Origin: Candidatus Aenigmatarchaeota archaeon
GTDB lineage: Archaea; Aenigmatarchaeota; Aenigmatarchaeia; CG10238-14; SpSt-28
Length of the DNA stretch: 64,000 bases
NCBI GenBank assembly: GCA_032249395.1
Contig: JAVVFY010000001.1
Location: forward strand, 64,825 to 128,824
Reading direction: 5' to 3'
Shown: piece after piece, positions 1 through 64,000 of the stretch
Position numbering within the stretch: the stretch's first letter is position 1
Layout: each line of letters starts with the position of its first letter
Translations under genes and position numbers: made by a program
Notes under the pieces: model-generated
Seen by the model: only the letters and a program-made list of their open reading frames with translations
Told to the model about the DNA's origin: nothing
The model's database searches: none

Positions 1-281
1 AAATCAGCGTCGATCAAAATAATGTATTTTCCTTTAGCTAATTTCAAACCATCTCTTATGGCAGAACCTTTTCCACTTTTTCCAACTCTTTTCAACACAA
101 TTCCTCTAATTTTAAATCTTTTCATTAAATTTTTAGCGATTTCTGCTGTTTTATCAAGAGAATCATCAACTATTATCAACTCAAGGCTTTTTAATTGCGA
201 TTTTAGCTCTTTTACTTTCTTTAAAAATTCTTCTATTGTTTCTTCTTCGTTAAATGTAGGAACGATTATACTTATATTCAT
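1..281 (-). CDS. Family 2 glycosyltransferase (dolichyl-phosphate sugar transferase-like), C-terminus off the window edge
   Basis: My reverse-strand translation from ATG at 279-281 gives MNISIIVPTFNEEETIEEFL...IIVDDS...KGKYIILIDADL. This is the classic GT2 N-terminus with a DxD (DAD) motif. The + strand ORF 22..306 is its low-complexity antisense. Confidence 0.8.
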   Translation of the reverse strand, partial: MNISIIVPTFNEEETIEEFLKKVKELKSQLKSLELIIVDDSLDKTAEIAKNLMKRFKIRGIVLKRVGKSGKGSAIRDGLKLAKGKYIILIDAD

Positions 282-522
282 TTTTCAAGTTATCGTTTTA
301 ATTTAAAATCAAATCCATTTTATTTTTACAATGTAAGCTGCAACAAAATCGCTCCGATAACATTTATTATAATTCCAAAAATGTCAATCATATCGATTCC
401 ATAGTAGAGTTTGTTCTCCCGAGGTTGTTGCTTTAAGAATAATAATTCAGGTTTAAAGTAATTCAGCAAAAAAGCTCACGACCAATTCAACTATTTGAGT
501 TTCTTTTATTTCCATTTATTAA

Positions 523-897
523 TTATGCCGATCTCAATAAAAGGAAAACTCCTATCGAAATTAATATAATACCAAGAAATCTAACAAAAGTTACATTCTC
601 GTTAAATAAAAATTTGCTAAATATTGCTATAAGTACATAACCAATAGCAAGCAAAGGATAAGCAAAGCTCAATTCAGCTTTAGATAATACAACAAGCCAA
701 ATGAGAGTTGCAATTGCGTAGCAAAATATACCAATAATTATGAACTTCTCTTTTAAAATCTCAAAAACTTTTGTTGTAAGGAAATACTCTAATTCAAAAT
801 TACCGACTTTCCTCATTCCTTGTTTTAAAGATAGCTGACCTGAAACTCCAAGTAAAACTGAAATTAAAACTAGAGCTATTGCCTCCATTTTCTTCAT
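523..897 (-). CDS. Small EamA/SMR-like (ArnE/ArnF-type) membrane transporter subunit
   Basis: 124 aa with four predicted TM helices and a GQLSLKQG-type motif. It lies upstream of the GT2 gene on the same strand. Confidence 0.55.
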   Translation of the reverse strand: MKKMEAIALVLISVLLGVSGQLSLKQGMRKVGNFELEYFLTTKVFEILKEKFIIIGIFCYAIATLIWLVVLSKAELSFAYPLLAIGYVLIAIFSKFLFNENVTFVRFLGIILISIGVFLLLRSA

Positions 898-978
898 TAT
901 TTCTTTTCAATTTTAATTTTAAATACAACGAAAGTTATGGAAAAAGTTTATTAAGTTGCATTGGAATTTGTTAGATAA

Positions 979-1287
979 ATAGAAGAAACTTTCAAGAATG
1001 CGTGGAAGATATTAAAGAGAATTAAAGAAGTTACTACTGAAATTCTAAATTATGCAAAAGTTTATGTTTTTGGAAGCTTTGCAAGAGGAGATTACAAAGT
1101 TTATTTTAGCGATATTGATGTTCTAATAGTTTCCGATAAAATTAGCGAGAAAATGCAAGAAAGGGCTGAAATAAAAGTTGAGATAAGGAAAAGAGTAAAT
1201 GCGAATTACATCTTTCAAATTCATTTAGTAAATAGCAAAGAGTTTGAGTTTTATAAAAAATTTGTTGACAAACTTTTAGAAATTTAG
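979..1287 (+). CDS. Minimal nucleotidyltransferase (MNT-type, antitoxin-like) without a canonical start codon
   Basis: The frame opens right after TAA (976-978) and reads IEEETFKNAWKILKRIKEVTTEILNYAKVYVFGSFARGDY...SDIDVLIV...*, which carries the GSxxRG...DxD NTase motifs. There is no ATG/GTG/TTG before the motif, so it is absent from the ORF track. Confidence 0.6.
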   Translation: MEETFKNAWKILKRIKEVTTEILNYAKVYVFGSFARGDYKVYFSDIDVLIVSDKISEKMQERAEIKVEIRKRVNANYIFQIHLVNSKEFEFYKKFVDKLLEI

Positions 1288-1290
1288 ACA

Positions 1291-1344
1291 TTTTGTTCAG
1301 TTTATTTAACAAAAACTTTAAATTTTGTTCAGTTTAGTGAACAA
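1291..1344. repeat. Two copies of ttttgttcagttta (1291-1304, 1323-1336), each part of a TTGTT(CA)...(TG)AACAA dyad
   Basis: Direct reading. The 14-nt motif repeats with a 32-nt period. The second copy forms ttgttca-gtttag-tgaacaa (1325-1344). The repeats lie between the MNT gene and tRNA-Val. Confidence 0.5.
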
Positions 1345-1407
1345 GCCGGTTAAATTTCTATATTAACATTGTAACAAATATTAAATCAGCTATCAAAAAA
1401 TAAAGAT

Positions 1408-1479
1408 GGGTCCGTAGTCTAACGGTTAGGACGCCGCCCTTACAAGGCGGAGGAGGCGGTTCAACTCCGCCCGGACCCA
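1408..1479 (+). tRNA. tRNA-Val (anticodon UAC), no intron
   Basis: Manual cloverleaf: acceptor GGGTCCG/CGGACCC, anticodon arm CCGCC-CTTACAA-GGCGG, T arm GGCGG-TTCAACT-CCGCC, discriminator A. Confidence 0.9.
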
Positions 1480-1480
1480 A

Positions 1481-2290
1481 TTAAGTTTCTATTTCGCATT
1501 CTTCTACGCTTTTATCTTCTCTTATTCTAACAAAAACAGGAGCCCTCAGCTGCATATCTTCTGTAAATTCCAAAAACTTAACTTCGCAAACATACTTTGG
1601 CTTAACCCAAATCGCTTCCCTCCCTTCTGACAAGTCAAGCTTTACATTTTCTAGAGAAATAAAAGGAGTAGAAACTTTTTCTTTTTCAAGCTTTTTAATT
1701 ATTTCCTCTATTTCTTCTTTGCTAAAACCAGTGCCGATTCTTCCCAAAAACTTTAATTTTCCTTGATGGTAAGCAGCAACTAATAAACTTCCAAAATCTT
1801 CTCTTTCTCCGGCTCCAGTTGTGTAGCCAACAATAACAGCATCTAAGATATTTTCCACTTTGATTTTTAACCAGTTCTTACTTCTTTTACCTATAATAAA
1901 TTGAATCAACTTTCTTTGCCATTATTCCCTCTAATCCATTTTTCTTTGCAAACTAGAAGAGTTCTTTCCCACCTCCAATTTTATACTCTGCAATTTTTAT
2001 TCTTTCATTTTCTTCAATAGCTTTTTCTAAAATCTTTTTTCTTTCCAGCAAAGGAAAGTTTGTTAACTCTTTTCCATTTAAGAACAAAATGTCAAAAATT
2101 ATGTAGGTTGCTGGCTTTACTTTTGAAAGCAATTCTATTCTAAACTTATTATCAACGTGCTCTCTTTCCACAAACTTCCAAAAATTTTGGCTTTCAATTT
2201 TCTAGCACAACTATTTCTCTATCTAAAACGACTTCTTTTGCTTTAACAGCTTTTTTAATCGCTTCTTTTATTTCTGGATATCTATAGGAA
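1481..2290 (-). pseudogene. ATP-dependent DNA ligase, decayed and 5'-truncated
   Basis: - Fragments read YPEIKEAIKKAVKAKEVVLDREIVVLEN*KPKFLEV, then a frameshift, then VEREHV...YIIFDILFLNGKEL...KIGGGKELF*FAKKNGLEGIMAKKVDSIYY, then a frameshift, then GKRSKNWLKIK...OB-fold...CEIET*.
- There are two in-frame stops (TGA, TAG) and two frameshifts.
- The KxDG adenylation motif region is missing. Confidence 0.8.
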
Positions 2291-2658
2291 AACTCCTTTA
2301 CCTAAAACTTTAGAAGAATTTTTGGATTTAGGTTTAGTTAAATATGGAATATATAAAAAAGTTGAGTTCATGATTGAGAACGTTTTAGACATTTGTAAAA
2401 TAATTAATTCTGACTTAAACTTGGGATTATCAAAGAAAGATACCGATATAATAGAAAACTTAGTAAAGAATGGAATAATAAGCAGGGAAATGGGAGATAA
2501 AATAAAAGAGGTGAAAGGCTTCATGAACATTTTAGTTCATACATATGGAGAAATTGAAGATGAGATTGCTTATGAATAAATAAAGAAGTGTCTATAAGGA
2601 TTTTGAAGAATTTGAAAAGAAAATTGAAAAGTTTCTAGAAAAAGTGAAAACTAAATAG
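2259..2658 (+). pseudogene. HepT/DUF86 HEPN-domain toxin homologue, decayed
   Basis: - The sequence reads ...LPKTLEEFLDLGLVKYGIYKKVEFMIENVLDICKII...NGIISREMGDKIKEVKGFMNILVHTYGEIEDEIAYE*.
- The C-terminus (SVYKDFEEFEKKIEKFLEKVKTK*) continues in another frame.
- The N-terminal ~25 aa are missing.
- The RX4H arginine is replaced (FMNILVH instead of FRNILVH).
- There is an in-frame TAA plus a frameshift. Confidence 0.7.
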
Positions 2659-2739
2659 CATCTTAAATATTTGGAATTAATTCAAAATTAGTAGGTTAAT
2701 TTTATCAAAGAAAATAAATTTTAAACTCTAATAATCGTT

Positions 2740-3966
2740 ATGAAGATCTCAATAATTTCAGATGCACACTTAGGATTTTCTCCCGTTGAAAAGCTGGAAG
2801 AAGATAGCTATGAAAATTTTGAAGAAGCATTTACCAAAGCTTTAGATAGTGATTTAATAATTTTGGCTGGAGATTTGTTTGATTCGAGAGCGCCAAAAAC
2901 AAAAGCATGGGCATATGCGTTGAAAATATTATCTAAAGCAACATTGCAAGAGAATAGAGGAGTAAAGCTTGTTGAAATAGATAAGCAACTTAAGGAAGCG
3001 AGCAAGAAAACCTTAGAACATTTACCAGTTATTGCAATTCACGGAAATCATGAGTTGAGAGCAAAAGGAGAAATAAACGCAATAGAGGCTTTAGAGAATG
3101 CAGGTTTGCTAATTTATTTAAACATGAACAAGGTTGTTTTTGAAAAAAATGGAGAAAAAGTCGCTATTTTTGGTTTGTCCCATGTTCCAGAAAGATTTGC
3201 AAAAGACGTGTTAGACAAATGGGATCCAAGACCGTTAGAAGATTGTTTTAACATTTTGCTTTTGCATCAAAACATAGATCCATTTGTTTATTCTCCCTTG
3301 GAGCAGCCCACATTAAATATTTCTAATTTGCCAAGGGGTTTTGACTTGATTGTAGATGGACACATTCACGTATCCACGAAAGAAAAAATTGACAACACAA
3401 TATTCATAATTCCAGGTAGCACAGTAATCACTCAATTTCAAGCTAGTGAAGCTCAAAATCCAAAGGGATTTTTTAAGATTGATACCAAATTGAAGAAAGT
3501 AGAGTTTGTTGAAATTAATGCTAGGAAGTTCTTTTATGAAACGATAGAAATTTCAAGAGAGCAAAACGCAAGAGAAATTATAGAAAGAAAAATTAGAGAA
3601 AAAATATTTGGCAACTTTAAAAAACAACCAATCGTTAAGATTAGAATAACAGGAAATGCTATGATTTCAGAAAAAGATTTGAGAGAGTTAGAAAGAAAAT
3701 ATCAAGATTCTTGTATTTTATTTTTCACAAAATCTCTAGAATCTACCGAGCTAACTCAAAAATTGGAGTTTTTGAGAAGCTTAAAAGAAAGCAGAGTCTC
3801 TCTACAAGAAATAGGTTTAAACATTTTAAAGAAGAGTTTAGATGAATTAAACTTCAAGAACTCTTTTGACTTTGTTGACATTTTTAATTTGCTTGCTGAT
3901 GAAGAAGTCGATACAGCTTTAAACATTTTGTTAGGACAACAAAAAACATTGAGGATGGTAAAATGA
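2740..3966 (+). CDS. mre11: DNA double-strand-break repair nuclease Mre11
   Basis: Calcineurin-like phosphoesterase motifs are present: SDAHLG, GDLFD, GNHE, DGHIH. It overlaps the rad50 start by 4 nt. Confidence 0.9.
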   Translation: MKISIISDAHLGFSPVEKLEEDSYENFEEAFTKALDSDLIILAGDLFDSRAPKTKAWAYALKILSKATLQENRGVKLVEIDKQLKEASKKTLEHLPVIAIHGNHELRAKGEINAIEALENAGLLIYLNMNKVVFEKNGEKVAIFGLSHVPERFAKDVLDKWDPRPLEDCFNILLLHQNIDPFVYSPLEQPTLNISNLPRGFDLIVDGHIHVSTKEKIDNTIFIIPGSTVITQFQASEAQNPKGFFKIDTKLKKVEFVEINARKFFYETIEISREQNAREIIERKIREKIFGNFKKQPIVKIRITGNAMISEKDLRELERKYQDSCILFFTKSLESTELTQKLEFLRSLKESRVSLQEIGLNILKKSLDELNFKNSFDFVDIFNLLADEEVDTALNILLGQQKTLRMVK

Positions 3967-6317
3967 TTAGAAAAGTTGTTTTAAAAAACTGGAAAATTCA
4001 TTTGAATTCAACTTTTGTGTTTGAAAGAGGAGTTAATCTATTAGTAGGACATATGGGAAGTGGAAAGTCTAGCGTTCTAGATGCAATTTGTTTTGGATTG
4101 TATGGAACGTTTCCAGCTTTGCAATCTAGAAAATGGAAGATTGATGATTTGATAATGAGGAAACCATTTGTAAAGGATGAAGCAGAAGTTTATGTCGAGT
4201 TTGAAGCGAATGGTAAAATTTTTAGCGCTAGAAGAGTTTTGAAAAAAGGCAGGGGTTCTTATGCTGAATTTAGAGAAAATGGAAAACTTTTAGAACTGCA
4301 AAGTTCTCAAAGAGTTACAGAACTGGTTGAGAATGAGCTAAAAACAAGCTACGAACTTTTTTCAAAAGTTATTTATTCTGAGCAAAACGGTTTAGACTAC
4401 TTTCTAAGGTTACAATCTGGAGAAAGAAAAAAGAAGATTGATGAGTTGTTGATGATAGATAAGTTTGAGAAGGCCAGATCTGCTACAACAACTTTAATTC
4501 ACAGATTAGAGCAAATAGTAAGAGACAAAGAGAAATACTTGGCATCTATAGATTTTGATAAAATGAAAAGAGAGTTGCAAGAAATAAAACTGGAAGTTGA
4601 GAGATTAGAAAATGAAATTAAAGACAAGAAACTTAAATTATCAGAAATTGCTTCTCAGAGAGTTCTTCTAGAAGAAAACTACAGAAAAATTAAAGAGGTT
4701 AAAGAGAGTATTGATGAGAAGCATAAAGATTTGAAAGCAATTTTAACGATATTGGATAATGCAATAAGGGATGTTTCGAGACTTGAAGAAGAAGTTAAAG
4801 GATTTAATAGAGCAGAAATAGAAAGCAAGATTAGGGACAACGAAAAAACAAGAAAAGAATTGGAACCATATTTGAAAGAGAAAAAAGAAAGGCTAGACAA
4901 ATTACAGAAGGAACTTACAAAAATTGAATCTGAGATCCAATTTTACACGAGAGAAATTTCTAGGATAAAAGAAAAGCTATCTGAGATAGAAAAAATAGAA
5001 GCTTCTCTAAATGAGTTAGAAAAGAGTTTCAACGAAAATTTGTTGGCAGAAAAAGAAAAGAGGCTACAAGAAATAGTTGCAAGGTTAGAAATTTTGAGGA
5101 ACGAGATTAAGAAAAACGAAGAGGCAATTTTACATTTATCTTATGCCGAAAGCAAATGCCCAGTTTGTGATACTAAATTGACTGATGATAAGAAGAGAAA
5201 AATTGTTGAGAAAAAACAGAAGGAAATTGAAGAAAGCAAAAAAGAAGAATCAAATCTTATTAAAGAAAAATATGACATTTTGAGGCAGATTGAAGAAATT
5301 AAGAACAAATTAAAAGAGATAGAAAGAATGAGAGTTTTGGTTAAAGATAAAGAAAAACTTATGAAAGAATTAGAACTAGATGAGAGTACTTTGAAAATAA
5401 ATGAGGACAATAAAGTTGGAGTAGTCAAAGAGATGGAGGAAATTAAGAATATAATAAGAGAGAAAGAAGAATTTTTGAGAAAAGTTTTAGAAGAGAGAGG
5501 CATACTAGAAACAATAAGACAAAGAATTTTGGATTTAGAGAATTTGAAATCAAAGATTTTAGAATATGATAAAATAAAAGAAGAGCTAGAAAGAGAAATT
5601 GCAGATTTATCAAAAGTGGTTGAGGGGAAGAATATCGAAGAGTTTGAAAAGATGCTTAGAGAAATTAGCATGAAAGAAAGAGAAATCGCAGTTGAGATTA
5701 GAGGACTTGAAGAAATTTTGAGAAGAGAGTTAAAAAGAAAAGAAGAGCTAGAGAAAAGTATAGAGTTTGGAGAAAAAGAAAAGGCGGAAGTAGAAAGACT
5801 TAACAAGATTTTAGTCGATTTGAAAGTCTTCAAACAAGCTTTAGAAATAACTCAGGTTAAAATTAGAGAAGACTTTGTTGAGACAGTAAATCATTATATG
5901 GCTAATATTTGGCCAAACCTTTATCCTTATGGAGATTATGTTTCTATAGCTATAAAGATTGAAGAAGGAGATTATGTTTTGCAATTGCAAGAGAGAAGCG
6001 GAAGATGGATAAATGTAGAGGGGATAGCTTCTGGAGGAGAAAGAAGTTTAGCATGTTTGGCTCTTAGAATTGCTTTTTCTTTAGCATTAGCTCCTCAGTT
6101 AAGAATTCTTATTTTAGACGAACCAACGCACAATTTAGACCAAAAAGCTGTAGAAGAATTGGCAAAAGTTTTGAGAGAGAATGTATCAGAATTCATGGAC
6201 CAAGTTTTCATTATAACGCATGATGAAAGGTTGCAAGAAGCAGTTACAGGAAAAGCATACAAGTTAGAAAGAGATAAAAACGTTGATAGCTATACTCAAG
6301 TTGTAGAGATTAGTTGA
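3963..6317 (+). CDS. rad50: DNA double-strand-break repair ATPase Rad50
   Basis: Walker A GHMGSGKSS, a long K/E coiled coil with a CPVC zinc hook, the SGGE signature, and Walker B ILILDEP. Confidence 0.95.
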   Translation: MIRKVVLKNWKIHLNSTFVFERGVNLLVGHMGSGKSSVLDAICFGLYGTFPALQSRKWKIDDLIMRKPFVKDEAEVYVEFEANGKIFSARRVLKKGRGSYAEFRENGKLLELQSSQRVTELVENELKTSYELFSKVIYSEQNGLDYFLRLQSGERKKKIDELLMIDKFEKARSATTTLIHRLEQIVRDKEKYLASIDFDKMKRELQEIKLEVERLENEIKDKKLKLSEIASQRVLLEENYRKIKEVKESIDEKHKDLKAILTILDNAIRDVSRLEEEVKGFNRAEIESKIRDNEKTRKELEPYLKEKKERLDKLQKELTKIESEIQFYTREISRIKEKLSEIEKIEASLNELEKSFNENLLAEKEKRLQEIVARLEILRNEIKKNEEAILHLSYAESKCPVCDTKLTDDKKRKIVEKKQKEIEESKKEESNLIKEKYDILRQIEEIKNKLKEIERMRVLVKDKEKLMKELELDESTLKINEDNKVGVVKEMEEIKNIIREKEEFLRKVLEERGILETIRQRILDLENLKSKILEYDKIKEELEREIADLSKVVEGKNIEEFEKMLREISMKEREIAVEIRGLEEILRRELKRKEELEKSIEFGEKEKAEVERLNKILVDLKVFKQALEITQVKIREDFVETVNHYMANIWPNLYPYGDYVSIAIKIEEGDYVLQLQERSGRWINVEGIASGGERSLACLALRIAFSLALAPQLRILILDEPTHNLDQKAVEELAKVLRENVSEFMDQVFIITHDERLQEAVTGKAYKLERDKNVDSYTQVVEIS

Positions 6318-6363
6318 GAATAAAATAAAAATTTTAATGTAAAAACTTAAAAGAAAAGATATT

Positions 6364-6463
6364 GCCCTGGTAGCTCAACGGTAGAGCACCCGCCTTGTAT
6401 CGCTAGTTTGACTGATGATAGCAAGCTAGCGGGGGGTTGAGGGTTCAAATCCCTCCCAGGGCT
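6364..6463 (+). tRNA. tRNA-Thr (anticodon UGU) with a 28-nt canonical 37/38 intron (about 6400-6427)
   Basis: Acceptor GCCCTGG/CCAGGGC, discriminator U, anticodon TGT at 6396-6398. BHB check: positions 32-35 (cttg) pair with intron caag (6422-6425), followed by the bulge ct|a. Confidence 0.85.
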
Positions 6464-6548
6464 TAAAGTTTTGTTTGTATGCGCTCCTTTATTAGCCGGC
6501 AAAACTGTTTAATTTAAAATATTGAATAAAGGATATTGTTAAAAATTT

Positions 6549-6986
6549 ATGAAGTCAGAAAATATTAGTATGGAACAGGAGACGCTTCACAAATTAACGG
6601 AATTATGGGACATTCTTTGGATTATTTTGATATTTGTTGCGGTTTTGTGGTTTCCGGTAATAATGGAAGTCGTTAAGAAAGGTTCTATAGAAGTGTTGAT
6701 AGCACTCGTAATTTCATCTTTTACTTTAGCTTTTTTACCCTTAAGCCTTAATGAAAGACGTGAAAAAGACAAGATCAAATTAATTAATACCTCTCAGATG
6801 TTTATAGTAGCCGGGCTACTTATGTCCACAGGTTTTACTCTTCCTTTCTTTCTCGGATCTGGTAATTTATTTTTATTCTCACTCGTTCATTTCCTCATGC
6901 TGTCCGGAATAATTTTGTTTATATTGGGTTGTACGTCTTTATTGTTTACTATGAAGAAAATGAAGCGAGCTTTTAAGAAATCCTAA
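6549..6986 (+). CDS. Hypothetical membrane protein (about 4 TM)
   Basis: ORF of 145 aa with hydrophobic segments. I recognise no motif. Confidence 0.5.
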   Translation: MKSENISMEQETLHKLTELWDILWIILIFVAVLWFPVIMEVVKKGSIEVLIALVISSFTLAFLPLSLNERREKDKIKLINTSQMFIVAGLLMSTGFTLPFFLGSGNLFLFSLVHFLMLSGIILFILGCTSLLFTMKKMKRAFKKS

Positions 6987-7052
6987 AAAAAGTTACTTAA
7001 TCGGCAAGCTTTAAAATCTCAAAGTTTTAAAACTCAAATACCTTAATTTTAT

Positions 7053-7351
7053 ATGGATATCTTAGAAAATTTGAAGAAAGAAATAGAAAAAACACAAGTT
7101 GTTATTCTTTCTGGTGGCTCTGCAAAAAGGATGGGAAAAATAGATAAACCAAAGGCTTTACTCGAGTTGAAAGAAGGATGAACTTTGTTAGACAGCGAGT
7201 TAGATTTCTTTGCTAAGTGTGGATTCAAAATTTTGTTTTGGTTCTTGGTCATATGCACGAAAAAATAGAGGAATATGTAGAAAAAATGGGTTATAAGAAG
7301 AGATTTAATATGGAAATTTCAGTTGATCCAACGACAGAGAATTGGGGTTAA
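7053..7351 (+). pseudogene. Sugar-phosphate nucleotidyltransferase fragment, decayed
   Basis: Reads MDILENLKKEIEKTQVVILSGGSAKRMGKIDKPKALLELKEG*TLLDSELDFFAKCGFKI, then a frameshift, then LVLGHMHEKIEEYVEKMGYKK...*. It carries the GGxGxR signature, an in-frame TGA and a frameshift, and is truncated after about 100 codons. Confidence 0.7.
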
Positions 7352-7412
7352 GTAGTTTATCCGACTGAAAAGCTATTTAAATAAATTTAAATACCACCAA
7401 TAAGTAATAAAT

Positions 7413-8078
7413 ATGAAGCCCAAATACCCAAAAGAGCTATTGAGCTTGGCAAAATTTCTCTTTGAAGCAAATGAAGATTTAAATTTAATTTTAGTTGGAG
7501 GACTAGCAGCTCAGGAAATTTACTCTAATAGAAGAGTAAGAAAAACATCAGATATTGACATACTAACAACTAGAAGTGAAGCAGAAGAGCTTGTTAAAAG
7601 AATGAAGAATAATGGTTATGATGTTTTTTATAATGAAACTTTAGATAAATATTCAATCCAAAGACACGAAGAAGGAATACACATTGATGTATACCCTGAT
7701 AGAATAGGAAGATATTCGATTGAGAATATTTTAAGAGTGATAGAGGTAGATGGGATAAGAGTCGCGTCTGCAGAAGACTTAATTGGTATTAAGATTTATG
7801 CTTATATAACCTCTGATAGAGGAAGAAATAAGCACCTCATTGATATTTATTCGATCTTAATCGGAAAAGTAGAAATAGATTTAGACTACCTTTTGGATAA
7901 AGTGATCCCATACGTTTCTAAAATAACTGACGTTAGCCCAAGAGAATTAATTGGGAAGATGTGTAGCAAAGATGAAGGCGTTTTAGGTCAATTTACTTCT
8001 AAAGAAAAAAGATTCGTTCAAGAAGAATGTAAAAGAATATTAGACTACTTTATGAAAAAGAAGGAACTTAAGGAATGA
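7413..8078 (+). CDS. Nucleotidyltransferase-fold protein (AbiEii/DUF1814-like)
   Basis: LILVGGLAAQEIYSNRRVRKTSDIDILT matches the GG...R.T.DiD pattern of AbiEii-type NTases. 221 aa. Confidence 0.55.
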   Translation: MKPKYPKELLSLAKFLFEANEDLNLILVGGLAAQEIYSNRRVRKTSDIDILTTRSEAEELVKRMKNNGYDVFYNETLDKYSIQRHEEGIHIDVYPDRIGRYSIENILRVIEVDGIRVASAEDLIGIKIYAYITSDRGRNKHLIDIYSILIGKVEIDLDYLLDKVIPYVSKITDVSPRELIGKMCSKDEGVLGQFTSKEKRFVQEECKRILDYFMKKKELKE

Positions 8079-8096
8079 AGTTCTCCAATAGATATG

Positions 8097-9227
8097 CTAA
8101 TCATTTTTAATATTTTTTCTTTCTTCTTCCTTTAGAGTCCTTGAAAGCTCGTGTATCAATTTTCTCACATATTCTCTAAGCTGCTCCACTTCATTTCCTT
8201 TCAATTTTTCAAATTTCTTTTCATCTATTACTTCTTTCTTCAATTCTTCAATTCTCTTCCAAATGTCAAAGTAATAGCTTTCAATTCTCTTTGAATCAAT
8301 GAAGTCTCTTTTAAAAGCATCCCTTATACTAATTCCTAGATGTTTTTCCAGTTCATCTATTTGCATGTTTTCTGGCAACTTGTGTAAAGCTTTTAGTGCT
8401 GTTGCTGCAGCTTTTAACATTACTTCATGCGTTCTTTCAAGAATCTTTTCTTTCTTTCTTATTTCTAAAGCATTTAACAAGCTAAACATTTTATCAACAT
8501 ACTTTTCTGCTCTTTCAATCCATTGATCTACAAATTCTCCTTTTACCTCTAAGAGTTTTTTATGTTCTATGTCTTTTCTTATTTGAACAATTTCTTTCAA
8601 CCATTTTGCATATTCTTCGTCTAATAAGCCTGGTTTAACAAGAAATTCCATAACCTCATCATACAACTTACTTGGTACTGGCGGTTCCAAACCCATAAAC
8701 ATTAAAACTGCTTGAGTAGAATTAACCATAGCATAATAGCAATCTTCAGCAAGCATTAGTAGCTTAACTGTTTTTGCTCTTGCTATTTTCTTTGGAGCAT
8801 CTTCCATGTAACTTTCAATAGCTTCTCTAGTTCCTTGAATTTTTCCAAGTTTTAGCAACCTTTTCCAAGGCATGAAAAAACCAGCATCAAATATAGGTTC
8901 ACCCTCTTTAATAAAATTATAAACTATTGGATGTCCAGACCTAGCATAGTCAACAAATTCAGTTAAAGTATAGGAGGGTTGAATCGAAAGTCTATCTGAA
9001 ATGCTTTTGGCAATCTTTTCTAAATCTTCATCTATAGCTTCTAGCCTTTCATTCGTCAATTCTTCTATTGTATCATCTAAAATAACTATTATATCTATAT
9101 CGCTTTCTGGTTTAAATTCTCCTCTAGCAACTGAACCCATCAAAACTATAGATTTAACTAAATTGCCATATTTTTCTAGAACTCTTTTTCCAAATTCCCT
9201 CGCTTCTTGCAACCTTTTTTCTTCCAT
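8097..9227 (-). CDS. Nucleotidyltransferase + HEPN-like helical domain fusion protein
   Basis: The N-terminus carries GSVARGEFKPESDIDIIVILDD (MNT fold). The C-terminal helical domain has an RX4H motif (RKDIEH, residues 217-222). 376 aa. It is the last gene of a co-directional array. Confidence 0.7.
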   Translation of the reverse strand: MEEKRLQEAREFGKRVLEKYGNLVKSIVLMGSVARGEFKPESDIDIIVILDDTIEELTNERLEAIDEDLEKIAKSISDRLSIQPSYTLTEFVDYARSGHPIVYNFIKEGEPIFDAGFFMPWKRLLKLGKIQGTREAIESYMEDAPKKIARAKTVKLLMLAEDCYYAMVNSTQAVLMFMGLEPPVPSKLYDEVMEFLVKPGLLDEEYAKWLKEIVQIRKDIEHKKLLEVKGEFVDQWIERAEKYVDKMFSLLNALEIRKKEKILERTHEVMLKAAATALKALHKLPENMQIDELEKHLGISIRDAFKRDFIDSKRIESYYFDIWKRIEELKKEVIDEKKFEKLKGNEVEQLREYVRKLIHELSRTLKEEERKNIKND

Positions 9228-9229
9228 TC

Positions 9230-10057
9230 TTATTCCTCTAATATTTCTTTAGGAAGTAGCTTATTAAACCTTTCCATTATTTCTTTTGTTAAATTTAATG
9301 CTTTTTGTAAATAGATGCCATCAACTTCTTTAACTGTTTGATGCTCAACATCTTTCCAAAGCTTATCTATTTCCTTCCACTTTTCAAGGAACTCTCTTTC
9401 TATTTTGCCTTCGTTTATCATCTTTTCAATGTAACTTGAAATTTCCTTAGGGTCTGGTTGTGTTTTGTAATAATACATAACTACTGCTTGAATAATATCA
9501 CTACAACAATATCTTAAATCAAAAATTATACTTTTCAAATCACCTTTTATTTTTTCTAATCTAACTTGGGACGTTTTTTGCTTTATTCTTATAACTTCTT
9601 CGCTTGGTGGTAATAAGCCTAGTTGTAACATTCTTTGCACAGGCTTAACAAAACCAGTATCGTATATAACTAATCCGTATCTTAAAAAGTTTATCAATTC
9701 TGGAGATCCTATTCTAACCCATTGCCAAAATTCAGTTAAATTTGTAGTTTGAACATGTATATCTTTTATATTTTCAGCTGTTATTAGAATTTCCTCTCTT
9801 ATTCTATCGAAATCTACAGAAGTTTTCATTGTAGTATCATCTAAAATGACCCATACGTCCGCATCTGAGGTTGGTTTTACATCGCCTCTCGCTACCGACC
9901 CAAATATAACGACAGACTTAATTATTTCACCGAATTTTTTCCTTATTTCGTTCATGAATTTTACGCTCTTCTCGATAAGAGTTTTTTTCCTTTCTTCTAT
10001 TTCATTTTTTTCAACTAGTTTTATTTCCTTTAACTCTTTTTCTAATTTCTCAATCAT
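9230..10057 (-). CDS. Nucleotidyltransferase + HEPN-like domain fusion protein (paralogue of 8097..9227)
   Basis: GSVARGDVKPTSDADVWVILDD, and the same architecture as its neighbour. The equivalent HEPN motif is WKDVEH, so the Arg is lost. There is a 2-nt gap to the next gene. Confidence 0.7.
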   Translation of the reverse strand: MIEKLEKELKEIKLVEKNEIEERKKTLIEKSVKFMNEIRKKFGEIIKSVVIFGSVARGDVKPTSDADVWVILDDTTMKTSVDFDRIREEILITAENIKDIHVQTTNLTEFWQWVRIGSPELINFLRYGLVIYDTGFVKPVQRMLQLGLLPPSEEVIRIKQKTSQVRLEKIKGDLKSIIFDLRYCCSDIIQAVVMYYYKTQPDPKEISSYIEKMINEGKIEREFLEKWKEIDKLWKDVEHQTVKEVDGIYLQKALNLTKEIMERFNKLLPKEILEE

Positions 10058-10085
10058 TTTTTCACTTATTTTTGTATTTAAAATC

Positions 10086-12020
10086 TTATCTTAACTCTTC
10101 TCTCTTCCATTCTTCAGGCCTCTTACCCTTTTCTACAGCTTTTGCTCCTAAGAATGTGTATTCTTCTTCCGGAACTTGTAAAAGACCCTTTAAAGGATCA
10201 AAAAAATGTTCTTTAATAATCATTAACTGTCTATCTTCTGAGAGAATCTCTCTCGATGATATACCGAAAAATTCTGGAGGGAGGTTTTCTGGTGGCACAT
10301 TCTTCTCTAAATATTCTATTATAATTCTTAAAGCTGCTGCGGATTGACCTATGAATTGAGCAGGATATTGTCCACCTCTTGCACCTCCTCTCTCAAAAAT
10401 GAAAATTCCCTCATATTCTTTATCTTCAAATTTAGTCCCAAACCCAGCTTTTTTAAGCTCATATGCATATTTGTAAATCCAATATTGAGCATCACTACCA
10501 ATATCTATTGGTTGATGAGCAGGATGATAAGGTTTTGGCGCTCCTACATGGAACACAAGTAAGAATTTTCCCGCATCTTTCGCTTCAGCTTGTAGGCTTC
10601 TAGCTTCTAATATAGGGTCTAAATTATTATGCAAATAATGTTCAGCATCAAACACCATTCCTAAATAAACTTTGTTGGTAATTAATTCTGCTGCTTTTAC
10701 CATCTTGTAGATGTCGACTGCATGAATTATTCTTTGCAATCCTTCTTCCCCGACTCTACTTATTTCAGGATTTTCAAAAACTATTGTTAGTCTTCTTTTC
10801 TTTCCCTTTCTTTCTATAAGATTATTTAGAATATCAAGCTTCTCTAAAGGCGTTTTTTTAAGGAAATTTTCTTCTATTTCTTTTATTTTGTCTTTAGAGA
10901 AAGCTTTTTCTAATTTTCTCTTTTCTTCAGCTATGAATTCTTCTCTGTTTTTTTCCATGAAATGTCCTAAAACATATCTAGCAGCAACTAGAGAAACTAT
11001 TTGAGGAGGTAACTTTACTTCTCCCTTTTCTACATCGAAAAATTTACCTTCTCCAAGTAAATCTTTTTCTAATTTTTCCCAACCGTTTTCATCGGAATAG
11101 TTTGTAAAGAAAAGAGTCCATAAAGGCTCTTTATTATTATTTCTTTCTTCAAACAAATATCTAGCAACTATAAGATAGGCTATATCTTCATATGTTATTG
11201 CCCCTTCAGCAAATCTAAGTTTTGTAACGTTTCTAAAAAAATCCCAACTATACTTTTCAATTTCCTTAAGTATTTCATCCCTAATTTCTTTTATTGTCTC
11301 ATCCCTAATTCCTTTTAACCTTTCCTTAATTCTCTCTTCGCTTACTCCTTCTTTCTTTAATTCTTCAATCTTTTCTTTGAATCTTTTTGTAAGCTTATCT
11401 CGTATCTCTTTATTTTCTTTTATAACCCAGTCTGCAATTTTATCTTTTATATCCTCTATGGATACAAAACCCAATCCGCTTTCTTTTCCTATCAAAAGAT
11501 AAAGAAGATTACTCTCTTCAATCCACTTCTTTAATTTTTCATTTTTCTCTATAAAATTAATCCAGTTCATATCTCCACTTGGAGTTACTGTTATTTGCCC
11601 AGCATACCTATATCTCTCGACAATCATAGCTATTGTAGGTAAATTTGATGCATGGAATACAATATATCGCGGCATGTATTCTATATAGTCCCCCTCTACA
11701 CAAAATTTTATAAATAGTGTATCTAAGTATTGGTGAAGCCTTCTATGGCTATGTTTCCAAACGACTTCTAATGCACTTTCCAACGCCATCATCTCTCCAA
11801 TTTCTCCATGCATCCCCCAATCGACTTGCATTGTATCCACAAGCCTCTTTATGTTTTTAACAACTTCTGGCTCTTGAAATTCAGCTATACTTTCAAAATC
11901 GACTTGAACAAAATTAACACCATAAGTAATAGCTGATCCAATTTTGCTAGCTATGCCTAACAATTCTTCGCCTCTTGCTATAGACCACCAACCACTTGAA
12001 ACTCCAATTTTGTAGCTCAT
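10086..12020 (-). CDS. Xylose-isomerase/AP-endonuclease-2-like TIM-barrel protein with a large helical insertion (function unknown)
   Basis: 644 aa. Barrel-like strand/metal-ligand pattern: IGVSSG, VQVDFE, WGMHGE, IVFHASN, then a K/E-rich insert of about 250 aa, then IVFENPE, VFDAEHY, LVFHVG..H, IFIFERGG. This is pattern recognition only. The start overlaps the upstream stop (ATGA). Confidence 0.55.
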   Translation of the reverse strand: MSYKIGVSSGWWSIARGEELLGIASKIGSAITYGVNFVQVDFESIAEFQEPEVVKNIKRLVDTMQVDWGMHGEIGEMMALESALEVVWKHSHRRLHQYLDTLFIKFCVEGDYIEYMPRYIVFHASNLPTIAMIVERYRYAGQITVTPSGDMNWINFIEKNEKLKKWIEESNLLYLLIGKESGLGFVSIEDIKDKIADWVIKENKEIRDKLTKRFKEKIEELKKEGVSEERIKERLKGIRDETIKEIRDEILKEIEKYSWDFFRNVTKLRFAEGAITYEDIAYLIVARYLFEERNNNKEPLWTLFFTNYSDENGWEKLEKDLLGEGKFFDVEKGEVKLPPQIVSLVAARYVLGHFMEKNREEFIAEEKRKLEKAFSKDKIKEIEENFLKKTPLEKLDILNNLIERKGKKRRLTIVFENPEISRVGEEGLQRIIHAVDIYKMVKAAELITNKVYLGMVFDAEHYLHNNLDPILEARSLQAEAKDAGKFLLVFHVGAPKPYHPAHQPIDIGSDAQYWIYKYAYELKKAGFGTKFEDKEYEGIFIFERGGARGGQYPAQFIGQSAAALRIIIEYLEKNVPPENLPPEFFGISSREILSEDRQLMIIKEHFFDPLKGLLQVPEEEYTFLGAKAVEKGKRPEEWKREELR

Positions 12021-13774
12021 AATCTAACCTCAATTTGATATCCTGGAACCTGGAAAGACGATGCTAAGTAACTTTTTATTTGATTGAAAATCATTCCAGA
12101 AAACTTAAAGTAATACTTAGCAATTCTATAAGCAACATTGTGCTCGTATGGTCCATATGCTCTAATGAAAGTTAGCTGGATGCCAAAATAATCTAGAATT
12201 TTCTTAAAATAATCTAGAATTGATTTTTTCTTTTTTTCAATTTTAGCTTCTTTTGGCGTGAAATATTCTTTAATTTCACTTTCACTTCCATAAATAAATA
12301 GAAACTCCTCTTTCAGCATTTCTTTGACTCTTTTAAGCTTATTATCTTTATCAAAACCTAATTCTCCTAAAAGCAAATCTATTTCGCTTTCAAGAGCCTT
12401 TTCTTTTGCCATTATTTCGAGAATATGTCCAATTATTATGTTTTGTGTTTTTACGTATGACTTAAGATTACCTATTTCTAAATCTTCAAGTTGAGCACCG
12501 TTTGGCAGTACAAGAACAACTCTATCCATTGGTATTTCCAAAAAAACGAAATATGGAGAGAAAGGCCATGTAACTTTTAGTCCCTCTGGAGAACTTTTAT
12601 ATCTGCTTAATAATCTTTTTCGAGCTTCAAATAAATCCTCGATTGTAAGTTGTACACCGTATTTTTTCCCATACTCATCGTTTATTCTTTTCATTATTTC
12701 TCTAACAACATTATCTACAGATGGCTCGATTGGTAACGCTTCAATCATTTCGTCTTCGCCTATTTTACCTTTTTTTTTGAGTATTTCTATTTCTTCTTCT
12801 GTAAATCCAGCCTTTTTTGCATGTATTTTATCGAAATATTCTCTACTTGCTTTCCATTTCTCTTCTGGAGCAAAAGGTTTCCAAGCCCATATTGTCATAG
12901 AATCTATTGAGAATGCTTGAGCTTCTGGTCTAAAAAATAGTTTCACCATCGCTGTTCTTCCTCCAGATGAAGAAAGCATATCGTTTATCATTTTGTACCT
13001 AGCTATTAGTGGTTTTATCATTTCTTTATATTCTTTTACGGAATTTTCTCTTGCTACAGCGAGTTCTTTTAATCTTTCATATCTTTGCCTTACTGTTGTT
13101 TCGAACATTTCTAGCCAACTCAAAAATAGTTTATTTTTTGTAGCAAGCACAACCTTTTCTGCATAAGAGACATCTAACTTTATCTCTTCGGGAGATTTCT
13201 CTTTATCCAATTTCATGAAGTCAGAAATTATAGTTGGCCATCTCGAGACTATTGAACGAAGAGCTATTGGTGTATTTGGAAGGTCTGTATGAATATCTAC
13301 TTGGTCTATAAATATGGATCTTAGAGTTTGAATTGCTCTCATTCTCTTATTTTTTGCTTCTTCAATCTTCTTCTCATCTTTTTCTCTTTTTATCGTTTCT
13401 TCTGCTTCTCTAATTTCATTAAAAATTTTTAAATATTCTCTGTATTTTCTTAAATCGTGCAATATCAATTCTAAATCTGCATAAGCTTGAGCAATGCTTG
13501 CTAATCCATTCTTTATTTGTTGCATAAGTCTTTCTCTTTCTCCCAAAACCAAGTCATAATATCCTTTGTTTATTTGAGAAACAAAAATACTCTCACTTAC
13601 TTTAAATCTCTCGAAGCCCCACTTTCCTAGTTGAAACATTAGCCCATAATAAACTCCTGTACACTTACCCAGTGGAGCTGTAAAGTCGAGCAATATATTT
13701 TGATCTGGAGGATTTGCGTTTATTCCTTCTCCAGGTTTCATTCCTCTCCCAGGATATTGAGGATAATCAACCAT
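12017..13774 (-). CDS. Hypothetical protein, 585 aa, translationally coupled to the TIM-barrel protein
   Basis: A long uninterrupted ORF with ordinary codon usage and a central coiled-coil-like segment. I recognise no motif. Confidence 0.75.
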   Translation of the reverse strand: MVDYPQYPGRGMKPGEGINANPPDQNILLDFTAPLGKCTGVYYGLMFQLGKWGFERFKVSESIFVSQINKGYYDLVLGERERLMQQIKNGLASIAQAYADLELILHDLRKYREYLKIFNEIREAEETIKREKDEKKIEEAKNKRMRAIQTLRSIFIDQVDIHTDLPNTPIALRSIVSRWPTIISDFMKLDKEKSPEEIKLDVSYAEKVVLATKNKLFLSWLEMFETTVRQRYERLKELAVARENSVKEYKEMIKPLIARYKMINDMLSSSGGRTAMVKLFFRPEAQAFSIDSMTIWAWKPFAPEEKWKASREYFDKIHAKKAGFTEEEIEILKKKGKIGEDEMIEALPIEPSVDNVVREIMKRINDEYGKKYGVQLTIEDLFEARKRLLSRYKSSPEGLKVTWPFSPYFVFLEIPMDRVVLVLPNGAQLEDLEIGNLKSYVKTQNIIIGHILEIMAKEKALESEIDLLLGELGFDKDNKLKRVKEMLKEEFLFIYGSESEIKEYFTPKEAKIEKKKKSILDYFKKILDYFGIQLTFIRAYGPYEHNVAYRIAKYYFKFSGMIFNQIKSYLASSFQVPGYQIEVRL

Positions 13775-13797
13775 ATTTATTTTTTGTTTTCAAGATA

Positions 13798-13956
13798 TTA
13801 GCTTTTTAAAAGAAAGATTCCAATACCTGTTAATATTATTCCTATTATTGTTGTTGCCTTTGCCATACCTTCTGGTTGATATTTATCCAAGAATGGAAAA
13901 AATATTATTAGAGAGAGACCAACTAAAATTAAAAAAATTCCCAATATTTTTCGCAT
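13798..13956 (-). CDS. Small membrane protein (52 aa, 2 TM)
   Basis: My translation: MRKILGIFLILVGLSLIIFFPFLDKYQPEGMAKATTIIGIILTGIGIFLLKS*. It lies 23 nt upstream of the 585-aa gene and is below the ORF-track size cutoff. Confidence 0.4.
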   Translation of the reverse strand: MRKILGIFLILVGLSLIIFFPFLDKYQPEGMAKATTIIGIILTGIGIFLLKS

Positions 13957-13961
13957 ATACT

Positions 13962-14105
13962 TCACCTAAAAATAAGCGCTAAGTATAAAAAAAGCATACC
14001 TAATAATAAGGCTATTTCAAATCCTCTCCTTTTGGTTGAGTAAATCGCAATAAAAGTGAATAAGATGCCTAAAGTAAGAAATATGGAAAATATCAAAGCT
14101 CTCAT
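13962..14105 (-). CDS. Small membrane protein (47 aa, 2 TM)
   Basis: My translation: MRALIFSIFLTLGILFTFIAIYSTKRRGFEIALLLGMLFLYLALIFR*. It lies 5 nt upstream of the next small ORF. Confidence 0.4.
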   Translation of the reverse strand: MRALIFSIFLTLGILFTFIAIYSTKRRGFEIALLLGMLFLYLALIFR

Positions 14106-14138
14106 AACACTTTTTTATTGATAGAGTAAATAAATATT

Positions 14139-14687
14139 ATGCCGATATTTGCAAGAACTAAGCTCGTTATTCATGAAGATTGTTTAGAAGTTCCGGGAAG
14201 TCCGTTGCCTGGAAAGAAATTCTTAACTTTAGAATATTACGGTCCAAATCCACAAGCAGCATATTATTATGTCAAGAAGCTTCTTTCTCAAGTAACAAAA
14301 GTCCCGGAGAGCGAAATAATAGAGAGAGATTTTTCATGGAATAAAGAAGGAGATAATGAAAGTTTTAGTGTGACTTTTGATGTCATAAAGGATATGGATA
14401 GATTTAGTTTCATACAAATAAGTGTTAGTATGAAAGGGGAGATAAAAAAAAGTAAAGAAGTTGGTAAAGAAGGCAGTTTAAAAGTAAATATTGATGGATC
14501 GTTGAGGACAGAATATCCCCAAGACACTTTATGGCAAAGAAGCTTACTTTATGAAATTTTTAGAGCTTTCTATCATAAATTCATATATGAAGATAGTAGA
14601 AAGAAATATAAGCAGGAGTGTTTAAATTTGATGAATGAGATATACTCTTCTCTTAAACAATTTCTTAATGTCCTACCACAAAGATAA
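14139..14687 (+). CDS. Hypothetical protein, tandem paralogue A
   Basis: 182 aa. It aligns by eye with the next ORF: YYGPNP..AYY, ERDFSW..., TEYP, and a C-terminal F/Y-rich helix. Confidence 0.7.
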   Translation: MPIFARTKLVIHEDCLEVPGSPLPGKKFLTLEYYGPNPQAAYYYVKKLLSQVTKVPESEIIERDFSWNKEGDNESFSVTFDVIKDMDRFSFIQISVSMKGEIKKSKEVGKEGSLKVNIDGSLRTEYPQDTLWQRSLLYEIFRAFYHKFIYEDSRKKYKQECLNLMNEIYSSLKQFLNVLPQR

Positions 14688-14689
14688 TT

Positions 14690-15187
14690 ATGGCGTCTTG
14701 GATTTTAGAAGACGATTGTCTTGCCCCAGAAAGATACGTAAGAATTGTTTACAATGGTCCGAATCCATTTCACGCTTATCAGTCTTCTTACGCTATTTTT
14801 AGAAAAGTTATGGAAATCGATCCATCCGATTATCAAGAAAGAGAATTTAGATGGGATATAACCGATGATCCTAGAGATTTTTATGTTAGAGTTATAGTCC
14901 AAAAGAATTTAGATTCTCGAAGCTCAATATATTTTGAAATAATAATGCAAGGCAAACAACCAACAGACCCTTCCAAAAATGGAACTTTAACTATATTAAT
15001 TGGAGCGAAGCTTAAAACTGAATATGCGCTTAACACCCCATTTCAACAATCTTTTTTTTACAGGACGCTTCTTTGGTTTTATAATCATTTTTTCTATTTT
15101 GGTGTTAGAAGAAGATACATAAAGATGTGTAATGACTGGATGACAAATATAGTTAAAGCTTATAGAAAATTATTAAAACTTGAATAA
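14690..15187 (+). CDS. Hypothetical protein, tandem paralogue B
   Basis: 165 aa. It shares VYNGPNPFHAY, EREFRWD and KTEYA with paralogue A and starts 2 nt after A's stop. Confidence 0.7.
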   Translation: MASWILEDDCLAPERYVRIVYNGPNPFHAYQSSYAIFRKVMEIDPSDYQEREFRWDITDDPRDFYVRVIVQKNLDSRSSIYFEIIMQGKQPTDPSKNGTLTILIGAKLKTEYALNTPFQQSFFYRTLLWFYNHFFYFGVRRRYIKMCNDWMTNIVKAYRKLLKLE

Positions 15188-15219
15188 AATAATTTTTAAT
15201 TGCGAAAATAAAACTAAAA

Positions 15220-15498
15220 ATGCTGAGAATAAAGCTTCCATTCATAAGAGAAAATAAAGAAAGTAAGGAAACAAAAGAGACATTTACTCAATTTCAAGTA
15301 CCTCAAAAAGAAACAAAAGAAGAAATAAACCAAACATCAATAAAGCAAAGAGAGGAAAAGAGTATGGAATTAGAAGTTATTTCAGCAAAAATTGATGCTT
15401 TGAAATTTCAGTATGAGGCTTTAAGCGAAAAAATAAATAATATAGAAAAGATGGTAAAAGAAATTTATGAGATGGCTAAAAATTCTTCAAGTGTATGA
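15220..15498 (+). CDS. Small coiled-coil protein
   Basis: 92 aa, with a K/E/T-rich N-terminus and a heptad-like C-terminus. Confidence 0.45.
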   Translation: MLRIKLPFIRENKESKETKETFTQFQVPQKETKEEINQTSIKQREEKSMELEVISAKIDALKFQYEALSEKINNIEKMVKEIYEMAKNSSSV

Positions 15499-15517
15499 AA
15501 TTAAAAAATGATTTTAA

Positions 15518-16111
15518 ATGCTAAAACTAATAATAAATATGCCTATAACACTAAAAAAACTAAAGGATCTTTTAACAAGTCCGCATGAAATACTACCAAA
15601 AATAGCAAAAGAAAGAAATGTGAATGAAGCGACAGTAATGCTAGTTATCAACTGGGTTTTGATATCAACAGGGCTAGCATTATCATCACAAAACTATTCA
15701 ATAATTCCAGCAGTTCTCGTTTTCGGTATAATAGCAACATTAGCTACCTCTTTCTTAATCCAACTTTCCCTAACAATACTCGGTGGAAAGGGGGATTACT
15801 CAAGCGCTTTAGCAGCGTCTACTTATCCCTTCTTCGGACTAGCTCTATCTTCATTAATAGTTTCTATAATATTCTTTTGGTCAGACAAGATTGCAGTAAT
15901 TCTAGGGACTTTTCTCTTTGTGCTTTACTTAACAGTTGCCTTAACGGGAGCTTTTAGGGTTCTTAAAGAAAGTTTCAAAGTAGATATAATCACAGTTTGG
16001 ATAGTAACAAGCTTATTAATGTTAGCAATATTTGGAAGTATGTATATAATGGTTGCAATTTATGTTCTTAAAGTAGGAACAACTCCTTTGCTTCTAACTT
16101 CAGTAGCTTAA
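15518..16111 (+). CDS. Yip1-domain-like multi-pass membrane protein
   Basis: 197 aa with five hydrophobic helices after a short cytosolic N-terminus. The family assignment is tentative. Confidence 0.5.
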   Translation: MLKLIINMPITLKKLKDLLTSPHEILPKIAKERNVNEATVMLVINWVLISTGLALSSQNYSIIPAVLVFGIIATLATSFLIQLSLTILGGKGDYSSALAASTYPFFGLALSSLIVSIIFFWSDKIAVILGTFLFVLYLTVALTGAFRVLKESFKVDIITVWIVTSLLMLAIFGSMYIMVAIYVLKVGTTPLLLTSVA

Positions 16112-16155
16112 ACTTCTAATGCCTTCTTTTTATTTTTTCTTTTTAATTTGAGATA

Positions 16156-17316
16156 ATGATAGAAGTTGGTTTAATTGGTAAACCAAATGCAGGCAAATCT
16201 TCTTTTCTTAAAGCAGCCACATTACAAGATGTTAAAATTTCTCCAATACCATTCACAACACTTAAACCAAACATAGCTTTAGCTTATGTGACAAAAGAAT
16301 GTGCTTGTAGAGAATTTAACGTTAAATGTAATCCCAGACAAGGAGCTTGTATAAACGGAATAAGATTTGTTCCAATTGGTTTATGGGATTTGCCAGGAAT
16401 TGTTCCTGGAGCCCATGATGGTAGAGGTTTGGGATTGAAATTTTTAGATGATATAAGAAAAACAAAAGCCTTAATCCATGTTGTGGATTTTTCTGGTTTG
16501 ACAGATGCAGAAGGAAAGCCAACAGAAAACTATGATGTAGAAAAAGATATAAAGTTCGTTGAGGATGAAATAAACAATTGGTTTAGAGAGGTTATTAATA
16601 GAGGACTAGAAAAATATAAAAGAAATTTAAAAAATCTTTCAAAAGAAGAACTAGTTGATATTTTAGTAAAACAGTTAAGCGGCTTAGAAGTAAAGAAGGA
16701 AGATATAGAAAAAACTTTAGATGCAGTTGGAATAGAAAATTTAGATGAATTTTCCAAAAGTTTAAGAGAAATTTCTAAACCAATTGTCATAGTTGCAAAT
16801 AAAATAGATTTGGAAAGTGCTCAAAAAAATTATGAGAGAATAAAAACCAAATACAGAAATATAATTCCTGTTAGCGCGGAGAGCGAAATTGCTTTAAGAC
16901 TAGCGAGTAGTAAGGGTTTGATTGAATATTTTCCTGGAGATAGGGATTTTATCATTAAAGGCAATTTAAGCAAACAACAAGAAATGGCTCTAGAGTTAAT
17001 AAGAGAGAATGTATTAAAAAAGTTTGGTTCTACAGGAATACAAACTGCATTAAACTACACAGTTTTTGAAGTATTAAAATATATAGTTGTTTACCCTGTC
17101 GCTGATTCAAGCAAGCTTACAGATACTAAAGGAAATGTTTTGCCAGATGCTTTTCTAGTTCAAAAAGGTACTACACTAAAAGAATTTGCATTTTATATTC
17201 ATACGGATATTGGAGAAAAGTTTATTTGTGGAATAGATGCAAGAAGCAAAAAGAGATTGTCAGCAGATTACGAACTTAAAGATAATGACGTTTTCGAGAT
17301 AATATACAAAAAATAA
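16156..17316 (+). CDS. Obg-like GTPase/ATPase of the YchF/OLA1-related archaeal family with a C-terminal TGS domain
   Basis: G1 GKPNAGKSS, G2 FTT, G3 DLPG, G4 NKID. The C-terminus has a TGS-like LKDNDVFEI. Confidence 0.8.
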   Translation: MIEVGLIGKPNAGKSSFLKAATLQDVKISPIPFTTLKPNIALAYVTKECACREFNVKCNPRQGACINGIRFVPIGLWDLPGIVPGAHDGRGLGLKFLDDIRKTKALIHVVDFSGLTDAEGKPTENYDVEKDIKFVEDEINNWFREVINRGLEKYKRNLKNLSKEELVDILVKQLSGLEVKKEDIEKTLDAVGIENLDEFSKSLREISKPIVIVANKIDLESAQKNYERIKTKYRNIIPVSAESEIALRLASSKGLIEYFPGDRDFIIKGNLSKQQEMALELIRENVLKKFGSTGIQTALNYTVFEVLKYIVVYPVADSSKLTDTKGNVLPDAFLVQKGTTLKEFAFYIHTDIGEKFICGIDARSKKRLSADYELKDNDVFEIIYKK

Positions 17317-17317
17317 A

Positions 17318-18193
17318 TTAGGGAGCGATATTAAAGTAAAATGTTTTTGATTCTAGATAATTGCAAGACAATTCAATATTAGATACAACACTATCAAAAT
17401 CTTTTTCTTTTAAGTAGGAAATCGTGTAGTTGCATGGAATTTCGACCTTGTTTCTGAGCTTCACATATACTTCGAAAGGTGCAATAAGCCTAGTATTGTT
17501 GTAAGAGCAAATTAAGTTGTTGTTGGATTGAAGTTTTATGCCAATTACACTTATACACGTCCCCCCACCCAAATTTTCAATAATTAATTTAAATGGTGCA
17601 ACATTTCTTTTCCCTTCTTCGAAAACAAAATTCTTTGAATCGAAAGAAAATGAAATATCTAAAGGAGATTTACCTATTTTCTTTTCTTTTATTCCCATGT
17701 TTTCTATTCCACCATACAATTTCAAGCTATTGTTGTTGACTGCATTTATAGTGAAATTTTTAGAAATACGCGGATTATAAAGCAGTTTCAATAATATAGG
17801 TATATTTTTCATCTCGCTGTTCACTTTTTCAATTTTAACATTTCCAAAAAAGTAAGTTATGTTTGCTTTTGGAGGAATTTTGGAAAACGTTTTTAAAGTT
17901 GTTGTGTTTGTCAAATAGTTTGAAGATATTGAAAATAGCTTCCCAGCTTCCACCCAAACTTTAACGTTTTCTAATGGAACGTCATAAGTATTAACAATCG
18001 TAAAATTTAAGTTAAAATAATTATTAGACTTTAGGCTGGTATTTCCAATAAATTTTATTGATAAGCCACCTTTAGGGGATTGTGAAGAAGGGGTTGAGGA
18101 AAACAAAGCAAAAATTATTAACACAAAAACAATTGCTATACCAATAATTAAAAAGATGGTAGTAGTGCTTATTTTTTTCTCGTTTCCATTCAT
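17318..18193 (-). CDS. N-terminally anchored extracellular protein (N-glycosylation sequon rich)
   Basis: 291 aa. The N-terminal TM is TTTIFLIIGIAIVFVLIIFALF, followed by many NxS/T sequons. Confidence 0.55.
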   Translation of the reverse strand: MNGNEKKISTTTIFLIIGIAIVFVLIIFALFSSTPSSQSPKGGLSIKFIGNTSLKSNNYFNLNFTIVNTYDVPLENVKVWVEAGKLFSISSNYLTNTTTLKTFSKIPPKANITYFFGNVKIEKVNSEMKNIPILLKLLYNPRISKNFTINAVNNNSLKLYGGIENMGIKEKKIGKSPLDISFSFDSKNFVFEEGKRNVAPFKLIIENLGGGTCISVIGIKLQSNNNLICSYNNTRLIAPFEVYVKLRNKVEIPCNYTISYLKEKDFDSVVSNIELSCNYLESKTFYFNIAP

Positions 18194-18236
18194 TTTATTT
18201 TTTTGTTTGTGAAATTAAAACCATTTGAAAAATAAA

Positions 18237-18328
18237 TGGGCTCGGTGGGATTTGAACCCACGACCCCCCGCTTTCTTAGGAGCATCGCCATATAAGGCGG
18301 GTGCTCCACCAGGCTAAGCTACGAGCCC
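18237..18328 (-). tRNA. tRNA-Ile with anticodon UAU and an 18-nt canonical intron
   Basis: The reverse complement folds as GGGCTCG...CCCGC-CTTATA|tggcgatgctcctaagaa|A-GCGGG...GTGGG-TTCAAAT-CCCAC-CGAGCCC-A. BHB check: CUUA (positions 32-35) pairs with intron UAAG, followed by the bulge aa|A. Confidence 0.8.
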
Positions 18329-18384
18329 ATTTTTAAAATTTTTGATAAGCATTATTTATTTTTTAATACATACATAATAGTAAA

Positions 18385-20004
18385 ATGAGGGCTTTAATAT
18401 TTATCAACTACTATTTTTTTCTTTTATTATTTATAATTTCAGTTCCTGCTTTTTCAGAGTGTTCCGGAAATCTTCAGATGTCAATAATTCCTAATCACAT
18501 ATATGGAGATGGATGGTTTACTGATCCTACGTCGATACTACTTCATTTTAGTGGCTTTAGTGGATGCCAAGGAAAATACGTTAGAATAAAAATGCCATCA
18601 GTAGAGGGCAACAGTTGCGAAAGTGGTACTTTACTTTTACATTGCGGAAATGAAACATGTTCATTTTATGTTTCTCCTCCGAATAAGCCCGGAGAATACA
18701 AGTATTATGCTTGCATAGACATGAATGGAGACAACGATTATGATGATGAAGGAGAAAGAGCAGAAGCAACTTTAATAGTTGATTCATGTATGTTTGATGT
18801 AATGACTTTTGAATTATCTCCGTCTGAAGTTTATCCTTTAGTTGATGTTAGTGCTTATATTTATTTAGTTAAATGGATAAAGTGGAACGGATATATAACT
18901 CCTTCTAAACCTAATTGTACTGGTCAAAAGGCATACATAAAGGATTATAAAGGTTGTGACGAAGGATTGACTATAGCTGAATGCACATTTGATAAAAATG
19001 AATGTTTTGCGCAATTTAGAGCACCATCTCAAGCCGGCGAATATTTGTATTATGCTTGCTTTAAGGGTTCTTCTAAAAGCAAAATTTTAAAAGTAAAAGA
19101 GTATCCAACTCCAACCCCATCTTGCGAAGGCTCAGTCAACCTATCATTATCTCCAAATCCTTCTAAAATTTTAGAGAATATAACTGCAAACATAAGCGGA
19201 TTATCAAATTGCGACTGGAAGATAGCATACGTAAAAGATTATTTGGGTTGTACAAGCGGAGAGACAATTGCTAAATGTACTTTAGGTTCATCAGGTTGCG
19301 TAACTAATTTTACAGCTCCTTCTCAAGAAGGAGAATACGGATATTATGCCTGTATAGATAAAAATGGCGATCAAGACTTCAATGATTCTGGAGAACAAAG
19401 CAACAAAGAGGTTTTAATTGTAACGCTACCAGCAAAATATTGTAAAGACGTTAGACCAGACATATTTTTACCGACAAAAAGAGTAACTTCAGAATCTAGT
19501 TTAACAGTTTCCATATATTTCAGATGTTTTGATTGGAACGTAAGTGTCAAAGATTTGGAAATTTTGTTGAAAATAGATGATTATGAATGGGGAGAATGTT
19601 TCGTCAATAATAAAAAAATATTAAGCTATTTTGGTTGGGATGGTAGTTGCGATGAGAAAAAAGATGGTAGTTGCGGGAAAGATGGTGTTTGGGTTTGCGA
19701 TTCTACATTTACTTGCAAGCATAGAGATTATGATATATGGATATCTTCAAATTTTTCTGATTACTTTTTCAATTTATCATTTTTGTGCAAACTACCTTAC
19801 TTATCTTCCGGCTATCATACTTTAGGTGTTTATGTAAAAATTTACCACAGTGAAACTTACCTTAAAGACGGAAAGGTCGCTTTTTATGTAGAAAATAGGT
19901 GGAAGGAAAAAGTTATGGAAATTTTATATCGTCCAATAAATTTTGTTGGTAATTTTGTTAAAATTTTTATAAAGATTTTTAATTTTTCAAGTAATAATGT
20001 CTAA
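18385..20004 (+). CDS. Secreted Cys-rich surface protein with internal repeats
   Basis: A signal/anchor peptide, then three copies of a roughly 110-aa module ending APSQxGEYxYYAC(I/F)DxNGDxD..., plus a Cys/Trp-rich C-terminal domain. Confidence 0.7.
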   Translation: MRALIFINYYFFLLLFIISVPAFSECSGNLQMSIIPNHIYGDGWFTDPTSILLHFSGFSGCQGKYVRIKMPSVEGNSCESGTLLLHCGNETCSFYVSPPNKPGEYKYYACIDMNGDNDYDDEGERAEATLIVDSCMFDVMTFELSPSEVYPLVDVSAYIYLVKWIKWNGYITPSKPNCTGQKAYIKDYKGCDEGLTIAECTFDKNECFAQFRAPSQAGEYLYYACFKGSSKSKILKVKEYPTPTPSCEGSVNLSLSPNPSKILENITANISGLSNCDWKIAYVKDYLGCTSGETIAKCTLGSSGCVTNFTAPSQEGEYGYYACIDKNGDQDFNDSGEQSNKEVLIVTLPAKYCKDVRPDIFLPTKRVTSESSLTVSIYFRCFDWNVSVKDLEILLKIDDYEWGECFVNNKKILSYFGWDGSCDEKKDGSCGKDGVWVCDSTFTCKHRDYDIWISSNFSDYFFNLSFLCKLPYLSSGYHTLGVYVKIYHSETYLKDGKVAFYVENRWKEKVMEILYRPINFVGNFVKIFIKIFNFSSNNV

Positions 20005-20479
20005 GTTTTCTTGCTATTAAATTATCTAAACGAAAAGCTGTGATTAGTGTTGTTAAAGCATCATAGATTAGCTTTTTAGTATAGTTACCAACGTTTACAT
20101 ATTTTAAATCTATTTCATTTATACTCTTCCCCTCTATTATTCTTGCTCTTATAGAATGCAAATAGTCAGTAACTACAACTAATTCTTTTATTCCGTATCC
20201 CCTCTCTTCAAACTTCTTTAATATGATCTCTAAGTTTTGAAGGTTTTCTCTAGTAGTTGTAGATGATTTTTCTTCCATTATTTGATATCCATGTTTTTTT
20301 AACTTTTCTACCATCATTTTTACTTTTTTATCAACTATAGTATCATATCCACAAAAAATTATTATAGGTTTATTTCCCAAGGAACGTTCATAAATATAAA
20401 GTCTTATCGCCCCTAGAAGTCGGTTTTTTACTCTATCAAAATCGGATCCCAAAACTGCTATGATAGTTAGCATGTTCAT
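19979..20479 (-). CDS. DUF218/YdcF-like protein
   Basis: SSTTRENL and VVVTDYLHSIRA match the DUF218 pattern (S.tT.eNa ... vT...H..Ra). Confidence 0.6.
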   Translation of the reverse strand: MNMLTIIAVLGSDFDRVKNRLLGAIRLYIYERSLGNKPIIIFCGYDTIVDKKVKMMVEKLKKHGYQIMEEKSSTTTRENLQNLEIILKKFEERGYGIKELVVVTDYLHSIRARIIEGKSINEIDLKYVNVGNYTKKLIYDALTTLITAFRLDNLIARKLRHYYLKN

Positions 20480-20575
20480 AACTACTTTTAAGTAGTTTAA
20501 ATTTAAATGTCTCTCTTAATAAAGACATCAACAAATATTTAATATTTATTGGGAGAATTTTAGAATGGTGAGAAA

Positions 20576-22935
20576 ATGAAGTTAGAGCCTAAGCTTGAGG
20601 AAATAAGGTGGAATATAGCAAAAGAAAAGGAAATACTTGAAGAATGGGCCAAGAGAAAAGTTTATAAGTTTGAATTAAATAATAAAAAAGTCTTTTCTAT
20701 AGACACGCCACCTCCCTACCCGAGACCATTTTAAATGGCGGTAATGGGAGGCCGTGGCACGTAGGTGCAGCTTCTCACTACTCTCAAATAGATATGATTG
20801 CTAGAGCAGCTCGAATGTTAGGTTTTTCTGTTTATTTTCCAATTGGTATGGATAGGAATGGAATACCGGTAGAAAGATACGCAGAAAAGAGATTTAATAT
20901 AAACATAAATTCTACTCCACGAGAAGAATTCTTAAAGTATTGTAAGATGGCTCTAGATGAACTAGAAAAAGAAATGATTGAAATAATGAAAAGACTTGGA
21001 TTAAGCGGAGATTTTGATAATTATTATAGAACCGATAGCGAAGAATACAGAGCTTTAACACAAGCAACTTTTATCGAACTTTGGAATAAGGGTTTAATTT
21101 ATTTTGATACTCGACCAAACAACTATTGCCCAGTTTGTAAAACAACTATCGCTGATGCTGAAGTTGTTTATGAGGAATTGCCGACCAAATTGGTTTATAT
21201 TAAGTTTAGAACGACAGATAATGAAGAATTCATAGTAACAACCACAAGACCAGAACTTTTATGTGCATGCCAAGCGATTTTAGTTAATCCCGAAGATTCT
21301 AGATACAAGCATTTGGTTGGTAAAAAAGCATTAATTCCACTATATAATAGAGAGGTACCAATTTTGGCACATCCTATAGTTAAAATTGATTTTGGAAGCG
21401 GAATAGAAATGGTTTGCAGTTACGGTGATTATAATGATGTTATGCTATTTAGAGAGTTAGGTTTGAAGGAAATTGTATCAATAGATGAAGACGGAAGAAT
21501 GACGGAAGCTTCAGGGAAATATGCAGGTTTAAAAGTTGAAGAGGCTAGAGAAAAAATTATTGAAGATTTAACGAATGCAGGTCTCATTGTTAAGGTAGAT
21601 GAAATAATACACAGAGTACCCACTTGCGAGAGAAGCCACAACCCCATAGAAATAATTCCTATGCAAGAGATTTACTTAAAGCAAATAGAATTTAAAGATA
21701 AGATGATGGAAATTGGAAAAGAATTAGAATTTTTGCCAGAATTTCATAGACAACTTTTATTGAATTGGATAAATTCTATAACAAGGGATTGGCCTATATC
21801 TAGGAGAAGATATTATGCAACGGAAATCCCTATTTGGTATTGTAAGAAATGTGGCAAGCCGCATATTCCAAAACCAGGAAAATATTACATCCCTTGGAAA
21901 GAGAAAGCACCATTCGAGAAATGCGATAATTGCGGTTCGGGAGAATTTTACGGAGAAACAAGAACTTTCGATACCTGGTTCGATTCTAGTATAACACCCC
22001 TATTTATCTCTAAATTTGGTAAAGACGAGCAATTCTTCAATAGAGTTTTTCCTGTAACAGTGAGACCACAAGGAAAGGATATAGTTAGGACCTGGCTATA
22101 TTATACTTTACTAAGATGTTATCAATTAACTAATAAAAGGGCATTCGAAAAAGCATGGGTTAGTGGCTATTGTGTAGATGAAAAAGGAGAGAAGATGAGC
22201 AAAAGTAAAGGAAATGTTATTGATCCTGTTCCTTTAATTGAAAAGTATGGGGCCGATGCATTTAGATTTTGGAGTGCAAGCGAATCAAGCTTAGGCTTCG
22301 ACTTTAGAGCCAGCGAAAAAAGAGTAGAAAATGCATATAAATTTATAACAAAGCTATGGAATATAGCGAGATACGTTTCTCAATTCCCGATAATAGAAGA
22401 ATTTGATGAAACAAAACTTTTGCCTAGCGATAAATGGATTTTAAGCGAGTTAAGAATAGCATATGAGAAATGTATAGATGGCTATAAGAAGTTCAATTTT
22501 TTCATTCCTTCTAATTGTATGAGAGAGTTTCTATGGAACTTATTTGCTTCTAATTATGTAGAAATGGTTAAAAAGAGGGCCTATGGTGAAGGTTTTAGCA
22601 AAGAAGAGCAAAAAGCCGCGTGGTATACTTTACATAAAGTCATGAAAATTTCTTTAAAGCTACTCGCACCAATAATACCTTTTATAACTGAGTATATTTG
22701 GCTTAAGTTGTATAGCAAAGATAGCCTTCATACTCAAAAATTCGACGATAAGATAGAGGTGGAAGACTTTTCGAAATATACTTCCATTTTATTGGAGTTT
22801 AACTCGTTAGTGTGGAGAAAGAAAAAGGAGTTAGGCATTAGCCTAAAGGAGAGAATAAAAATTGAAATTCCCGAAGAGCTAAAGATATTTGAGAATGAAC
22901 TAAGAATTATGCATAATATTGATACTTCTACTTAG
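20576..22935 (+). CDS. valS: Valyl-tRNA synthetase, reading frame interrupted at the HIGH motif
   Basis: - N-terminal 49 codons read ...VFSIDTPPPYP, then TAA at 20732-20734.
- The rest continues in the -1 frame: GRPWHVGAASHYSQIDMIARAARM..., RPQGKDIVRTW, DTWFDSS, KMSKSKGNVIDP.
- The ORF track only shows 20794..22935. Confidence 0.85.
20723..20745 (+). other. Candidate 23-nt BHB-type intervening sequence in valS
   Basis: Removing agaccattttaaatggcggtaat restores the frame (CCG|GGG). The segment caps a GC-rich helix-bulge-4 bp helix-bulge hairpin (20707-20758). See findings. Confidence 0.4.
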
Positions 22936-23205
22936 TAATAACTTGTATCTAATTTTTTAGACGATCTCATCACCACTAGTTTATATCCATTTTGTGTTAT
23001 TAATAATCTTTAAATAGCACATTTTTAACTATAAAGAAGGTGATGGTATGGCTAAGAAGAAGAAAGAAGAAGAAAAGAAGGAAGAAACACAAACTGCTAC
23101 CACTCAATGAACCAAAATAAAAATCTAAACCAAAATACACCTTTTTACTTTCTTTTTTAGAGATAAAATAAAAAAAGAAAGAAAAAGAAAGCTTATTTTA
23201 ATTTC

Positions 23206-23322
23206 TTAGAATCTCAACACTCCAAAATACCACAATGCTAATACTACTAACACTAATACTACAACGGCCGCTACTGCCATTCCTGTTCTTGTTTGTAGGA
23301 ATTCAGTTAGTGTGTCCAACAT
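23206..23322 (-). CDS. Small membrane protein (38 aa)
   Basis: My translation: MLDTLTEFLQTRTGMAVAAVVVLVLVVLALWYFGVLRF*. It is preceded by aggtg and a ttttatac TATA-like box. Confidence 0.35.
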   Translation of the reverse strand: MLDTLTEFLQTRTGMAVAAVVVLVLVVLALWYFGVLRF

Positions 23323-23393
23323 ATACACACCTAAACATTTTTTGTAGGTTAAGTATAAAAAGATTACTAGAGATAATTTTTAAGCTAAAAGAA

Positions 23394-24371
23394 TTACTTC
23401 TCTCCCATTAGTTCTTTTTCCTTTTCTCTGATTTCACTTTCTATACCCAATTTGCTTACTATTTCTTTGAATCTGTTTCTTATTGTTACCTCTGTTATCC
23501 CCAAAGTATCCGCTATTTCTCTTTGTGTTCTTCTTTCTCCAACAAGAACGCTAGCTATGTAAATAACTGCAGCAGCAATTCCAGTAGGTCCCTTACCACT
23601 ACTTATTCCCGCTTTTTTGGCTTTTTTAAGAATCTCCAACGCTTTTGCTTGTACTTTGTCGCTTAATCCTAATGTAGTGCAGAACCTTGGAATAAAGCTT
23701 GCAGGATCAGCAGGCAAAATTCTAATTCCCAACTCCCTAGCTAAATATCTATAAGTCCTACCAACTTCCCTTTTACTTACGTTACAAACCTCTAAAATTT
23801 CTTCTAATGTCCTAGGAGAATTCATTTCTCTTGTAACCGCGTACGTTAGAGCAGCGATAACAGCTTCTATGCTTCTCCCCCTTATCAACCCTCTGTTAAC
23901 TGCCTCATTATAATACTTTGCTATTTTCTCATGAATTGCTCTGGATAAACCCAAAAATGAAACTACTCTTTGTAATTCTGATAGCGCATATGATAAATTT
24001 CTATCTTTACTTCTTATTAATCTCTTATGCCACTTTAACATTCTATAGTATTGGGTTCTTTTAGTTGGTGATACTTTATAAAGTTCTAAAACCCCTTTCC
24101 CAATCTCTGTGGTCAAACCCAAATCGTGTTTACTGAATGTTAATGGTGCACCACCTCTTGCTCTTCTTACCATTTGATCTGTATCAAAAGCTCTCCAATC
24201 TTGAGAGGTATCTATAAGACTCTCTTCAATGACATAACCACAATTTTGGCAAACAAGTTCCCCTCTAACCGGATCTTCAATAATATTATTACTACCACAC
24301 TCTGGGCAAGGTAGCCCAGCTTTTGTTTTAACTTTTGGTGATTCTATTTTCTTTTTTACCATATTTATCAC
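23394..24371 (-). CDS. tfb: Transcription initiation factor B (TFIIB homologue)
   Basis: An N-terminal Zn ribbon (CPECGS...CQNCG), two cyclin-fold repeats, and a helix-turn-helix (REIADTLGITEVTIRNR). Confidence 0.95.
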   Translation of the reverse strand: MINMVKKKIESPKVKTKAGLPCPECGSNNIIEDPVRGELVCQNCGYVIEESLIDTSQDWRAFDTDQMVRRARGGAPLTFSKHDLGLTTEIGKGVLELYKVSPTKRTQYYRMLKWHKRLIRSKDRNLSYALSELQRVVSFLGLSRAIHEKIAKYYNEAVNRGLIRGRSIEAVIAALTYAVTREMNSPRTLEEILEVCNVSKREVGRTYRYLARELGIRILPADPASFIPRFCTTLGLSDKVQAKALEILKKAKKAGISSGKGPTGIAAAVIYIASVLVGERRTQREIADTLGITEVTIRNRFKEIVSKLGIESEIREKEKELMGEK

Positions 24372-24453
24372 TTTTAAGTGGTTTTACACTACCTTTAAAA
24401 GTTTTGTATAGAAATCTATTTAAATATTTATACTGAAAGGATAAATTTACTTC

Positions 24454-24984
24454 ATGAAAGAATGGTTTTTATGCTTGATTGAGATAAAAGGGAATTTCTA
24501 TATAAATGTTGGAATTAGGAATAAGAGAATTTTTGTTCAACCGATTTTTTATCTTTTTATGAAAAAAGAAGACGCAAATGTTCTAAATGAACTTAAGAAA
24601 GAAGTTGGGGTGGGGGATATAGTAATAGGAAAAAATGCTTCATTTATTGTAAGGGGCTTCTCCAACGTTATTAAATTTATAGAAAGGATTAATGAAGAAA
24701 ACTTTATTACGAGTAAAAGAAGGGATTTTCGTTTATGGTTGGAGGCTATTAATTTGATAAAAGAGCAGAAACATATAACGAAGGAAGGTTTTCTAAGGAT
24801 TTGCGAAATTAGAGATAAAATGAACTTAAAAAAGAAAAAAAAGAATTACAAAGATAAGAAGTTTTTTGAAAAATTAATCGAGAAAGAAAATATAAAATTC
24901 GAAAACGAAGAAAGAAGAAAAAAGATTAGCAGAAGTTTAAGAGTTACTTGTGCTTTAAAAAAGAAGACTGTTAACGTTACTTAA
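24454..24984 (+). CDS. Free-standing single-motif LAGLIDADG homing-endonuclease-like protein, probably catalytically degenerate
   Basis: It matches the LAGLIDADG_1 pattern: WFLCLIEIKGNFYI ... LL..LKKEVGVGDI ... FITSKRRDFRLW ... KHITKEGFLRICEIRDKMN. The motif reads FLCLIEIKG, with Lys at the position of the catalytic Asp. Confidence 0.65.
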   Translation: MKEWFLCLIEIKGNFYINVGIRNKRIFVQPIFYLFMKKEDANVLNELKKEVGVGDIVIGKNASFIVRGFSNVIKFIERINEENFITSKRRDFRLWLEAINLIKEQKHITKEGFLRICEIRDKMNLKKKKKNYKDKKFFEKLIEKENIKFENEERRKKISRSLRVTCALKKKTVNVT

Positions 24985-25020
24985 AACTTATTTTGTTTGC
25001 AATCTTAATTTTAAATAGAA

Positions 25021-25121
25021 GCCCGGGTGGCCGAGTGGCGAGGCAACCGGCTGCAGACTGGTATTTTGATTGAATGATAGGTAAATACCGGTTTACAGGG
25101 GTTCGAATCCCCTCCCGGGCT
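25021..25121 (+). tRNA. tRNA-Cys (anticodon GCA) with a roughly 30-nt intervening sequence of ambiguous position
   Basis: Acceptor GCCCGGG/CCCGGGC with discriminator U73 (a Cys identity element), anticodon loop CTGCAGA, T arm AGGGG-TTCGAAT-CCCCT. About 30 extra nt (around 25057-25086) are flanked by the direct repeat AC(T/C)GGT. Confidence 0.8.
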
Positions 25122-25304
25122 ACACTTTTAGCTGCAGTTTTAACCAGAATAAAAAACCATTTTTAACTGAGGTGGTTTTGGGTTACATAGACAAATCAAA
25201 AAGTGTGAGGGAATTTCTCAGAATGATTTAAAAGAAAGATAACATACTAAATTGATTAAGACTAAGTAATTAATTATTGAGTAAGGAGTTCACTTTTCTC
25301 TATT

Positions 25305-25925
25305 ATGATAAAGAATTTAGTTTATATTTGTATATTTGTAAGTGTCATTTGGGTTATAGATATGGATGAATCAATTATAGATAACAAAAATGCAAAAGAA
25401 AATGACAAAGTACCGGAAGATAGAAAAGTAGAGCTACCAGGGTCAGAGGATATATGTTATTTGGCAGTGGAAAAAGCAACCCAACAAGCACTAACTATAC
25501 TTAATAATAATGCTGTAAGGTATACCTTACTAGATCTAACGACATGGAGAGACATATTAAAAAAATATGAGCCAGTAATACACTCTATTGGTGAGGATGT
25601 TAAAATAAAAGTATGTAGGAGTGGAATAACCCCAGAAGAAGCAAATAAAGAAACGCTTATAAGAATTGCCAAATATCTTAAAGAGGAAGTAGAGTATCTC
25701 CTAAGAAGATTAAAAGAAATAGAGAATAATATGATTAGTACGAGAAGATATGATGAATTTCTTCGATTATTTAGAAGAAGAGAAATTATATTGAGAGGTT
25801 TTGCATCTGTTAGAGAAACAGCTAAAGAACTTTACAGTAGTGTCGGATTACTTTATGAAGAAAATGAATCAAGAGAATATGTTGAAAGATACGAAAGAAT
25901 GTACAAGGAAATAGAAATAAAATAA
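25305..25925 (+). CDS. Hypothetical protein with N-terminal TM anchor
   Basis: 206 aa ORF with a hydrophobic N-terminus (LVYICIFVSVIWVI) and a helical, charged remainder. Confidence 0.5.
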   Translation: MIKNLVYICIFVSVIWVIDMDESIIDNKNAKENDKVPEDRKVELPGSEDICYLAVEKATQQALTILNNNAVRYTLLDLTTWRDILKKYEPVIHSIGEDVKIKVCRSGITPEEANKETLIRIAKYLKEEVEYLLRRLKEIENNMISTRRYDEFLRLFRRREIILRGFASVRETAKELYSSVGLLYEENESREYVERYERMYKEIEIK

Positions 25926-26125
25926 TAACTAAACTCTTTTAACACTTTATCTTTTCTTTATTTGTTTTTGATTTATTGTTGGTTTTTAATATAAAGAGAA
26001 GGAAGATTCATCTGTCGCTAGATAAAATGAAGCTTATTTTATTCCAATTGATATCTTAAATTAGTTTTTGAGAACAAAATAGACCACCGGCTTAATTAAC
26101 TCCAATTTGATGTTGGAATTTAACT

Positions 26126-27613
26126 CTATTTTAACCTTCTAAACTCTTCTATAACTCTGTTGGTAAGAACAGAATATGTTGATAGACAATTTTTAATCAT
26201 TTCTGCCCATCTATCATTATCGCCATAAATTTCTAAAGCCAATCTCGCCTTATCTTTCAAATTTTTTAAGTTGTTGTCGACGATAAATCCGTTGTATCCA
26301 TCTTTAACAAATTCAGAAACACTTCCTGCCGACGTGGTTATTGGAATTGTTCCATTCATCAACGCTTTCATAAAACTTGTTCCACTGGCCTCTCTTTCTG
26401 AATATGGGATGTTCAACCAAACATAACCTTTCAACAAGTTTTCTGCAGTTTCCAAATTATAGTTCAAAACATAAACTATTAGATATCCTGTTTTACTTAG
26501 TTTTTTAATTTCTTCTGTCATTCTTCTACCAGTTTCATCAATAGGAAAACCCGAAACTACCAAGTTTATTCCCAAATCCAAAAGAGAAAGAGTATATTCA
26601 GGTCTTTTGTATTCGGTCAATCTTTTTGCATAGATGTAACTTGGTTTTTTTGGATCGAAGTTTCCAAGGGCTTCTCTTCTTTCTATTTTATTCCCTATGT
26701 ATTCTTCAAAAGCTTTAATTTGTTTTTCTTTCGTTTTTATAATTTTTTCATTGCTTATCTCTTTAATTTTTTCTAAGCTTCTTACATCATGCTTCCAACC
26801 TGGTATTTCTTTGTCATAAAGTCTTTTCCATTCTTCTCCTATCCACTCTTTGCTTATCCCATTCGTTATATAATTTGTTTTAAAGGCAAATTCTGGATAT
26901 ATTTTTTCTTTTGTAATTTCGTAATGTTGCTTAGAAACGCAAATTATTCCTTTGGAAATTTCAGCTAGATATTTTCCTAAATTAATCATATCACCAACTC
27001 GAGCTATTTCTAGCTTTCTAATCTCATCTTCACTTAAAATGTCTAACAAATCATTAATTCTATAAGATTTATGCCCCCAAATCTCTGGAGTATGGGAGTG
27101 AAAATATATATTAGAGAAGGGGAAGAAAAGAGCTAGAAATGCTGTGTCGCTTTCGTTAAGATGTAATATATTAGGTGTTAAATTATTTTTTGTCAAAAAT
27201 TCTTTTGTAGCTAAAGCGAAACAATATCTAGTTTTTATTTCTTTTTTTGCATTCCCTTCTCCATAAACCGGATGATTAAAGCACTCTGAGTTCAAAAAGT
27301 AGGCCTTTGTATTTTCTGTGCTGAGGTTATGCTCGTAGACTTTAACGTTTATTTGTTCATCTTTTATCTGAATTTTAAATTCATCAACTAACTTCAAGTT
27401 CTCTTCAATTTTAAATTCTTCTACTTTGGTTACTATTTCGTTATATTCGTATTTTTGTTTTTCAATTTTCGAGTAAAGAGGAGAAAGAAAAATTTTCTTA
27501 TCATCATTAAACTCTCTCCATTCTAAAAAAAGGTCTCTTATTAGGCATCCTAACCCGCCTTTATGCGAACTATCAACTAAAGAATTTTCTAGGCTAGCTA
27601 TTACTCTTATCAT
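26126..27613 (-). CDS. Short alpha-glucan phosphorylase (GT35)-like glycosyltransferase
   Basis: N-terminal HKGGLGCLIRD and C-terminal EREASGTSFMKALMNG resemble the GGLG and EASGTS-MK (PLP-lysine) motifs of GT35. At 495 aa it is short for the family. Confidence 0.55.
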   Translation of the reverse strand: MIRVIASLENSLVDSSHKGGLGCLIRDLFLEWREFNDDKKIFLSPLYSKIEKQKYEYNEIVTKVEEFKIEENLKLVDEFKIQIKDEQINVKVYEHNLSTENTKAYFLNSECFNHPVYGEGNAKKEIKTRYCFALATKEFLTKNNLTPNILHLNESDTAFLALFFPFSNIYFHSHTPEIWGHKSYRINDLLDILSEDEIRKLEIARVGDMINLGKYLAEISKGIICVSKQHYEITKEKIYPEFAFKTNYITNGISKEWIGEEWKRLYDKEIPGWKHDVRSLEKIKEISNEKIIKTKEKQIKAFEEYIGNKIERREALGNFDPKKPSYIYAKRLTEYKRPEYTLSLLDLGINLVVSGFPIDETGRRMTEEIKKLSKTGYLIVYVLNYNLETAENLLKGYVWLNIPYSEREASGTSFMKALMNGTIPITTSAGSVSEFVKDGYNGFIVDNNLKNLKDKARLALEIYGDNDRWAEMIKNCLSTYSVLTNRVIEEFRRLK

Positions 27614-27719
27614 AGATTTTATTTTCCAGAAATATTAAATTTTTAAATTGAAAAATGTTTTTTAGAAGATTTTTAGGAAATTTTAGACACAGTAGCAAAA
27701 GTAAGTATAAAATAAAAAA

Positions 27720-28634
27720 CTACTCAAGGAAAAAGCAATCATCAATGATGCTGTCCGAATCTTTATCAACGCCTCTAACAACTCTTGCGATACCATCTTT
27801 AAACTTATTCTCCTCTTCTAATTCCTTAGAATGCTTTATCAATGCTAAAGTTGCCGCTCTTGTTCCTTTGAATCTTCTTCCACAAAATAAAAAAACGTAG
27901 TTTTTGGGATTAAAAGGATTTTTCATTTTTATTATCAAACCGACGTCTTCGTCTCTATAAACAGTCTTAGTTAAAGTCGATACGATTTGCCAGTCGTTTT
28001 TTTCATCAAAGTATATTGGTAAGAATTTGTTAAGCTTATCGACAACCATGTTTGCTTTTGGCCCACCAACTAAAATTAAATTGTTTTTTAGATCTTCCTC
28101 GTCGATTTGGGTATCCAATTTGTAGTTTATTTCAACTTTTTTTAAGAAGCTACCAAGATAGAGAGCCAAATCAATAGCCGCATAACCATCGCTAGAGGCA
28201 GCGCCAAACCTTCCATGTGGATCTGGCGAACTTACAACAATTATCGAGTTCATTCTTCCATTTTTGATAAAAGGATGTAAGATTTCTGTTTCTTTTGGTC
28301 TTACAAAATGTTTTAATGGTTCGCCTTCAAATAGTTTAACCGCTAAATACGGATATTCAATTTTATAAATTTTTGTGAGCGCTCCAGCTCTTACTTCAGT
28401 TCTTTCAAGGGAGATCATTCCTGCTTTTTCTAATTTTCTTAAATGATAATATATTTTCTGCTCATGTTCGTTCAAAATTCTAGCTAGATCCATCGCGCAA
28501 GCTGGTTGTTTCGCCAATTCTCTTACTATTTTAATAGCTAGTTCGCTTCCAAAAACATTTAATTTTTTTATTTCCATCTCTTTTGCTCTATATATTTTTT
28601 CTTCGTTTTTGCTCTCTTTTATAAAATATTCCAT
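27720..28634 (-). CDS. ArsR-type winged-helix transcriptional regulator with a C-terminal domain of unknown function
   Basis: ELAIKIVRELAKQPACAMDLARILNEHEQKIYYHLRKLEKAGMI is a typical ArsR HTH. 304 aa. Confidence 0.6.
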   Translation of the reverse strand: MEYFIKESKNEEKIYRAKEMEIKKLNVFGSELAIKIVRELAKQPACAMDLARILNEHEQKIYYHLRKLEKAGMISLERTEVRAGALTKIYKIEYPYLAVKLFEGEPLKHFVRPKETEILHPFIKNGRMNSIIVVSSPDPHGRFGAASSDGYAAIDLALYLGSFLKKVEINYKLDTQIDEEDLKNNLILVGGPKANMVVDKLNKFLPIYFDEKNDWQIVSTLTKTVYRDEDVGLIIKMKNPFNPKNYVFLFCGRRFKGTRAATLALIKHSKELEEENKFKDGIARVVRGVDKDSDSIIDDCFFLE

Positions 28635-28772
28635 TGGTAAAATTGAATTTTTAACGTTATAAATATTTTTTTAATAGTTTTCATATAAAATTTTTAATTT
28701 AATGCGAATTTTTATTCGTCTTAAAAAAATCCATTTAGTAATGATTTTTATAGTAGATATTCATTCATTTTT

Positions 28773-28898
28773 ATGAATTGTTTAAGATGTAACTCGTTAA
28801 ACGTAACTTCATTAACATCCACATTTCCATTCGTGTATATCTGTAAAGATTGTGGCCTTACGTTTAACAAAAATTCAAATCCTTGGATAGATGAGTAG
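28773..28898 (+). CDS. Small zinc-ribbon protein (41 aa)
   Basis: My translation: MNCLRCNSLNVTSLTSTFPFVYICKDCGLTFNKNSNPWIDE*, with CxxC...CxxC. Its stop lies 1 nt before the glmS ATG. Confidence 0.4.
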   Translation: MNCLRCNSLNVTSLTSTFPFVYICKDCGLTFNKNSNPWIDE

Positions 28899-28899
28899 C

Positions 28900-30648
28900 A
28901 TGTGTGGAATAATTGGCTATATTGGCAATAAAAATGCAAACGTGATTGTATTAGATGGAATAAAGAGGCTCGAGTATAGAGGTTATGATAGTGTAGGAAC
29001 TTGTTTTATAAGCAATGAAAGGCTTGTTATCAAAAAGGACGTTGGAAAGATAGAAGAGGTTCATAAGAAATTAAACTTTCTTGAACCTAAAAGCAATATT
29101 GGGGTGGCACACACAAGATGGGCAACCCATGGTGGTGTAACTAGAGAAAACGCTCATCCCCACTCAGATTGCAACGAAAAAATAGCAATAGTTCACAATG
29201 GAATAATAGAAAACTATCAAGAAATAAAAGAGTTCTTAGAGTCAAAAGGCCATAAGTTCAAAAGTCAAACTGACAGCGAAGTTGCAGCTCATTTGATAGA
29301 AGAATTTAATAAAAAACTTGATTTTGAAAATGCTTGTAAAAAAGCTTTTTCAATGCTTCGTGGAAGTTTCGCAATTATAGCAATAAAAGAAGATGAGGAA
29401 AAAATTGTTGGAATAAGAAAAGATTCTCCTCTTGTTGTTGGAATAAACGAAGGTGAAAGTTTTGTAGCTAGTGATATTTATGCATTACTTCCTTTCACGA
29501 AAAATTTCATCTTCCTTCAAAATTACGATTTTGTAGTTTTAGAGAAGGGGAAAGTTAAGATAGAGAATTTGATTGATGGAAAAGTTGAGAGAAAAGTTGA
29601 GAGAATTGATATCAATGTTGAAGAAACGGATAAAAAAGATTTTCATCATTACATGATTAAAGAAATTTTGGAACAAGCAGATGTTTTTGAAAGAGCATTC
29701 TATCAAGATGAGAAAAAGATTGAAAAATTTATCGAAGAGATAAAAAGAGCTAAAAAAATATTTCTCGTTGCTGCTGGAACTTCTTACCATGCTTCTCTAG
29801 CTGGGAGTTATTTATTTTCAAAAGCAGGTATTCTTGCGAAACCTGTTATTGCTTCAGAATTTAACAATTTTTTGAATGTTGTCGATGAAAACACTCTAAT
29901 AATTGCTGTTTCTCAATCTGGAGAGACTGCAGACGTTCTTGATGCGATAAGAAAAGCAAAAGAAAGAAAAGCAAAGATATTTTCAATAGTTAATGTTTAT
30001 GGCTCTAGCTTAACAAGAGAAAGCGACGAGTTTTTGCTAACGAATGCTGGTTTTGAAATAGGCGTTGCCGCTACAAAAACATATATTGCTGAGTTGACAA
30101 TCTTTCTTTTACTCTATTCAAAATTGACAAATAAAAAAATAAACAAAGAAGAAATAAAGGCAAAAATTCTTGATTTGCTTTCAAGAAGTAGGAGAGAACA
30201 TGTAGAAAAGGTTGCTGAATTGTTAAAAGATAAGCAACATATATTTTTGATTGGAAGAGGTCTAGAATATGTAACGGCTTTGGAAGCTGCATTAAAAATA
30301 AAAGAAATTTCTTACATACATGCTGAAGCTTTTCCGGGAGGAGAAATAAAGCATGGAACAATCGCTCTTATAGAAAAAGATACCCCTTGCATTGTTTTTG
30401 TTGGTGAAGAAAAAGAGAAAATATTATCAAATGCTGAAGAGTTAAAGGCAAGAGGAGGTTTTATAATTGGCGTTTCAGAAGAAAAAGAGAAAATTTTCGA
30501 CATTTGGATTAAAGTTCCGCAAGATGGAGAAGCCTCTCTAATATATCAAATAATTCCGATGCAACTTTTAGCTTATAGGCTAGCTGTTTTAAGAGGATTC
30601 GATCCTGATAAACCGAGAAATCTTGCAAAATCTGTTACGGTTTTGTAG
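28900..30648 (+). CDS. glmS: Glutamine--fructose-6-phosphate aminotransferase
   Basis: MCGIIGYIG has the N-terminal nucleophile Cys2, so the start is 28900 and not 28891. Two SIS domains, and the C-terminus reads DKPRNLAKSVTV. Confidence 0.95.
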   Translation: MCGIIGYIGNKNANVIVLDGIKRLEYRGYDSVGTCFISNERLVIKKDVGKIEEVHKKLNFLEPKSNIGVAHTRWATHGGVTRENAHPHSDCNEKIAIVHNGIIENYQEIKEFLESKGHKFKSQTDSEVAAHLIEEFNKKLDFENACKKAFSMLRGSFAIIAIKEDEEKIVGIRKDSPLVVGINEGESFVASDIYALLPFTKNFIFLQNYDFVVLEKGKVKIENLIDGKVERKVERIDINVEETDKKDFHHYMIKEILEQADVFERAFYQDEKKIEKFIEEIKRAKKIFLVAAGTSYHASLAGSYLFSKAGILAKPVIASEFNNFLNVVDENTLIIAVSQSGETADVLDAIRKAKERKAKIFSIVNVYGSSLTRESDEFLLTNAGFEIGVAATKTYIAELTIFLLLYSKLTNKKINKEEIKAKILDLLSRSRREHVEKVAELLKDKQHIFLIGRGLEYVTALEAALKIKEISYIHAEAFPGGEIKHGTIALIEKDTPCIVFVGEEKEKILSNAEELKARGGFIIGVSEEKEKIFDIWIKVPQDGEASLIYQIIPMQLLAYRLAVLRGFDPDKPRNLAKSVTVL

Positions 30649-30659
30649 GAAGTGGTTAA

Positions 30660-30992
30660 ATGGATTTTAAAGAAAAAACAATTGAAACTGTGGGGGTAAG
30701 AATCTATGTTGAGGAAAATGGTATAGAGATCGGAAGATGCTTCATCTACTTAATTAAAAATGATCTGCATGAAGAACCATATGCCTTGCTTGAAGATGTA
30801 TATGTTGATGAGAATTTTAGAGGAAAAGGAATTGGAACGGAATTGGTGAAGAGGGCAATAGAACTTGCAAGAAAATTGAATTGTTACAAAATAATTGCAA
30901 CAAGCAGGTTTGAAAGAGAAAATGTTCACGAATGGTATCAAAAACTAGGATTTAAAAAATTTGGTTATGAGTTTAGAATGGATTTAAAGTGA
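30660..30992 (+). CDS. GNAT-family N-acetyltransferase
   Basis: The acetyl-CoA binding motif is VDENFRGKGIGTELVKRAIELAR. 110 aa. Confidence 0.8.
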   Translation: MDFKEKTIETVGVRIYVEENGIEIGRCFIYLIKNDLHEEPYALLEDVYVDENFRGKGIGTELVKRAIELARKLNCYKIIATSRFERENVHEWYQKLGFKKFGYEFRMDLK

Positions 30993-31700
30993 GAAAAATA
31001 CAGACAATAATTTTAGCTGTAGGAGAAGGAGTAAGATTAAGACCTTATACTCAATTAATTCCAAAGCCCCTGATGACTATAAATGGTATTCCCTTGTTAA
31101 CTTTTCATATAGATAAATTAAACTCATTGGGAATTCCAAATGAAAAAATAATTGTTGTTGTTTCACATCTGAAAGAAGAGGGATTGTGTTTTCTCAATAG
31201 ATTTCATAAAAGAGTGAGAGTTGTTGCACAAGGGGAGAAAAAAGGTACAGCAGCTGCTGTAAGCTATGCAAAAAATCTTATCGACGATAATGAAATAGTA
31301 ATTGTTTATATTGACATAATTTTTTAAGGCGATCTTAAAGATTTTATTCGAGAAGAAAATGCTATTGGTGTTTATGAAGTTGGAGAATGTTTCTCATTTG
31401 GGTTAAATAGTTTTAGAAGATGCTTATTTAAAGGAAATTAAATAAAAAGCTGAAACCGGAAGAGTATTCATATTTGTTGGCTTAGTTAAAACGAAAAGAG
31501 AATTCTTAGAAGAAGTAGATAAAGTTAAACGAAGTGAAAAAAGTGGAGAATATTATCTGAAGTATGCTATAGTGTCTTTTAATCAGAAACATATCTTCAA
31601 AATTTATTCATTAAAGGGAAGATGGTTTGATGTAGGAAAAGAAGAAAGTCTAATAAAAGCAAGAAGAGTTTTTAATTTTCTAGACAATTCTTTTAAATGA
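30989..31700 (+). pseudogene. Sugar-1-phosphate nucleotidyltransferase (GlmU/RmlA-like N-terminal domain), decayed
   Basis: MRKIQTIILAVGEGVRLRPYT...PKPL carries the signature. Then come DIIF*GDLKDFI..YEVGE, a frameshift, NVSHLG*IVLEDAYLKEIK*KAETG...GEYYLKYAI...GRWFDVG...*. That is three in-frame TAA codons and one frameshift. The final stop overlaps the tatD ATG. Confidence 0.7.
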
Positions 31701-32461
31701 TTGATGTTCATTGCCATTTAGAACATGAAAAATTTAGAAACAATAAAGAGATTATCCAATCTTTTAGAAAATATTTAAAAGCTATAATAACTTCTTCCCC
31801 ACATCCAAAAGATTTCGAATATACACTAAATTTGAAAAAAGAGTTTGAAGGCTTTGTATTTGCATGCGTTGGTTTACATCCAGAATATATTGAAGAATTT
31901 TCTGAAGAAACTTTAGATAACTTTGAAGAATTTGTAAAGACTAACAAAAACGATATAATTTCAATTGGTGAAATTGGCTTGGATTATTTTTGGATAAAAG
32001 ATGAGAAATTGAGAGAAAAGCAAAAATGGTTGTTTGAAAAATTAATCGAATTTGCAAAAAGTGTTAGCAAACCAATAACTGTTCATATAAGAGATGCTTA
32101 CGAAGATGCATTAAAGATTTTGGAAGGTATAGACTATCAAAAGGTTCATCTTCACATGTTTGGAGGAGATAAATTTTTGGATAAAGTTCTTGCAAACGAA
32201 TGGAAAATTTCAGTTGGACCGATACTGCTAAGAAGTAAAACTCATAAGAAAATAGTAAAAAAATTACCATTAGAAAGAATAATGTTAGAAACCGATTCGC
32301 CTTGGATAAAAATAGATGGAAAGGAAAGCATGCCAATAGATGTTAAAATTGTTGCTGAAAAAATTGCTGAGGTGAAAAATGTTTCATTAGAAGAAGTAGA
32401 AAGAAAAACTGATGAAAATGCAATTTCTCTGTTTAAATTAGAGCTACTTTACAAGCCCTAA
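31697..32461 (+). CDS. tatD: TatD-family metal-dependent hydrolase/DNase
   Basis: IDVHCHL, GEIGLDY, HIRDA, HMFGG and ETDSPW motifs. Confidence 0.9.
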   Translation: MIDVHCHLEHEKFRNNKEIIQSFRKYLKAIITSSPHPKDFEYTLNLKKEFEGFVFACVGLHPEYIEEFSEETLDNFEEFVKTNKNDIISIGEIGLDYFWIKDEKLREKQKWLFEKLIEFAKSVSKPITVHIRDAYEDALKILEGIDYQKVHLHMFGGDKFLDKVLANEWKISVGPILLRSKTHKKIVKKLPLERIMLETDSPWIKIDGKESMPIDVKIVAEKIAEVKNVSLEEVERKTDENAISLFKLELLYKP

Positions 32462-33139
32462 ATTTTTCAATCCTTCAATTATTTTCTCCACAATTATTTC
32501 TGGTGGTCTATTCATCCAAACCTCAACAAAAGGAACTTTATTTTTTCTCTTTCTTTCATAATACTCCAAAACAGGCTTGCTTTGCTCTTCGTAAATTCTC
32601 AATCTCTCTTTAACAACTTCTGGCTTATCATCCTCTCTTTGAATCAGAGGCGAACCACATTTATCACACTTCATATCTTCTTTTGGCAACAAGGGAGGTA
32701 GTATGTATTCTATCCCATCTATCGTTTTATGAATATCGGCAATATTGTAATTGCCGTCACATTTCGGATTTGAGCAAATTCTTCTGCCGGAAATTTTTTC
32801 TATTAAAACCTCCGGATGGGCGTTAATTTTTATTATTGCATCTATTTTTACCATCTTGTCTAAAGCTTTGGCTTGTTTAACAGTTCTAGGGAAACCATCA
32901 AGTATGAAATTATTTAAATTCTTTATTTTTTCTTTAACCACTTCTATAACTATTTCATCTGGAACTAATTCTCCTTTTTTCAGATAATCTTCTACTTTTC
33001 TCCCCAATTCACTTCCTTTTTTCACTTCCTCTCTAAAAATATCTCCAGTTGAAATTTTTTCTAAGCCAAACCTTTCTTTTAGATGAGAAGAATAAGTTCC
33101 TTTTCCTGAACCGGGGGGACCAAAAATTATTAACTTCAT
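32444..33139 (-). CDS. adk: Adenylate kinase (long type with Zn lid)
   Basis: MKLIIFGPPGSGKGT P-loop and a CSNPKC...CDKCG lid. The start is taken at the internal ATG 33137-33139; the 29-codon upstream extension in the ORF track is unlikely to be real. Confidence 0.9.
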   Translation of the reverse strand: MKLIIFGPPGSGKGTYSSHLKERFGLEKISTGDIFREEVKKGSELGRKVEDYLKKGELVPDEIVIEVVKEKIKNLNNFILDGFPRTVKQAKALDKMVKIDAIIKINAHPEVLIEKISGRRICSNPKCDGNYNIADIHKTIDGIEYILPPLLPKEDMKCDKCGSPLIQREDDKPEVVKERLRIYEEQSKPVLEYYERKRKNKVPFVEVWMNRPPEIIVEKIIEGLKNLGLVK

Positions 33140-33278
33140 TACAAATATTAATTCAGTGCTTAAAAATTTTATCTGTTTTGAAAAAATAAGAACGACGTCT
33201 GTTGTATAGATACACCTGATTTTCAATTTTCATCTTCTAACTTTCTTTGCTTATTAAATTCTTAGCAACAAAGAAAAT

Positions 33279-33413
33279 TCAAGTTTTAGTGAATTCAGTA
33301 TAATGACATTTTCCACAATACCATCTGTTTACATGTTTAGCCATTATGCTGTTACATTTTGGGCATCTTTTATTGCTTAGCGCTTTGCTCACTTTTGACT
33401 GGCTATGTTTCAA
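33279..33413 (-). CDS. rps27ae: Ribosomal protein S27ae (eS31), short form
   Basis: My translation: (TTG)[44 protein letters not shown]. It has the CPxC...CGKC zinc ribbon and sits at the conserved position after S24e. The start is uncertain (TTG 33413 or GTG 33392). Confidence 0.6.
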
Positions 33414-33654
33414 CTTTCTTCACCTCTACATTTTCATCGTAAATTTTTGCTTTTATTAAACTTTCAGCTAAACCAACTTTAGAAAGGATAAAGTCTATTT
33501 TTATTTGAGACTCGTCTACTTTAAACTTCTCCTTTAAGAAATTTTTTATTGTTTCTTTTGATGGTGTTGCTTCATTTTCATGTCTGACTAAAATTTTTAG
33601 TTCTCTTCTTTTCAAGAAGGGATTATATTTCTCTTCTTGAATTGTTATCTCCAT
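33403..33654 (-). CDS. rps24e: Ribosomal protein S24e (eS24)
   Basis: [36 protein letters not shown]... The start is taken at ATG 33652-33654, just after the spt4 stop. Confidence 0.85.
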
Positions 33655-33658
33655 TTTC

Positions 33659-33844
33659 TCAACCCACATATATAGCATATCTTCCTTTTTCTTTAATTTC
33701 CAACGTCTTTGCGATTTCACTTTCCGGATCTAAAATTATTAAAGAACCCTTCCAACTTGTTGTTAAATCTGTAGACCCACAGTATGGGCAAACTTTTTCT
33801 GTTGTTATTCTTTTGCATTTTCTACAAGCTTGTAATCTTTTCAT
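33659..33844 (-). CDS. spt4: Transcription elongation factor Spt4 (RpoE'')
   Basis: MKRLQACRKCKRITTEKVCPYCGS...WKGSLIILDPESEIAK. An alternative GTG start at 33853 overlaps the rpo7 stop. Confidence 0.85.
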   Translation of the reverse strand: MKRLQACRKCKRITTEKVCPYCGSTDLTTSWKGSLIILDPESEIAKTLEIKEKGRYAIYVG

Positions 33845-33849
33845 GTTTA

Positions 33850-34380
33850 TCACTTCCTCTTAAACCAATGTAAAGCCCCTAAGCCTTGTTGCCTCATTGT
33901 TAATCCAATCTTATTTTGTTCTTTCCATGAAATAGAAATTATCCTAGCTAAAACTTTATCGCCAATTTTCAAAGTCTTTTTTGTTTGCTTACCAAGGAAT
34001 ACAGAATTTTTTTTGTCGAAAGAAACATAATCATCCATCAATTGAGAAATGTGAACCAAACCATCTATAGGCCCAATCCTAATGAAAGAACCAAAATCTA
34101 CATTATCAACAACTTCCCCTATTACTAGCTCATGCAATTCTGGTTTAAAGACCAGCATTTTAAAAGTCGTTTGGTAATAAACGTTAGGGTCTGCTGGATA
34201 AATTTTTCCTTCTTCAATTTTATCTATCGAAACCAAAGATAGAAAAATCAAACCGCTTTTTGGATCAATTTTCCCTTCTAAACTTTCTTCTATCGCTTTT
34301 TCTATCGCTTCTCTAGCGGACAAACCAAGTTTTTCTGGGGTTACTTTAATTTTTTCCTTAATTGTAACTATTTTATACAT
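33850..34380 (-). CDS. rpoE: RNA polymerase subunit Rpo7 (E')
   Basis: MYKIVTIKEKIKVTPEKLG... with an S1 domain (GEVVDNVDFGSFIRIGPIDGLVHISQL). Confidence 0.85.
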   Translation of the reverse strand: MYKIVTIKEKIKVTPEKLGLSAREAIEKAIEESLEGKIDPKSGLIFLSLVSIDKIEEGKIYPADPNVYYQTTFKMLVFKPELHELVIGEVVDNVDFGSFIRIGPIDGLVHISQLMDDYVSFDKKNSVFLGKQTKKTLKIGDKVLARIISISWKEQNKIGLTMRQQGLGALHWFKRK

Positions 34381-34385
34381 TCTAA

Positions 34386-34910
34386 TCAACCAAACTTCTT
34401 TTTATAAGCTTCTTTTGCTTTTTCAATAATTTCTTTCGCTTTTTCCACACCTTGCCACTCTTTAAACTTAACAAATTTTCCTGGTTCTAGTCTCTTGTAA
34501 CTCTCGAAGAAATCTTGAATTTCCTTTTTCAAATGTTCATTCAAATCGTCTATTGATTTAATATTCTTAAATCTCGGATCCTTTACAGGAACAGCGACAA
34601 TTTTATCATCAATTCCTTTTTCATCCTCCATTATTATAACTCCTATTGGTCTTGCCTTAACTACACAACCAGGAAAGGTTGGATAGGTTGTTAGCAAAAC
34701 AACATCAACAGGATCTTCATCTTCGTGCCAAGTTCTTGGAATAAAACCATAATCAAACGGCCAGAAAACCGGAGAATATAAAACTCTATCTAAAGAAAAA
34801 TATCCCTTTTCATTGTCATATTCAATTTTATTGGAGCTTCCTTTCACATTTTCAACAACAACATTTATTTCCTCGCTACTGCCAGCATCAATATCGTGCA
34901 TAAGATTCAT
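34386..34910 (-). CDS. ppa: Inorganic pyrophosphatase, family I
   Basis: KIEYD...DRVLYSP..WPFDYGFIP.T...D.DPVDVVLL motifs. Confidence 0.9.
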   Translation of the reverse strand: MNLMHDIDAGSSEEINVVVENVKGSSNKIEYDNEKGYFSLDRVLYSPVFWPFDYGFIPRTWHEDEDPVDVVLLTTYPTFPGCVVKARPIGVIIMEDEKGIDDKIVAVPVKDPRFKNIKSIDDLNEHLKKEIQDFFESYKRLEPGKFVKFKEWQGVEKAKEIIEKAKEAYKKKFG

Positions 34911-35288
34911 TCACATCACCTCTATCTTCTTTTTATTTCTTAGACAAATAATTCTTACATTTTCCTTTTTTAATTTCTCCTTTAAATCTTTATCGTTAGT
35001 GGCAACAATAAAACCTTCTTTTTTCGCTAACTCAAGCAAATCTTCATCGACTTCCTTTTTTAAAGATTGAACAATCTTAATTTTTTGAGTTTCTATTAGC
35101 TTTAAAACAACTATAGCCAATCTTCCCTCTTTCGTTTTTCTATTTGCCATTGATGTTATCTCTCTCAAAGTTTCTGAACTTATGAATAGCTCTACACTTT
35201 CATCAAGTTCTTGAAAGATTGAAAAATCTAATTTATAACGAAGCATATCTAGCAAAAAGTTTGTATCAAGCAAAATTTTTAATGTCAT
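34911..35288 (-). CDS. PIN-domain nuclease (Fcf1/Utp24-like)
   Basis: ILLDTNFLL ... VATNDKDLKEKL gives the acidic PIN residues. 125 aa. Confidence 0.7.
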   Translation of the reverse strand: MTLKILLDTNFLLDMLRYKLDFSIFQELDESVELFISSETLREITSMANRKTKEGRLAIVVLKLIETQKIKIVQSLKKEVDEDLLELAKKEGFIVATNDKDLKEKLKKENVRIICLRNKKKIEVM

Positions 35289-35293
35289 TAAAC

Positions 35294-35302
35294 TATTTAA
35301 AT
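35294..35302 (+). promoter_or_regulatory. TATA-box-like element of the pilin gene (duplicated at 35882-35890)
   Basis: tatttaaat is centred about 25 nt upstream of ATG 35323, which is consistent with a leaderless transcript. Inference from archaeal promoter architecture. Confidence 0.4.
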
Positions 35303-35322
35303 GCCAAAAATAAGAAAATTTT

Positions 35323-35712
35323 ATGAAAGGTATAAGCGATGTAATTGCTATGCTTTTGATGCTAGTAATAACAATTGGACTAGTGGGGCTAGCTTATTCT
35401 TATATTAGTGGAGTTTTTACATCAAAGACGGCAGTAGTTTTAAGCATAGTACCTGAGGCTTCATCTTGCACGCCAAGCACTCTAAACATTGCGGTAAGAA
35501 ATGACGGAACTACTGCTTCTGGAGGTGTTACCGTTACTGTTACTAGCCCAGGTGGAGCTTCTGGAAGCTGTAGTATTGCAAGCATTCAGCCTGGTCAGCA
35601 AGCAAGTTGTAGTGTAAGTAGAGGTACTACCCTAACAGGTTCTGGTTATTATAGAATTGTAGCTACCACAAGTGGTTCAACAGCAAATGGAATAGTATAT
35701 TGCGCTTCTTAA
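35323..35712 (+). CDS. Archaeal type IV pilin-like protein (class III signal peptide), copy A
   Basis: MKGISDVIAMLLMLVITIGLVGLAYSYISG has a KG|IS prepilin-peptidase-type site plus a hydrophobic helix. The globular part is S/T/G-rich. Confidence 0.8.
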   Translation: MKGISDVIAMLLMLVITIGLVGLAYSYISGVFTSKTAVVLSIVPEASSCTPSTLNIAVRNDGTTASGGVTVTVTSPGGASGSCSIASIQPGQQASCSVSRGTTLTGSGYYRIVATTSGSTANGIVYCAS

Positions 35713-35868
35713 GTCTCTTTTTTATTTTTTATTAACAACGTTTTCATATCTAGATTTTCTTATTTTTATGGTTTGTAAATTTTCATAATTAAGAAATTAT
35801 GCAAGAAGTGACGGAACTACTGCTTCAGTACCATCTAACATAAATTGACTGTGCCTAATAGGATTCTC

Positions 35869-36300
35869 AATGTCATTAAACTATTTAAATGCCAAAAATA
35901 AGAAAATTTTATGAAAGGTATAAGCGATGTAATTGCTATGCTTTTGATGCTAGTAATAACAATTGGACTAGTGGGGCTAGCTTATTCTTATATTAGTGGA
36001 GTTTTTACATCAAAGACGGCAGTAGTTTTAAGCATAGTACCTGAGGCTTCATCTTGCACGCCAAGCACTCTAAACATTGCGGTAAGAAATGACGGAACTA
36101 CTGCTTCTGGAGGTGTTACCGTTACTGTTACTAGCCCAGGTGGAGCTTCTGGAAGCTGTAGTATTGCAAGCATTCAGCCTGGTCAGCAAGCAAGTTGTAG
36201 TGTAAGTAGAGGTACTACCCTAACAGGTTCTGGTTATTATAGAATTGTAGCTACCACAAGTGGTTCAACAGCAAATGGAATGGTATATTGTGCTTCTTAA
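35869..36300. repeat. Copy 2 of the 432-bp duplication
   Basis: See copy 1; the offset is 588 bp. Confidence 0.9.
35911..36300 (+). CDS. Archaeal type IV pilin-like protein, copy B
   Basis: 129 aa, differing from copy A only by I124M. Confidence 0.8.
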   Translation: MKGISDVIAMLLMLVITIGLVGLAYSYISGVFTSKTAVVLSIVPEASSCTPSTLNIAVRNDGTTASGGVTVTVTSPGGASGSCSIASIQPGQQASCSVSRGTTLTGSGYYRIVATTSGSTANGMVYCAS

Positions 36301-36418
36301 ATTTAATATTTTTCGTTTTTTTTATCTATCTATTTTAAATTATGTATGAAGGAGGTTTCGGAAATACTCTCTTATCTTTTTTTGTAAATAAATAGACCTC
36401 GGAGTTGTAAAAATCTTT

Positions 36419-39205
36419 TTATCCTAAAATTCCATAACCAACTAATCTCCATCTTCCAGCAACTTGCCTCAAAACAGCTATTTTTGTTTTTACACCTTGT
36501 TCAAATATCAGTGGAATGCTCAACTGACAACTTATAAAGTTCTTTCTTGCTTCTTTAACAACACCAACACTTCTTTGATTTGCTAAATGAATCAAAATCT
36601 TTTCCCCAATTTTTATTGGAGGCAAAGCTTGAATTTCTCTAGCTCCATAAACTCTCTCAAACTCGAAATACTCAAAACTTATTTCATGAGTCTCTTTTGG
36701 CAATGTTCCCTTCAAACCAACAACACTTCCAACTAGACCATCAGCTTTCGTTAAGCTTGGATCTAGTTTTGTTAGAACACCAAGCAATCCTCCTGGACCA
36801 GCTTCTTTTATATCTTTATTAGCTTTTCTCAATCCAACAATTTCAGTTTCTAAAGGCTGATATTTATTTTCAATTTTTATTCCAGGTTTAATTTCTATAT
36901 TGTCGCCAACTTTAAGTCTTCCTTCAACAACACTTCCCCCTAAAATTCCACCAACAATTTTATCTATCTCTGTCCCTGGTTTATTAACATCAAAGCTTCT
37001 TATAACTAAAAACTTTGGATTTTTAGTTTCATCTCTTTTTGGTGTTGGTATATACTTCTCTATAGCTTCAAAAACTCTATCAATGTTAACTCTTTGAGTA
37101 GAAGAAACAGGAATTATTGGAGCATTTTCCGCAATTGTTCCTTTCACAAATTCCTTAATCTCTTGATAATTCTTCAAAGCTTGTTCTTTTGTTATAGTAT
37201 CAATTTTTGTTTGAACAATAACAATTTTATCAATACCAACAATTTCCAATGCTTTCAAATGCTCAACAGTTTGAGGTTGTGGGCATTTTTCATTCGCAGC
37301 AATAACAAGTAAAGCACCATCTATAACACCAGCTCCCGTTAGAACAGTTGCTGTTAGAATTTCATGACCAGGAGAATCCACAAAACTAACAGTCCTTTGA
37401 ATTTCTGTATCTGCAAAACAAAAAGGACATTTCTTGCTGTTAGAATATCTTCCACATTGAGGACATTTATAAATTGTAGCATCAGCGTATCCAAGCTTTA
37501 TAGTTATTCCTCTTTTCAATTCTTCAGAATGTTGCAAGGTAAGCTTTCCTGTTAAAGCTTGAACTAAAACTGTATTGTGCAGAAGGAAGAAACCTAAACC
37601 TCCAAAGAAAGTGTGAGTTTGGGGAACACTCAAATCAAAAATTATTTCATCTTTCACTTCTTCATACTCAACTTTCTTAACTTTTTCCACTCTCAAACTA
37701 CCAAAGTAAAGAGTTTTAATCCTTTGTATTTCTTCTTTAGCCTCCCTTATTTTTTCATTCAAATAATTCCTAAGCAATTTCAAAGCTTTCTTGTCTTTTC
37801 TCTTAACCATTCTCGAGAAAGAAGTAGGTGGTATATTAGTAGTTATTGCTACCTTCCTGAGCGGAACGACTTTTTCTAAATCTTCGTCTTTTAAACTACC
37901 CAAAAATTTAATTCTTTCTTCAACAAACTCGATAATTCTTTCTAGCAACTCATAGGTGATTCTCCCTTTTTTCCTGACCTCCTCTATTGCTTTGTAAATC
38001 TTTTGCTTCTTAAATCCGTCACCTTTTCTTTTATCGTTAATAAGAAGGAAAGTTAACCTCTTAATGTTTTCTTTATCCATTTTTATAGAGTCGTATGTTT
38101 TCATTCTTGTCTTATGATTTTCAAAAAGTTCTAAAAGTTGTAAAGCCTTTAACTTCTTTTTTCCCTCCAGCCCTATTTCTTTTAGAAACTTTTCTGCCTC
38201 TTTACCATATAATGCCAACCTGAAATATTCTTTACCCTTAACTTTCCTCTTATAAATTTTAGGAAATATTCCAAATTCATATAAAGAAATTAAGATGAAA
38301 TTAACCAAAGTTTGAGATACTTGAGACAGTTCTATCCCTCTAGCCTTGAGGTTTATATGCCCGTCTAAAGAGAAAAACCACTTAAGATAAGTTTTTCTGA
38401 GTTCTTTTGGTAAATATAAAAACCAACCCTTTAAGCTTTTGCTACTTCCCCCCAAGATCTTCTTAAAATAATAGAAAGCTATTTTAGGTTGTATTATGTA
38501 GTCTTTCCCCTTTTCCAAATGAAAAGAATAACCTAGTGAGCTTAAATATTCTAACACTTCAGTTAGCATTTCCTTTTCTTCTTTTTGAGATAACATCAAT
38601 CTCTTTCCTACATGTCCTTCTGCATTAATGAAGGCCAACAATTTTACAAAATCTTCATCCAATTTAAATCCCTTTACTTTTGCTTTCTTACCATTCTTAA
38701 AAACAATCTTGTAAAACTCTCCATCTTTTTCCAATATCTTACAAAACTCCTTTATGTTTTCCTCGAAGTCTATTTGCTTCTGAGCTTCCTGAATATTTGA
38801 ATTTAAATTTATCCTTCCGAGCACAAAAACCTCATCTCCTTCTTTAATTTCTGATGCTCTTCTCCATTCACATCTACCATTCTCGTGAACTAAAAGAGGA
38901 TGATCTGGCGAAACTTCCACCTCTCTTCCATTAGAGGTTGTGATTTTTACAAGCTTACCAGAATACCTTTGAAAGAATCTTTTAGCTTCGCCCACATATA
39001 TTTTCCCATTGTCATCCAATGTATATGTCCTTATTTTGTCATTTTCTAGATAAACCTCATCTTTAAAATTAGGAATACCTGTTAGCAACTCTTTACCAGT
39101 CAAAATTTCGTTGTTTAGCAAAATAGGTGTATTTATTCTTACACACTTCCCATGGCTTACGTGACCCAAGACGCCTATGTTAACCTCTGGTAATTCTTTG
39201 TCCAT
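36419..39205 (-). CDS. eif2g: Translation initiation factor aIF2 gamma subunit, interrupted by an intein
   Basis: The exteins read MDKELPEVNIGVLGHVSHGK | TVLVQALTGK...CPQCG..CPFC zinc knuckle...DSPGH...QTKID... (20 + 384 aa). Confidence 0.9.
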   Translation of the reverse strand: MDKELPEVNIGVLGHVSHGKCVRINTPILLNNEILTGKELLTGIPNFKDEVYLENDKIRTYTLDDNGKIYVGEAKRFFQRYSGKLVKITTSNGREVEVSPDHPLLVHENGRCEWRRASEIKEGDEVFVLGRINLNSNIQEAQKQIDFEENIKEFCKILEKDGEFYKIVFKNGKKAKVKGFKLDEDFVKLLAFINAEGHVGKRLMLSQKEEKEMLTEVLEYLSSLGYSFHLEKGKDYIIQPKIAFYYFKKILGGSSKSLKGWFLYLPKELRKTYLKWFFSLDGHINLKARGIELSQVSQTLVNFILISLYEFGIFPKIYKRKVKGKEYFRLALYGKEAEKFLKEIGLEGKKKLKALQLLELFENHKTRMKTYDSIKMDKENIKRLTFLLINDKRKGDGFKKQKIYKAIEEVRKKGRITYELLERIIEFVEERIKFLGSLKDEDLEKVVPLRKVAITTNIPPTSFSRMVKRKDKKALKLLRNYLNEKIREAKEEIQRIKTLYFGSLRVEKVKKVEYEEVKDEIIFDLSVPQTHTFFGGLGFFLLHNTVLVQALTGKLTLQHSEELKRGITIKLGYADATIYKCPQCGRYSNSKKCPFCFADTEIQRTVSFVDSPGHEILTATVLTGAGVIDGALLVIAANEKCPQPQTVEHLKALEIVGIDKIVIVQTKIDTITKEQALKNYQEIKEFVKGTIAENAPIIPVSSTQRVNIDRVFEAIEKYIPTPKRDETKNPKFLVIRSFDVNKPGTEIDKIVGGILGGSVVEGRLKVGDNIEIKPGIKIENKYQPLETEIVGLRKANKDIKEAGPGGLLGVLTKLDPSLTKADGLVGSVVGLKGTLPKETHEISFEYFEFERVYGAREIQALPPIKIGEKILIHLANQRSVGVVKEARKNFISCQLSIPLIFEQGVKTKIAVLRQVAGRWRLVGYGILG
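37574..39145 (-). mobile_element. Intein (524 aa) with a LAGLIDADG homing endonuclease domain, inserted in the P-loop GHVxHGK|T
   Basis: Starts with Cys (CVRINTPILL) and contains SPDHPLLV (block B), LLAFINAEGHV and WFFSLDGHIN (LAGLIDADG x2). It ends ...GFFLLHN followed by Thr. Confidence 0.85.
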
Positions 39206-39255
39206 CTTAAATAATCAAAATCCAAAGTTTTAAACTTTAGCAAAAAATAACTTTA

Positions 39256-40731
39256 ATGGAAAAAACGCTAGAGCAAATAAGAGCAGAAAGGTTGAGAAAA
39301 CTTGAAGAGTTAAGAAAACTTGGTTTAGATCCTTTTGCTATAACAAAATATGATAAAAAGGAAAATCTAAAAGAGATTAAAGAGAGATTTGGAGAAAAGT
39401 TGAAAGCTGGAGAAAAATTAGAAAATGAAAAAGTTTCTACTGCCGGAAGAATCTTAGCAATAAGAGAACATGGTAAAGCGAGTTTTGCCGATTTGTTTGA
39501 CGGAGAAAAAATTCAAATTTGGTTCGATGAATCAACTCTTAGAGAAAAATACCAACTTTTCAAAAAGTATGTTGATATTGGAGATATTATTGGAGTAAAG
39601 GGATTTCCTTTCAAGACTATGAGAGGAGAATTAACAATTTGGGTAGAAGATTTCCAAATATTAGCAAAATCTTTAAGGCCTCTGCCATCAAAATGGTACG
39701 GATTGAAAGATGAAGATTTGAGGTACAGAATGAGATATGTTGATTTAATTGTCAATCCAAGAGCTCGAGAAATTTTGTTAACAAGAGCAAAAATTGTTAA
39801 AGCAATGAGAGAATTTCTGGAAAGCAAAGGGTTTGTTGAAATAGAAACTCCAATTTTGCAGCCAATTTATGGTGGAGCTTTTGCGAAACCATTCATCACT
39901 CATCATAACGCTTTAGATATGGATTTGTATTTGAGAATATCTGATGAGCTATATTTGAAAAGATTGATTGTTGGTGGCATAGAAAAAGTATATGAGATTG
40001 GAAGAGATTTTAGGAATGAAGGAATAGATACAAAGCACAATCCAGAATTTACGATGATGGAATGCTACTGGGCTTATGCTGATTACAATGATATAATGAA
40101 ATTGACTGAAGAAATGATTGCTTACATTGCTGAAAAAGCTATTGGCAAATTGGAAATAGAATATGCGGGACATAAAATAAACTTGAAACCACCTTGGAAG
40201 AGAATTAGAATGGTTGATGCTGTAAAAGAAGAAGGAATAGATGTAGAAAAATTGAGTAGAGAAGAGTTAATCGAAATAGCAAAAGAGAAAAAATTAGAAG
40301 TCAACGAGAATTTTAGTAAAGGTGATTTAATCAATTTGTTTTTTGAAGAGTTAGTTCAACCAAAATTGATACAACCAACTTTTGTTTATGAATATCCAAT
40401 AGAAATTTCTCCTCTTGCAAAGAAAAAAAGAGACAATCCGAATTTTGTTGAGAGGTTTGAAGGTTTTATTGCTGGTATGGAAGTTGCAAATGCTTTTTCT
40501 GAATTAAATGATCCAATAGATCAAAAAGAAAGGTTTTTAGAACAAGCGAAAAGAAGAGGTTCCGGCTTAGAATATCATGAAATGGATGAAGATTTTATTA
40601 GAGCATTAGAATATGGAATGCCTCCTACTGGCGGATTGGGAATTGGTATAGATAGGTTAACGATGATTTTGACAAATGTTCAATCGATAAGAGAAGTTAT
40701 TGCATTTCCAACTTTAAGACCGGAAAAATGA
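39256..40731 (+). CDS. lysS: Lysyl-tRNA synthetase, class II
   Basis: An OB anticodon-binding N-terminus, motif 2 [23 protein letters not shown], and motif 3 [10 protein letters not shown]. Confidence 0.95.
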
Positions 40732-40759
40732 GTTTAAAGTAAAATTTCGAATAAAAATT

Positions 40760-41764
40760 ATGAGTGTCTTCAAAAGAGAAGAAGCTTTATACCCAGAATA
40801 TTTGCCATTGAATTTACCTCATAGAGAAGGTCAGATAAAACTAATATCTGAAAATCTTTCTTTGCTATTAAAAAACAGCAAACCCATGAACATTTTCATT
40901 TATGGTCCTCCTGGTGTTGGGAAGACAGCAGTTGCGAAATTCATTTTGAGAGAATTTGAACAATATTCTGGAATAAAGAACATTTACATAAATTGCTGGC
41001 AATACAACACTTCTTTTGCTGTTCTTTCCGAAATTGGAATAGCTATTGGTGCTTTTGTTTCTAGAAGAGGGTGGGCAAAAGATGAAATATTCAGCAGAAT
41101 CGTACAAAAAATGGAAAACAACAGATTAAATTTGATTATCGTTTTAGATGAAGTTGATCAACTTATAAAAAGAGATTCAAACGTTTTATACGATTTGCTA
41201 AGAATAGAAAATTACACAAAACAGAAAATTGGTTTAATTTTTATATCGAATGACAAGTATGTTTTCAGAAATGTTGAAGATAGAATAAAAAGTAGTTTGA
41301 ATCTGGAAGAAATAGAGTTCAAACCCTATACTTTTCTAGAAATGAAGGATATTGTTGAACAAAGAATGAAAGAAGCTTTTGTTGCTTATGAAGAAGGAGT
41401 TTCCGCTTTAGTTGCTGCAAAAGCTGCTGAAAAAGGTGATGTTAGAATTGCTTTAGAGATTTTGTTGAAAGCAGGAAGAATAGCAAAAGACAAGCTAAGA
41501 GTTGAAGACGTGAAAAAAGTTATAAAGGAAGAAATTAATCCGAAAATTCAAGAAATAATGAAAGTTTTGAGCGAAGAAGAGAAAAGAATTCTCGAAATAT
41601 TGGATAAACCAAAAGCAACAAAAGAGATTTTTGAGGAATTGAAGAAAAGTGTAAGCATAAGTCGTGCAAAATTCTATAGAGTTTTAGATGAAATGATTAG
41701 AAAGGGTTTAATTAAAATTCTTGGAAAAGAAAATCGCTTATCTCTTTTGTATAAAGCTTTGTAG
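40760..41764 (+). CDS. cdc6: Orc1/Cdc6 replication initiator
   Basis: LPHREGQI, Walker A GPPGVGKT, Walker B VLDEVD, and a C-terminal winged helix. 334 aa. Confidence 0.9.
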   Translation: MSVFKREEALYPEYLPLNLPHREGQIKLISENLSLLLKNSKPMNIFIYGPPGVGKTAVAKFILREFEQYSGIKNIYINCWQYNTSFAVLSEIGIAIGAFVSRRGWAKDEIFSRIVQKMENNRLNLIIVLDEVDQLIKRDSNVLYDLLRIENYTKQKIGLIFISNDKYVFRNVEDRIKSSLNLEEIEFKPYTFLEMKDIVEQRMKEAFVAYEEGVSALVAAKAAEKGDVRIALEILLKAGRIAKDKLRVEDVKKVIKEEINPKIQEIMKVLSEEEKRILEILDKPKATKEIFEELKKSVSISRAKFYRVLDEMIRKGLIKILGKENRLSLLYKAL

Positions 41765-41829
41765 GGTTTATAAGAATCTCGATAAATATAAAAAACAGAG
41801 AATATATTATATAGGGTAGCGGGGTTTAT

Positions 41830-41948
41830 AGCGGGGTAGGGCAGCCTGGAGTGCCCGCCGACGACAGGGCGGAGGGCTCATAACCCGGAGGTCGTTGGTT
41901 CAAATCCAAAGAGGGTAAGTCTAACTTGCCTTCGGGAAACCCCCGCTA
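41830..41948 (+). tRNA. Initiator tRNA-Met (CAU) with two non-canonical intervening sequences (about 41861-41874 and 41910-41939)
   Basis: - Acceptor AGCGGGG/CCCCGCT (A1:U72, A73).
- D arm GGGC-AGCCTGGAGT-GCCC.
- Anticodon arm CCG[14 nt]GG-CTCATAA-CCCGG (three G:C pairs).
- Variable loop AGGTC.
- T arm GTTGG-TTCAAAT-CCAA[30 nt]C. Confidence 0.7.
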
Positions 41949-42005
41949 TTATCCCGCTATCCTAACCCACTCTCTTCCTTCTTTCTTATATATTTTTAGC
42001 CACTC

Positions 42006-42892
42006 CTAAACTCTCGAATTAGTTGGGAAGTTTTCAATTATATAAACTGCATCTTCCAATTTTTCTCTTTTCCTTATGATTGAAGAAGAAATAAATCTCA
42101 AGAATTTTTTAACATTATTCAAACCTGAGGAGGTTAATCCATAAACTGTCTCATTCGCAGTATAAATTTTACCCCATATCTTTACTTTATGTCCTTTTTT
42201 GATTTTCGGATAAATTTTTGAAGTAATACCAAAATTATCTCTTAGCAGATTCTTCACAAATTTCAGAATTTTTATATTAGTATTAACAATACCAAAACCA
42301 ACTCTAAAATTTTTACCACATGAAATAATAGTAAATCCATCTGAATCGAATAAACCTCTAATAAAATCAGTTGGATATTCTTTTACATAATTCATTAGAT
42401 ATTCGGTTTCTTTCGAAAGAAAATGAAAGAGCATCTTATTAGAAACTGACACCACATAACCTTTTCCACCTTTACGAAGGAAACCATTTTCTGTTCTTAT
42501 TTTGTAGCCACCAGGAAAGTTTAACAACTTTGATATTTGATTTGAAAAATACTCAGCAAAATCTCTATCTTTAGTTCTAAGAATAAACTTATATTGATAA
42601 TTTTTCTTCTCATTCTTCAACGTCCCATCACCAAATAAAACTCCTATTATGTAGCTAAGCTCCTTAGAGGGGTGGGTATAAAAATTCTTAGCTGTTTGCA
42701 GGTTTTATGTCTATTAGATATCCATCGGTATATTGTCTTCTTTCTGATTAATAGATTGTATTTTTTCAAAATCTCATTCCTAATTTCTGACGACTTCAAA
42801 CCTTTTTTATTAAGAAGGAGAGCATACTCATAAATTTTCAGCCTCAAATCAATTGACAATTTTCTGACATCAATCTCTTTCATTTTAATCAT
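42006..42892 (-). pseudogene. Free-standing double-motif LAGLIDADG homing endonuclease with an N-terminal HTH, frameshifted
   Basis: The N-terminal part (42647..42892) ends ...IYRWISNRHKTCKQLR... The -1 frame continues ...FYTHPSKELSYIIGVLFGDGTLKNEKK...FIRGLFDSDGFT... Both LAGLIDADG motifs are intact. The single frameshift lies near an A4/T5 run. Confidence 0.7.
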
Positions 42893-43163
42893 CTTAATTT
42901 GTTTGGTGCTTGAAACTAATATTTATTCATTTTTTATCTATTCTTTTCTTTCGGGAAAGAGTACATGATAGTGTATGCAATTTATCTTTAGTTTATGAAG
43001 AATTTCGAAAAAAACTTAGAATTATCTTATGACAAAGGTTATATACTACTTCAGCAACTACTAAAGTCCCATTTCAGTGAAAATTTGAGCTTTAGAATAC
43101 ATAATCTCGAATTTAACAAAATCGAATTTTTGAACTTTAATTTTTCAATTTTCAAATTCACAA

Positions 43164-44021
43164 ATGCCGGCAAATTTACCAAGGGAATGGTACATTTTAG
43201 AAGAAAAATTTAGAAATGAAAAAGATCTGGAGAAAAAGATAGAGCTTCTTAGAGAGTTGATTGGAATTACACCAAAACATAAGGGAACTGAAAATTTGTT
43301 AGCCGAATTAAGAAGAAGATTGGCAAAATTAGAAGAAATGCTCGAGAAAAGGAGTAGGAAAACTGGCAAAAAAATAAAACTAATAGAAAAAAGTGGTGAC
43401 ATTTTGGTTTCTATTCTTGGATTCACACAGGTTGGTAAAAGCACGTTGCTAAAACTTTTAACGAATGCTAATGTGGAGATTGGCGACAACCCATATACAA
43501 CAAAAGAGCCTGTGACTGGGGTTTGTTTTTACAAAGGCGTTTATATTCAGTTTGTTGAGATTCCATCGTTCTTTCTTAGAGAACATTTAAGCATTTGTCA
43601 CTCCTCTGATTTGCTAATTTTATTAGTCAGAAACGAAGATGAGTTAAAAGAAATGGATAAAATTCTTGAAGCAAACAGACTAAAAAATAAGCCTAAGATT
43701 GTCATGATGAAGTCAATTAATAATAGCGTTTTATTCGAAAATATTGAAGCAAACAAAGAGCTTTCTGAACTTTTAGATGGAATATTGAAGCAAGCAAATA
43801 TTGTTAGAGTTTTTATGAAACCTCCTGGAAAAGAAGTCGAAAAGAGGGCTGTAGTTCTTAAGGAAGGTGCAACGATAAAAGACCTTATAGAAAAGCTTAA
43901 TTCAGCTTGGTTAAAAACTTTTAAATTTGCAAGAATTTTTGATAATACAGAATTTTCTAGTAGAAGAGTTGGTTTAGAGTATAAGCTAAAGGATGAAGAT
44001 ATTGTTGAATTACACTTTTAA
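43164..44021 (+). CDS. DRG/Rbg-family GTPase-like protein with TGS domain and degenerate G motifs
   Basis: An N-terminal helical region, G1 GFTQVGKST and G2 YTT are present. G3 reads EIPS instead of DxPG. The C-terminus has a TGS-like VGLEYKLKDEDIVEL. Confidence 0.65.
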   Translation: MPANLPREWYILEEKFRNEKDLEKKIELLRELIGITPKHKGTENLLAELRRRLAKLEEMLEKRSRKTGKKIKLIEKSGDILVSILGFTQVGKSTLLKLLTNANVEIGDNPYTTKEPVTGVCFYKGVYIQFVEIPSFFLREHLSICHSSDLLILLVRNEDELKEMDKILEANRLKNKPKIVMMKSINNSVLFENIEANKELSELLDGILKQANIVRVFMKPPGKEVEKRAVVLKEGATIKDLIEKLNSAWLKTFKFARIFDNTEFSSRRVGLEYKLKDEDIVELHF

Positions 44022-44043
44022 TTTCTCTAAAATAATTAATTAG

Positions 44044-45126
44044 ATGATAGTTAGAGAGTTGATGACAAAAAACGTTTACACTCTTAAAAAAGATGATACA
44101 GTTTCGAAGGCTATTTCATTAATGAAAGAAAAGAGATTTCACCAAATACCTATAGTGGATGAAGAATATGAAGGAATGGTTTTCTTAAAAGAGTTAATAA
44201 AGTCTAGAGGCGATCCCACAAGGACGAAACTGGAGAATTTCATAATTTATACACCAGTTCTTAGAGAAAGAATGGGAATCGAAGAAGCAGTAAAAATTTT
44301 AGTAGAAGCTGGGTTGCGTGCTTTACCAGTAGTTGAAGAAGATAAAATTGTTGGAATATTGAGCGAAACAGATGTTGTATTGAAATTAAAAATTAAAAGA
44401 TTTAATGAAATCAATGCTTCAAACATTATGAATAAACCAATAGTTGCAAGAGAGGAAGAAAAACTTAAAACTATTCTTAGGATTATGCAGAAAAATAACA
44501 TAAGCTCAGTTCCTTTAATAAATTGGAAGGAAGAACTTTCCGGTTGTATAAATCTTTTCACTTTAGCTAATTTTCTTTATAAAGAGAAAGAAAGAATAGA
44601 ATCTTTTAGATTAGCCAAAGAAAGAGAAAATATTTTAAATTCGCCTGCAAAAAACTTTTCATTTTTTCCGCAGATTATAGATAAGAACGATACACTGGAA
44701 AAAGTAGTAACTCTCTTTAAATACGGAGAAGAGGTAATAGTTACAGAAAATAAAAAGCCAATAGGAATAATAAAACCAAGGGATGTATTAGAAATTCTAG
44801 TAGTTAAAGAGACCATACCAATAATAGTTGCTGGTGTTGAAGAAAGAGAGAATATAATAAGTTTTTTTGAAAGAAAATTAGAAAAGTTTAAAAGGCTTGG
44901 AGTAGAAAAAATAATTGCTCAGATAGAAAAAATTGGAGCTAGAAACAAATACGACGGGAAAATAAAAATTATTATCAAAGGAGAAAGTTTAACGGCACAT
45001 TCTCAAGCGTTTGATATTTACTCATTGTTAAGGGATATGAAGGAAAAGATCGAGAGAGAAATAGAAAAGAGAAAGGGGAAAATTAAAGTAAGAAGGAGGA
45101 GAATACTTAAAGCAAAAGGTGAATGA
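44044..45126 (+). CDS. CBS-domain protein (four CBS motifs) fused to a C-terminal HPF/RaiA (S30AE)-like domain
   Basis: CBS repeats occupy residues 1-255. Residues ~258-348 (nt 44815-45087) align by eye with bacterial hibernation factor HPF. See findings. Confidence 0.6.
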   Translation: MIVRELMTKNVYTLKKDDTVSKAISLMKEKRFHQIPIVDEEYEGMVFLKELIKSRGDPTRTKLENFIIYTPVLRERMGIEEAVKILVEAGLRALPVVEEDKIVGILSETDVVLKLKIKRFNEINASNIMNKPIVAREEEKLKTILRIMQKNNISSVPLINWKEELSGCINLFTLANFLYKEKERIESFRLAKERENILNSPAKNFSFFPQIIDKNDTLEKVVTLFKYGEEVIVTENKKPIGIIKPRDVLEILVVKETIPIIVAGVEERENIISFFERKLEKFKRLGVEKIIAQIEKIGARNKYDGKIKIIIKGESLTAHSQAFDIYSLLRDMKEKIEREIEKRKGKIKVRRRRILKAKGE

Positions 45127-45690
45127 ATGAACCTTACCATTTTCTTTGTTACAATAATGAGTTTAATTTTCATTCTACAACATCCTTTAGAGTTAGTCGA
45201 GTATTTTTCTTTTATACCCAATGAAGCGTTATATAGACCGTGGACTTTCATAACTTCTATATTTTTGCATGCAAACTTTCAACACTTATTCTATAACATG
45301 CTCGCTCTTTTCTTTTTTGGTTCATATTTAGAATCTTTGGTAAGTAGAAAAACTTATTTGATAATATTTTTTATTTCAGGAATTTTTGGTAACATATTTT
45401 TTCTTTTTGTAACTCATAACCCTTCAATACCTGCGGTAGGTGCTTCTGGATCAATCTATGGAATAATAGGTGCGTTGGCGGCAATAAAGCCATATGCTAT
45501 AGTTTATGTTTATTTTGCTCCTATGCCTCTGATAGTTCTAGCATTTTTATGGGGTATTATTTCTTTTATTGGTGTTTTCGTTCCTAGCAGTATTGCACAT
45601 GCTGCTCATCTTTCTGGGTTAATAACTGGTTATTTAATTGGATTGATTATAAGAAAAAGAGGAGCAAGAAAATACAAGAGAATTATTTAG
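45127..45690 (+). CDS. Rhomboid-family intramembrane serine protease
   Basis: HANFQHLFYNM, the catalytic GASGSIYG, and AHLSG (His). Six TM helices. Confidence 0.85.
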   Translation: MNLTIFFVTIMSLIFILQHPLELVEYFSFIPNEALYRPWTFITSIFLHANFQHLFYNMLALFFFGSYLESLVSRKTYLIIFFISGIFGNIFFLFVTHNPSIPAVGASGSIYGIIGALAAIKPYAIVYVYFAPMPLIVLAFLWGIISFIGVFVPSSIAHAAHLSGLITGYLIGLIIRKRGARKYKRII

Positions 45691-45998
45691 CTTGATTTTT
45701 GTATCTCCCCCTTTGACACTTCTCCTTCTTGTGGCGTTGAAGTTACTATGTGTTTTGTTATTACAACATCCCCAACTGCTTGAACCACTGAATAAGGAAC
45801 TATTACTCTTCTGGCACCTAGAAGGCGACCCATTTCACTATTTGGTTGTGTTTCAATTACTATTGATTTTAATCTAAAGCTAGTGAGGTCGATTTCTAGG
45901 TCTTTTATCCTACCTAGATAATATCCTTTGTTAGTGAAGACATCTTTTTCCAAAACTTCGGTAACTTCTTTAACAGTAACCATTTTGTCCCCCTCCAA
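45687..45998 (-). CDS. PRC-barrel domain protein
   Basis: VFTNKGYYLGRIKDLEIDLTSFRLKSIVIE matches the PRC-barrel pattern. 103 aa. Confidence 0.55.
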   Translation of the reverse strand: MEGDKMVTVKEVTEVLEKDVFTNKGYYLGRIKDLEIDLTSFRLKSIVIETQPNSEMGRLLGARRVIVPYSVVQAVGDVVITKHIVTSTPQEGEVSKGEIQKSS

Positions 45999-46051
45999 TA
46001 TTCTTATTGATTTTTAGTATTTAAAAAACAACTATGAAAATTAGAATTAGT

Positions 46052-46136
46052 GCTGGGGTCGCCTAACCTGGTAGGGCACCAGCCTGCTAAGCTGGTGGGG
46101 TTTATCCCCTTGCGGGTTCAAATCCCGCCCCCAGCG
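46052..46136 (+). tRNA. tRNA-Ser (anticodon GCU), class II with a long variable arm
   Basis: Acceptor GCTGGGG/CCCCAGC, anticodon arm CCAGC-CTGCTAA-GCTGG, variable arm TGGGGTTTATCCCCTT, T arm GCGGG-TTCAAAT-CCCGC, discriminator G. Confidence 0.9.
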
Positions 46137-46145
46137 AGGGAGAGA

Positions 46146-46769
46146 ATGAAAATATTAAGAATAGAGGATGTATTGAGGAATAAAAAAATCTCTCCTATTT
46201 CTCCCCCTTGTCTAATAGCAAAAGAACTAAAAATTAAGTATATAATAAAAGAAAACGGAAGAATAACAGGTCCAGCAGTAGGTTTATCCATATTAGTAGA
46301 CAAACTGACAAGAAATTTACCCATAAAATCAATGCTCGATCTATGCTGCGGAACTGGAGCTTTGAGTAAGATTGCTAAAAGGAATAATGTTCCTAAAGTT
46401 GTTTGTGTTGATAAAAACATAGAAGCAGTTAAGAGAAATATTGATAATAAAGCTAATGTTATAATATTGAAGGCCGATGTGTTAAAATTTGAAATAAATC
46501 AATTCTTTGATTTAATAGTGTTGGACGCACCTAAAGAGTTACTTCCAAAGTTGTTTAAGAGATTCGAGTATTTTGTATCTAATTCAAACATTTTTGTCAT
46601 ATGGCATGGTAGTTGTGAAGAGGTCGAGTGGAATGAAAAGGTTAGAGAAAGACTTAGAAGTATTTCTAGGGTAGTTTATTCTTTTTCAATATACGGAGAA
46701 GAAATATCAGCATCTTCATCAACAGAAAAGGGAATAAGTTGGTTAAGAAAATTTTACACAAAGTGGTAA
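46146..46769 (+). CDS. Class I SAM-dependent methyltransferase
   Basis: MLDLCCGTGALS (motif I) and IVLDAPKE (motif IV-like). The start is taken at ATG 46146, because the track ORF start at 46050 lies inside tRNA-Ser. Confidence 0.7.
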   Translation: MKILRIEDVLRNKKISPISPPCLIAKELKIKYIIKENGRITGPAVGLSILVDKLTRNLPIKSMLDLCCGTGALSKIAKRNNVPKVVCVDKNIEAVKRNIDNKANVIILKADVLKFEINQFFDLIVLDAPKELLPKLFKRFEYFVSNSNIFVIWHGSCEEVEWNEKVRERLRSISRVVYSFSIYGEEISASSSTEKGISWLRKFYTKW

Positions 46770-46771
46770 AA

Positions 46772-47221
46772 ATGGAGTGCGAGATTTGTGGATGTGAAAC
46801 AAAAAAAATATTTATAGCAAAAATTGATGGAGCAGTTCTCAGGGTTTGTGAAGAGTGTTCTAAAGGAGGGGAAATATTGAATATAATAATCAAAAATAAT
46901 GAGCCAAAGAGAGAAAAACCTCCACTATATTACGAAGAAGATGAATATGAATTAATAGAAGGTTACGGAAAGATAATTGAAGAAGCTAGAAAGAAAATTG
47001 GAATATCTTTAGAAGATTTGGCAAGAAGAATAGGAGAAAAAGAAAGCCTTATTAGAAAAATTGAGCGTGAGGAGATCAGACCATCTGATAAAATTATAGA
47101 AAAACTAGAAAAATTCTTAAAAATAAAACTTAGAGAGAAATTTGATTATAGACCAAAAGAAAATAATAAAAAATCATATAAAAGATTGCGAATCGCAGAT
47201 GTAGTAAAAATAAAAGATTAG
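46772..47221 (+). CDS. mbf1: Archaeal multiprotein bridging factor 1 (Zn ribbon + XRE HTH)
   Basis: MECEICG...CEECSKGG, then IEEARKKIGISLEDLARRIGEKESLIRKIE. Confidence 0.8.
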   Translation: MECEICGCETKKIFIAKIDGAVLRVCEECSKGGEILNIIIKNNEPKREKPPLYYEEDEYELIEGYGKIIEEARKKIGISLEDLARRIGEKESLIRKIEREEIRPSDKIIEKLEKFLKIKLREKFDYRPKENNKKSYKRLRIADVVKIKD

Positions 47222-47490
47222 AGAGCTTTTTTGAACTTTTCTCTGAATTCTTTAGTAGTTTCTATCAAATTTTCTATTGCTTTTTCTAGAGCTTCTTTGA
47301 CATTGCCTTTCTTTACTTTAACCCATATTTTTGGTTCGCTTAAGTAGGGATGTTCCCTAAAAGAAGCAGCCTCGCTAACATTTTTATCTTCCCATAACTG
47401 TTCTTCTATGGCACTGGTTAAAGTAAAAGTTTCTTCTTTCACTTCAATCAGTGCGCTTTTTTCATCACCTTTAATTTTTACCAGTTCCAT
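47218..47490 (-). CDS. rpoL: RNA polymerase subunit Rpo11 (L)
   Basis: 90 aa. EETFTLTSAIEEQLWEDKNVSEAASFREHPYLSEPKIWVKV fits the Rpo11 pattern (ged-HT-lgN-l...v.fA.Y...HPl). Confidence 0.65.
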   Translation of the reverse strand: MELVKIKGDEKSALIEVKEETFTLTSAIEEQLWEDKNVSEAASFREHPYLSEPKIWVKVKKGNVKEALEKAIENLIETTKEFREKFKKAL

Positions 47491-47532
47491 GCTTTATAGT
47501 TGTATATTTACTTATTTATAGTTTTTCCATAC

Positions 47533-48768
47533 CTAAGGATATGATATTCTGAGAATTACTCTATAGACTTCATACATGTCGTAGCTTTCTACATTCAAAT
47601 AAGGAATTTTATAAATGCTGTAAGGTTCTGTAAGGTAGGGGTTTTTATTAGAGACTGTCAGAATGAGGGAAAGAAGAGCAAGCTTTTGGTCATGAGTAGC
47701 ATTATTGTCTCTGTCGAAGTCTACTATCCAAGCCACTTTTGAAGTATTAAGAACAGAGATAGGTATTTTTTTTAAAGGAGAGGCTTCGTATAGAAAGATT
47801 CGTTGTTCATTGCCATCAGTTAAAATAACATTATTATTTCCTCTAAAATTAGTGAAATTATAGACTTTCTTAAAAGACAAAGAAAAGCTAGTGTTTGATA
47901 AAATGTAAGAAAGAAAGAAATTATAGTTTTCTAATGTAAAACTTTCTCTTTCTCTGACTATCTTAACTTCCCCAGAAGTTCTAAAGTATACAGATTTAGA
48001 ATTATAGTCGATTTCAAAAGGTATTATGTAATTTCTGAATGTGAAATTACCAATGTAGTTTCCAGAAGTTTGGTTAAAAGAAGTAGCGTTTATGATTATT
48101 GGAACGTTATAAAAAAACTTGTAGGGATTGTAGATTTCGACATAGGTGTTTATAGGGGTGCTTATGTTTATATCATAAGATGGTTGTGTTGGAGAAGTCA
48201 CATCTATTCCGAATATTTCTTTTGTTGTATCATCTATAACATTTCCTAGGTCTGAAATCTCTATTATTCCCCTGTTTTTAGATATATAATTTAATATCTC
48301 GGATCTATAAAGTGTTAGATTAGTGTAGTTGCAAATTATTAGCAAATCTGAATATAAAGGAATGTTTGTTAAGTTTGAAGGAATAAAGAAAATATTAACA
48401 ACTCTTTTGTTTATAACAACAGAACTATACCATGTCGAAAACTTATTTATTCTCTCTCTAGTACAGTTTGCTGCAACTATTATGGTATCTTTTATAGTTT
48501 CTTCTGGATATATAGATATAATAATAGATTCGTTTGCTATCGAAGTTTTAGATATAAAATCTTTCAAAAAGTTATTAGAGAAAGAAGCGTTGTAGAGCTT
48601 CTCAACATAATCTAGAGAATTGAATAAATCTCTGCCAATAACAGCGAGATTTGCCAACTGCCAGTTTGTTTTTAATACTACTGGTTTAAAAATGAAGTAA
48701 AATGCTACAAAGAGCAATACTAATGCTGAAATTACTTCCAACATTGTGGCCTGCCCTAATAAAGCCAT
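47533..48768 (-). CDS. Large pilin-like/pilus-associated protein with class III-type signal
   Basis: N-terminus MALLGQATMLEVISALVLLFVAFYF. The extracellular part is N-glycosylation-sequon rich. It is the last gene of the pilus operon. Confidence 0.5.
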   Translation of the reverse strand: MALLGQATMLEVISALVLLFVAFYFIFKPVVLKTNWQLANLAVIGRDLFNSLDYVEKLYNASFSNNFLKDFISKTSIANESIIISIYPEETIKDTIIVAANCTRERINKFSTWYSSVVINKRVVNIFFIPSNLTNIPLYSDLLIICNYTNLTLYRSEILNYISKNRGIIEISDLGNVIDDTTKEIFGIDVTSPTQPSYDINISTPINTYVEIYNPYKFFYNVPIIINATSFNQTSGNYIGNFTFRNYIIPFEIDYNSKSVYFRTSGEVKIVRERESFTLENYNFFLSYILSNTSFSLSFKKVYNFTNFRGNNNVILTDGNEQRIFLYEASPLKKIPISVLNTSKVAWIVDFDRDNNATHDQKLALLSLILTVSNKNPYLTEPYSIYKIPYLNVESYDMYEVYRVILRISYP

Positions 48769-49232
48769 ATTATGATCTCTCCATAGCTTTTGTTGCTAAA
48801 TGAAATTATTCTACTCATTTTTGCAATTTTTTCTCCAACAGCTTTAGAACAATTTGCTATTAGATTTCCCTCTAAATAAACAACAAAATTTATATCATTT
48901 TTTAAATCTAGCAAGGTTTTAAATCTGTTATAATCTGAGTTGCAGATATCATTAGCATACGATACTTTTAGTATTGATACAACGTTTGTTATGTTTAAAC
49001 TTTCGTCAAGTAGACCAATTCTTTTTACATTTAATGAATTCCAATTTGCCGGTTCTCCGACATCATTTATCAAAAGCTCTGAAATTTGATAAGCTTCAAC
49101 TAGTAGTGCTTGTCTTCTAATCTCGTTAATGTAATTAGGATAGTATGAAATAAGTTCGTAAATCAAAAATAAAACTGAAACTACAAAAAGAGATAGAGCT
49201 GCGAATTGTTCAAATCCTACTTGTGTTTTCAT
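48756..49232 (-). CDS. Pilin-like protein
   Basis: N-terminus MKTQVGFEQFAALSLFVVSVLFLIY. 158 aa. Confidence 0.5.
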   Translation of the reverse strand: MKTQVGFEQFAALSLFVVSVLFLIYELISYYPNYINEIRRQALLVEAYQISELLINDVGEPANWNSLNVKRIGLLDESLNITNVVSILKVSYANDICNSDYNRFKTLLDLKNDINFVVYLEGNLIANCSKAVGEKIAKMSRIISFSNKSYGEIIIWLY

Positions 49233-50144
49233 TCAAACACCTATAAGCCCTATTCTGAAAAGAAGTAAAAAGGCACCAATTACTATAGCAGTTAGAATTA
49301 TAGAATGCTTAATTCCTGCTTTAACAGAACCTTCTGCCACTTGACCGGCAACAAGGCCGCCAAATATTGCTTGAATAAAAGATAGCAAAAAGAAAATAGA
49401 TACGTAATAATAAGGTTTACCCTCCTTTAGTCCTATAAAGTTGTAAGAAATAAAAGCCAAACCATTACAAACGTTGCAAGATATTCCAGCACAAGTGGAG
49501 CATGGATCTAAAATACCTCCAACTCCAGATATTTGTGGGTTGCTGAAAATTGGAATCAAAAGTTTGTTTATCATAACAACAACCCCAAGAAAAATAAAAG
49601 AAATTGCGTATATCATAACAGTATACTGTCTAAGAATTGAACTTCTTTCTTTTTCCATTTGATTAATCATTTCTAAAGATTCGGAAAGAGAAGTTAAAAC
49701 AGAAACCAGGTTTCCCCCAGACATTTGTGATTCTTTTAATATTCTGAATGCTGTCGAGATTCTTTTATTATCTTTAGTTTTTTCTGCGAATCTATCAAAA
49801 ATTTTAATAATAGGAATGTTCCAACTTATCTGATTGGCAATAGGCCTTACTATTTTATTCAAACTTCCGTAATCATATTTGCTAACAATCTTTATTGCTT
49901 TGTGTAGTGGAACTCCTGTGGCTAGAGTTTGTGTTAAATCGTGTAAAAATATTGGAAACTTCTCTTCCATTTCTTTTCTTTCTCTATACTTTCTGTATTC
50001 GAAGAATGCAAACACTGAAAAAGAAAAGAAAGCAGAGAGGATTAATGTATTGGCAAAAATTCCAGAATCTTTAGATAAATAACCAAAAAGAACTAATAGC
50101 AAAGAAAAGACTAAAACGCTAGCTTTAATTTTGTTTTCTTCCAT
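49233..50144 (-). CDS. Type IV pilus platform protein, single T2SS-F domain (TadC/FlaJ-half-like)
   Basis: The T2SSF-like region is FLHDLTQTLATGVPLHKAI...ESQMSGGNL. An extracytoplasmic loop reads CSTCAGISCNVCNG. Confidence 0.7.
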   Translation of the reverse strand: MEENKIKASVLVFSLLLVLFGYLSKDSGIFANTLILSAFFSFSVFAFFEYRKYRERKEMEEKFPIFLHDLTQTLATGVPLHKAIKIVSKYDYGSLNKIVRPIANQISWNIPIIKIFDRFAEKTKDNKRISTAFRILKESQMSGGNLVSVLTSLSESLEMINQMEKERSSILRQYTVMIYAISFIFLGVVVMINKLLIPIFSNPQISGVGGILDPCSTCAGISCNVCNGLAFISYNFIGLKEGKPYYYVSIFFLLSFIQAIFGGLVAGQVAEGSVKAGIKHSIILTAIVIGAFLLLFRIGLIGV

Positions 50145-50172
50145 AGATTATATTTTTTTTTATAGTTAAAAT

Positions 50173-51042
50173 CTACTCCCAGAATGGTTGGGCTCTTTTT
50201 ATTAAGAATAGAAATAATGTAGAAATAGAGGGAAGAAATACGAAAATCATAAAAAGTTGTAAGCCTAGCACGTTTTGAGCTTCTCCTAAAGCTGCAACTA
50301 CTGAAGTTAAAATTATGAAAAATATGGTCCCCAAGAAGACTGCGACTAAATATATCTCTGTGTAGATTGTCATCGAATGAGAAAATTCTGAAAGCTTCCT
50401 TCTGTACTCAATAAAGAAATCTGTCGTCCTTTCTTTAACAAAGGTATAAATATTTCCCCCACTTCTCATAGTTGCTAAAATTCCATATAGAAATTCTCTA
50501 AATTTTCTAGAGGGGGTCCTATTAATTGCTCTTTCTAGTGCAGTTTCAATGTCTAGACCAAAAAATTCGATGTCATTAACGATTTTTTTTATTTCTTCGT
50601 ATATTGCTTCATGTTGACTAAATTCAGTATATGTTTTTATAGCTTTGTGGAGCGGTAAACCAGAGCTTAATATTGAGGAAAGATACAAAGAAGAAAATGG
50701 CAAATATTTGTCGATCTCCTTTTCCCTGTTTTTTATTATCCTTTTTGGATAATTCAGATATATAATAAAAACAATTATCGGCAAGATTATTGTTAATGTT
50801 ATAGATGTTAGATAGCCAAAAAGAAAAGAACCAAAAGTAAACGAAATAGAAAAAGATACTACAGGAAGAATAAGCATGAAAGTAATAAGGCTTGCGAATA
50901 GAGCGTTTGCAAGGTATTCTTGAGGAGAGATTTTTAAGTCGGCTCTTTTTAATTCTTCTTTTAAGAATGGAAAATAGGGCTCTATTTTTTTTGCTAAGTC
51001 TCCAAAAAGTCTAAAGGCGTATCTAGAAAACATGTTAGTCAC
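50173..51042 (-). CDS. Type IV pilus platform protein, single T2SS-F domain (TadB/FlaJ-half-like)
   Basis: LSSGLPLHKAIKTY...ATMRSGGNI. 289 aa with TM helices at both ends. Confidence 0.7.
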   Translation of the reverse strand: MTNMFSRYAFRLFGDLAKKIEPYFPFLKEELKRADLKISPQEYLANALFASLITFMLILPVVSFSISFTFGSFLFGYLTSITLTIILPIIVFIIYLNYPKRIIKNREKEIDKYLPFSSLYLSSILSSGLPLHKAIKTYTEFSQHEAIYEEIKKIVNDIEFFGLDIETALERAINRTPSRKFREFLYGILATMRSGGNIYTFVKERTTDFFIEYRRKLSEFSHSMTIYTEIYLVAVFLGTIFFIILTSVVAALGEAQNVLGLQLFMIFVFLPSISTLFLFLIKRAQPFWE

Positions 51043-52822
51043 TTTCTACTAAAGCTAAAACTCTATTTGGCATTGTATAATATGCAGAAATTATGGCGTA
51101 GACATCTTTAAAATCAACTATGTTTTTTTCTTTCATCCATTTTAAAATCGCTACTCTTCTTTGAAATTCATCAATAACTTCTTTTTCTTTTAATCCAGTT
51201 GTTTGGGAAATTTTCTTCAAAATAGCGCTCTTTTCTCCTATTTCGAACGCGTCTTTAAACGGATCCCATTTAAAAACATAATTAATAATTGGCGATTTTT
51301 CTCCTGGTGGGAAGCCAATCATTTCTATCACTTCTGTAACTCTTCTTACAAACTTTTCTTTATATCTTATTCTTTGCATAAAAACAACAATATCCAAACT
51401 TCCTATTAGACCTTCAGGCAGTGAGATTGGAGGAGATGTTAATCTATCTATTAATTTTTGGAAGTTTTCTGCATGTATTGTTGCTAAGGAGGGATGTCCG
51501 CTAGCCATTTGTTGGAATAAAACGTATGCTTCCTGCCCTCTAACCTCTCCCAGAACTATGTAGTCTGGTCTTTGTCTCAGACTTTCTTTTAGCAACTGGA
51601 ACAAATCTATTTCGCCCTCTTTTCCTGTAGAAATTGGAGTTCTTGCTACATGAGAAATCCAGTGAGGATGAGGCAAAACCACTTCTGCGGTATCTTCTAT
51701 CGAAATTATCTTCTTTTCTGGTCTTATGAAAAGCGATAAAACGTTTAGCATGGTTGTTTTTCCACTTGCCGTACCTCCAGCAATTAATATACTTCTACCA
51801 TAATCAACTGCTAACCAAAGGTAAGCTAAAACTCTTTCATCTACTGTTCCAAAATTTATTAGATGAATAGGTGTTAGAGGCTCCTCCATGAATTTTCTTA
51901 TGGTGAAATTGCTTCCTCTTCTAGCTATGTCGGTGGCTAAAGTTGCTTGCAGTCTAGAACCATCCGGCAAAGTACCATTAACTAAAGGTTGTGAAATTGA
52001 TACAGATTTCCCGGCTAGTTGAGCAAGTTTTATTATAAATGAGTCAAGTTCCTCGGCGTCTTCAAATATTATGTTCGTCTCAACAGAACCGACTCTAGGA
52101 TTCCTGTGGAAAACAAAAATTGGTATGTTTACCCCATCGCAACTAATGTCTTCAATGTTCGGGTCTTTCATCAATGCTTCAATTTTTCCCAAACCAATAA
52201 AATCTCTTTCAACATAATATCTTACAATTTCCACTTCTTCTTGAGAAAGTTTAAACTTGAAATATTTAATAACATCTTCTATATGAACTTTTAAATATTC
52301 TTTCGCTCTAACTAAATTTAGTTTTGATAAATCTACATCAAGTCGTTGCTCTATAAGATCTTTAACTTTTTTAATTATCTCTTTCATTCTTTCATCTAGC
52401 TTCGGTTCTACAAGCTCATAAATGTATCTTTGCTTTCTTTTATCCCAGTATATTCTTGCGTAGGCAAAAACTTTTTCTCCAGCTTTCGGCTCTCTTGGTA
52501 TTAATGGATAGGAAAGTGAAAATTCCTCAGGTTGAATAAAGGGAGGTGGAGATGGTGTTACTTTAAGTTGTTTGGGTATCTGTATTCCTTCTATTTCAAT
52601 TTTTGTTTTTCCTTCGTCCTTTTTTTCAATTCCAGTTTCTATCGGTATATAAATAGGTATTGTTGCAGGTGAGACAAGAGGAGAAATCTTTACGGGTAGA
52701 TATAACTCTTTTTCTTCTTGCTCTTTCTTTTTTTCATTTTCTTCTTTTTCCTGTGAGATTTTTTCCCATCCCTCGATTGCTTTTTTAAAAAATTTTCGCA
52801 TCGCTAACTTCATTTTATCCAC
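51035..52822 (-). CDS. Type II/IV secretion ATPase (FlaI/TadA/PilB-like) with a Pro-rich N-terminal extension
   Basis: Walker A GGTASGKTT, Walker B DYIVLGEVRG, and a His box region SGHPSLATIHA. 595 aa. Confidence 0.9.
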   Translation of the reverse strand: MDKMKLAMRKFFKKAIEGWEKISQEKEENEKKKEQEEKELYLPVKISPLVSPATIPIYIPIETGIEKKDEGKTKIEIEGIQIPKQLKVTPSPPPFIQPEEFSLSYPLIPREPKAGEKVFAYARIYWDKRKQRYIYELVEPKLDERMKEIIKKVKDLIEQRLDVDLSKLNLVRAKEYLKVHIEDVIKYFKFKLSQEEVEIVRYYVERDFIGLGKIEALMKDPNIEDISCDGVNIPIFVFHRNPRVGSVETNIIFEDAEELDSFIIKLAQLAGKSVSISQPLVNGTLPDGSRLQATLATDIARRGSNFTIRKFMEEPLTPIHLINFGTVDERVLAYLWLAVDYGRSILIAGGTASGKTTMLNVLSLFIRPEKKIISIEDTAEVVLPHPHWISHVARTPISTGKEGEIDLFQLLKESLRQRPDYIVLGEVRGQEAYVLFQQMASGHPSLATIHAENFQKLIDRLTSPPISLPEGLIGSLDIVVFMQRIRYKEKFVRRVTEVIEMIGFPPGEKSPIINYVFKWDPFKDAFEIGEKSAILKKISQTTGLKEKEVIDEFQRRVAILKWMKEKNIVDFKDVYAIISAYYTMPNRVLALVESD

Positions 52823-53273
52823 CTATTTTGAATTTATTTTCAGTTTTATTAAAATAGAAGTTGACTATTGATGTTTTGTTTAAATCATGAATAGAATATG
52901 TTTCGCCTGTAGAATAAAATCCGATAAAGTCAACTGTTAAATTAAGGTTATGTGAAGATACGAAAGTTTGTTTTTGAAGTGGCATGCTTCTAACGTAAAT
53001 TAGTTTATTCGTCGCATTAATTTCATGAAAGTTGTCAAACACTTGGTAAGGTATTCCATATGATACCTTTGAATAATTGCAATACTTACAACCTGCATAG
53101 GTATAAATTAAAAAAGCAGAAGTATAAGAAGATAGCAACTCTCTAAAATAAGATAAAAGCCTATCTTTTGATGATAGAGAGAATGAGAAAATGTAATTAG
53201 AGACTATGGCAAATATAGAAATAGAAATTACTAAGTAGAGCATGAAATTAATAACTTGAGTCTGAGCCTTCAT
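52815..53273 (-). CDS. Pilin-like protein
   Basis: N-terminus MKAQTQVINFMLYLVISISIFAIV. 152 aa. Confidence 0.5.
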   Translation of the reverse strand: MKAQTQVINFMLYLVISISIFAIVSNYIFSFSLSSKDRLLSYFRELLSSYTSAFLIYTYAGCKYCNYSKVSYGIPYQVFDNFHEINATNKLIYVRSMPLQKQTFVSSHNLNLTVDFIGFYSTGETYSIHDLNKTSIVNFYFNKTENKFKIGG

Positions 53274-53902
53274 GATATTTCTATTTTAACTTTTGTTACT
53301 ATAAAATTTTCATTCTTTTCTATGTTTTCTCTACTAATCCTAATGGTCTTTCCAGTGCTAGTTTGTTTAATTCCAGTTGGTGAAACTAATTGTATAGAAT
53401 AGACTTCTCCTGTTGGAGACGTCAAGTTCCTAAAATGCACAAAATAAGTTATGTTGAAACCGTTAAACACAGAGTCTCCTTTAAGGCAGACGACAGAAAA
53501 AGAATCTTTTCCTACAGTTCCTGTTGTGGGCGGACATGAGGCTCCAGAAGTTAAAGATATAGGTTCGCTAACGTTAATATTAGTTACCCTTGAAAAAAAC
53601 GAAAATACTATTGAATTGTTAAAAGGAGAATTATCATTAAAAGGGTAAACTTCCCATATTCCTTGAGTATCTAAAGTTAAAACTTCGGTAGAACCGGTAT
53701 TAGCTACAAACTCTATTTTTCTAGGCAAAGAATTATGATTATAATAGTCAAAGAAACTTATAGTTCTTTCTAACATAGACCTATCTTGAGACTTTTGAAG
53801 AAGCGGCAACCCATAAAGATAGGCGGCAGAAATTAATCCGATAGAAATAGCTACAATCATAACTACTGAAATTATTTCTGCGACCGCCTTTATTCTAACC
53901 AC
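53270..53902 (-). CDS. Pilin-like protein
   Basis: N-terminus MVRIKAVAEIISVVMIVAISIGLISAAYLYG. 210 aa. Confidence 0.55.
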   Translation of the reverse strand: MVRIKAVAEIISVVMIVAISIGLISAAYLYGLPLLQKSQDRSMLERTISFFDYYNHNSLPRKIEFVANTGSTEVLTLDTQGIWEVYPFNDNSPFNNSIVFSFFSRVTNINVSEPISLTSGASCPPTTGTVGKDSFSVVCLKGDSVFNGFNITYFVHFRNLTSPTGEVYSIQLVSPTGIKQTSTGKTIRISRENIEKNENFIVTKVKIEIS

Positions 53903-53912
53903 CTCTTTTTAT

Positions 53913-54398
53913 TTATTGTGTAGAAGGTATCTTTGGTATTGTTGGTGGTTTTGGAGGTATTGGTAATGGAGGTTTTGATAATTTTTTAGAAATATCTTCA
54001 AGTAGAGCTATTAACGCTTCATTATTTTCCAATATTTTGTTATTTATTTCGGCTAGTTTTTCTATTTTTTCAATTAGTGGCTTATTGTCTATGGTTGGTC
54101 TTGTTTCTTCCTCCCCAGCGGCTTTAATTAATTCAAGTAGCTCATCTATCTTTTTAGTCAATTCTTCTATTTTTAATGGGAGTTTAGAAAGTTCTATTCT
54201 TAAAGAATCATTAGCTTTTATTAAAGCATCTACAATTTCTTGGTTCATCCTTATTATTTGAATAATTTCTCTATAAAGTTCTCTTTCGTTTATTGATGCT
54301 TTTTTTTCAAGTTCTTCTATTCTTCTTTCCAACCTTCTCAAAGGAGTCAAAGGAATTAATTCAAATTCTTCTTGAGTTTTTTCGTTTTCAGCTTCCAT
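53913..54398 (-). CDS. Coiled-coil protein with a Pro-rich C-terminus; first gene of the pilus locus
   Basis: 161 aa with heptad-like E/L/K repeats, ending KPPLPIPPKPPTIPKIPSTQ. Confidence 0.5.
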   Translation of the reverse strand: MEAENEKTQEEFELIPLTPLRRLERRIEELEKKASINERELYREIIQIIRMNQEIVDALIKANDSLRIELSKLPLKIEELTKKIDELLELIKAAGEEETRPTIDNKPLIEKIEKLAEINNKILENNEALIALLEDISKKLSKPPLPIPPKPPTIPKIPSTQ

Positions 54399-54461
54399 AA
54401 ATCTAATTAATTTACACTAATTTAAATATTGATTAAAAAAGAAAAAAAAGAGAATTAAAAT

Positions 54462-56126
54462 TTAATATTCTTCGCTAGGAGTTTCTGATTTTTTATCCTT
54501 GCCCTTTTCTTCTTTACCTAGTTTACTTGCCGCTATAATATCATCAATCCTTAAAATCATTTCAGCCGCTTCTGCAGCACTTTTTATAGCTTGGGATTTC
54601 ACTTTTAGTGGCTCTATTATTCCAGCTTCCAAAGCATCAACTATTTTTCCTGTAAAAACATCAACTCCATAAGTTGTTTTTCCTTGTTCGTGAGCAGCTC
54701 TTAATTCAACTAAAATATCTATTGGATCTAACCCAGCATTTTCTGCTAAAGTTCTTGGAATTATTTCTAAAGCATTTGCAAATTCCTGAATTGCAAGTTG
54801 TTCTCTACCAGAGAACTTTTCAGCAAACTCTCTTATCCTTTTTGCCAATTCTTCTTCAATAGCCCCAGCTCCAGGCACTATTTTACCGCTTTCTAAGGCA
54901 GATATCAAAGCTCCTATTCCATCTTCAACATTTCTGTCAATTTCATCAACAACGTGTTCTGTACTTCCTCTAACCAAAATTGTTACTGCTTTTGGGTTTT
55001 TGCAACCAGTAACAAAAGTCATTGCTTCTCCAGCAATCTTTCTTTCTTCTACTAATTCTGCATAACCTAGGTCTTTTTCTGTCAAATCATCAAGGTTGCT
55101 AACAATTCTTGCTCCAGTAGCCTTTGCTAAAGCTTCTAGATCAGAACGCTTAATTCTTCTGCAGGCAGCAATTCCTTTCTTAGCTAAGTAGTGTTGAACT
55201 AAATCATCGATTCCCTTCTCGCAGAAAACTACATTCGCTCCAACTGAAGCAATTTTATTTACCATTTCTTTCAACATTTTTTGTTCTTGCTCCAAGAAAG
55301 CTTGTAGTTGTTCAGGTGAGGTTATTCTTATTTGAGCGTCAGTTTCCGTTTTCTCAATCTCTAGTGGACAATCTAGCAATGCAATTTTTGCATTTTTAAT
55401 GGTTTTTGGCATTTGTGGGTGAACTATTTCTTTATCAACGATTATTCCTTTTACAAGTTGGGTTTCCTCTACAGAAGCCCCATGTTTCTTTACTCTTTTT
55501 ATATTGTCTTTATCAATTTTTATTTTTCCATCCTTTACTTCTGCTACGCTTCTAACAGCTTCAATTAACAACTCTGCTATCTTTGGTGCTGCTTCTTTTC
55601 CAGATTTTCCGGACATGGATGTAACTACAATTTTCTTAAGAGTTTCTGTATCATCTATGTTTATTGGAATAGCAAGCTCATCCAATACTCTTAATGCTTC
55701 TTCTTTAGCAAGTTGATAACCTTTAGTTATTACTGTTGGATGAATTTCTTGATCTAGCAAACTTTCTGCTCTTTTTAATAGCTCTCCTGCAAGAATTACA
55801 GCACTTGTTGTTCCATCTCCAACTTCTTCATTTTGAGTTTTGGCAACTTCTACCATCATCTTTGCCGCTGGATGTTCAACCTCCATTTCTTGGAGAATTG
55901 TTACTCCGTCGTTTGTTATTGTAATGTCGCCAATAGAATCTACTAACATTTTGTCCATTCCTTTTGGTCCTAGAGTAGTTCTAACAATATCTGCTATTGC
56001 TTTGGCTGCAGCTATGTTAGCCTTTTGCGCATCTCTTCCTGTAGATCTAACAGTTCCTTCCGGAAGTATTAATACAGGCTGACCGCCTATTTGAGCTATA
56101 TATGCTTGTTGAGGCATCTCCATCAC
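54462..56126 (-). CDS. ths: Thermosome subunit (group II chaperonin)
   Basis: [26 protein letters not shown], and VPGAGAIE. Confidence 0.95.
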
Positions 56127-56224
56127 CTTCTAACATTTAGCTTATAATTTGACTCAATAAAAGGTTATTCATCTAAAATTATTATGTAATGTTAAGTTTA
56201 AAAGCTTTAGGTGGAATTTTTAAA

Positions 56225-56509
56225 ATGGAATTCTATAAGCCAAGAAAAATAGCTTCTATAGAAAAAGATGATAACAAGTTTTGCTTGTTAGGAGTGGTCG
56301 AAGAGACAGGTGAAGGATACTTTATACTTTCCGATGAAACAGGAAAAGTTAAAGTGAATAGTAATTTTAAAGTTAACAAAGGTATGCTTGTTAAAGTTTT
56401 CTGTAGCAAGTTGGATGAAGAAATATTTGCAGATTTCATTCAAAATAAAGAAGGCTTGGACTTGAATCTTTGGAAGAAAGCGGAAAGCTTATATTTAAGG
56501 CTTATATAA
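56225..56509 (+). CDS. Small OB-fold-like protein (function unknown)
   Basis: MEFYKPRKIASIEKDDNKFCLLGVVEETGEGYFILSDETGKVKV has a beta-rich, OB-like pattern. The start is uncertain (56189 or 56225). Confidence 0.4.
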   Translation: MEFYKPRKIASIEKDDNKFCLLGVVEETGEGYFILSDETGKVKVNSNFKVNKGMLVKVFCSKLDEEIFADFIQNKEGLDLNLWKKAESLYLRLI

Positions 56510-56526
56510 CTTAATATGGTGGTTGA

Positions 56527-57270
56527 ATGAAAGTAACGATAGCCGAGCCTGAGATCCTTATAACTAGCGTTTCTACTGCAGCAGAAATAATTGATGAGGG
56601 AATTTTTAAGTTTGGAAAAGAAGGAATTAGCTTGACTGCAGCAGATAGAGCAATGGTTGCTGTTATAGATCTATTAATTTCTAAAGACGCGTTTGAAGAG
56701 TATGACGTTGTTGAAGAAAAAGAGATAGGAGTGAACATGACAAATTTATTATCTTTGCTAAAAAGAGCAAGAGGTTCTGATAAAATTAGTTTGGAGTTTG
56801 CTGAAAATAGATTAATTCTTACTATTTACAATAGTACAAAAAGAAGATTTACAATACCTATTCTTCAGCTAACTAGAGAAGAGATTCCTCCAATAGATCA
56901 ATTAGAATTTAAAGCTAGCGTGACCTTAAAGCCAGATATTTTAGAAGATGCGATAAAAGATGCAAGTATTATAACAGACGCTATAACATTTCAAGCAACC
57001 AAAAATTTATTTAAAATAAGTGCAGAGGGCGATGTTAGTCAGAGCGAGTTAGAGTTGATGCCTGGCGATGAAGGTTTGGTAGACCTTCAAGTTAAAGAAG
57101 ATAGCAAAGCAAAATATCCTTTAGACTATTTAGAGAAAATATTGAAAGCAGCAAAAATTTCTGATGAAGTCAATTTAAAGTTCGCGCAGGACTATCCAAT
57201 GAGAATTGATTTTAAGTATGAAGGAAAAGCAAGAATTTCAATGGTTCTAGCTCCTAGAGTGAGTGAGTAA
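56527..57270 (+). CDS. pcn: DNA polymerase sliding clamp PCNA
   Basis: 247 aa with the two-domain PCNA pattern, a YPLDYL motif and a C-terminal MVLAPRV. Confidence 0.9.
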   Translation: MKVTIAEPEILITSVSTAAEIIDEGIFKFGKEGISLTAADRAMVAVIDLLISKDAFEEYDVVEEKEIGVNMTNLLSLLKRARGSDKISLEFAENRLILTIYNSTKRRFTIPILQLTREEIPPIDQLEFKASVTLKPDILEDAIKDASIITDAITFQATKNLFKISAEGDVSQSELELMPGDEGLVDLQVKEDSKAKYPLDYLEKILKAAKISDEVNLKFAQDYPMRIDFKYEGKARISMVLAPRVSE

Positions 57271-57637
57271 AGTAGAATTTTTTTAAGAAACTTTAATTTC
57301 ATTGCAAATCGAGGTGCAAAAGATAACCTCTATTCAAAGGGCTTTTCTGAAAATTTTTGAAACCTGTTAAAGAAATTCCTTACTTTTTGAGGTTAAATAT
57401 AATTATATTTGTTCAGATAAACACCTATAGAAACATCACTCGTAACGTGTCACTAATTACTTTAAATAGTTTAATATCAACCACTATCTACATATAATTA
57501 TGTATCGTGTATTTAAAAGCTTTTCGGCCTATATGCTTATAGACTCTACTAGCAGAAATGGAAAACAAAAATCTACTTAAATTTGTTCCAACTTTTATCT
57601 CAAAATCGTAAATAAATACATATAAAAAATAAAAAAT

Positions 57638-58063
57638 TTATCGCTTCGATCTTTGTTTATGTCTCCTACTCCCGCGTTTACTAGCTCCCTTTCCGCTTGC
57701 GTGATGCGGCTCATTCCTTCTTGGATCATAAACTAAAAGGTTTCTATCATACTCCAAAAACTTTTGCTTGAGTTTCTTGTCTTTTGAATATCTAACTAAC
57801 GCTTTAGCAATCGCCTGTCTAACAGCTTCCGCTTGCCCAACAATCCCTCCACTTCTAACATTAACATGAATATCAACTGCTTTAGCTAAATCGCCAGCTA
57901 AAATCAAAGGCTCTTTAACCCAAAGTCTTAAAACAGGAGTACCCCAAAAATCTAAAGGCTTAGAATTAATGAAAACTTTACCTGTTCCTTCTTTAATAAC
58001 AGCTCTAGCTATGGCAAGCCTTCTTTTTCCAACTTCTAATATCGTTTTCTCTTTCTTCACCAT
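57638..58063 (-). CDS. rps9: Ribosomal protein S9 (uS9)
   Basis: GKRRLAIARAVIKEG.GKVFIN... and a C-terminal basic tail ...RRHKQRSKR. Confidence 0.9.
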   Translation of the reverse strand: MVKKEKTILEVGKRRLAIARAVIKEGTGKVFINSKPLDFWGTPVLRLWVKEPLILAGDLAKAVDIHVNVRSGGIVGQAEAVRQAIAKALVRYSKDKKLKQKFLEYDRNLLVYDPRRNEPHHASGKGASKRGSRRHKQRSKR

Positions 58064-58485
58064 CTTTTTTCAGCCCCGAGCATTACAGACAAATCACCAA
58101 GTGTAATATATTTACATTTAAGCTTACTTACATCTGCTTCTTCTATTCTAATTTTCTCCTTGTTCTTAAATTCTTCTGGCTCACCAATATAAACTTTAAG
58201 CCTTCTATAAGCTTTTCTTCCCTTATCCTTATGCCAAGGCAACATTCCTCTAACAATTCTTCTTAAAATTAAATCCGGATATCTTGGATAAAAAGGTCCC
58301 TTTTTTGGATCCCCCCTGTCTCTTTTTTGTTTGAATTCTCTAAATTTCATTTTTGGATTTCCGGATAATACGGCTTTTTCGGCATTAACAATCACAACTT
58401 GTTCACCATTAAGCAAATCTTTTGCTACATAACTTGCTAGTCTTCCGGCGATTTGATTTGTGGCATCGTATATCTTCATGTTCAC
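58057..58485 (-). CDS. rpl13: Ribosomal protein L13 (uL13)
   Basis: [33 protein letters not shown]... Confidence 0.9.
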
Positions 58486-58847
58486 ACCATTATTCTAACA
58501 TTGCTTCCTTTTGGATTTTCTTTAAGCAATTCTTCAATAGAAATTGCTCTCGAGCCTGCTTTTTCAATTTTTTGCCTGGCTTTAGCAGAGAATCTCCACG
58601 CAGCTATAGTTACTTTCTTTTTCAACTCACCTTCACTCAAAACGACCCCCGGAACAACAATTGTTTCCCCATCTTTTGCTTCTCTTTCTATGTGTTTAAG
58701 ATTTATCTCGGCTCTTCTTCTTGTTGGTCTCTCAAGAATTTCTGCTACTCTTTTCCAAATTTTTGCATTTTCCTCTAAAGATTTCTTTTTAAGTTCCTCA
58801 ATAAGCCTTTTCAACATGGGATTTGTCGGTCCAGTTCTTTTTACCAT
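58482..58847 (-). CDS. rpl18e: Ribosomal protein L18e (eL18)
   Basis: [21 protein letters not shown]...[11 protein letters not shown]...VPGVVL. It sits at the conserved position upstream of L13. Confidence 0.85.
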
Positions 58848-58879
58848 AAGCTTTAATTTTTGATTTTAAGATTTAAAAA

Positions 58880-59749
58880 TTAAGCTACCCTTATAGCTTC
58901 GCTTAGTCTAAAAAGAAGTCTAACAATTTCCTTCCAATTTTCTATGTTATGTGTGTGATCTTCTAAAACCCTTTTTCTAAACTTTGCTTCAACCACCTCG
59001 CAACCCTTAGCAACTTCTTCAAAACCTTTTTTATATTTATTCAAGGATAAACCTACGCTTCTAATCCTATCCGCACTTTCTTCTAGTTTTTGTTGAAGGT
59101 AATTCAAATCGATATTATCATTTGATACTGATGCAAAGAAGGCTCTTTTTATTCTTTCACCATTATAAGTTAGTGGACTAATATGTGTAGCCAACTGGGT
59201 TTCTAGCGGTAGTGAATGAATATATCCTATTGTTGCGCGTTTCATAAAATCTTCTTCGTATAAAGAAATTGGACCTATTCCAGTTTCTATGTCAAAAATA
59301 TCCAGCTTTTCTAATTCAATATGAGAACTTATTTTAATTGGATAAATGAGGAGTATATAAGCTTCAAAAGGAGAATGTACTATCTCGTAATTATTACTAA
59401 CTATTCCTCGAATTCGTTTCTCTTTTTCGATGAGTCTTTCTTTTTTTATTCTAAAACCTTCAAAGTTACTAATAGAAGAAACAGCTAAATCTATATCATA
59501 AGATAAATTTATCCATGGTCTATAAGAAGAATGAATAAAAGATTTTATACCAATGTTACCTACATATCCGTAAATACTGCCCTTTAAGATACCTAACTCA
59601 TTAATAGTCCAAGTCGCTACGACCTCCCCTTTACTTAAGGCGGTTTCTTCCAAAACTTTTGAAACTATGGATTGGGATGCTATTTTGTGATATAAACTTC
59701 TACTAATTGTTTGGTCATGCGATTTCATATAATTTCCTCTAAACAACAT
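58880..59749 (-). CDS. Hypothetical protein, possibly an AbiEii-like nucleotidyltransferase
   Basis: YGYVGNIGIKSFIHSSYRPWINLSYDIDLAV weakly resembles the GG...R.S.DiD NTase pattern. 289 aa. Confidence 0.4.
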   Translation of the reverse strand: MLFRGNYMKSHDQTISRSLYHKIASQSIVSKVLEETALSKGEVVATWTINELGILKGSIYGYVGNIGIKSFIHSSYRPWINLSYDIDLAVSSISNFEGFRIKKERLIEKEKRIRGIVSNNYEIVHSPFEAYILLIYPIKISSHIELEKLDIFDIETGIGPISLYEEDFMKRATIGYIHSLPLETQLATHISPLTYNGERIKRAFFASVSNDNIDLNYLQQKLEESADRIRSVGLSLNKYKKGFEEVAKGCEVVEAKFRKRVLEDHTHNIENWKEIVRLLFRLSEAIRVA

Positions 59750-59884
59750 TTAAAAGCTCAAACTATGTAGTTTTGAAAGGTGATTTAAACTTGTAGAGTT
59801 TAATTTCTTTATCTCAAAAAGATCTTCATTTTTAGCTTTTTGCTCAAAATGTTTTTTTCGCTTATAAAAGTTGTTACTCTTCAT
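59750..59884 (-). CDS. Small basic ORF abutting the 58880..59749 gene
   Basis: My translation: MKSNNFYKRKKHFEQKAKNEDLFEIKKLNSTSLNHLSKLHSLSF*. Its TAA is immediately followed by the downstream ATG (TAAATG). A TTG at 59926 would extend it to 58 aa. Confidence 0.3.
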   Translation of the reverse strand: MKSNNFYKRKKHFEQKAKNEDLFEIKKLNSTSLNHLSKLHSLSF

Positions 59885-60133
59885 TATTAAAGCTTCTAAT
59901 TCTTGTTCTGATTTATTTTTTATCAAGTCAAAACTGTTTTGTTATTCTAATTGCCTCTTTCCCCGTCTTATACTTTTTCTATTTTTTAGTTTTAAAAAAT
60001 GTGTTAGTTTGATTTTTTATTTTTGTGGCGAATTTTTTGTGTCATTTCCATAGGCATCAAAATATTAAACTACTACTTTTTATAAGTATTTTTAACTTTC
60101 TCATTCATACGGCTCATCGTGGTATTTGTAAAT

Positions 60134-60688
60134 TTAGTATCTTGCTAGGTATAGATACCTTGTTTTTTCTATTATTTCTTTAACAGCTATTTTTAAGTCG
60201 CGTAGATCTTTTTCCATTCTTTTAATATAGTAGTGTTGATGCTTTCCCTCAACAGAAAAAACAATGCTATAGAAAGGTAGTTTAATATGCTCAGGAAGAT
60301 TATGTAGAACGTTACTATATTTTTTAACTATTTTTGAAACTATACTATATACTTTGTTTAGAGTTTTATCAGGACTGTAACCTTTTCTGCTGCACTCTTC
60401 TAGTAGGTAATCGAGCTCATGTATATGGTGCAAAAATTGGTTTGGAAGATTATATAACTTATCGTAGAAGTCTTTTTCTTTTCTTTCACTTATTATTCTG
60501 GCCAAATATAAAGTAATAAAAGGTACGCAAAAAATAAGCAACACTGTAAAATAATTTTTTGTAACAATTGTATAAGATGAAGTATTTGGCTTAATAAAAT
60601 ATAAAAGAACAAAGATATAGCTAAAGCAAAAAAATAGAAAAAATAAAACAAAAATTCTAGGCTTCATACTATATATTGAAGTGTTCAA
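60134..60688 (-). CDS. Membrane-anchored hypothetical protein
   Basis: 184 aa with two N-terminal TM helices and a helical cytosolic part. Confidence 0.5.
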   Translation of the reverse strand: MNTSIYSMKPRIFVLFFLFFCFSYIFVLLYFIKPNTSSYTIVTKNYFTVLLIFCVPFITLYLARIISERKEKDFYDKLYNLPNQFLHHIHELDYLLEECSRKGYSPDKTLNKVYSIVSKIVKKYSNVLHNLPEHIKLPFYSIVFSVEGKHQHYYIKRMEKDLRDLKIAVKEIIEKTRYLYLARY

Positions 60689-60722
60689 TAAAATCTTAAA
60701 TTTGTTTGTTCATACTTAACAA

Positions 60723-61751
60723 ATGTACTCAAAAGTGCGCAATAATGAAGATGAAATTTATGATAATCTTGAGACAGAATTGATAGAGAGAATAAGAAGA
60801 CTTCAATATGAGTATACTAGAAGCGAGGAGAAGAAGAAAGAATTTGTTGATAGTTTAAAAGAGTTAATAAGTATTTTAGGAAATAGAGGCGATTATCATG
60901 GTCTAATAGAAATTGCACAAGGAATATACGAAGAAGTTCATCATATACCACAAGAAATAAGAGAAGAAGCAGCATATTTAGCTAGTGATATGGTATCTAG
61001 CATAGGTCGTTGTGATATTTTAGTCCAACACATTTTTATTAACAGTGGATATCCCAAAGAGAATAGAGTTAAAAAATACTATTTGAGTATTTGCCTAGAA
61101 AATGTCGCACTTAAAGGAGATCATCTTCACCTTGTGAAGTATTTAGAAGATCCTAATATAAATATATATTTAGACCAACAAACACAAGATAAAGCTAGAG
61201 AAATATTACTTCCAAATGCAATAAAGGAGGATATTATTAAGAGTTTAGAAGATGGTGATTTCATACGTCTTACTCGGATTGCAAGCGGAAGTTATAATTA
61301 TATTCCACAAAGTCTTAGAGAGTTAGCACGAAAAAGTATAGAATCGGCAGCTAGTAGAAAGTTAGAACTTTTAAAGGAAAAAGTTAGAAGCCATCCAGAA
61401 ACTATAGAGACATTCCACTCGTTATTATACCTTTTATTCAATCCATATATTCCTCAATATTTCAAAGAAAAGTTTCTAGAAGAAATAATCTCCGGACCTT
61501 ATGAAGTAAAATCAAAAATAAAAGATTTTCTAAAAGAATTACAAAATATTGTTGAAAAATATAGAAGAAGTTGCTCAGAGGATAACAGGGTAAATCGTTG
61601 TTTGAAGAATATAGCTCGAGAGCTGTTTCAAAAATACGATTATACGAGTTTGTGGTCTGATTTGGATTCCATTTACGAGTATACTAAAGATGAACTTACT
61701 AGAGTTTTTGATGAATTAGAAAGTTTAATAAAAAATTATGAAAGTTTGTAA
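60723..61751 (+). CDS. Hypothetical all-helical protein
   Basis: 342 aa ORF. I recognise no motif. Confidence 0.55.
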   Translation: MYSKVRNNEDEIYDNLETELIERIRRLQYEYTRSEEKKKEFVDSLKELISILGNRGDYHGLIEIAQGIYEEVHHIPQEIREEAAYLASDMVSSIGRCDILVQHIFINSGYPKENRVKKYYLSICLENVALKGDHLHLVKYLEDPNINIYLDQQTQDKAREILLPNAIKEDIIKSLEDGDFIRLTRIASGSYNYIPQSLRELARKSIESAASRKLELLKEKVRSHPETIETFHSLLYLLFNPYIPQYFKEKFLEEIISGPYEVKSKIKDFLKELQNIVEKYRRSCSEDNRVNRCLKNIARELFQKYDYTSLWSDLDSIYEYTKDELTRVFDELESLIKNYESL

Positions 61752-61814
61752 AAGCGTGAAATGAAAAAGTTTGATTTTTTAGTTTTTTTATAGTATGAAT
61801 TCTACATTTTTCTA

Positions 61815-63065
61815 ATGAAGATTGAATTTTTGGGTGCGATGGGATGCGTAGGAGCAAGCGGAGTTTTAGTAGAAGAAAATAATGATAGAATTGTTTTAGA
61901 TTATGGAACAAAGCCAAGAGAAATTCCACCAAAATTTCCTTTACCAGTAGAAAAACCAAAAGCTTTACTGCTTTCACACGCCCATTTAGATCATTCGGGC
62001 GGAATCCCTTTGCTTGTTAAAGAATATTCAACTCCAATTTATGCTTTAGATGTAACAAAAGATTTAACTGAACTCTTGCTAGAAGATTCAATAAAGGTTT
62101 CGAGAGAAGAAGGGGTAGAATTACCTTTTAATGAGTTCGACATTAAGCAGACTATAAAAAATTTTGTTTTAGTTAATTACAACAAGCCTTTCAAGATTGG
62201 CAATTTCCAAATAACTTACTTTGACGCCGGTCATATTCCAGGATCGGCAATGATTTTTGTTGAAACAGATAAAACTAATTTGCTATATACAGGAGACTTT
62301 AATGATATAAACACAAGGCTGTTAGAAAAGTGTGAAGAAGATTTACCAAAAATAAAAAATTTGATAATAGAGAGTACCTACTCTGATAGAGAACATCCTG
62401 ATAGAAAAAGAGAAGAAAGAGAACTAGTAAAAATGATTGAAGAAACAATTTCTGATAATCAACCAGCAATAGTTGCAGCTTTTGCTGTTGGAAGGGCTCA
62501 AGAAATTTTATTAATACTAGCAAAGCATGGAGTTTCGTATCCTATTTTCATGGATGGAATGGCAAAAAAAGCAACAACAATAATAAACAAATATAAAAAG
62601 TATTTGAGAGAACCTGAAGATTTTGAGGAAGCTTTAAGGCTCGTTACTTATGTTAAAGGGAGAATGAGGAGAAGATTGGTAAAGGAAGCTGCTTGCATAA
62701 TAACAACTAGTGGCATGTTAACTGGTGGACCTGTTGTTAAATACATTGAAAAACTTCATAAAAAGGAAAGAGCGAGCTTGATTTTGACAGGTTGGCAAAT
62801 TGAAGGTACGCCAGGAAGAACTTTACTAGAAACAGGCAGGTTTATTTACGAAAATTTTGAATTAGAAGTTAAAATGAGAGTTAAAAGATTTGATTTTTCA
62901 GCTCATGCAGGAAGAAAAGGATTATTTGAGTTTGTTAAGAGAATTAACCCTGAAAAAGTTTTCTGCATTCATGGCGATCATACAGAAGAGTTTGCCGAAG
63001 AATTAAAAAGAGAAGGTTTTGACGCTATAGCTCCTTTAGCAAACAATAGAATTTTTGAGTTATAG
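61815..63065 (+). CDS. Metallo-beta-lactamase / beta-CASP ribonuclease (aCPSF2/RNase J-like)
   Basis: LLLSHAHLDHSGGIPLL (HxHxDH), FDAGHIPGS, ESTYSDREH, and the C-terminal FSAHAG and IHGD motifs. Confidence 0.85.
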   Translation: MKIEFLGAMGCVGASGVLVEENNDRIVLDYGTKPREIPPKFPLPVEKPKALLLSHAHLDHSGGIPLLVKEYSTPIYALDVTKDLTELLLEDSIKVSREEGVELPFNEFDIKQTIKNFVLVNYNKPFKIGNFQITYFDAGHIPGSAMIFVETDKTNLLYTGDFNDINTRLLEKCEEDLPKIKNLIIESTYSDREHPDRKREERELVKMIEETISDNQPAIVAAFAVGRAQEILLILAKHGVSYPIFMDGMAKKATTIINKYKKYLREPEDFEEALRLVTYVKGRMRRRLVKEAACIITTSGMLTGGPVVKYIEKLHKKERASLILTGWQIEGTPGRTLLETGRFIYENFELEVKMRVKRFDFSAHAGRKGLFEFVKRINPEKVFCIHGDHTEEFAEELKREGFDAIAPLANNRIFEL

Positions 63066-63437
63066 GTAAGGAAAGCCTAATTCCCTAGCTTTTTCAATTA
63101 TTTCCTCGTAGTTTGTTAACTCTCCTTCTATTTTTATTTTAATAATGTTGATTTTTACTTTCCCATTTCTCTCTTTTCTATTTTCTCCATCCAAGAAGTA
63201 TATCTTTGCATACGGGCAAGTAATGCAATTTCCATTATGGTTTACAAAAAGTTGAGTATATTTTTTAATTGACAAATATTCTTTATTTCCTTCTCCAACA
63301 GCTATTATCGTTTCCCTGGAAGAGTATGGGTCATGATACCCATTTCTACCATTATGGTATTTGCATGTTATTACTACTGTTTGGTAATTCCCTTTCATAT
63401 TTTTAAATAGATTTTTGGGTTTAAAAATATTTACCAT
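63060..63437 (-). CDS. Hypothetical protein
   Basis: 125 aa ORF with scattered Cys/His (CKYHNG, HNGNCITCPY). Confidence 0.45.
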   Translation of the reverse strand: MVNIFKPKNLFKNMKGNYQTVVITCKYHNGRNGYHDPYSSRETIIAVGEGNKEYLSIKKYTQLFVNHNGNCITCPYAKIYFLDGENRKERNGKVKINIIKIKIEGELTNYEEIIEKARELGFPYL

Positions 63438-63492
63438 CTAATAGTAATGAAAAGTAGAAAGCTTTAAATACTTTAACTACTAAAAAGTAAAT

Positions 63493-63768
63493 ATGAACAG
63501 ATTAGATTTAAAGCAACAGCTTGAAATTTGCTATAGGAACTACAAAAAATGGAAAGAGTTAGCTTTTTCTTCTGATGGAATAGAATCTAAAAAGGCTATG
63601 GAAAGGGCTTTTTTCTGGCTGGAGATGCATTCTGCTTTTTTTGCTGTTGGGACTTTAGAAAAAAGCAAAAATATGGACAAAGAGGATATTTTAAAACTAA
63701 TTCAACTGAAATCAAAACTTGTTGAAAGATTGGCAGAATACGCAAAAACTTTGATAGAAGATTTCTAG
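63493..63768 (+). CDS. Hypothetical helical protein
   Basis: 91 aa ORF. Confidence 0.4.
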   Translation: MNRLDLKQQLEICYRNYKKWKELAFSSDGIESKKAMERAFFWLEMHSAFFAVGTLEKSKNMDKEDILKLIQLKSKLVERLAEYAKTLIEDF

Positions 63769-63819
63769 AGAATGAATTTTTAAATTCCCCATCTTAATTC
63801 TAATTGGAGGTGCAAAAAA

Positions 63820-64000
63820 ATGGCAAAGAAAGAAGAAAAGGCACTAGTTGTTAAGTCTGCTGTTAGAGAACTAGTTGGCAACTTAAGAGTATCAGAAGAC
63901 TTTTGGGAAGCTTTGAATAAGAGTGTATCAGAACTTGTTAAGAAAGCTGTAGAGAGAGCTAAAGCAAACGGAAGAAAGACTGTTAGAGGAGCCGACCTCT
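63820..64000 (+). CDS. Histone-fold (archaeal histone/DUF1931-like) protein, 3' end off the window
   Basis: My translation: MAKKEEKALVVKSAVRELVGNLRVSEDFWEALNKSVSELVKKAVERAKANGRKTVRGADL. It has the R-V-S...A...GRKTV..D histone-fold pattern. ggaggtg lies 9 nt upstream. Confidence 0.55.
   Translation, partial: MAKKEEKALVVKSAVRELVGNLRVSEDFWEALNKSVSELVKKAVERAKANGRKTVRGADL

Follow-up and report, generated by a model that had tools for sequence, protein, structure and literature searches.

A conserved, probably housekeeping gene module with MNT-HEPN fusion proteins and a predicted TIM-barrel enzyme in Aenigmatarchaeota and Nanohaloarchaeota

The gene array described here is best explained as the core of an enzyme module of several subunits, inherited vertically and expressed constitutively, and not as a mobile defence or toxin-antitoxin island. 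Within DPANN the module is confined to the Aenigmatarchaeota-Nanohaloarchaeota part and represents an ancient, always-present enzyme set of a tiny symbiotic archaeon, in which a putative metal-dependent barrel is combined with a partner protein lacking relatives and with two proteins predicted to transfer nucleotides. Our best guess, held at a probability of roughly 35%, is that these proteins form a complex with a housekeeping role in nucleic-acid end processing. The array was found in a 64,000-nucleotide stretch of DNA (the window), where its components are located as follows.

13962-14105, minus strand: 47-aa ORF encoding a predicted two-TM miniprotein (ORF call)
13798-13956, minus strand: 52-aa two-TM hairpin miniprotein, ATG at 13956 (the GTG start variant covers 13798-13965)
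12017-13774, minus strand: 585-aa protein (ORF call)
10086-12020, minus strand: 644-aa predicted TIM-barrel protein (ORF call; start codon overlaps the stop codon of the 585-aa gene)
9230-10057, minus strand: 275-aa NTase plus HEPN-like protein (PF01909; paralogue of the 376-aa protein)
8097-9227, minus strand: 376-aa NTase plus HepT-like HEPN protein (PF01909; PF01934 in orthologues)
14106-14138, no strand: AT-rich divergent intergenic region of 33 bp, read from the sequence
14139-15498, plus strand: divergent unit of the paralogous 182-aa and 165-aa genes and a 92-aa coiled-coil gene, co-conserved with the array

The ORF coordinates and translations agreed exactly with the six minus-strand ORFs, the spacings and all the motifs given in the preliminary description of this locus. 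The gaps calculated from the coordinates are, in order, 5, 23, -4, 28 and 2 nt, the negative value being the ATGA overlap at 12017-12020 that joins the stop codon of the 585-aa gene to the start codon of the 644-aa gene. Translational coupling of these two genes had been proposed from that overlap, and the median gap of 0 nt between them over 72 genomes supports it. They are adjacent in 72 of 73 loci, and in the remaining one (L067) a frameshift-split 585-aa gene is followed directly by the 644-aa gene. The 33-bp divergent region between the array and the 182-aa gene was likewise present and AT-rich. TATA-like runs occur at about -20 to -33 from each of the two flanking ATG codons, and by its sequence the region would fit two back-to-back promoters for leaderless archaeal transcripts. 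A Shine-Dalgarno-like GGTGA lies 5 nt upstream of the ATG of the 52-aa gene.

The locus was fixed and syntenic in 80 out of 80 species-level genomes, the best 80 GTDB loci belonging to Aenigmatarchaeota or 'uncultured archaeon' MAGs, and because it recurs in that many genomes, the arrangement is far beyond chance. The 585-aa protein has 332 homologues at 90% clustering, and its relatives were found in 158 GTDB species. Across Aenigmatarchaeota the 585-aa and 644-aa genes co-occur with each other and with the NTase-HEPN genes, which lie downstream of them in 40 of 45 loci. The reservation that linkage to the NTase-HEPN genes might not be conserved was not borne out, since it outlasts rearrangement: it persists in L087-L091, a set that includes Ca. 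Nanohalococcus occultus. An explanation in which unrelated housekeeping genes are merely kept together by small, little-rearranging DPANN genomes could draw on the frequent presence of YchF, AsnC, Cob_adeno_trans and TFIIB genes near the array. However, these genes drop out or change their distance, whereas the core remains contiguous; the inverted or reordered loci of L088, L090 and L091 also preserve the linkage, and start-stop overlaps are retained in many genomes, which makes frozen synteny highly improbable. The NTase-HEPN gene or genes, the 52-aa hairpin and the 182/165-aa pair are linked to the 585-aa and 644-aa genes across two phyla. As the shuffling of gene order in Nanohaloarchaeota and other DPANN leaves this linkage intact, a functional link among the cluster genes is well supported.

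The array had been taken for a six-gene unit. The array itself is real, but the unit is larger and takes in the 182-aa, 165-aa and 92-aa genes as well; the 47-aa ORF falls outside the conserved core. Homologues of this ORF were detected solely in the four closest relatives (L007-L010), and judged by these matches it appears to be lineage-restricted. The 52-aa miniprotein was found upstream of the 585-aa gene in 51 of 66 loci even by single-sequence search, and also in L087, L088 and L091; it carries the loop motif FP....YQPE.M and contains no Cys. The 182-aa and 165-aa proteins are paralogous (hhalign probability 100%, E 3e-45), and no Pfam or PDB match was found for them or for the 92-aa protein. 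The genes of the 182/165-aa pair precede the array in 61 of 66 loci and stay tied to the TIM-barrel gene in L087, L088 and L091 despite changes in strand and order.

The preliminary description had linked the array to defence and toxin-antitoxin loci as a candidate novel system, and this framing was not upheld. In such an explanation the fused MNT-HEPN proteins would be type VII-like modules or abortive-infection effectors, and the barrel and the 585-aa protein accessory effectors or sensors. The NTase domain does match MntA and the PADLOC candidate PDC-S09 (E 1e-13), the HEPN domain is HepT-like, an AbiEii-like nucleotidyltransferase gene adjoins the array, and a fused MNT-HEPN toxin-antitoxin protein of 276 aa, FhepTA, is known in Shewanella (PMC13000451). 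However, the AbiEii-like neighbour is not conserved across loci, and the cluster itself occurs throughout the phylum at a single, syntenic locus whose housekeeping context is fixed, with YchF, Yip1 and TFIIB among the neighbours of the array. No relatives of the cluster were present among 2.9 million viral contigs in IMG/VR. In PADLOC-DB v2 the 585-aa protein had no match, the nucleotidyltransferases matched only the generic NTase candidates PDC-S09 and PDC-M05A, and for the 644-aa protein nothing came up apart from ZorB at E 0.095, so that neither large protein is matched by a PADLOC model. The nucleotidyltransferases evolve as slowly as YchF or more slowly, as the median identity to the window proteins is 55% for both YchF and the 275-aa protein and 62% for the 376-aa protein. 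In addition, expression of the cluster is above the median in a cultured nanohaloarchaeon: the SVXNc cluster genes 0668, 0669 and 0671 have RPKM values of 1659, 1287 and 2660, compared with a median of 547 over the first 164 CDS listed and with 80-465 for the canonical SVXNc HEPN/MNT pairs (PMC10266531). The cluster nucleotidyltransferases are expressed about 6 to 33 times above the canonical pairs of the same cell. Together with the loss of the acceptor Tyr and, in one paralogue, the replacement of the Arg by Trp (see below), these observations make a defence role very unlikely, and the MNT-HEPN part is probably a domesticated module of the toxin-antitoxin type.

The reading of the last two genes as NTase-HEPN fusions was confirmed, as both products match PF01909 (275-aa protein, E 1.4e-9; 376-aa protein, E 3e-12) and the HepT-like family PF01934 is matched by 12 of the 29 orthologues of the latter. 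The two proteins share 31% identity (E 5e-35) and, as far as sequence comparison can tell, are paralogues that each join an MntA-type nucleotidyltransferase to a HepT-like HEPN domain. The NTase site GS-x10-DxD is kept family-wide (G31-S32 and D43-x-D45 in the 376-aa protein, G53-S54 and D65-x-D67 in the 275-aa protein). The two HEPN motifs reported earlier, RKDIEH (Rx4H) in the 376-aa and WKDVEH in the 275-aa protein, were both found. The HEPN domain of the 376-aa protein is followed by about 115 aa of additional helical sequence at the C-terminus. In the family of this protein, which is the most conserved in the cluster, R217-x4-H222 is invariant, whereas the 275-aa family has the motif W-K-D-x-x-H with Trp in place of the catalytic Arg throughout (W234 and H239 at least 95% conserved, n=54 sequences). 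The Rx4H motif is missing from the single nucleotidyltransferase of Nanohaloarchaeota and from that of L088; therefore, RNA cleavage cannot be a universal activity of these proteins.

Compared with HepT/MntA and FhepTA, the cluster proteins have the same GS-x10-DxD site, the 376-aa protein retains the HepT-like R-phi-xxxH, and the 275-aa protein is nearly as long as FhepTA. However, in the type VII acceptor motif R-phi-xxxHxY a Tyr stands two residues after the His (PMC13000451), and it is missing from both paralogues (RKDIEHKK and WKDVEHQT) and from the family consensus. The cluster proteins differ further in the Trp of one paralogue, in the absence of the whole HEPN motif from the nanohaloarchaeal orthologues, in the C-terminal extension of the 376-aa protein, and in being phylum-wide, slowly evolving and located off mobile elements. 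Among proteins of solved structure, the closest in sequence to the NTase domain is the kanamycin nucleotidyltransferase ANT(4') (1KNY, 6P01), whose N-terminus matches the 376-aa protein in a profile search (E 7e-9). That enzyme also combines an NTase with a helical HEPN-like substrate-binding domain and works as a dimer, but the alignment is limited to the N-terminal ~60 residues and the C-terminal domain of the cluster protein is HepT-like with Rx4H; an aminoglycoside substrate is not indicated.

KNTase, GlnE/GlnD and DUF294 enzymes are built on the same plan, with a HEPN-like domain of four helices following the NTase, and the NTase-HEPN-like proteins could AMPylate or UMPylate the 585-aa protein, the 644-aa protein or one another in the manner of GlnE/GlnD or MntA. 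The barrel would then catalyse an unrelated metal-dependent reaction or strip the nucleotide, and the HEPN-like domain would bind the substrate and have no RNase activity. Both DUF294 (best E 2.6e-6) and the N-terminal NTase domain of adenylate cyclase were hit by every one of the 29 orthologues of the 376-aa protein, and there were weak matches to PII uridylyltransferase and MntA (E 3e-7). The retention of GS-x10-DxD in every case while Rx4H is dispensable in Nanohaloarchaeota and L088, and the position of the nucleotidyltransferase as the most conserved and most highly expressed member, also fit such a regulated enzyme. Nevertheless, the missing MntA/FhepTA acceptor Tyr, the invariant R217 and H222, which suggest an active role of that site, and the fusion of an HhH domain in L088, which points to a nucleic-acid substrate, render this explanation fairly unlikely.

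The 585-aa protein had been described as lacking any recognisable motif, and sequence searches of Pfam, NCBIfam, PADLOC, PHROG and PDB indeed returned nothing. Its AlphaFold2 model (pLDDT 77.7, pTM 0.67) has a beta-sheet core, long helical hairpins at residues 70-158 and 204-268, and C-terminal helices preceded by a disordered K-rich linker; structure searches of PDB and BFVD gave no significant match. The assignment of the 644-aa protein to the xylose-isomerase/AP-endonuclease-2 type of TIM barrel, made previously from its motifs, is supported by Foldseek and by weak Pfam AP_endonuc_2 matches of family members. The AlphaFold2 model of this protein (pLDDT 85.6, pTM 0.85) matched ketose 3-epimerases and xylose isomerases in PDB (E 2.2e-4, probability 1.00, target TM 0.66), and many xylose-isomerase-like barrels were matched at target TM 0.59-0.67. 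Four of 43 family members matched PF01261, at E 7e-4 or weaker and under the gathering score. In hhalign the family aligned with a bona fide PF01261 family, the MJ1311/EndoIV-like family of Aenigmatarchaeota (probability 67%, score 42, E 5e-5; shuffled and reversed controls scored 13-22, E 0.05-0.6), which is equally close to ketose epimerases and to Nfo. The 644-aa protein thus appears, from its model, to belong to the xylose-isomerase-like TIM barrel superfamily (Pfam AP_endonuc_2 clan). The motifs HGE, FHASN, FENPE, FDAEH, FHVG and FERGG are all present and in the model sit at the ends of beta strands (residues 67-71, 119-123, 412-416, 453-458, 487-492 and 538-542). The K/E-rich helical insertion said to split the barrel was also recovered; it covers about residues 150-405 (~255 aa) between beta4 and beta5. 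The protein is acidic (pI 5.7) and ends in a conserved tail, ..EEWKKEELR; a recognisable nucleic-acid-binding motif is absent from both large proteins.

Residues H71, H123, E416, D458, H461, H491, H502 and E543 do not vary among 43 sequences of the 644-aa family and are kept in six remote homologues, including those of Nanohaloarchaeota. They lie on beta3 to beta8 in the order of the three-metal site of endonuclease IV, and E416, D458, H491 and E543 occupy the Glu/Asp/His/Glu metal-ligand positions at the C-terminal strand ends. When counterparts were assigned by strand position and a partial hhalign alignment, eight of the nine Nfo ligands (H69, H109, E145, D179, H182, H216, D229, H231, E261) had an invariant candidate equivalent in the 644-aa protein: His(beta3), His(beta4), Glu(beta5), Asp-x-x-His(beta6), His(beta7), His(beta7 loop) and Glu(beta8). 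The ninth, D506 (equivalent to D229), is conserved in Aenigmatarchaeota only. Endonuclease IV (Nfo, 1QTW) and the MJ1311/PfuAPE-like proteins share the TIM barrel and the superfamily with the 644-aa protein, but this protein differs from endonuclease IV in the barrel-splitting insertion, the conserved tail, the obligatory 585-aa partner and the lack of a significant Nfo profile match. In hhalign the score against verified E. coli Nfo (1QTW) was 22 (E 0.037), which is noise level, and Nfo was missing from the top 50 Foldseek matches of the model.

These 50 matches comprise L-ribulose, D-allulose and D-tagatose 3-epimerases, xylose isomerases and other sugar-converting barrels. The 644-aa protein could thus be a ketose or sugar-phosphate epimerase or isomerase, with the KNTase-like proteins nucleotidylylating a hydroxyl of a sugar-like metabolite, in a pathway at the membrane by which a compound of the cell envelope or for storage is produced or salvaged. 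The E-D-H-E tetrad and DxxH are shared with enzymes such as L-ribulose 3-epimerase (3VYL), kanamycin nucleotidyltransferase is the closest solved sequence relative of the nucleotidyltransferases, and a membrane miniprotein is part of the cluster. However, identity to these barrels is only 7-13%, and they have no counterpart to the insertion, the partner protein or the nucleotidyltransferase linkage. Four further His (H71, H123, H461 and H502) are invariant in the 644-aa family; as read from unverified epimerase sequences at the first three of these positions, the single-Mn ketose 3-epimerases share His461 (DxxH) but have no His at beta3 or beta4, and hhalign scores against such unverified sequences were at noise level (13-15). 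In addition, the loci show no consistent association with a sugar kinase, transporter or glycosyltransferase, and metabolic enzymes do not usually have a large coiled-coil partner. We therefore regard a sugar or small-molecule pathway as unlikely.

The His/Asp/Glu ligand pattern is common to EndoIV and the multinuclear non-haem iron enzymes, and the latter suggest yet another possibility, namely that a multi-metal barrel and the obligatory 585-aa protein modify the 52-aa protein, as MbnB/MbnC do with MbnA or as other DUF692 enzymes do. This would suit the translationally coupled order of small ORF, partner and barrel and the conserved YQPE loop of the miniprotein. However, the 52-aa protein, as a Cys-less two-TM hairpin, is unlike known substrates, the gene order is altered in L088 and L091, and DUF692/MbnB structures are missing from the top 50 Foldseek matches. 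Pfam DUF692 gave no match to 644-family members at E ≤1 (full-length) or ≤10 (barrel-only), a search limited by HMMER filters that drop most matches above E ~0.1. Such peptide modification is scarcely plausible.

In the preferred end-processing model, the 585-aa and 644-aa proteins would form a complex whose barrel serves as a multi-metal phosphoesterase. Its target would be a nucleic-acid end carrying a phosphodiester or phosphomonoester, and its role possibly 3'-end cleaning or incision, as for endonuclease IV. The 275-aa and 376-aa proteins may form a heterodimer through their HEPN-like domains and add nucleotides to the same substrate, the Rx4H site might additionally cut RNA in Aenigmatarchaeota, and the membrane hairpin and the small paralogues could be structural or anchoring subunits. 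There are hints of a nucleic-acid substrate in the HhH domain fused to the nucleotidyltransferase of L088 (PF22357, 24.4 bits against a cutoff of 23.9), in the L087 series of NTase, 67-aa gene and ATP-dependent DNA ligase with 4-nt overlaps, in an MJ1311-like gene directly 3' of the 376-aa gene in about 10 loci, in Mre11 and Rad50 genes 2-5 kb from the array in the window, in the HepT-like HEPN domain with its invariant Rx4H, and in the DPANN-conserved MNT-HEPN fusion of Makarova et al. (PMC6393860; see below). Against end processing, the DNA-repair neighbours are sporadic, with the ligase operonic in one locus only, and a CCA-adding enzyme as well as a canonical endonuclease IV are already encoded by Ca. 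Nanohalococcus occultus. The sugar epimerases and isomerases as best Foldseek matches of the barrel were counted on the same side, as were the noise-level Nfo score, the ambiguous MJ1311 bridge, the loss of D229, the missing Rx4H and the motif-less, acidic 644-aa protein. End processing also leaves the roles of the membrane hairpin and the 182-aa, 165-aa and 92-aa proteins unexplained.

Tentatively, the cluster may be an unrecognised lineage-defining machine of Aenigmatarchaeota and Nanohaloarchaeota, built from a domesticated MNT-HEPN toxin-antitoxin module recruited as a catalytic subunit, a new family of insertion-bearing tri-metal barrel phosphoesterases, the new-fold 585-aa protein and membrane and small subunits. 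If so, it would carry out an essential step of nucleic-acid end processing or repair that is done differently in other archaea. We found no published account of the module as a whole. Makarova et al. noted in 2019 (PMC6393860) that an MNT-HEPN fusion with housekeeping neighbours is conserved in DPANN; the portion of that paper considered here mentions neither the tandem R/W paralogue pair nor an association of the fusion with a TIM barrel, a 585-aa partner, a membrane hairpin or a 182/165-aa pair. By its description there, cls.004259 (NEQ050) resembles the cluster proteins in being a single polypeptide with an MNT-type NTase followed by HEPN, in its unusual degree of conservation across DPANN and in its housekeeping neighbourhood. 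The MNT-HEPN fusion of the cluster had probably already been singled out in 2019 as a signature gene of DPANN.

The ORF scan reproduced exactly the six-ORF minus-strand layout claimed in the preliminary description, and all the peptide motifs quoted there were found in the array proteins. The genes, named by the length of their products, and the divergent spacer between them are arranged as follows:

8097-9227, minus strand: 376-aa ORF
9230-10057, minus strand: 275-aa ORF
10086-12020, minus strand: 644-aa ORF
12017-13774, minus strand: 585-aa ORF
13798-13956, minus strand: 52-aa ORF, read from the ATG at 13956 (the mechanical ORF opens at the GTG at 13965)
13962-14105, minus strand: 47-aa ORF
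14106-14138: AT-rich 33-bp spacer between the array and the divergent 182-aa gene
14139-15498, plus strand: divergent 182-aa and 165-aa paralogues and a 92-aa coiled-coil protein

From the 47-aa to the 376-aa ORF, the gaps were 5, 23, -4 (an ATGA overlap), 28 and 2 nt. The 33-bp spacer contains TATA-like runs approximately 20-33 nt from either ATG, which would fit back-to-back promoters producing leaderless archaeal transcripts; a sigma-70 promoter scan of the window was set aside as inapplicable to archaea. The G+C content was about 31% from end to end of the window, with no compositional island, and neither structured RNA nor tRNA was found in the interior of the array.

To find relatives, patterns from the 585-aa family were run against GTDB with each species represented by a single genome, which gave 158 relatives. 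In the best 80 loci, every one labelled Aenigmatarchaeota or 'uncultured archaeon', ORFs were called and then searched with the window proteins. The 585-aa gene was directly followed by the 644-aa gene in 72 of 73 loci (the 73rd carries a frameshift-split 585-aa gene), and the median gap of 0 nt, with frequent 4-nt overlaps, bore out the suggested translational coupling of this pair. Nucleotidyltransferase (NTase) genes lay downstream in 40 of 45 loci, with both paralogues in 38, mostly less than 100 nt from the 644-aa gene and in some loci beyond 0.4-2.7 kb of inserted genes. The divergent 182/165-aa pair was present upstream in 61 of 66 loci and the 52-aa hairpin in 51 of 66; the 47-aa ORF was detected in no loci beyond those of the four closest relatives. 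The barrel (644-aa) family proved larger than the first search had indicated: a profile run against 1.84 billion representative proteins gave 210 representatives at E ≤ 1e-3, and the family was found to extend to Nanohaloarchaeota, for example to SVXNc_0669 of the cultured Ca. Nanohalococcus occultus, and to a 'DPANN group archaeon'. In the loci of these groups the gene order and strand vary and the pieces remain together: locus L087 reads 165, 182 / 52, 585, 644, NTase; in L091 one strand carries 585 and 52 and the opposite strand 182, 165 and 644; and in Nanohaloarchaeota the order is 585, 644 and, beyond a single intervening gene, the NTase gene.

Linkage outlasting rearrangement across phyla is a classical sign of functional coupling. 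The neighbourhood analysis proposed at the outset found the 585- and 644-aa genes co-occurring with NTase-HEPN genes, so that the lack of conserved linkage which would have spoken against the initial reading was not observed. The cluster is a conserved and coupled unit, and mere synteny of otherwise unconnected genes appears highly improbable. The 182-, 165- and 92-aa proteins also co-occur with the array across phyla and probably belong to the same machine; the first two share the motifs GPNP and LRTEYPQDT..WQRSL. None of the three had a family or PDB match, and hhalign found no relationship of the 182- and 165-aa proteins to the 585- or 644-aa protein. In one metagenome-assembled genome, JZ-2_201705_bins_269, the complete cluster occurs twice (L032 on scaffold 15 and L069 on scaffold 1), with 585-aa proteins that are 45% and 39% identical to that of the window; this is either a true duplication or the result of two populations binned together.

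The array had been put forward as a candidate defence or toxin-antitoxin system, and here the evidence pointed the other way. The cluster occupies one conserved site among the genes for YchF (a universal GTPase serving as the conservation yardstick), Yip1, an AsnC-type regulator and TFIIB. No relatives of it were detected in 2.9 million viral contigs, and PADLOC matched it to no system. Among 34 genomes carrying all the families, the median identity to the window proteins was 62% for the 376-aa and 55% for the 275-aa protein, compared with 55% for YchF, 50% for the 182-aa, 44% for the 165-aa, 43% for the 585-aa and 31% for the 644-aa protein. Defence and toxin-antitoxin genes are usually not slower-evolving than YchF. 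Transcription was also high: in the transcriptome of Ca. Nanohalococcus occultus, SVXNc_0668, SVXNc_0669 and SVXNc_0671 reached RPKM values of 1659, 1287 and 2660 (PMC10266531, Table S1), about the level of RadA and the aminoacyl-tRNA synthetases, against a median of 547 over the first 164 CDS of the list and 80/185 and 265/465 for the canonical HEPN/MNT pairs of the same organism (PMC10266531). We consider it about 80% probable that the cluster is a core module, inherited vertically and made up of functionally linked genes, and not a mobile defence island; a defence or toxin-antitoxin role is very unlikely.

An AbiEii/NTP_transf_5-like nucleotidyltransferase of 221 aa (7413-8078, plus strand) is encoded convergently to the array, 18 nt from its 3' end. 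The close relative L013 is the one other locus with this gene, which is thus a variable neighbour outside the module. Two public annotations of cluster genes look unfounded, namely 'Portal protein', the UniRef name on one SVXNc_0669 copy, which had neither PHROG nor viral-contig support, and the assignment of the Pol-beta-type nucleotidyltransferase SVXNc_0671 to glycogen synthesis in a genome paper; both genes are from Ca. Nanohalococcus occultus (L090, CP180231.1).

The 644-aa protein had no meaningful match in Pfam, NCBIfam, PADLOC, PHROG or PDB sequences. Its AlphaFold2 model (42 homologues; pLDDT 85.6, pTM 0.85) is an eight-stranded barrel in which an inserted helical domain, some 255 residues long, separates strands 4 and 5. 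In Foldseek searches of the PDB, this model matched xylose isomerases and the 3-epimerases of L-ribulose, D-allulose and D-tagatose (E down to 2.2e-4, probability 1.0, target TM 0.59-0.67), and 4 of 43 family members gave sub-threshold matches to Pfam AP_endonuc_2; the TIM-barrel fold first recognised from the motifs was therefore correct. Insertion-deleted constructs yielded two weak AP_endonuc_2 matches in Pfam and nothing else. Five histidines and three carboxylates (H71, H123, E416, D458, H461, H491, H502 and E543) are invariant in the family. They lie in the beta7 loop or at, or just past, the ends of strands beta3 to beta8, and six homologues at a much greater distance, those of Nanohaloarchaeota among them, keep all eight. 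The three-metal site of endonuclease IV (EndoIV) has nine ligands, and eight of them match these residues in strand order; the single-metal E-D-H-E site of ketose epimerases has fewer.

When the insertion-deleted profile was aligned by hhalign with the MJ1311-like AP_endonuc_2 family of the same genomes, 245 columns were aligned (probability 67%, E 5e-5, score 42; reversed or shuffled controls scored 13-22) and the ligand columns coincided. This bridge family is equally close to D-tagatose epimerase and to Nfo, the E. coli EndoIV. Comparisons with single sequences, run to place the barrel nearer EndoIV or the ketose epimerases, all scored at noise level, including that with the verified Nfo sequence; the DPEase and DTE queries were unverified sequences. 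These results do not identify the protein as EndoIV, given the noise-level Nfo comparison, the absence of Nfo from the top PDB matches of the model and the equidistance of the bridge family. We conclude that the 644-aa protein represents a new family within the barrel superfamily, strongly diverged and with a predicted multi-metal site; its chemistry may be either EndoIV-like or epimerase-like. A sugar or small-molecule pathway, which the fold matches favour, is on balance quite unlikely, and peptide modification in the manner of MNIO enzymes is very improbable. The last 35 or so residues (window 10086-10160; ..PEEEYTFLG..EKGK.PEEWKKEELR) are highly conserved, and remote homologues retain the aromatic/acidic end. 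Because the model confidence there is nevertheless low (pLDDT <50), this segment may be a tail for docking, folded only when a partner is bound.

The 585-aa protein, described initially as lacking any recognisable motif, remained so: no meaningful match was obtained in Pfam, NCBIfam, PADLOC, PHROG or PDB sequences, and Foldseek against the PDB and BFVD returned coiled-coil noise and low-probability maturation proteins of ssRNA phages (TM about 0.1). A profile match to ribosomal protein S25e among PDB sequences (E 0.004) was rejected as compositional because it is driven by the K-rich linker. The model, of moderate confidence (pLDDT 77.7), combines a beta-sheet core formed by distant segments with two long helical hairpins, the disordered K-rich linker and C-terminal helices. 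Two other candidate relatives were dismissed: the second 585-aa ORF of the window (28891-30648) is GlmS, and the 408-aa gene beside L006, the locus of the most remote barrel homologue, was ruled out.

The call of NTase plus HEPN-like paralogues held for the 275- and 376-aa proteins. Both contain the exact GS-x10-DxD nucleotidyltransferase motif; among solved structures kanamycin nucleotidyltransferase is the nearest relative (profile E 7e-9), and among NCBIfam models MntA is. The HepT-like HEPN family was matched by 12 of 29 orthologues of the 376-aa protein (best E 6.6e-5). R217-x4-H222 is invariant across the 376-aa family, and in the 275-aa family a conserved Trp replaces the Arg. The Rx4H motif is lost in the nucleotidyltransferases of Nanohaloarchaeota and of locus L088; therefore RNA cleavage is not the universal activity. 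In MntA and the fused FhepTA systems the acceptor Tyr of R-phi-xxxHxY is AMPylated (PMC13000451), whereas this Tyr is missing from both proteins studied here. That the nucleotidyltransferases nucleotidylylate a protein partner, in the style of GlnE/GlnD or MntA, seems doubtful.

The module holds a TIM barrel with a predicted multi-metal site, two nucleotidyltransferases whose catalytic motifs are intact, and a HEPN domain of the HepT-like type whose Rx4H is invariant in Aenigmatarchaeota. We tentatively propose, as a possibility of less than even odds, that the cluster processes nucleic-acid ends: the barrel and its 585-aa partner would act as a phosphoesterase on such ends, and the NTase-HEPN heterodimer would add nucleotides to the same substrate and perhaps also cut it. 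Circumstantial support comes from several neighbours and fusions. L088 encodes a single 520-aa nucleotidyltransferase (10537-12099) with an N-terminal K-rich segment and a helix-hairpin-helix (PF22357, 24.4 bits against a cutoff of 23.9; HHH_5, E 2.3e-5). In L087 the 585/644 homologues are directly followed (10421-13400) by the single NTase-HEPN gene, an ORF of 67 aa and a gene for ATP-dependent DNA ligase, joined by 4-nt start-stop overlaps, an operonic ligase seen in no other locus. In L001 (12142-12942) and some 10 further loci of one subclade (among them L038, L046, L048, L049, L055, L060 and L072), a canonical 266-aa AP_endonuc_2 protein, related to MJ1311 (PDB 3WQO, E 5.5e-19) and Nfo (hhalign 97%), is encoded directly 3' of the 376-aa orthologue; the 64-kb window has no such gene. 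Mre11 (2740-3966) and Rad50 (3963-6317) lie a few kb from the array in the window, and NYN, TatD, UDG, EndoV and RecJ genes occur near remote loci.

Against the processing of nucleic-acid ends stand the sporadic occurrence of the DNA-repair neighbours, the preference of the fold matches for sugar enzymes, and the loss of Rx4H in Nanohaloarchaeota and L088. In addition, Ca. Nanohalococcus occultus already has canonical EndoIV and a CCA-adding enzyme, and substitution of these by the barrel or the nucleotidyltransferases, respectively, was rejected. The proposal also gives no role to the membrane hairpin and the 182/165/92-aa proteins.

The enzyme folds of the module belong to known superfamilies, and the DPANN-conserved MNT-HEPN fusion noted in a housekeeping context by Makarova et al. 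(2019; PMC6393860) is probably of the same family as the NTase-HEPN fusions of the cluster. The larger module is absent from the consulted text of that paper, and literature searches turned up no description of it. Unlike its two enzyme types, the module as a whole appears new, since the membership tests assigned it to no known system: it combines an insertion-bearing, putatively multi-metal barrel, a partner without a fold match, an R/W MNT-HEPN pair, a membrane hairpin and two divergently transcribed paralogues, and this combination is kept across two DPANN phyla. DPANN archaea have genomes of about 1 Mb and have lost most biosynthesis. Despite this reduction, two phyla have kept the 7-8 kb module intact; because it is also transcribed, has constrained nucleotidyltransferases and includes four protein families without recognisable relatives, it ranks high in priority among the dark matter of archaea. 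If it repairs or processes nucleic acids, it would represent a toxin-antitoxin module exapted into core metabolism and a new branch of the endonuclease IV/xylose-isomerase barrel superfamily; with any other function, a tie to the DPANN lifestyle would still be likely. Proteomic and biochemical work is feasible because cultured nanohaloarchaea carry the module (Ca. Nanohalococcus occultus with Haloferax volcanii).

Elsewhere in the window there are three tRNA genes of 92-101 nt, which probably contain introns because of this length:

6364-6463, plus strand: tRNA gene, missed by ARAGORN
18237-18328, minus strand: tRNA gene, given no anticodon by ARAGORN
25021-25121, plus strand: tRNA gene

Just upstream of Mre11 (1493-2159, minus strand), two tblastn segments in differing frames showed 31-34% identity to ATP-dependent DNA ligase, so that the region resembles the remnant of a ligase-like gene, either short or frameshifted.

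Follow-up and report, generated by a model that had tools for sequence, protein, structure and literature searches.

The valS gene of a Candidatus Aenigmatarchaeota archaeon, as found in a stretch of 64,000 nucleotides (hereafter the window), raises the question of how valyl-tRNA synthetase (ValRS) could be produced from a coding sequence that is broken at the class I HIGH region. Frame 1 opens with the ATG at 20576 and terminates at a TAA (20732-20734) after 52 aa, while the remainder of ValRS, KMSKS included, can be read without interruption in a different frame up to position 22935. The initial annotation had described this layout accurately and ascribed it to a bulge-helix-bulge (BHB) intron located inside valS at the HIGH region. 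This core idea is well supported by the comparative evidence, although the boundaries appear to be different: the valS pre-mRNA probably carries a 20-nt BHB-type intron (20725-20744; Table 1), which would be removed by the tRNA-splicing endonuclease.

In silico removal of these 20 nt joins AG↓T (arrows denote predicted cuts or junctions) into a Ser codon and gives PPPYPSGRPWHVGAA, a sequence found unchanged in intact homologues (for example P0015, P0016 and P0029). The resulting 779-aa ValRS displays the clade consensus PPPYPSGRPWH and matches both PF00133 (tRNA-synt_1; E 4e-74) and PF08264 (Anticodon_1; E 9e-30). HIGH-region and KMSKS signatures are thus accompanied by an anticodon-binding domain, as is characteristic of class Ia ValRS. 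The HVGA motif, previously considered atypical, is in fact typical of the clade, since WH(V/I)GAA is present in all close intact homologues and the ValRS of the window reads WHVGAA. The insert is the sole lesion in the gene; with its in-frame stop in the hairpin loop, the unspliced mRNA would yield only the 52-aa peptide.

Table 1. Coordinates of the valS gene, of the predicted fold of its insert and of the intron-bearing tRNA genes (positions of the window).
Feature	Positions	Strand	Remarks
valS exon 1	20576-20724	+	ATG, 49 codons (M...IDTPPPYP); ends with AG, positions 1 and 2 of a Ser codon
Putative intron	20725-20744	+	ACCAUUUUAAAUGGCGGUAA, 20 nt; same-site inserts in 15 related loci
valS exon 2	20745-22935	+	T finishing AGT (Ser), then GRPWHVGAASHYSQID...KMSKS..., to the stop codon
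Outer helix h, 5' strand	20708-20716	+	CCA (20708-20710) and CCUCCC (20711-20716), Pro codons; RNAalifold consensus
UAC opposite the 3' splice-site loop	20717-20719	+	Unpaired in the consensus; relaxed part of the motif
Central helix H, 5' strand	20720-20722	+	CCG; pairs with 20739-20741
5' three-base bulge	20723-20725	+	AG↓A, predicted cut after 20724; bulge in MFE and alifold structures
Inner hairpin h'	20726-20738	+	CCAUU/AAUGG, loop UUA; in-frame TAA at 20732-20734
Central helix H, 3' strand	20739-20741	+	CGG; alignment pairing, RNAalifold
3' splice-site loop	20742-20745	+	U AA↓U, predicted cut after 20744; unpaired in MFE and alifold structures
Outer helix h, 3' strand	20746-20757	+	GGGAGG (20746-20751), internal loop CCG, UGG (20755-20757); Gly-Arg-Pro-Trp codons
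tRNA-Thr(UGU)	6364-6463		Intron-bearing
tRNA-Ile(UAU)	18237-18328	-	Intron-bearing
tRNA-Cys(GCA)	25021-25121		Intron-bearing

Alignment with the valS genes of relatives, which the initial annotation had proposed as a check, revealed 15 related loci, drawn from about 13 separate assemblies (JGI, ENA, Logan), that carry an insert at precisely this codon position, next to intronless relatives with an intact PPPYPSG(R/K)PWH. Close relatives were gathered one by one through exact protein look-up, a sampling of protein clusters; one insert-bearing locus (L084) came from a scan of metagenomic DNA with a ValRS alignment, in which the other matches listed were mostly distant relatives. A scan of GTDB genomes returned only intronless relatives, with 82-84% identity at best, indicating that the window's own species is not among the GTDB representatives. 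The inserts are 20, 21 or 31 nt long and hence not consistently a multiple of three. No stop codon interrupts exon 1 in any of the 14 insert-bearing relatives whose sequence includes it, and excision of the insert at AG↓..↓T produces an intact ORF of 779-801 codons in every allele whose whole gene lies on the contig (L166, which begins at a contig end, was left out of this count). An in-frame stop is present within the loop of every variant, and cuts equivalent to those after 20724 and 20744 restore PPPYPSGRPWH in silico in all of them. The dN/dS of valS is 0.04-0.09, with dS saturated, and takes the same value between intron-bearing and intronless alleles; purifying selection is strong, and it acts on both exons. 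The intron itself is conserved: all 20 positions are identical between the window and L169 despite a pS of 0.24, and L161 and L163 differ at one of 21 positions at a pS of 0.49.

These observations bear directly on the two trivial explanations, namely that valS is a decaying pseudogene or that the frameshift is an assembly or sequencing artefact. The initial annotation cautioned that the genome contains other pseudogenes, and genuine ones are indeed found in the window: DNA ligase fragments at 1481-2201 and NTP-transferase fragments at 30977-31700, with several stops and frameshifts. However, they do not resemble valS, as they bear several unstructured lesions, whereas valS has a single one in a gene with a low dN/dS. 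Both were also considered as BHB-interrupted genes and rejected: their in-frame stops and frameshifts fall within conserved residues, which identifies them as ordinary pseudogenes. Likewise, an assembly indel does not account for an identical or homologous insert that recurs in about 13 independent assemblies. Given this recurrence, and a gene that is otherwise intact and under purifying selection, the break in valS is real, and its reading as a pseudogene or artefact is effectively refuted by the comparison of these loci.

A further possibility is that valS is a split gene, with the 52-aa N-terminal peptide and a 713-aa protein initiated at Met 20794 assembling as in the split genes of Nanoarchaeum. 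Gene callers do annotate exactly these two ORFs (the 52-aa ORF and the one from the downstream Met) in all relatives, and all 12 insert-bearing relatives from the protein look-up are annotated as valS without the first 66-73 residues. Nevertheless, the break would then fall inside the nucleotide-binding signature, and the codons of the HIGH motif, GRPWHVGAASHYSQID, would be stranded between the stop and the first Met. The 16 codons that separate the intron from the first in-frame Met contain no usable start codon, yet their pN/pS is 0.07, which means that they must be translated. A split gene is therefore extremely unlikely.

For the insert, RNAalifold and MFE folds of six variants converge on one predicted architecture, in which the helices h and h' flank the central helix on both sides. 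The outer helix (6 + 3 bp) is paired in 92-95% of alignment cells. The inner helix, of 4-9 bp, is paired in 100%. Three of its four aligned pairs have changed on both sides (CG/UA, GC/AU), and L166 has a 9-bp stem of its own; these compensatory changes come from few independent lineages, amounting to about 4-5 distinct stems. The central-helix pairs CCG/CGG, three Watson-Crick pairs in the window, are kept in 9-10 of the 10 variants. Overall, 92% of cells are paired, compared with 31-52% when the partners are slid, and the observed covariation score was reached by none of 500 shuffles; taken alone, the hairpin is only mildly better than shuffled sequences (z of -1.6 to -2.3), and the z-scores of single-sequence folds are modest (-1.4 to -2.9). 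The alifold structure and three of the six MFE folds (window, L161 and L163) show AG↓N as a clean 5' bulge of 3 nt, which the other three folds open or shift. The 3' triplet AA↓U is unpaired but faces two or three unpaired bases (UA[Y]; UA in the window), and it therefore lies in a 2x3 (or 3x4) internal loop. Position 20719 pairs with 20742 in three relatives only (U-A, U-G and C-G), and the two are mismatched in seven variants. As modelled, the fold is thus a relaxed BHB and not a strict hBHBh'. Together with the comparative signal, this relaxed fold makes an intron cut by the endonuclease the best explanation for the insert.

Constraint on the fold extends into the codons that flank the insert. 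CCG is used in 8 of 9 intron-bearing alleles versus 1 of 32 intronless ones, AGT in 9/9 versus 0/32, GGG in 9/9 versus 7/32, and AGG in 8/9 versus 11/32. The loop codon CCN in the 3' outer strand varies freely. Paired synonymous sites are therefore fixed in intron-bearing alleles only, whereas unpaired sites vary.

Within the window, the consensus insert pattern occurs once where 0.00 matches would be expected, and the 15 fetched relatives match it as well; a scan of viral contigs with this pattern gave 0 matches, and Rfam at a permissive threshold gave no match over 20550-20900. A first generic BHB scan proved far too permissive in AT-rich DNA and a coding-context filter was then added, after which the valS site had the top score in the 64-kb window, and scores of at least 36 were obtained across 189 kb of related loci only at valS inserts. 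Of the other matches, the two examined, at 28229-28196 (minus strand) and 60980-61007, each fall within an uninterrupted ORF and were dismissed as fortuitous.

The exact boundaries of the intron deserve closer consideration. The initial annotation delimited 23 nt (20723-20745), in a fold with UACC/GGUA as central helix and with CGA and AU as the 5' and 3' bulges; removal of these nucleotides would join CCG↓GGG into PPPYP-GRPWH; the expected junction would then be ...CCCUACCCG↓GGGAGG. The quoted nucleotides and all the listed pairings are present as written, and several points favour this register: it is 95% paired across 10 distinct homologous variants, it has in the window a perfect 4-bp central helix stacked directly on the outer helix, and it restores the reading frame in all variants through removal of 23, 24 or 34 nt. 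Both pairing registers fit the alignment equally well, and it is consequently the coding argument alone that separates the two sets of boundaries. The 23-nt version drops a residue from the signature loop, the length of which is invariant: in 100 fetched intronless loci with PPPYP...WH spacing, exactly 12 nt lie between the two motifs (TCN/AGY GGN NNN NNN). The residue lost would be the Ser that all of these intronless relatives have, and AG...T always rebuilds a Ser codon at the place where homologues have one. In class Ia synthetase signatures the residue that precedes the Gly stays small and polar (PYPSG, PYANG, PNVTG), which also counts against the 23-nt boundaries. Moreover, the A20718-U20742 pair of that register is lost beyond compensation in 3 of the 10 variants, and its 3' bulge has just 2 nt. 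Cutting after the second bulge base predicts exactly those cuts that restore the consensus PPPYPSGRPWH. Because every intronless relative reads PPPYPSG(R/K)PWH, the intron most likely spans 20725-20744, with the conserved Ser restored at the junction CCG AG↓T GGG, and the 23-nt boundaries, probably wrong by 3 nt, are decidedly unlikely.

Translational recoding might also carry ribosomes past the insert, by bypassing (hopping) or by a frameshift combined with stop read-through, with no splicing of the RNA. In bacteriophage T4 gene 60, a stop codon and a stem-loop directly follow the take-off point, an arrangement that the valS insert recalls. However, no matching take-off and landing codons surround 20720-20748, and with insert lengths of 20, 21 and 31 nt a single recoding rule cannot serve all variants. 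In addition, what is conserved is the layout of a BHB, namely two unpaired triplets separated by four base pairs and bordered by a helix on each side, and in variants whose first intron base is A the Ser codon arises only upon excision. Recoding is accordingly very improbable as an explanation.

The mechanism that we favour for the 20-nt intron is then as follows. Transcription of valS would generate a pre-mRNA in which the Pro-Pro and Gly-Arg codons flanking the intron pair into a GC-rich outer helix, while a central helix of 3-4 bp (CCG/CGG), the 3-nt bulge AG↓A, the inner hairpin and the 3' loop AA↓U would complete the relaxed BHB. The tRNA-splicing endonuclease would cut after the second unpaired base on each side, that is after 20724 and after 20744, and tRNA ligase would join the exons at CCG AG↓U GGG, yielding PPYP-S-GRPWHVGAA with an intact class I signature. 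The spliced junction would read ...CCCUACCCGAG↓UGGGAGGCC, i.e. ...CCCUACCCGAG↓UGGGAGGCCGUGG with 20 nt missing. The corresponding cDNA would contain CCGAGUGGG, as opposed to CCGGGG for the 23-nt version, and ValRS would include the junction-spanning peptide VFSIDTPPPYPSGRPWHVGAASHYSQIDMIAR. The cutting enzyme, its exact cut sites and the occurrence of splicing are what we infer from the fold and the alignments.

The splicing machinery itself is expected to be active, as 3 of the 5 tRNA genes in the window contain canonical BHB introns. Those of tRNA-Thr and tRNA-Ile had been recognized before, and tRNA-Cys(GCA) is now added; ARAGORN calls the latter 'Thr GGT', which is wrong. The tRNA-Cys intron and the valS insert agree in their AG↓A bulge and in a mismatch of the outer pair of H, and the second bulge of tRNA-Ile (AA↓A) is resembled by the valS 3' site AA↓N. 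A tblastn search of the 64-kb window for the endonuclease gene gave no credible match, a weak test, the query being an approximate M. jannaschii EndA sequence.

The valS alleles are mosaic. The intron occurs together with a divergent haplotype that covers about 150 nt of the exon upstream of it and does not continue on its 3' side; a recombination breakpoint lies at the intron site. In the intronless L002, 4 upstream sites are like the intron-bearing group versus 19 like L081/L003, and the corresponding downstream counts are 53 versus 4 (Fisher p 5e-11); L001 is similarly mosaic (p 3e-10). Co-conversion of a broad tract flanking the intron in both directions was considered and rejected, as identity among intron-bearing alleles is raised only over about 30 nt 3' of the intron. 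ORFs for LAGLIDADG proteins do not track intron presence, as they are found beside the intronless L001 and L002 and beside intron-bearing alleles alike. It is tempting to speculate that the intron is not just a passive relic but a mobile BHB element, spread or purged between Aenigmatarchaeota lineages by homologous recombination together with about 150 nt of upstream exon, possibly with the assistance of free-standing LAGLIDADG endonucleases encoded near valS, and that the conserved in-frame stop and the position 147 nt into the mRNA tie ValRS synthesis to tRNA-splicing capacity. We regard this scenario as rather unlikely, and active mobility and a regulatory role both as speculation. Group I introns and inteins that home with co-conversion offer a parallel, in that valS alleles differ in a flanking exon tract ending at the insertion site and have LAGLIDADG ORFs nearby. 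Unlike these elements, the valS intron encodes nothing and is far too small for a ribozyme, and LAGLIDADG ORFs adjoin both kinds of allele; any role of homing is speculative.

A close structural parallel is provided by canonical archaeal tRNA introns (position 37/38, strict hBHBh'), three of which lie in the window. The predicted valS fold follows their geometry, in that the unpaired triplets sit on opposing strands with four pairs between them and the cuts would come after the second base; the insert is also similar to them in size (18-30 nt) and in the sequence of its bulges, which are AG↓A in tRNA-Cys and AA↓A in tRNA-Ile. It differs in being carried by an mRNA, with codons making up its helices, and in having its 3' site in an internal loop and not in a clean bulge. 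The splicing endonuclease also has a substrate beyond tRNA and rRNA in Haloferax volcanii, where the HVO_1309 mRNA has a BHB intron in its 5' UTR (PMC7714728). Unlike in valS, that intron sits in an untranslated leader and leaves the reading frame uninterrupted (PMC7714728).

In the literature that we searched, the cbf5 (pseudouridine synthase) gene of Crenarchaeota is the only one for which a coding-region BHB intron has been reported. This case has been documented since 2002 (Watanabe 2002; Yoshinari 2006; Yokobori 2009, PMC2738675); a 2020 study calls it the sole example, and papers of 2018-2025 cite no other. As judged from sequence comparison, valS is very probably, after cbf5, the second type of archaeal protein gene in which the coding sequence has to be assembled by splicing of the mRNA. 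If so, it would constitute a second independent case, in an essential aminoacyl-tRNA synthetase and in DPANN, and mRNA splicing by the tRNA endonuclease would not be a mere crenarchaeal oddity. Annotation pipelines split or truncate such genes, distorting estimates of completeness and pseudogene content for reduced genomes. The insert would also be a compact natural substrate for probing how a DPANN endonuclease handles relaxed motifs, the natural variants already probe the motif much as a mutational study would, and the alleles whose recombination breakpoint coincides with the intron site offer a direct route to studying intron gain and loss.

The valS and cbf5 introns have much in common. 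Both are short, lie in coding sequence and have a predicted fold of the BHB type at their borders with the exons; in the pre-mRNA introns of crenarchaeal cbf5, too, this motif is frequently relaxed (PMC2738675). Both are patchy among related lineages ('gain and loss'), and tRNA-splicing endonuclease and ligase are presumed to act on them. As in cbf5, the valS insert interrupts an otherwise intact, selected ORF from which it has to be excised for the conserved protein to be made. The splicing of cbf5 has been demonstrated experimentally, whereas that of valS is inferred from sequence. Unlike cbf5, valS encodes an essential class I aminoacyl-tRNA synthetase that is interrupted inside the HIGH signature; its intron has only 20-31 nt, with a conserved in-frame stop in the hairpin loop, and it occurs together with an upstream patch of exon sequence that is recombinant. 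The host, assigned to Aenigmatarchaeota (DPANN) from the best genome matches, does not belong to TACK. With valS of Aenigmatarchaeota as the interrupted gene, and not cbf5 of Crenarchaeota, the intron would represent an independent instance of a spliced archaeal coding sequence and not a homologue of the cbf5 intron.

The initial annotation's description of the valS break was borne out: an ORF from ATG 20576 reads ...VFSIDTPPPYPRPF and ends at a TAA (20732-20734), and the remaining valyl-tRNA synthetase (ValRS) is open from about 20746 in a different frame, via KMSKS, to 22935. Spliced in silico, it is a normal ValRS according to Pfam. The HVGA motif, previously regarded as an atypical HIGH, is in fact the clade norm, intact homologues reading PPPYPSG(K/R)PWH(V/I)GAA. 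The window has a G+C content of about 31%. Candidatus Aenigmatarchaeota MAGs are its top genome matches, at 82-84% identity, which makes the host organism a DPANN archaeon. Folded singly, the valS region forms a GC-rich hairpin (-22.9 kcal/mol), a modest gain over shuffled sequence (z -1.6 to -2.3); the fold of one sequence alone would not be convincing.

Close homologues, sought by protein search with the repaired ValRS, fall into two classes: full-length proteins of 774-802 aa and shorter ones of 706-715 aa, which begin with MIARAARM or MLG..., like the broken window gene. DNA of 12 truncated clusters and of metagenome locus L084 yielded 15 loci, drawn from roughly 13 independent samples and assemblies (JGI, ENA, Logan). 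All 15 carry an insert at the same codon position, which excludes assembly error and private decay. No such insert was found in the other fetched archaeal valS loci, where the gap from PPPYP to WH is exactly 12 nt in 100 and 9 nt in 53. Once the insert is removed, every allele with the whole gene on its contig forms a single ORF of 779-801 codons from the upstream stop (L166 begins at a contig end and falls outside this count). dN/dS is 0.04-0.09 among intron-bearing alleles, with dS near or past saturation, and stays at the same level (0.06) between intron-bearing and intronless alleles. That valS is a pseudogene, or its break an artefact, is excluded by the shared insert position together with these intact, constrained ORFs. 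The other genuine pseudogenes announced by the initial annotation are present in the window but look unlike valS, having several stops and frameshifts within conserved residues. A DNA ligase remnant was rejected as an intron case, with an in-frame TAG, a 1-nt frameshift and conserved ligase residues across the breaks; a nucleotidyl-transferase gene is decayed by an in-frame TAA (31325-31327), then a frameshift and more stops.

Inserts in valS; spaces separate the first base, 5' stem strand, loop, 3' stem strand, central-helix strand and bulge
Locus	Length	Insert
Window, L168, L169	20 nt	A CCAUU UUA AAUGG CGGU AA
L161, L170, L173-175	21 nt	A CCGG CUUAAA CCGG CGGU AA
L163, L165, L171 (L164 and L172 with loop AUUAAA)	21 nt	U CCGG CUUAAA CCGG CGGU AA
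L162	21 nt	A UUGG CUUAAA CCAA CGGA AA
L084	21 nt	A CCAG CUUAAA CUGG CGGG AA
L166	31 nt	U UCAGUCUAG AGUUCC CUAGACUGA CGGG AA

The insert is separated from the first in-frame Met by 16 codons (GRPWHVGAASHYSQID) that possess no start codon of their own and show a pN/pS of 0.07. They must therefore be translated continuously with exon 1, and a split gene would leave the selection on these start-less codons unexplained. Translational bypassing, in which the ribosome would skip the insert and no splicing would occur, comes without matching take-off and landing codons and does not explain the variable insert lengths. The best explanation, and in our view quite a probable one, is a relaxed bulge-helix-bulge (BHB) intron: the valS pre-mRNA would fold into the motif, the tRNA-splicing endonuclease would cut after 20724 and after 20744, and tRNA ligase would join the exons.

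The intron is much better conserved than synonymous sites: window and L169 inserts are identical at 20/20 positions though pS is 0.24, and those of L161 and L163 differ once in 21 though pS is 0.49. The loop CUUAAA is almost invariant among related inserts. A stop in the exon-1 frame lies in the hairpin loop of every variant (TAA, or TAG in L166; window 20731-20735), including the 21-nt variants, which are otherwise open in frame. Translation of unspliced mRNA would end there, and the stop may thus prevent synthesis of a ValRS carrying seven additional residues in its active-site loop.

RNAalifold (10 distinct sequences) and MFE folds of 6 variants agree on one architecture. Paired cells amount to 92% on the predicted structure versus 31-52% with the 3' partners slid, and the observed covariation score was reached by 0 of 500 shuffles. 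Both-sided changes occur in three of the four inner-stem pairs (CG/UA, GC/AU), from few lineages; at this position L166 forms a 9-bp stem unrelated to the others. If each strand is cut behind its second unpaired base, the layout is that of a BHB, with four "pairs" separating the triplets and each triplet located 3' of the helix strand to which it belongs. In two respects this is a relaxed motif: the fourth central pair (20719:20742) is mismatched in 7 of 10 variants, and two bases (UA) lie opposite the 3' triplet.

Positions of valS elements and other features in the window
Feature	Position	Strand	Details
valS exon 1	20576-20724
valS intron (predicted)	20725-20744
valS exon 2	20745-22935
Outer helix	20708-20716 with 20746-20757		CCA + CCUCCC with GGGAGG + UGG; RNAalifold/MFE
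Internal loop			between outer and central helix; RNAalifold/MFE
Central helix	20720-22 with 20739-41		3 bp, CCG/CGG; RNAalifold/MFE
Bulge	20723-25		3 nt, AG|A; RNAalifold/MFE
Inner hairpin	20726-38		RNAalifold/MFE
tRNA-Thr(UGU)	6364-6463	+	intron 28 nt; central helix CUUG/CAAG; bulges UA|U, CU|A
tRNA-Ile(UAU)	18237-18328	-	intron 18 nt; central helix CUUA/UAAG; bulges UA|U, AA|A
tRNA-Cys(GCA)	25021-25121	+	intron 30 nt; central helix CUGC/GUAA; bulges AG|A, AU|A
ATP-dependent DNA ligase remnant	1481-2201	-	DNA_ligase_A_M positions 97-160 + DNA_ligase_A_C
Cys-rich protein	18385-20004	+	539 aa
LAGLIDADG_1-type ORF	24445-24984	+	free-standing; adjoins tRNA-Cys
Nucleotidyl-transferase	30977-31700	+	covers only positions 2-108 of the 245 in Pfam NTP_transferase
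Class II tRNA synthetase	39241-40731	+	aspartyl/asparaginyl/lysyl type; intact
Cdc6/Orc1-type AAA ATPase	40718-41764	+	adjoins class II synthetase
LAGLIDADG_3-type ORF	42006-42704	-	free-standing

The boundaries first proposed, a 23-nt intron at 20723-20745 leaving PPPYP-GRPWH, are probably wrong: Ser-Gly-x-x stands between PPPYP and WH in every intronless relative with four-codon spacing, and the 23-nt version drops this Ser. Removing 20 nt joins CCG AG|T GGG AGG and encodes PPPYPSGRPWHVGAA, identical to intact homologues (e.g. P0015, P0016 and P0029); applied to the relatives, this cut rule yields PSGRPWH or PSGAVWH every time, the latter being also the sequence encoded by intronless L008 and L009. 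Because this removal restores the Ser-Gly-x-x of intronless relatives, and the flanks (AG before, T after) are invariant, we placed the intron at 20725-20744, the exact cut sites being predicted from protein conservation. The UACC/GGUA register that accompanied the 23-nt proposal is 95% paired, as good as the 20-nt register, and covariation does not choose between them; the coding argument favours the other boundaries, and we regard the 23-nt version as improbable.

Exon codons flanking the intron appear to serve the RNA structure, as judged from codon usage in 9 intron-bearing and 32 intronless alleles. The second Pro is CCT in 9/9 versus 12/32, the third CCC in 8/9 versus 8/32, and the Pro before Ser CCG in 8/9 versus 1/32; Ser is AGT in 9/9 versus 0/32 (TCN being used, with one AGC), Gly is GGG in 9/9 versus 7/32, and the following codon AGG in 8/9 versus 11/32. 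Sites unpaired in the model vary freely in intron-bearing alleles (Tyr TAC:TAT 5:4; all four codons at the internal-loop Pro).

Intron-bearing alleles occur in at least three places of the ValRS tree, interleaved with intronless ones. Intron presence follows an exon-1 haplotype of about 150 nt rather than exon-2 phylogeny (L001, L002, L081, L003, L161 and L170; window 20576-20724 versus 20745-21650). Over 900 nt of exon 2, intronless L001 and L002 share 0.90-0.94 identity with the intron-bearing group; in exon 1 they have the haplotype of L081 and L003, which are likewise intronless and more distant. In L002, informative sites (intron-bearing-like:L081/L003-like) number 4:19 upstream of the intron site and 53:4 downstream of it (Fisher p 5e-11; L001, p 3e-10). 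The patch of divergence runs from about -1 to about -150, with a breakpoint at most about 30 nt from the intron site. The valS alleles are thus mosaics, and gain or loss of the intron, whichever it was, accompanied homologous replacement of the upstream exon. In L084, 54 nt only hint at transfer between deeper lineages. LAGLIDADG ORFs also lie near valS in relatives (L168 6631-7167, L001 5346-5858, L002 4291-4803, L173 1-792, L170 2-124), in L173 and L170 immediately preceding exon 1; across contigs they show no link with intron presence, standing beside intron-bearing and intronless alleles alike. The Cys-rich protein has a hydrophobic N-terminus and 3-4 internal repeats (...C.GQKAYIKDY.GC..G.TIA.CT...); its L169 counterpart, cut by the locus end, had no hit in precomputed Pfam annotation. 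The class II synthetase is intact, an indication that synthetase genes of the window other than valS are not interrupted.

The insert consensus pattern matched once in the window (0.00 expected). In a generic scan for BHB geometry joining two long open frames broken in unspliced DNA, valS was the top site (score 38; next best 32), and scores of at least 36 in 189 kb of related loci belonged to valS sites only; two runners-up (31 and 29) were rejected as lying inside continuous ORFs. Of the five tRNA genes in the window, three carry an intron with a clean BHB motif, each at position 37/38. That of tRNA-Thr(UGU) was found by Rfam and missed by ARAGORN, whose tRNA-Thr(GGT) at 25021-25121 was rejected, since splicing of the 30-nt BHB intron gives tRNA-Cys(GCA) with discriminator U. 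The tRNA-Cys intron shares with valS the AG|A bulge and a mismatched outer pair of the central helix (C.A in tRNA-Cys).

In the searchable literature, one archaeal coding-sequence BHB intron is described, that of cbf5 in Crenarchaeota, whose motifs are often relaxed (Yokobori 2009, PMC2738675). A 2020 paper names cbf5 as the sole prior example and reports an additional 5' UTR intron in Haloferax HVO_1309 (PMC7714728), and endonuclease papers of 2018 and 2025 cite no further case. A search of the literature readable without subscription found no report of a valS BHB intron in DPANN or Aenigmarchaeota. The patchy distribution of the cbf5 intron resembles the scatter of the valS intron on the ValRS tree. 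We rate the valS intron as a putative instance of the cbf5-type mechanism in an unrelated gene and another superphylum, with distinctive features of its own.

What the first reader, a model, noticed from the sequence alone, without database searches (positions are those of the whole stretch)
41811..41970. Initiator tRNA-Met with two non-canonical intervening sequences and duplicated acceptor halves forming a leader/trailer helix
A cloverleaf for tRNAiMet can be built only if two segments are removed. The cloverleaf features are A1:U72, A73, three G:C pairs closing CTCATAA, and a TTCAAAT T-loop.
- About 14 nt lie inside the 5' strand of the anticodon stem (around 41861-41874, between CCG and GG).
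- 30 nt lie between the fourth and fifth nucleotides of the 3' T-stem strand (41910-41939).
- Neither is at the canonical 37/38 site, and I could not draw a strict BHB for them.

Both acceptor halves are also tandemly duplicated outside the gene:
- tagcggggt occurs at 41817-41825 and 41829-41837.
- cccgctat occurs at 41942-41949 and 41953-41960.

As a result, leader 41814-41824 (gggtagcgggg) can pair over 11 bp (two G:U) with trailer 41952-41962 (tcccgctatcc). This stacks a second helix under the acceptor stem across a 5 x 4 nt internal loop. Duplication at both ends is not what a tRNA-targeting integrase leaves behind, since that duplicates only one end. It suggests an end-processing or circularisation signal.
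Basis: partly seen in the sequence, partly recalled or inferred. Interest (0 to 1): 0.7.

Follow-up and report, generated by a model that had tools for sequence, protein, structure and literature searches.

The report
Twice-interrupted initiator tRNA with end clamp
This is the initiator tRNA gene of a heat-loving DPANN archaeon, interrupted by two small introns and flanked by sequences that pair into a conserved helix, which probably holds the tiny last exon in place while the tRNA is spliced.

Summary
Removing 41861-41874 and 41910-41939 gives a perfect 75-nt tRNA-Met(CAT) with initiator features. The two repeat pairs are exact, and leader 41812-41825 pairs with trailer 41951-41964 (14 bp, two G·U). 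The locus is identical in three independent assemblies.

The organism is a thermophilic Aenigmarchaeota. I recovered the syntenic locus (AspRS, Orc1/Cdc6, iMet, GTPase) from about 12 related lineages.
- **Introns:** both inserts are relaxed bulge-helix-bulge introns. All 166 alignment cells pair and six pairs show compensatory change.
- **Leader/trailer helix:** present in every lineage that has the T-stem intron. 11 of 14 pairs changed on both sides. In two lineages the arm sequences are unrelated to the acceptor stem.
- **What is conserved:** pairing, not the duplication.
- **Geometry:** spacer lengths vary and no BHB can be drawn, so a circularisation or endonuclease signal is not supported.

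The helix occurs only where the last exon is 9 nt long; 17 other archaeal iMet loci lack it. Folding energies suggest that exon would dissociate at 70-80 °C without the helix. My best reading, which is an inference, is a precursor clamp analogous to the joining helices of split tRNAs. I found no prior description. It is a new variant of a known kind.

The parts
41784..41793 (+). Putative TATA box (AAATATAAAA) for a transcript that starts at the leader arm
   Evidence: Inference from layout. The window's other five tRNAs show the same order: a TATA-like box, 5-10 nt containing G/C, an AT-rich stretch, then the start. In nine lineages this layout tracks the first leader element and not A1. No transcript data.
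41802..41811 (+). Conserved AT-rich box (AATATATTAT) immediately upstream of the leader arm. Probably a promoter-proximal element; the alternative is a second TATA box.
   Evidence: It lies 0-4 nt upstream of the first leader element in most lineages, whatever the distance to A1 (16-38 nt).
41812..41825 (+). Leader arm of the leader/trailer helix (TAGGGTAGCGGGGT). It contains the upstream copy of the 5' acceptor half.
   Evidence: Pairs with 41951-41964. 11 of 14 pairs show changes on both sides across seven lineages.
41826..41829 (+). 5' spacer (TTAT). A-2 and U-1 can pair with U74 and A73.
   Evidence: MFE fold. Spacer length varies from 4 to 22 nt among lineages.
41830..41860 (+). Exon 1, tRNA positions 1-29
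   Evidence: The spliced sequence is a perfect tRNA-Met(CAT). The exon is nearly invariant in relatives.
41861..41874 (+). Intron 1, 14 nt, at 29/30 in the 5' strand of the anticodon stem. Relaxed BHB: outer helix 41853-54/41876-77, central helix 41855-58/41869-72, bulges 41859-61 and 41873-75, inner pair 41862/41868.
   Evidence: All cells pair in eight lineages. The first central pair changes C:G to U:A together with a D-stem exon change. The BHB template was checked against a canonical intron in this window (6364 tRNA, read).
41875..41909 (+). Exon 2, tRNA positions 30-64 (anticodon CAT at 41879-41881)
41910..41939 (+). Intron 2, 30 nt, at 64/65 in the 3' strand of the T stem. Central helix 41905-07/41934-36, bulges 41908-10 and 41938-40, 9-bp hairpin 41911-19/41925-33. 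There is no contiguous outer helix.
   Evidence: All cells pair in nine lineages. Four hairpin pairs have compensatory changes.
41940..41948 (+). Exon 3, only 9 nt: C65, the 3' acceptor strand (66-72) and A73. CCA is not encoded.
41949..41950 (+). 3' spacer (TT)
41951..41964 (+). Trailer arm (ATCCCGCTATCCTA). It contains the downstream copy of the 3' acceptor half.
41976..41998 (+). First T-rich tracts after the gene (TTCTTTCTT ... TTTTT), the likely terminator. They lie 30-50 nt past A73. The other tRNAs have a T-run within about 3-12 nt of their 3' end.
   Evidence: Read directly. Inference.

Best explanation
**Shown**
- 41830-41948 is the initiator tRNA gene of a thermophilic Aenigmarchaeota archaeon. 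It is split into three exons by two small relaxed-BHB introns, at 29/30 and 64/65.
- The gene is flanked by a 14-nt leader arm and a 14-nt trailer arm that pair. This helix has been maintained by compensatory evolution throughout a clade, even where the arm sequence no longer resembles the acceptor stem.

**Inferred**
- The primary transcript starts at about 41812-41816 and runs to the T-tracts after 41976, so both arms are in the RNA.
- Intron 2 lies only 9 nt from the 3' end. Once the splicing endonuclease cuts it, the last exon is held only by the 7-bp acceptor stem.
- The leader/trailer helix acts as a clamp. It adds 10-14 bp, so the exon stays in place at high temperature until the RNA ligase (RtcB-type) joins it. 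It also stabilises the terminal helix while the T arm is missing.
- The flanks are then removed by ordinary end maturation (RNase P or an equivalent, and tRNase Z), and CCA is added.

**Origin**
The arms most likely arose by short tandem duplication of the two acceptor strands on top of an older 4-5 bp extension (TAGGAT/ATCCTA, as in L248). They then drifted under selection for pairing only.
For: **Gene and introns**
- ARAGORN calls the spliced sequence a perfect tRNA-Met.
- The BHB helices of both introns pair in 166 of 166 cells, with 6 compensatory pairs; 0 of 500 shuffles reach this, and slid controls pair at 32-55%.

**The helix is a selected RNA structure**
- It is present in the window and in L244, L200, L145, L250, L255, L256, L252, L247 and L249. 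In L246 the leader arm pairs with the true 3' strand plus the trailer.
- 92% of cells pair and 11 of 14 pairs changed on both sides; 0 of 500 shuffles reach this.
- Cognate duplexes are -21 to -33 kcal/mol. They beat nearly all shuffles, and in the divergent lineages they beat non-cognate pairings.
- Non-Watson-Crick pairs are six G(leader)·U(trailer) against one A·C. That pattern fits only + strand RNA.

**The leader is transcribed**
- The promoter layout tracks the first leader element and not A1.
- In L246, L252 and L247 the leader also carries CTCCAGGCTG, which is complementary to the D-loop. It co-occurs with an extra D-arm intron and pairs with the D-loop in the MFE folds of L246 and L252; in the L247 MFE it does not.

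**Clamp function**
- The helix is found only where the last exon is 9 nt long. 17 other archaeal iMet loci have leader/trailer duplexes of -2 to -13 kcal/mol with z within ±1.5. These include loci with T-loop introns and 13-21-nt last exons.
- Cofold binding of the 9-nt exon at 70 and 80 °C is -6.6 and -5.3 kcal/mol (Kd about 1e-4 M). With leader and trailer it is -18.8 and -14.2 kcal/mol (Kd about 1e-12 to 1e-9 M).
- Variable spacers fit a tether rather than a measured recognition motif.
Against: - There are no transcript data. The start site, the presence of the leader in RNA, and splicing itself are all inferred.
- The link between the helix and the 64/65 intron rests on a single clade, so it is effectively one evolutionary event.
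- The energy values extrapolate nearest-neighbour parameters to high temperature and ignore proteins. The growth temperature is inferred only from GC-rich tRNAs and hot-spring relatives.
- A leader/trailer stem of about 23 bp should hinder RNase P and tRNase Z, and I could not show that this lineage has RNase P. The window's other tRNAs look nearly leaderless.
- In L246 the leader arm competes with the real 5' acceptor strand, which fits a simple clamp poorly.
- The windows used for the covariation count were anchored on the helix by hand, and there are only seven sequences.
Confidence: 0.5

Rival explanations
1. The helix orders or protects processing. It hides both termini from RNase P, tRNase Z and exonucleases (exosome, RNase J-type) until the introns are out, or it lengthens precursor half-life. 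Holding the exon is not its main role.
For: The same conserved helix. In the window it extends the acceptor stem through -1:73 and -2:74, which should block end-processing enzymes. The trailer arm is followed closely by the terminator T-tract, so it would cap the 3' end.
Against: It does not explain why only the iMet with a 9-nt last exon has the helix, while 17 other iMet loci and five other tRNAs in the window do not. With the T arm disrupted, end-processing enzymes should already fail to recognise the precursor. This reading is not exclusive of the clamp.
Confidence: 0.2
2. The helix is a nuclease recognition signal. In this reading the splicing endonuclease (a BHB-like motif, as in rRNA processing stems or permuted tRNAs) or a dsRNA-specific endonuclease excises or circularises the tRNA. 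This would possibly replace RNase P in a lineage whose other tRNAs look leaderless.
For: A 23-bp near-continuous stem in the window. The other tRNA promoters sit where transcription would start at the mature 5' end, as in RNase P-free Nanoarchaeum (PMC10100707). No RNase P RNA was found in the 64-kb window, which is uninformative for a whole genome.
Against: No arrangement of two 3-nt bulges separated by 4 bp places a cut at -1/+1 or 73/74 (and manual checks). Spacers vary from 4 to 22 nt and 0 to 6 nt, and helix length from 10 to 14 bp, so a cut measured from the helix would not give constant ends. Endonuclease products would be ligated into a circle, with A73 blocked for CCA addition.
Confidence: 0.1
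3. The helix is part of a structural switch. Because the arms copy the acceptor strands, the leader copy can pair with the real 3' strand, and the trailer copy with the real 5' strand. This would give alternative precursor folds that regulate the supply of initiator tRNA.
For: In the window, 41817-27 can pair with 41938-48 (11 nt, 91% complementary). In L246 the leader arm pairs with the true 3' strand plus TCCTA over 13 bp, and this is the MFE state.
Against: The arms of L247 and L249 are unrelated to the acceptor strands and cannot compete, yet the helix is kept. L246 looks like a secondary deletion of one 3' repeat unit from an L252-like state.
Confidence: 0.1
4. There is no RNA function. 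In this reading the repeats are a DNA-level feature, such as replication-slippage debris, terminal inverted repeats, an integration scar or a promoter element, and the leader arm is not transcribed.
For: The AATATATT box lies at -28 to -21 from A1 in the window, L145 and L200. That distance would fit a TATA box for a leaderless transcript.
Against: 11 of 14 pairs carry compensatory changes. The mismatches are strand-specific, six G·U to one A·C. The box follows the leader arm and not A1 in L246, L252 and L247. The locus is syntenic in all lineages, so it is not mobile. The repeats are 8-9 nt long and 11-12 nt apart, and there is no integrase.
Confidence: 0.05

Closest known systems
Archaeal tRNA genes with multiple non-canonical BHB introns (Thermoproteales, ARMAN/Micrarchaeota, other DPANN; PMC4033280, PMC4090602, PMC5829648)
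   Same: Small introns outside position 37/38, bounded by relaxed bulge-helix-bulge motifs. Standard tRNA finders miss them. They occur in lineages whose endonucleases have broad specificity.
   Different: In what I could read, those descriptions concern the introns only. Here the flanks also form a conserved helix, and one intron lies 9 nt from the 3' end.
Split tRNA genes of Nanoarchaeum equitans and some Desulfurococcales (PMC4090602, PMC4033280, PMC3218864)
   Same: GC-rich complementary sequences outside the mature tRNA bring two pieces together so they can be cut and ligated. They work as a tether at high temperature.
   Different: In split tRNAs the two pieces are separate transcripts. 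The helix sits at the split site, forms a BHB and is itself removed by the splicing endonuclease. Here there is one transcript, the helix sits beyond the natural 5' and 3' ends, it has no BHB, and it must be removed by end-processing enzymes.
Circularly permuted tRNA genes (Cyanidioschyzon merolae; Thermofilum pendens tRNA-iMet and tRNA-Tyr; PMC3978253, PMC3218864)
   Same: Leader and trailer of the precursor pair with each other, and an initiator tRNA is affected in T. pendens.
   Different: Permuted genes have the 3' part upstream of the 5' part. Their leader/trailer helix carries a BHB that leads to a circular intermediate. Here the gene order is normal and there is no BHB.
Short leader/trailer pairing in eukaryotic nuclear pre-tRNAs, and rRNA processing stems (own knowledge for the former; PMC10515664 and PMC7714728 for archaeal rRNA)
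   Same: The flanks of a stable RNA pair to extend the terminal helix in the precursor.
   Different: In yeast the pairing is a few base pairs and is not known to covary as a unit. Archaeal rRNA stems contain BHB sites for the splicing endonuclease.

Membership tests
Archaeal initiator tRNA (tRNAiMet) | CAU anticodon in a standard cloverleaf | tested here: met
   ARAGORN calls the spliced 75-mer tRNA-Met(cat), with all stems perfect.
Archaeal initiator tRNA (tRNAiMet) | A1:U72, A73, three consecutive G:C pairs closing the anticodon loop, and the GGTTCAAATCC T arm shared with other archaeal initiators | tested here: met
   Cloverleaf. The same anticodon arm and T-loop occur in the 25 other archaeal iMet loci collected.
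Archaeal initiator tRNA (tRNAiMet) | It is expressed, spliced and used for initiation, and is the cell's initiator gene | not testable with these tools
   No transcript data and only 64 kb of the genome. There is no second iMet in the window. The exons are nearly invariant while the introns and flanks vary across about 12 lineages, which argues against a pseudogene.
BHB-type (endonuclease-spliced) archaeal tRNA introns | Two 3-nt bulges on opposite strands separated by a 4-bp helix, with the cut after the second bulge nucleotide | tested here: met
   Intron 1 has a 4-bp central helix CCGC/GCGG with bulges CG|A and AG|G. Intron 2 has 3 bp plus an A·A, with bulges AA|A and AA|C. These cuts give exactly the exon junctions needed. 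All cells pair in nine lineages.
BHB-type (endonuclease-spliced) archaeal tRNA introns | Flanking helices on both sides (the strict hBHBh' form) | tested here: inconclusive
   Intron 1 has a 2-bp outer helix and a 1-bp inner helix. Intron 2 has a 9-bp inner helix and no contiguous outer helix. Both are relaxed forms, which are known to need broad-specificity endonucleases (PMC5829648). The endonuclease of this organism was not examined.
Split (trans-spliced) tRNA | The pieces are encoded at separate loci with their own promoters | tested here: not met
   All three exons are contiguous within 119 nt on one strand.
Split (trans-spliced) tRNA | The complementary flanks form a BHB at the junction with the exons | tested here: not met
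   No BHB can be drawn at the leader/trailer junction, and the spacers vary.
Circularly permuted tRNA | The 3' segment is encoded upstream of the 5' segment, and the termini are joined through a leader/trailer BHB | tested here: not met
   The gene order is collinear. The leader holds a copy of the 5' strand, not of the 3' strand.
Integrase attachment-site duplication at a tRNA gene | A direct repeat of tens of bases of one tRNA end, bracketing an inserted element that carries an integrase | tested here: not met
   The repeats are 8-9 nt long, 11-12 nt apart and at both ends. There is no integrase nearby. The arrangement is syntenic and covaries across lineages.

The most novel reading that the evidence does not exclude
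The other tRNA genes of this archaeon look as if they are transcribed from their mature 5' ends. If so, the lineage may lack RNase P, as Nanoarchaeum does. In that case the base-paired 16-38-nt leader of pre-tRNAiMet must be removed by a pathway that is not yet known, and the conserved leader/trailer helix would be its recognition element rather than a passive clamp.
Probability: 0.12. Interest if true: 0.85.

Novelty: new variant of a known kind. Interest (0 to 1): 0.6.

Why it matters
Disrupted tRNA genes show how archaea rebuild functional RNAs from pieces, and they feed the debate on how tRNA genes became split.

This locus shows a strategy I found no description of. A contiguous tRNA gene has flanks that evolved into a covarying helix, and the helix appears only where an intron leaves a 9-nt terminal exon. 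If the clamp reading is right, it is a same-molecule counterpart of the joining helices of split tRNAs. It could also be a stepping stone towards splitting.

It gives a simple, testable rule for how thermophiles tolerate introns close to an RNA end. It also shows that standard tRNA finders can miss an essential gene in DPANN genomes, which affects estimates of genome completeness and tRNA complement.

Tried and rejected
1. **Genome-collection scan.** The pattern also matched bacterial initiator tRNAs followed by a chance CGCTA.
3. **A third and fourth intron inside the acceptor strands** (treating the outer copies as the real ends). Rejected. In a 12-nt repeat the would-be central helix strands are identical rather than complementary, and the L247 and L249 arms are not acceptor-like.
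4. **A BHB between leader and trailer** that would cut at -1/+1 and 73/74. None found, either in the scan or by hand in the window, L145 and L200.
5. **Leader copy pairing with the 3' end of intron 2** (GGGGTTT/AAACCCC) as part of the intron 2 BHB. Not conserved in L244 and others.
6. **MAFFT alignment of the leaders or the short arms**. Unreliable, so I replaced it with equal-length windows anchored on the TAGC/GCTA core. L249 and L252 were left out of the column count.
7. **Rfam at permissive thresholds over the locus**. Only noise.
8. **Replication-origin repeats next to orc1/cdc6.** The arms do not resemble origin recognition boxes, and they flank a GC-rich gene rather than an AT-rich unwinding region (own knowledge, not tested further).
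9. **A link between the neighbouring LAGLIDADG gene and the repeats.** The gene is absent from all relatives that keep the helix, so it is unrelated.
10. **RNase P status of the lineage.** Not resolvable from 64 kb or from the papers available.

Full report
**1. What is in the sequence**

The window is about 31% G+C. The stretch 41806-41978 is its largest GC-rich island. ARAGORN and Rfam find five other tRNAs in the window, three of them with canonical introns, but nothing at this locus, even at E ≤ 10.

TAGCGGGGT lies at 41817-25 and 41829-37, and CCCGCTAT at 41942-49 and 41953-60. AGCGGGG is expected only about 0.34 times per strand in the whole window.

Joining 41830-41860, 41875-41909 and 41940-41948 gives a 75-nt sequence that ARAGORN calls tRNA-Met(CAT). 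Every stem is perfect, and it has A1:U72, A73 and three G:C pairs above the anticodon loop. With either insert left in, it is not called tRNA-Met.

The region 41805-41975 folds at -85.9 kcal/mol against -59.2 ± 4.1 for shuffles. In that fold the leader 41812-25 pairs with the trailer 41951-64 (14 bp, two G·U), and the acceptor stem is extended by -1:73 and -2:74. Three independent assemblies carry the identical locus.

**2. Organism and relatives**

The upstream neighbour is an Orc1/Cdc6 protein. Its closest named homologues are from Candidatus Aenigmarchaeota/Aenigmatarchaeota, which are DPANN archaea. The GC-rich tRNAs in an AT-rich genome point to a thermophile; this is an inference.

The gene order is conserved: eIF2-gamma, AspRS, Orc1/Cdc6, iMet, GTPase, CBS protein, rhomboid. 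That let me recover the same locus from lineages whose Cdc6 is 99% to 57% identical to the window's, by fetching the contigs that encode Cdc6 homologues.
- A metagenome pattern scan gave L145, L200, L225 and L233, plus multi-intron iMet genes of other low-GC lineages.
- An earlier genome scan was largely wasted on bacterial initiator tRNAs. It contributed seven intron-less archaeal comparators.

**3. The two inserts are relaxed BHB introns**

I first checked the BHB template on a canonical intron in this window (the tRNA at 6364, sequence). Its central helix is CTTG/CAAG, its bulges are TA|T and CT|A, and the cut falls after the second bulge nucleotide.

- **Intron 1 (41861-74):** central helix CCGC (41855-58) / GCGG (41869-72), bulges CG|A and AG|G, a 2-bp outer helix and a single inner pair.
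- **Intron 2 (41910-39):** a 9-bp hairpin (41911-19/41925-33), a central helix of 3 bp plus an A·A (41904-07/41934-37), bulges AA|A and AA|C, and no contiguous outer helix.

These cuts give exactly the junctions the cloverleaf needs (29/30 and 64/65). Across nine lineages all 166 cells pair and six pairs have compensatory changes. No shuffle out of 500 reaches these values, and sliding the partners drops pairing to 32-55%. The first pair of the intron 1 central helix changes C:G to U:A together with a change in the D-stem exon.

Relaxed motifs of this kind need broad-specificity endonucleases, which are known in DPANN (PMC5829648). Intron content varies within the clade. L247 lacks intron 1. 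L246, L252, L249, L250 and L247 have further D-arm introns.

**4. The leader/trailer helix is conserved; the duplication is not**

Every lineage with the 64/65 intron has a leader arm that pairs with the 3' flank.

| Lineage | Leader arm | Trailer arm | Note |
|---|---|---|---|
| window | TAGGGTAGCGGGGT | ATCCCGCTATCCTA | 14 bp, two G·U |
| L244 | TAGGATAGCGGGA | TCCCGCTATCCTA | A:U at the two positions where the window has G·U |
| L200 | GGAGTAGCGGG | CCCGCTACTCC | |
| L145 | AAAGGTAGCAGGAG | CTCCTGCTACCTTT | |
| L250 | AAGGATAGTGGGA | TCCCACTATCCTT | L255 and L256 are variants |
| L252 | TAGGATAGCGGA | TCCCGCTATCCTA | |
| L247 | TGGGGTGGGA | TCCCACCCCA | unrelated to the acceptor |
| L249 | GAGTGGGGGGCA | TGTCCCCCACTC | unrelated to the acceptor |

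L246 has no 3' copy. Its leader arm pairs with the true 3' strand plus TCCTA. It looks like an L252-type locus that lost one 3' repeat unit (TCATCCCGCTA).

The pairing statistics are as follows.
- Cognate duplexes are -21 to -33 kcal/mol, and 0-3 of 300 shuffles do as well. In the divergent lineages the cognate pairing clearly beats non-cognate combinations.
- I aligned 14-nt natural windows anchored on the TAGC/GCTA core, using seven lineages and an artificial linker. 92% of cells pair, the unpaired cells all lie at the helix ends, 11 of 14 pairs have changes on both sides, and 0 of 500 shuffles reach this. The caveats are that the windows were anchored on the helix and that seven sequences is a small sample.
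- Non-Watson-Crick pairs inside the helices are six G(leader)·U(trailer) and one A·C (L255). This pattern fits RNA read from the + strand and does not fit a DNA-level inverted repeat.

The 71% relative L248 has only a 4-bp extension (GGAT/ATCC). The 57-59% relatives (L253, L254, L257) have the gene on the other strand and no helix. The likely history is an old short extension (TAGGAT...ATCCTA), then short tandem duplications of each acceptor strand, then drift under selection for pairing.

**5. Is the leader transcribed?**

Two AT-rich boxes precede the gene. The proximal one (AATATATT) lies at -28 to -21 from A1 in the window, which could mean a leaderless transcript. But in L246, L252 and L247 it lies about 38-47 nt from A1, and in most lineages it sits 0-4 nt upstream of the first leader element.

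The overall layout is a TATA-like box, 5-10 nt containing G/C, an 11-16-nt AT-rich stretch, and then the start. This matches the window's other five tRNA promoters only if the iMet start is the leader arm.

The leaders of L246, L252 and L247 also carry CTCCAGGCTG, the exact complement of the D-loop. It appears only where an extra intron precedes the D-loop. In the L246 and L252 MFE folds it pairs with the D-loop and supplies the helix beside that intron's 3' splice site; in the L247 MFE it does not pair with the D-loop.

The first T-tract is 30-50 nt past A73, whereas the other tRNAs have one within about 3-12 nt. I conclude that both arms are in the precursor. This is an inference, because there are no transcript data.

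**6. Mechanism**

The spacers between the helix and the tRNA ends vary from 4 to 22 nt on the 5' side and 0 to 6 nt on the 3' side, and helix length varies from 10 to 14 bp. No arrangement of two 3-nt bulges separated by 4 bp puts a cut at -1/+1 or 73/74 (and manual checks). A measured endonuclease or circularisation signal is therefore unlikely.

What the helix-bearing lineages share is intron 2 at 64/65, which leaves a 9-nt last exon.
- Among 26 archaeal iMet loci, only this clade has significant leader/trailer pairing.
- The other 17 loci lie at -2 to -13 kcal/mol with z within ±1.5. They include loci with T-loop introns and last exons of 13-21 nt.
- Cofolding gives the 9-nt exon a binding energy of -6.6 kcal/mol at 70 °C and -5.3 kcal/mol at 80 °C (Kd about 1e-4 M). 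With leader and trailer the values are -18.8 and -14.2 kcal/mol. These numbers are rough.

The best-supported reading is a clamp or scaffold. It keeps the terminal exon attached between cleavage and ligation, and it stabilises the acceptor helix while the T arm is absent.

Weak points:
- The association amounts to one evolutionary event.
- L246 fits a simple clamp awkwardly.
- It is unclear how the stem is later opened for end processing.
- RNase P status is unknown, and the other tRNAs look nearly leaderless, which is the condition described for RNase P-free Nanoarchaeum (PMC10100707).

**7. Comparison with known systems and novelty**

Multi-intron, split and permuted tRNA genes are well described (PMC4033280, PMC4090602, PMC3978253, PMC3218864). 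In split and permuted genes the complementary flanks build a BHB that the splicing endonuclease removes. Here the gene is contiguous and collinear, the helix lies beyond the natural ends, and there is no BHB.

It works like the joining helix of split tRNAs, but it is not a member of that class. Five library searches and six papers consulted gave no description of such a helix. The library lacks most subscription-journal papers, so this is not proof of absence.

I rate it a new variant of a known kind, with interest 0.6.

Noticed in passing
window 42006-42892 (minus strand): A free-standing LAGLIDADG homing-endonuclease-like gene (204 aa; Pfam LAGLIDADG_3, E = 2.7e-10) and an 81-aa ORF of unknown function lie between the iMet trailer and the GTPase gene. 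This roughly 1.1-kb block is absent from L200, L244, L246, L247, L250 and L252, where the GTPase gene follows the tRNA without this block, so it is a recent insertion next to the tRNA. It has no NCBIfam hit.
   Followed up: partly
window 36419-39205 (minus strand): The eIF2-gamma gene encodes 928 aa and carries an intein with its own LAGLIDADG domain. Relatives encode 404-406 aa. The intein endonuclease and the free-standing one 3 kb away are not detectably related.
   Followed up: partly
window 18237-18328 (minus strand): By my reading of the anticodon loop (CT-TAT-A followed by a canonical intron), this is tRNA-Ile with a UAU anticodon. From memory, that is rare in archaea and linked to loss of the agmatidine pathway in Nanoarchaeum and Korarchaeum. 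ARAGORN could not assign it.
   Followed up: no
window 1408, 6364, 18328(-), 25021, 46052: upstream 40 nt: All five other tRNA genes have a TATA-like box ending about 23-26 nt before the mature 5' end, and an AT-rich stretch running right up to it. This suggests leaderless or nearly leaderless transcripts, as in RNase P-free Nanoarchaeum. It raises the question of whether this lineage has RNase P.
   Followed up: partly
L246:3575-3584, L252:2575-2584 and L247:2939-2948 (approximate): The leaders of these three lineages contain CTCCAGGCTG, the exact reverse complement of the invariant D-loop segment CAGCCTGGAG. It appears only where an extra intron sits just before the D-loop, at different places in the leader. 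In the L246 and L252 MFE folds it pairs with the D-loop; in L247 it does not. This looks like a leader-supplied helix for a splice site.
   Followed up: partly
L004, L023, L038, L052 (Micrarchaeota) and L096 (Marsarchaeota), 20-35 nt downstream of iMet: A shared motif T(T)CCGCTAAT, resembling the 3' acceptor strand CCTCGCTA, sits in spacers that are otherwise dissimilar. The sample is biased, because my search pattern required CGCTA there. No matching leader complement was seen by eye.
   Followed up: no
L161, L181, L216, L218, L237, L127, L205 (metagenome contigs): Other lineages, mostly low-GC (two of the contigs are 52% and 60% GC), carry iMet genes with two or three introns in the D-loop, the 5' strand of the anticodon stem, and the T-stem or T-loop. 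Some share the 29/30-type position. All have plain T-rich flanks. Disrupted initiator tRNA genes appear to be widespread in these lineages.
   Followed up: partly
window 20702-20788: An intergenic GC-rich island (60% G+C in a 31% genome) between divergent ORFs. It has no Rfam match at E ≤ 1 and only weak predicted structure on either strand (z = -1.9 and -1.6).
   Followed up: partly
L246:3735-3760: Compared with its close relative L252, this lineage has lost exactly one 3' repeat unit (TCATCCCGCTA). Its leader arm now pairs with the genuine 3' acceptor strand and competes with the real 5' strand. The direct repeats are evidently prone to slippage.
   Followed up: partly
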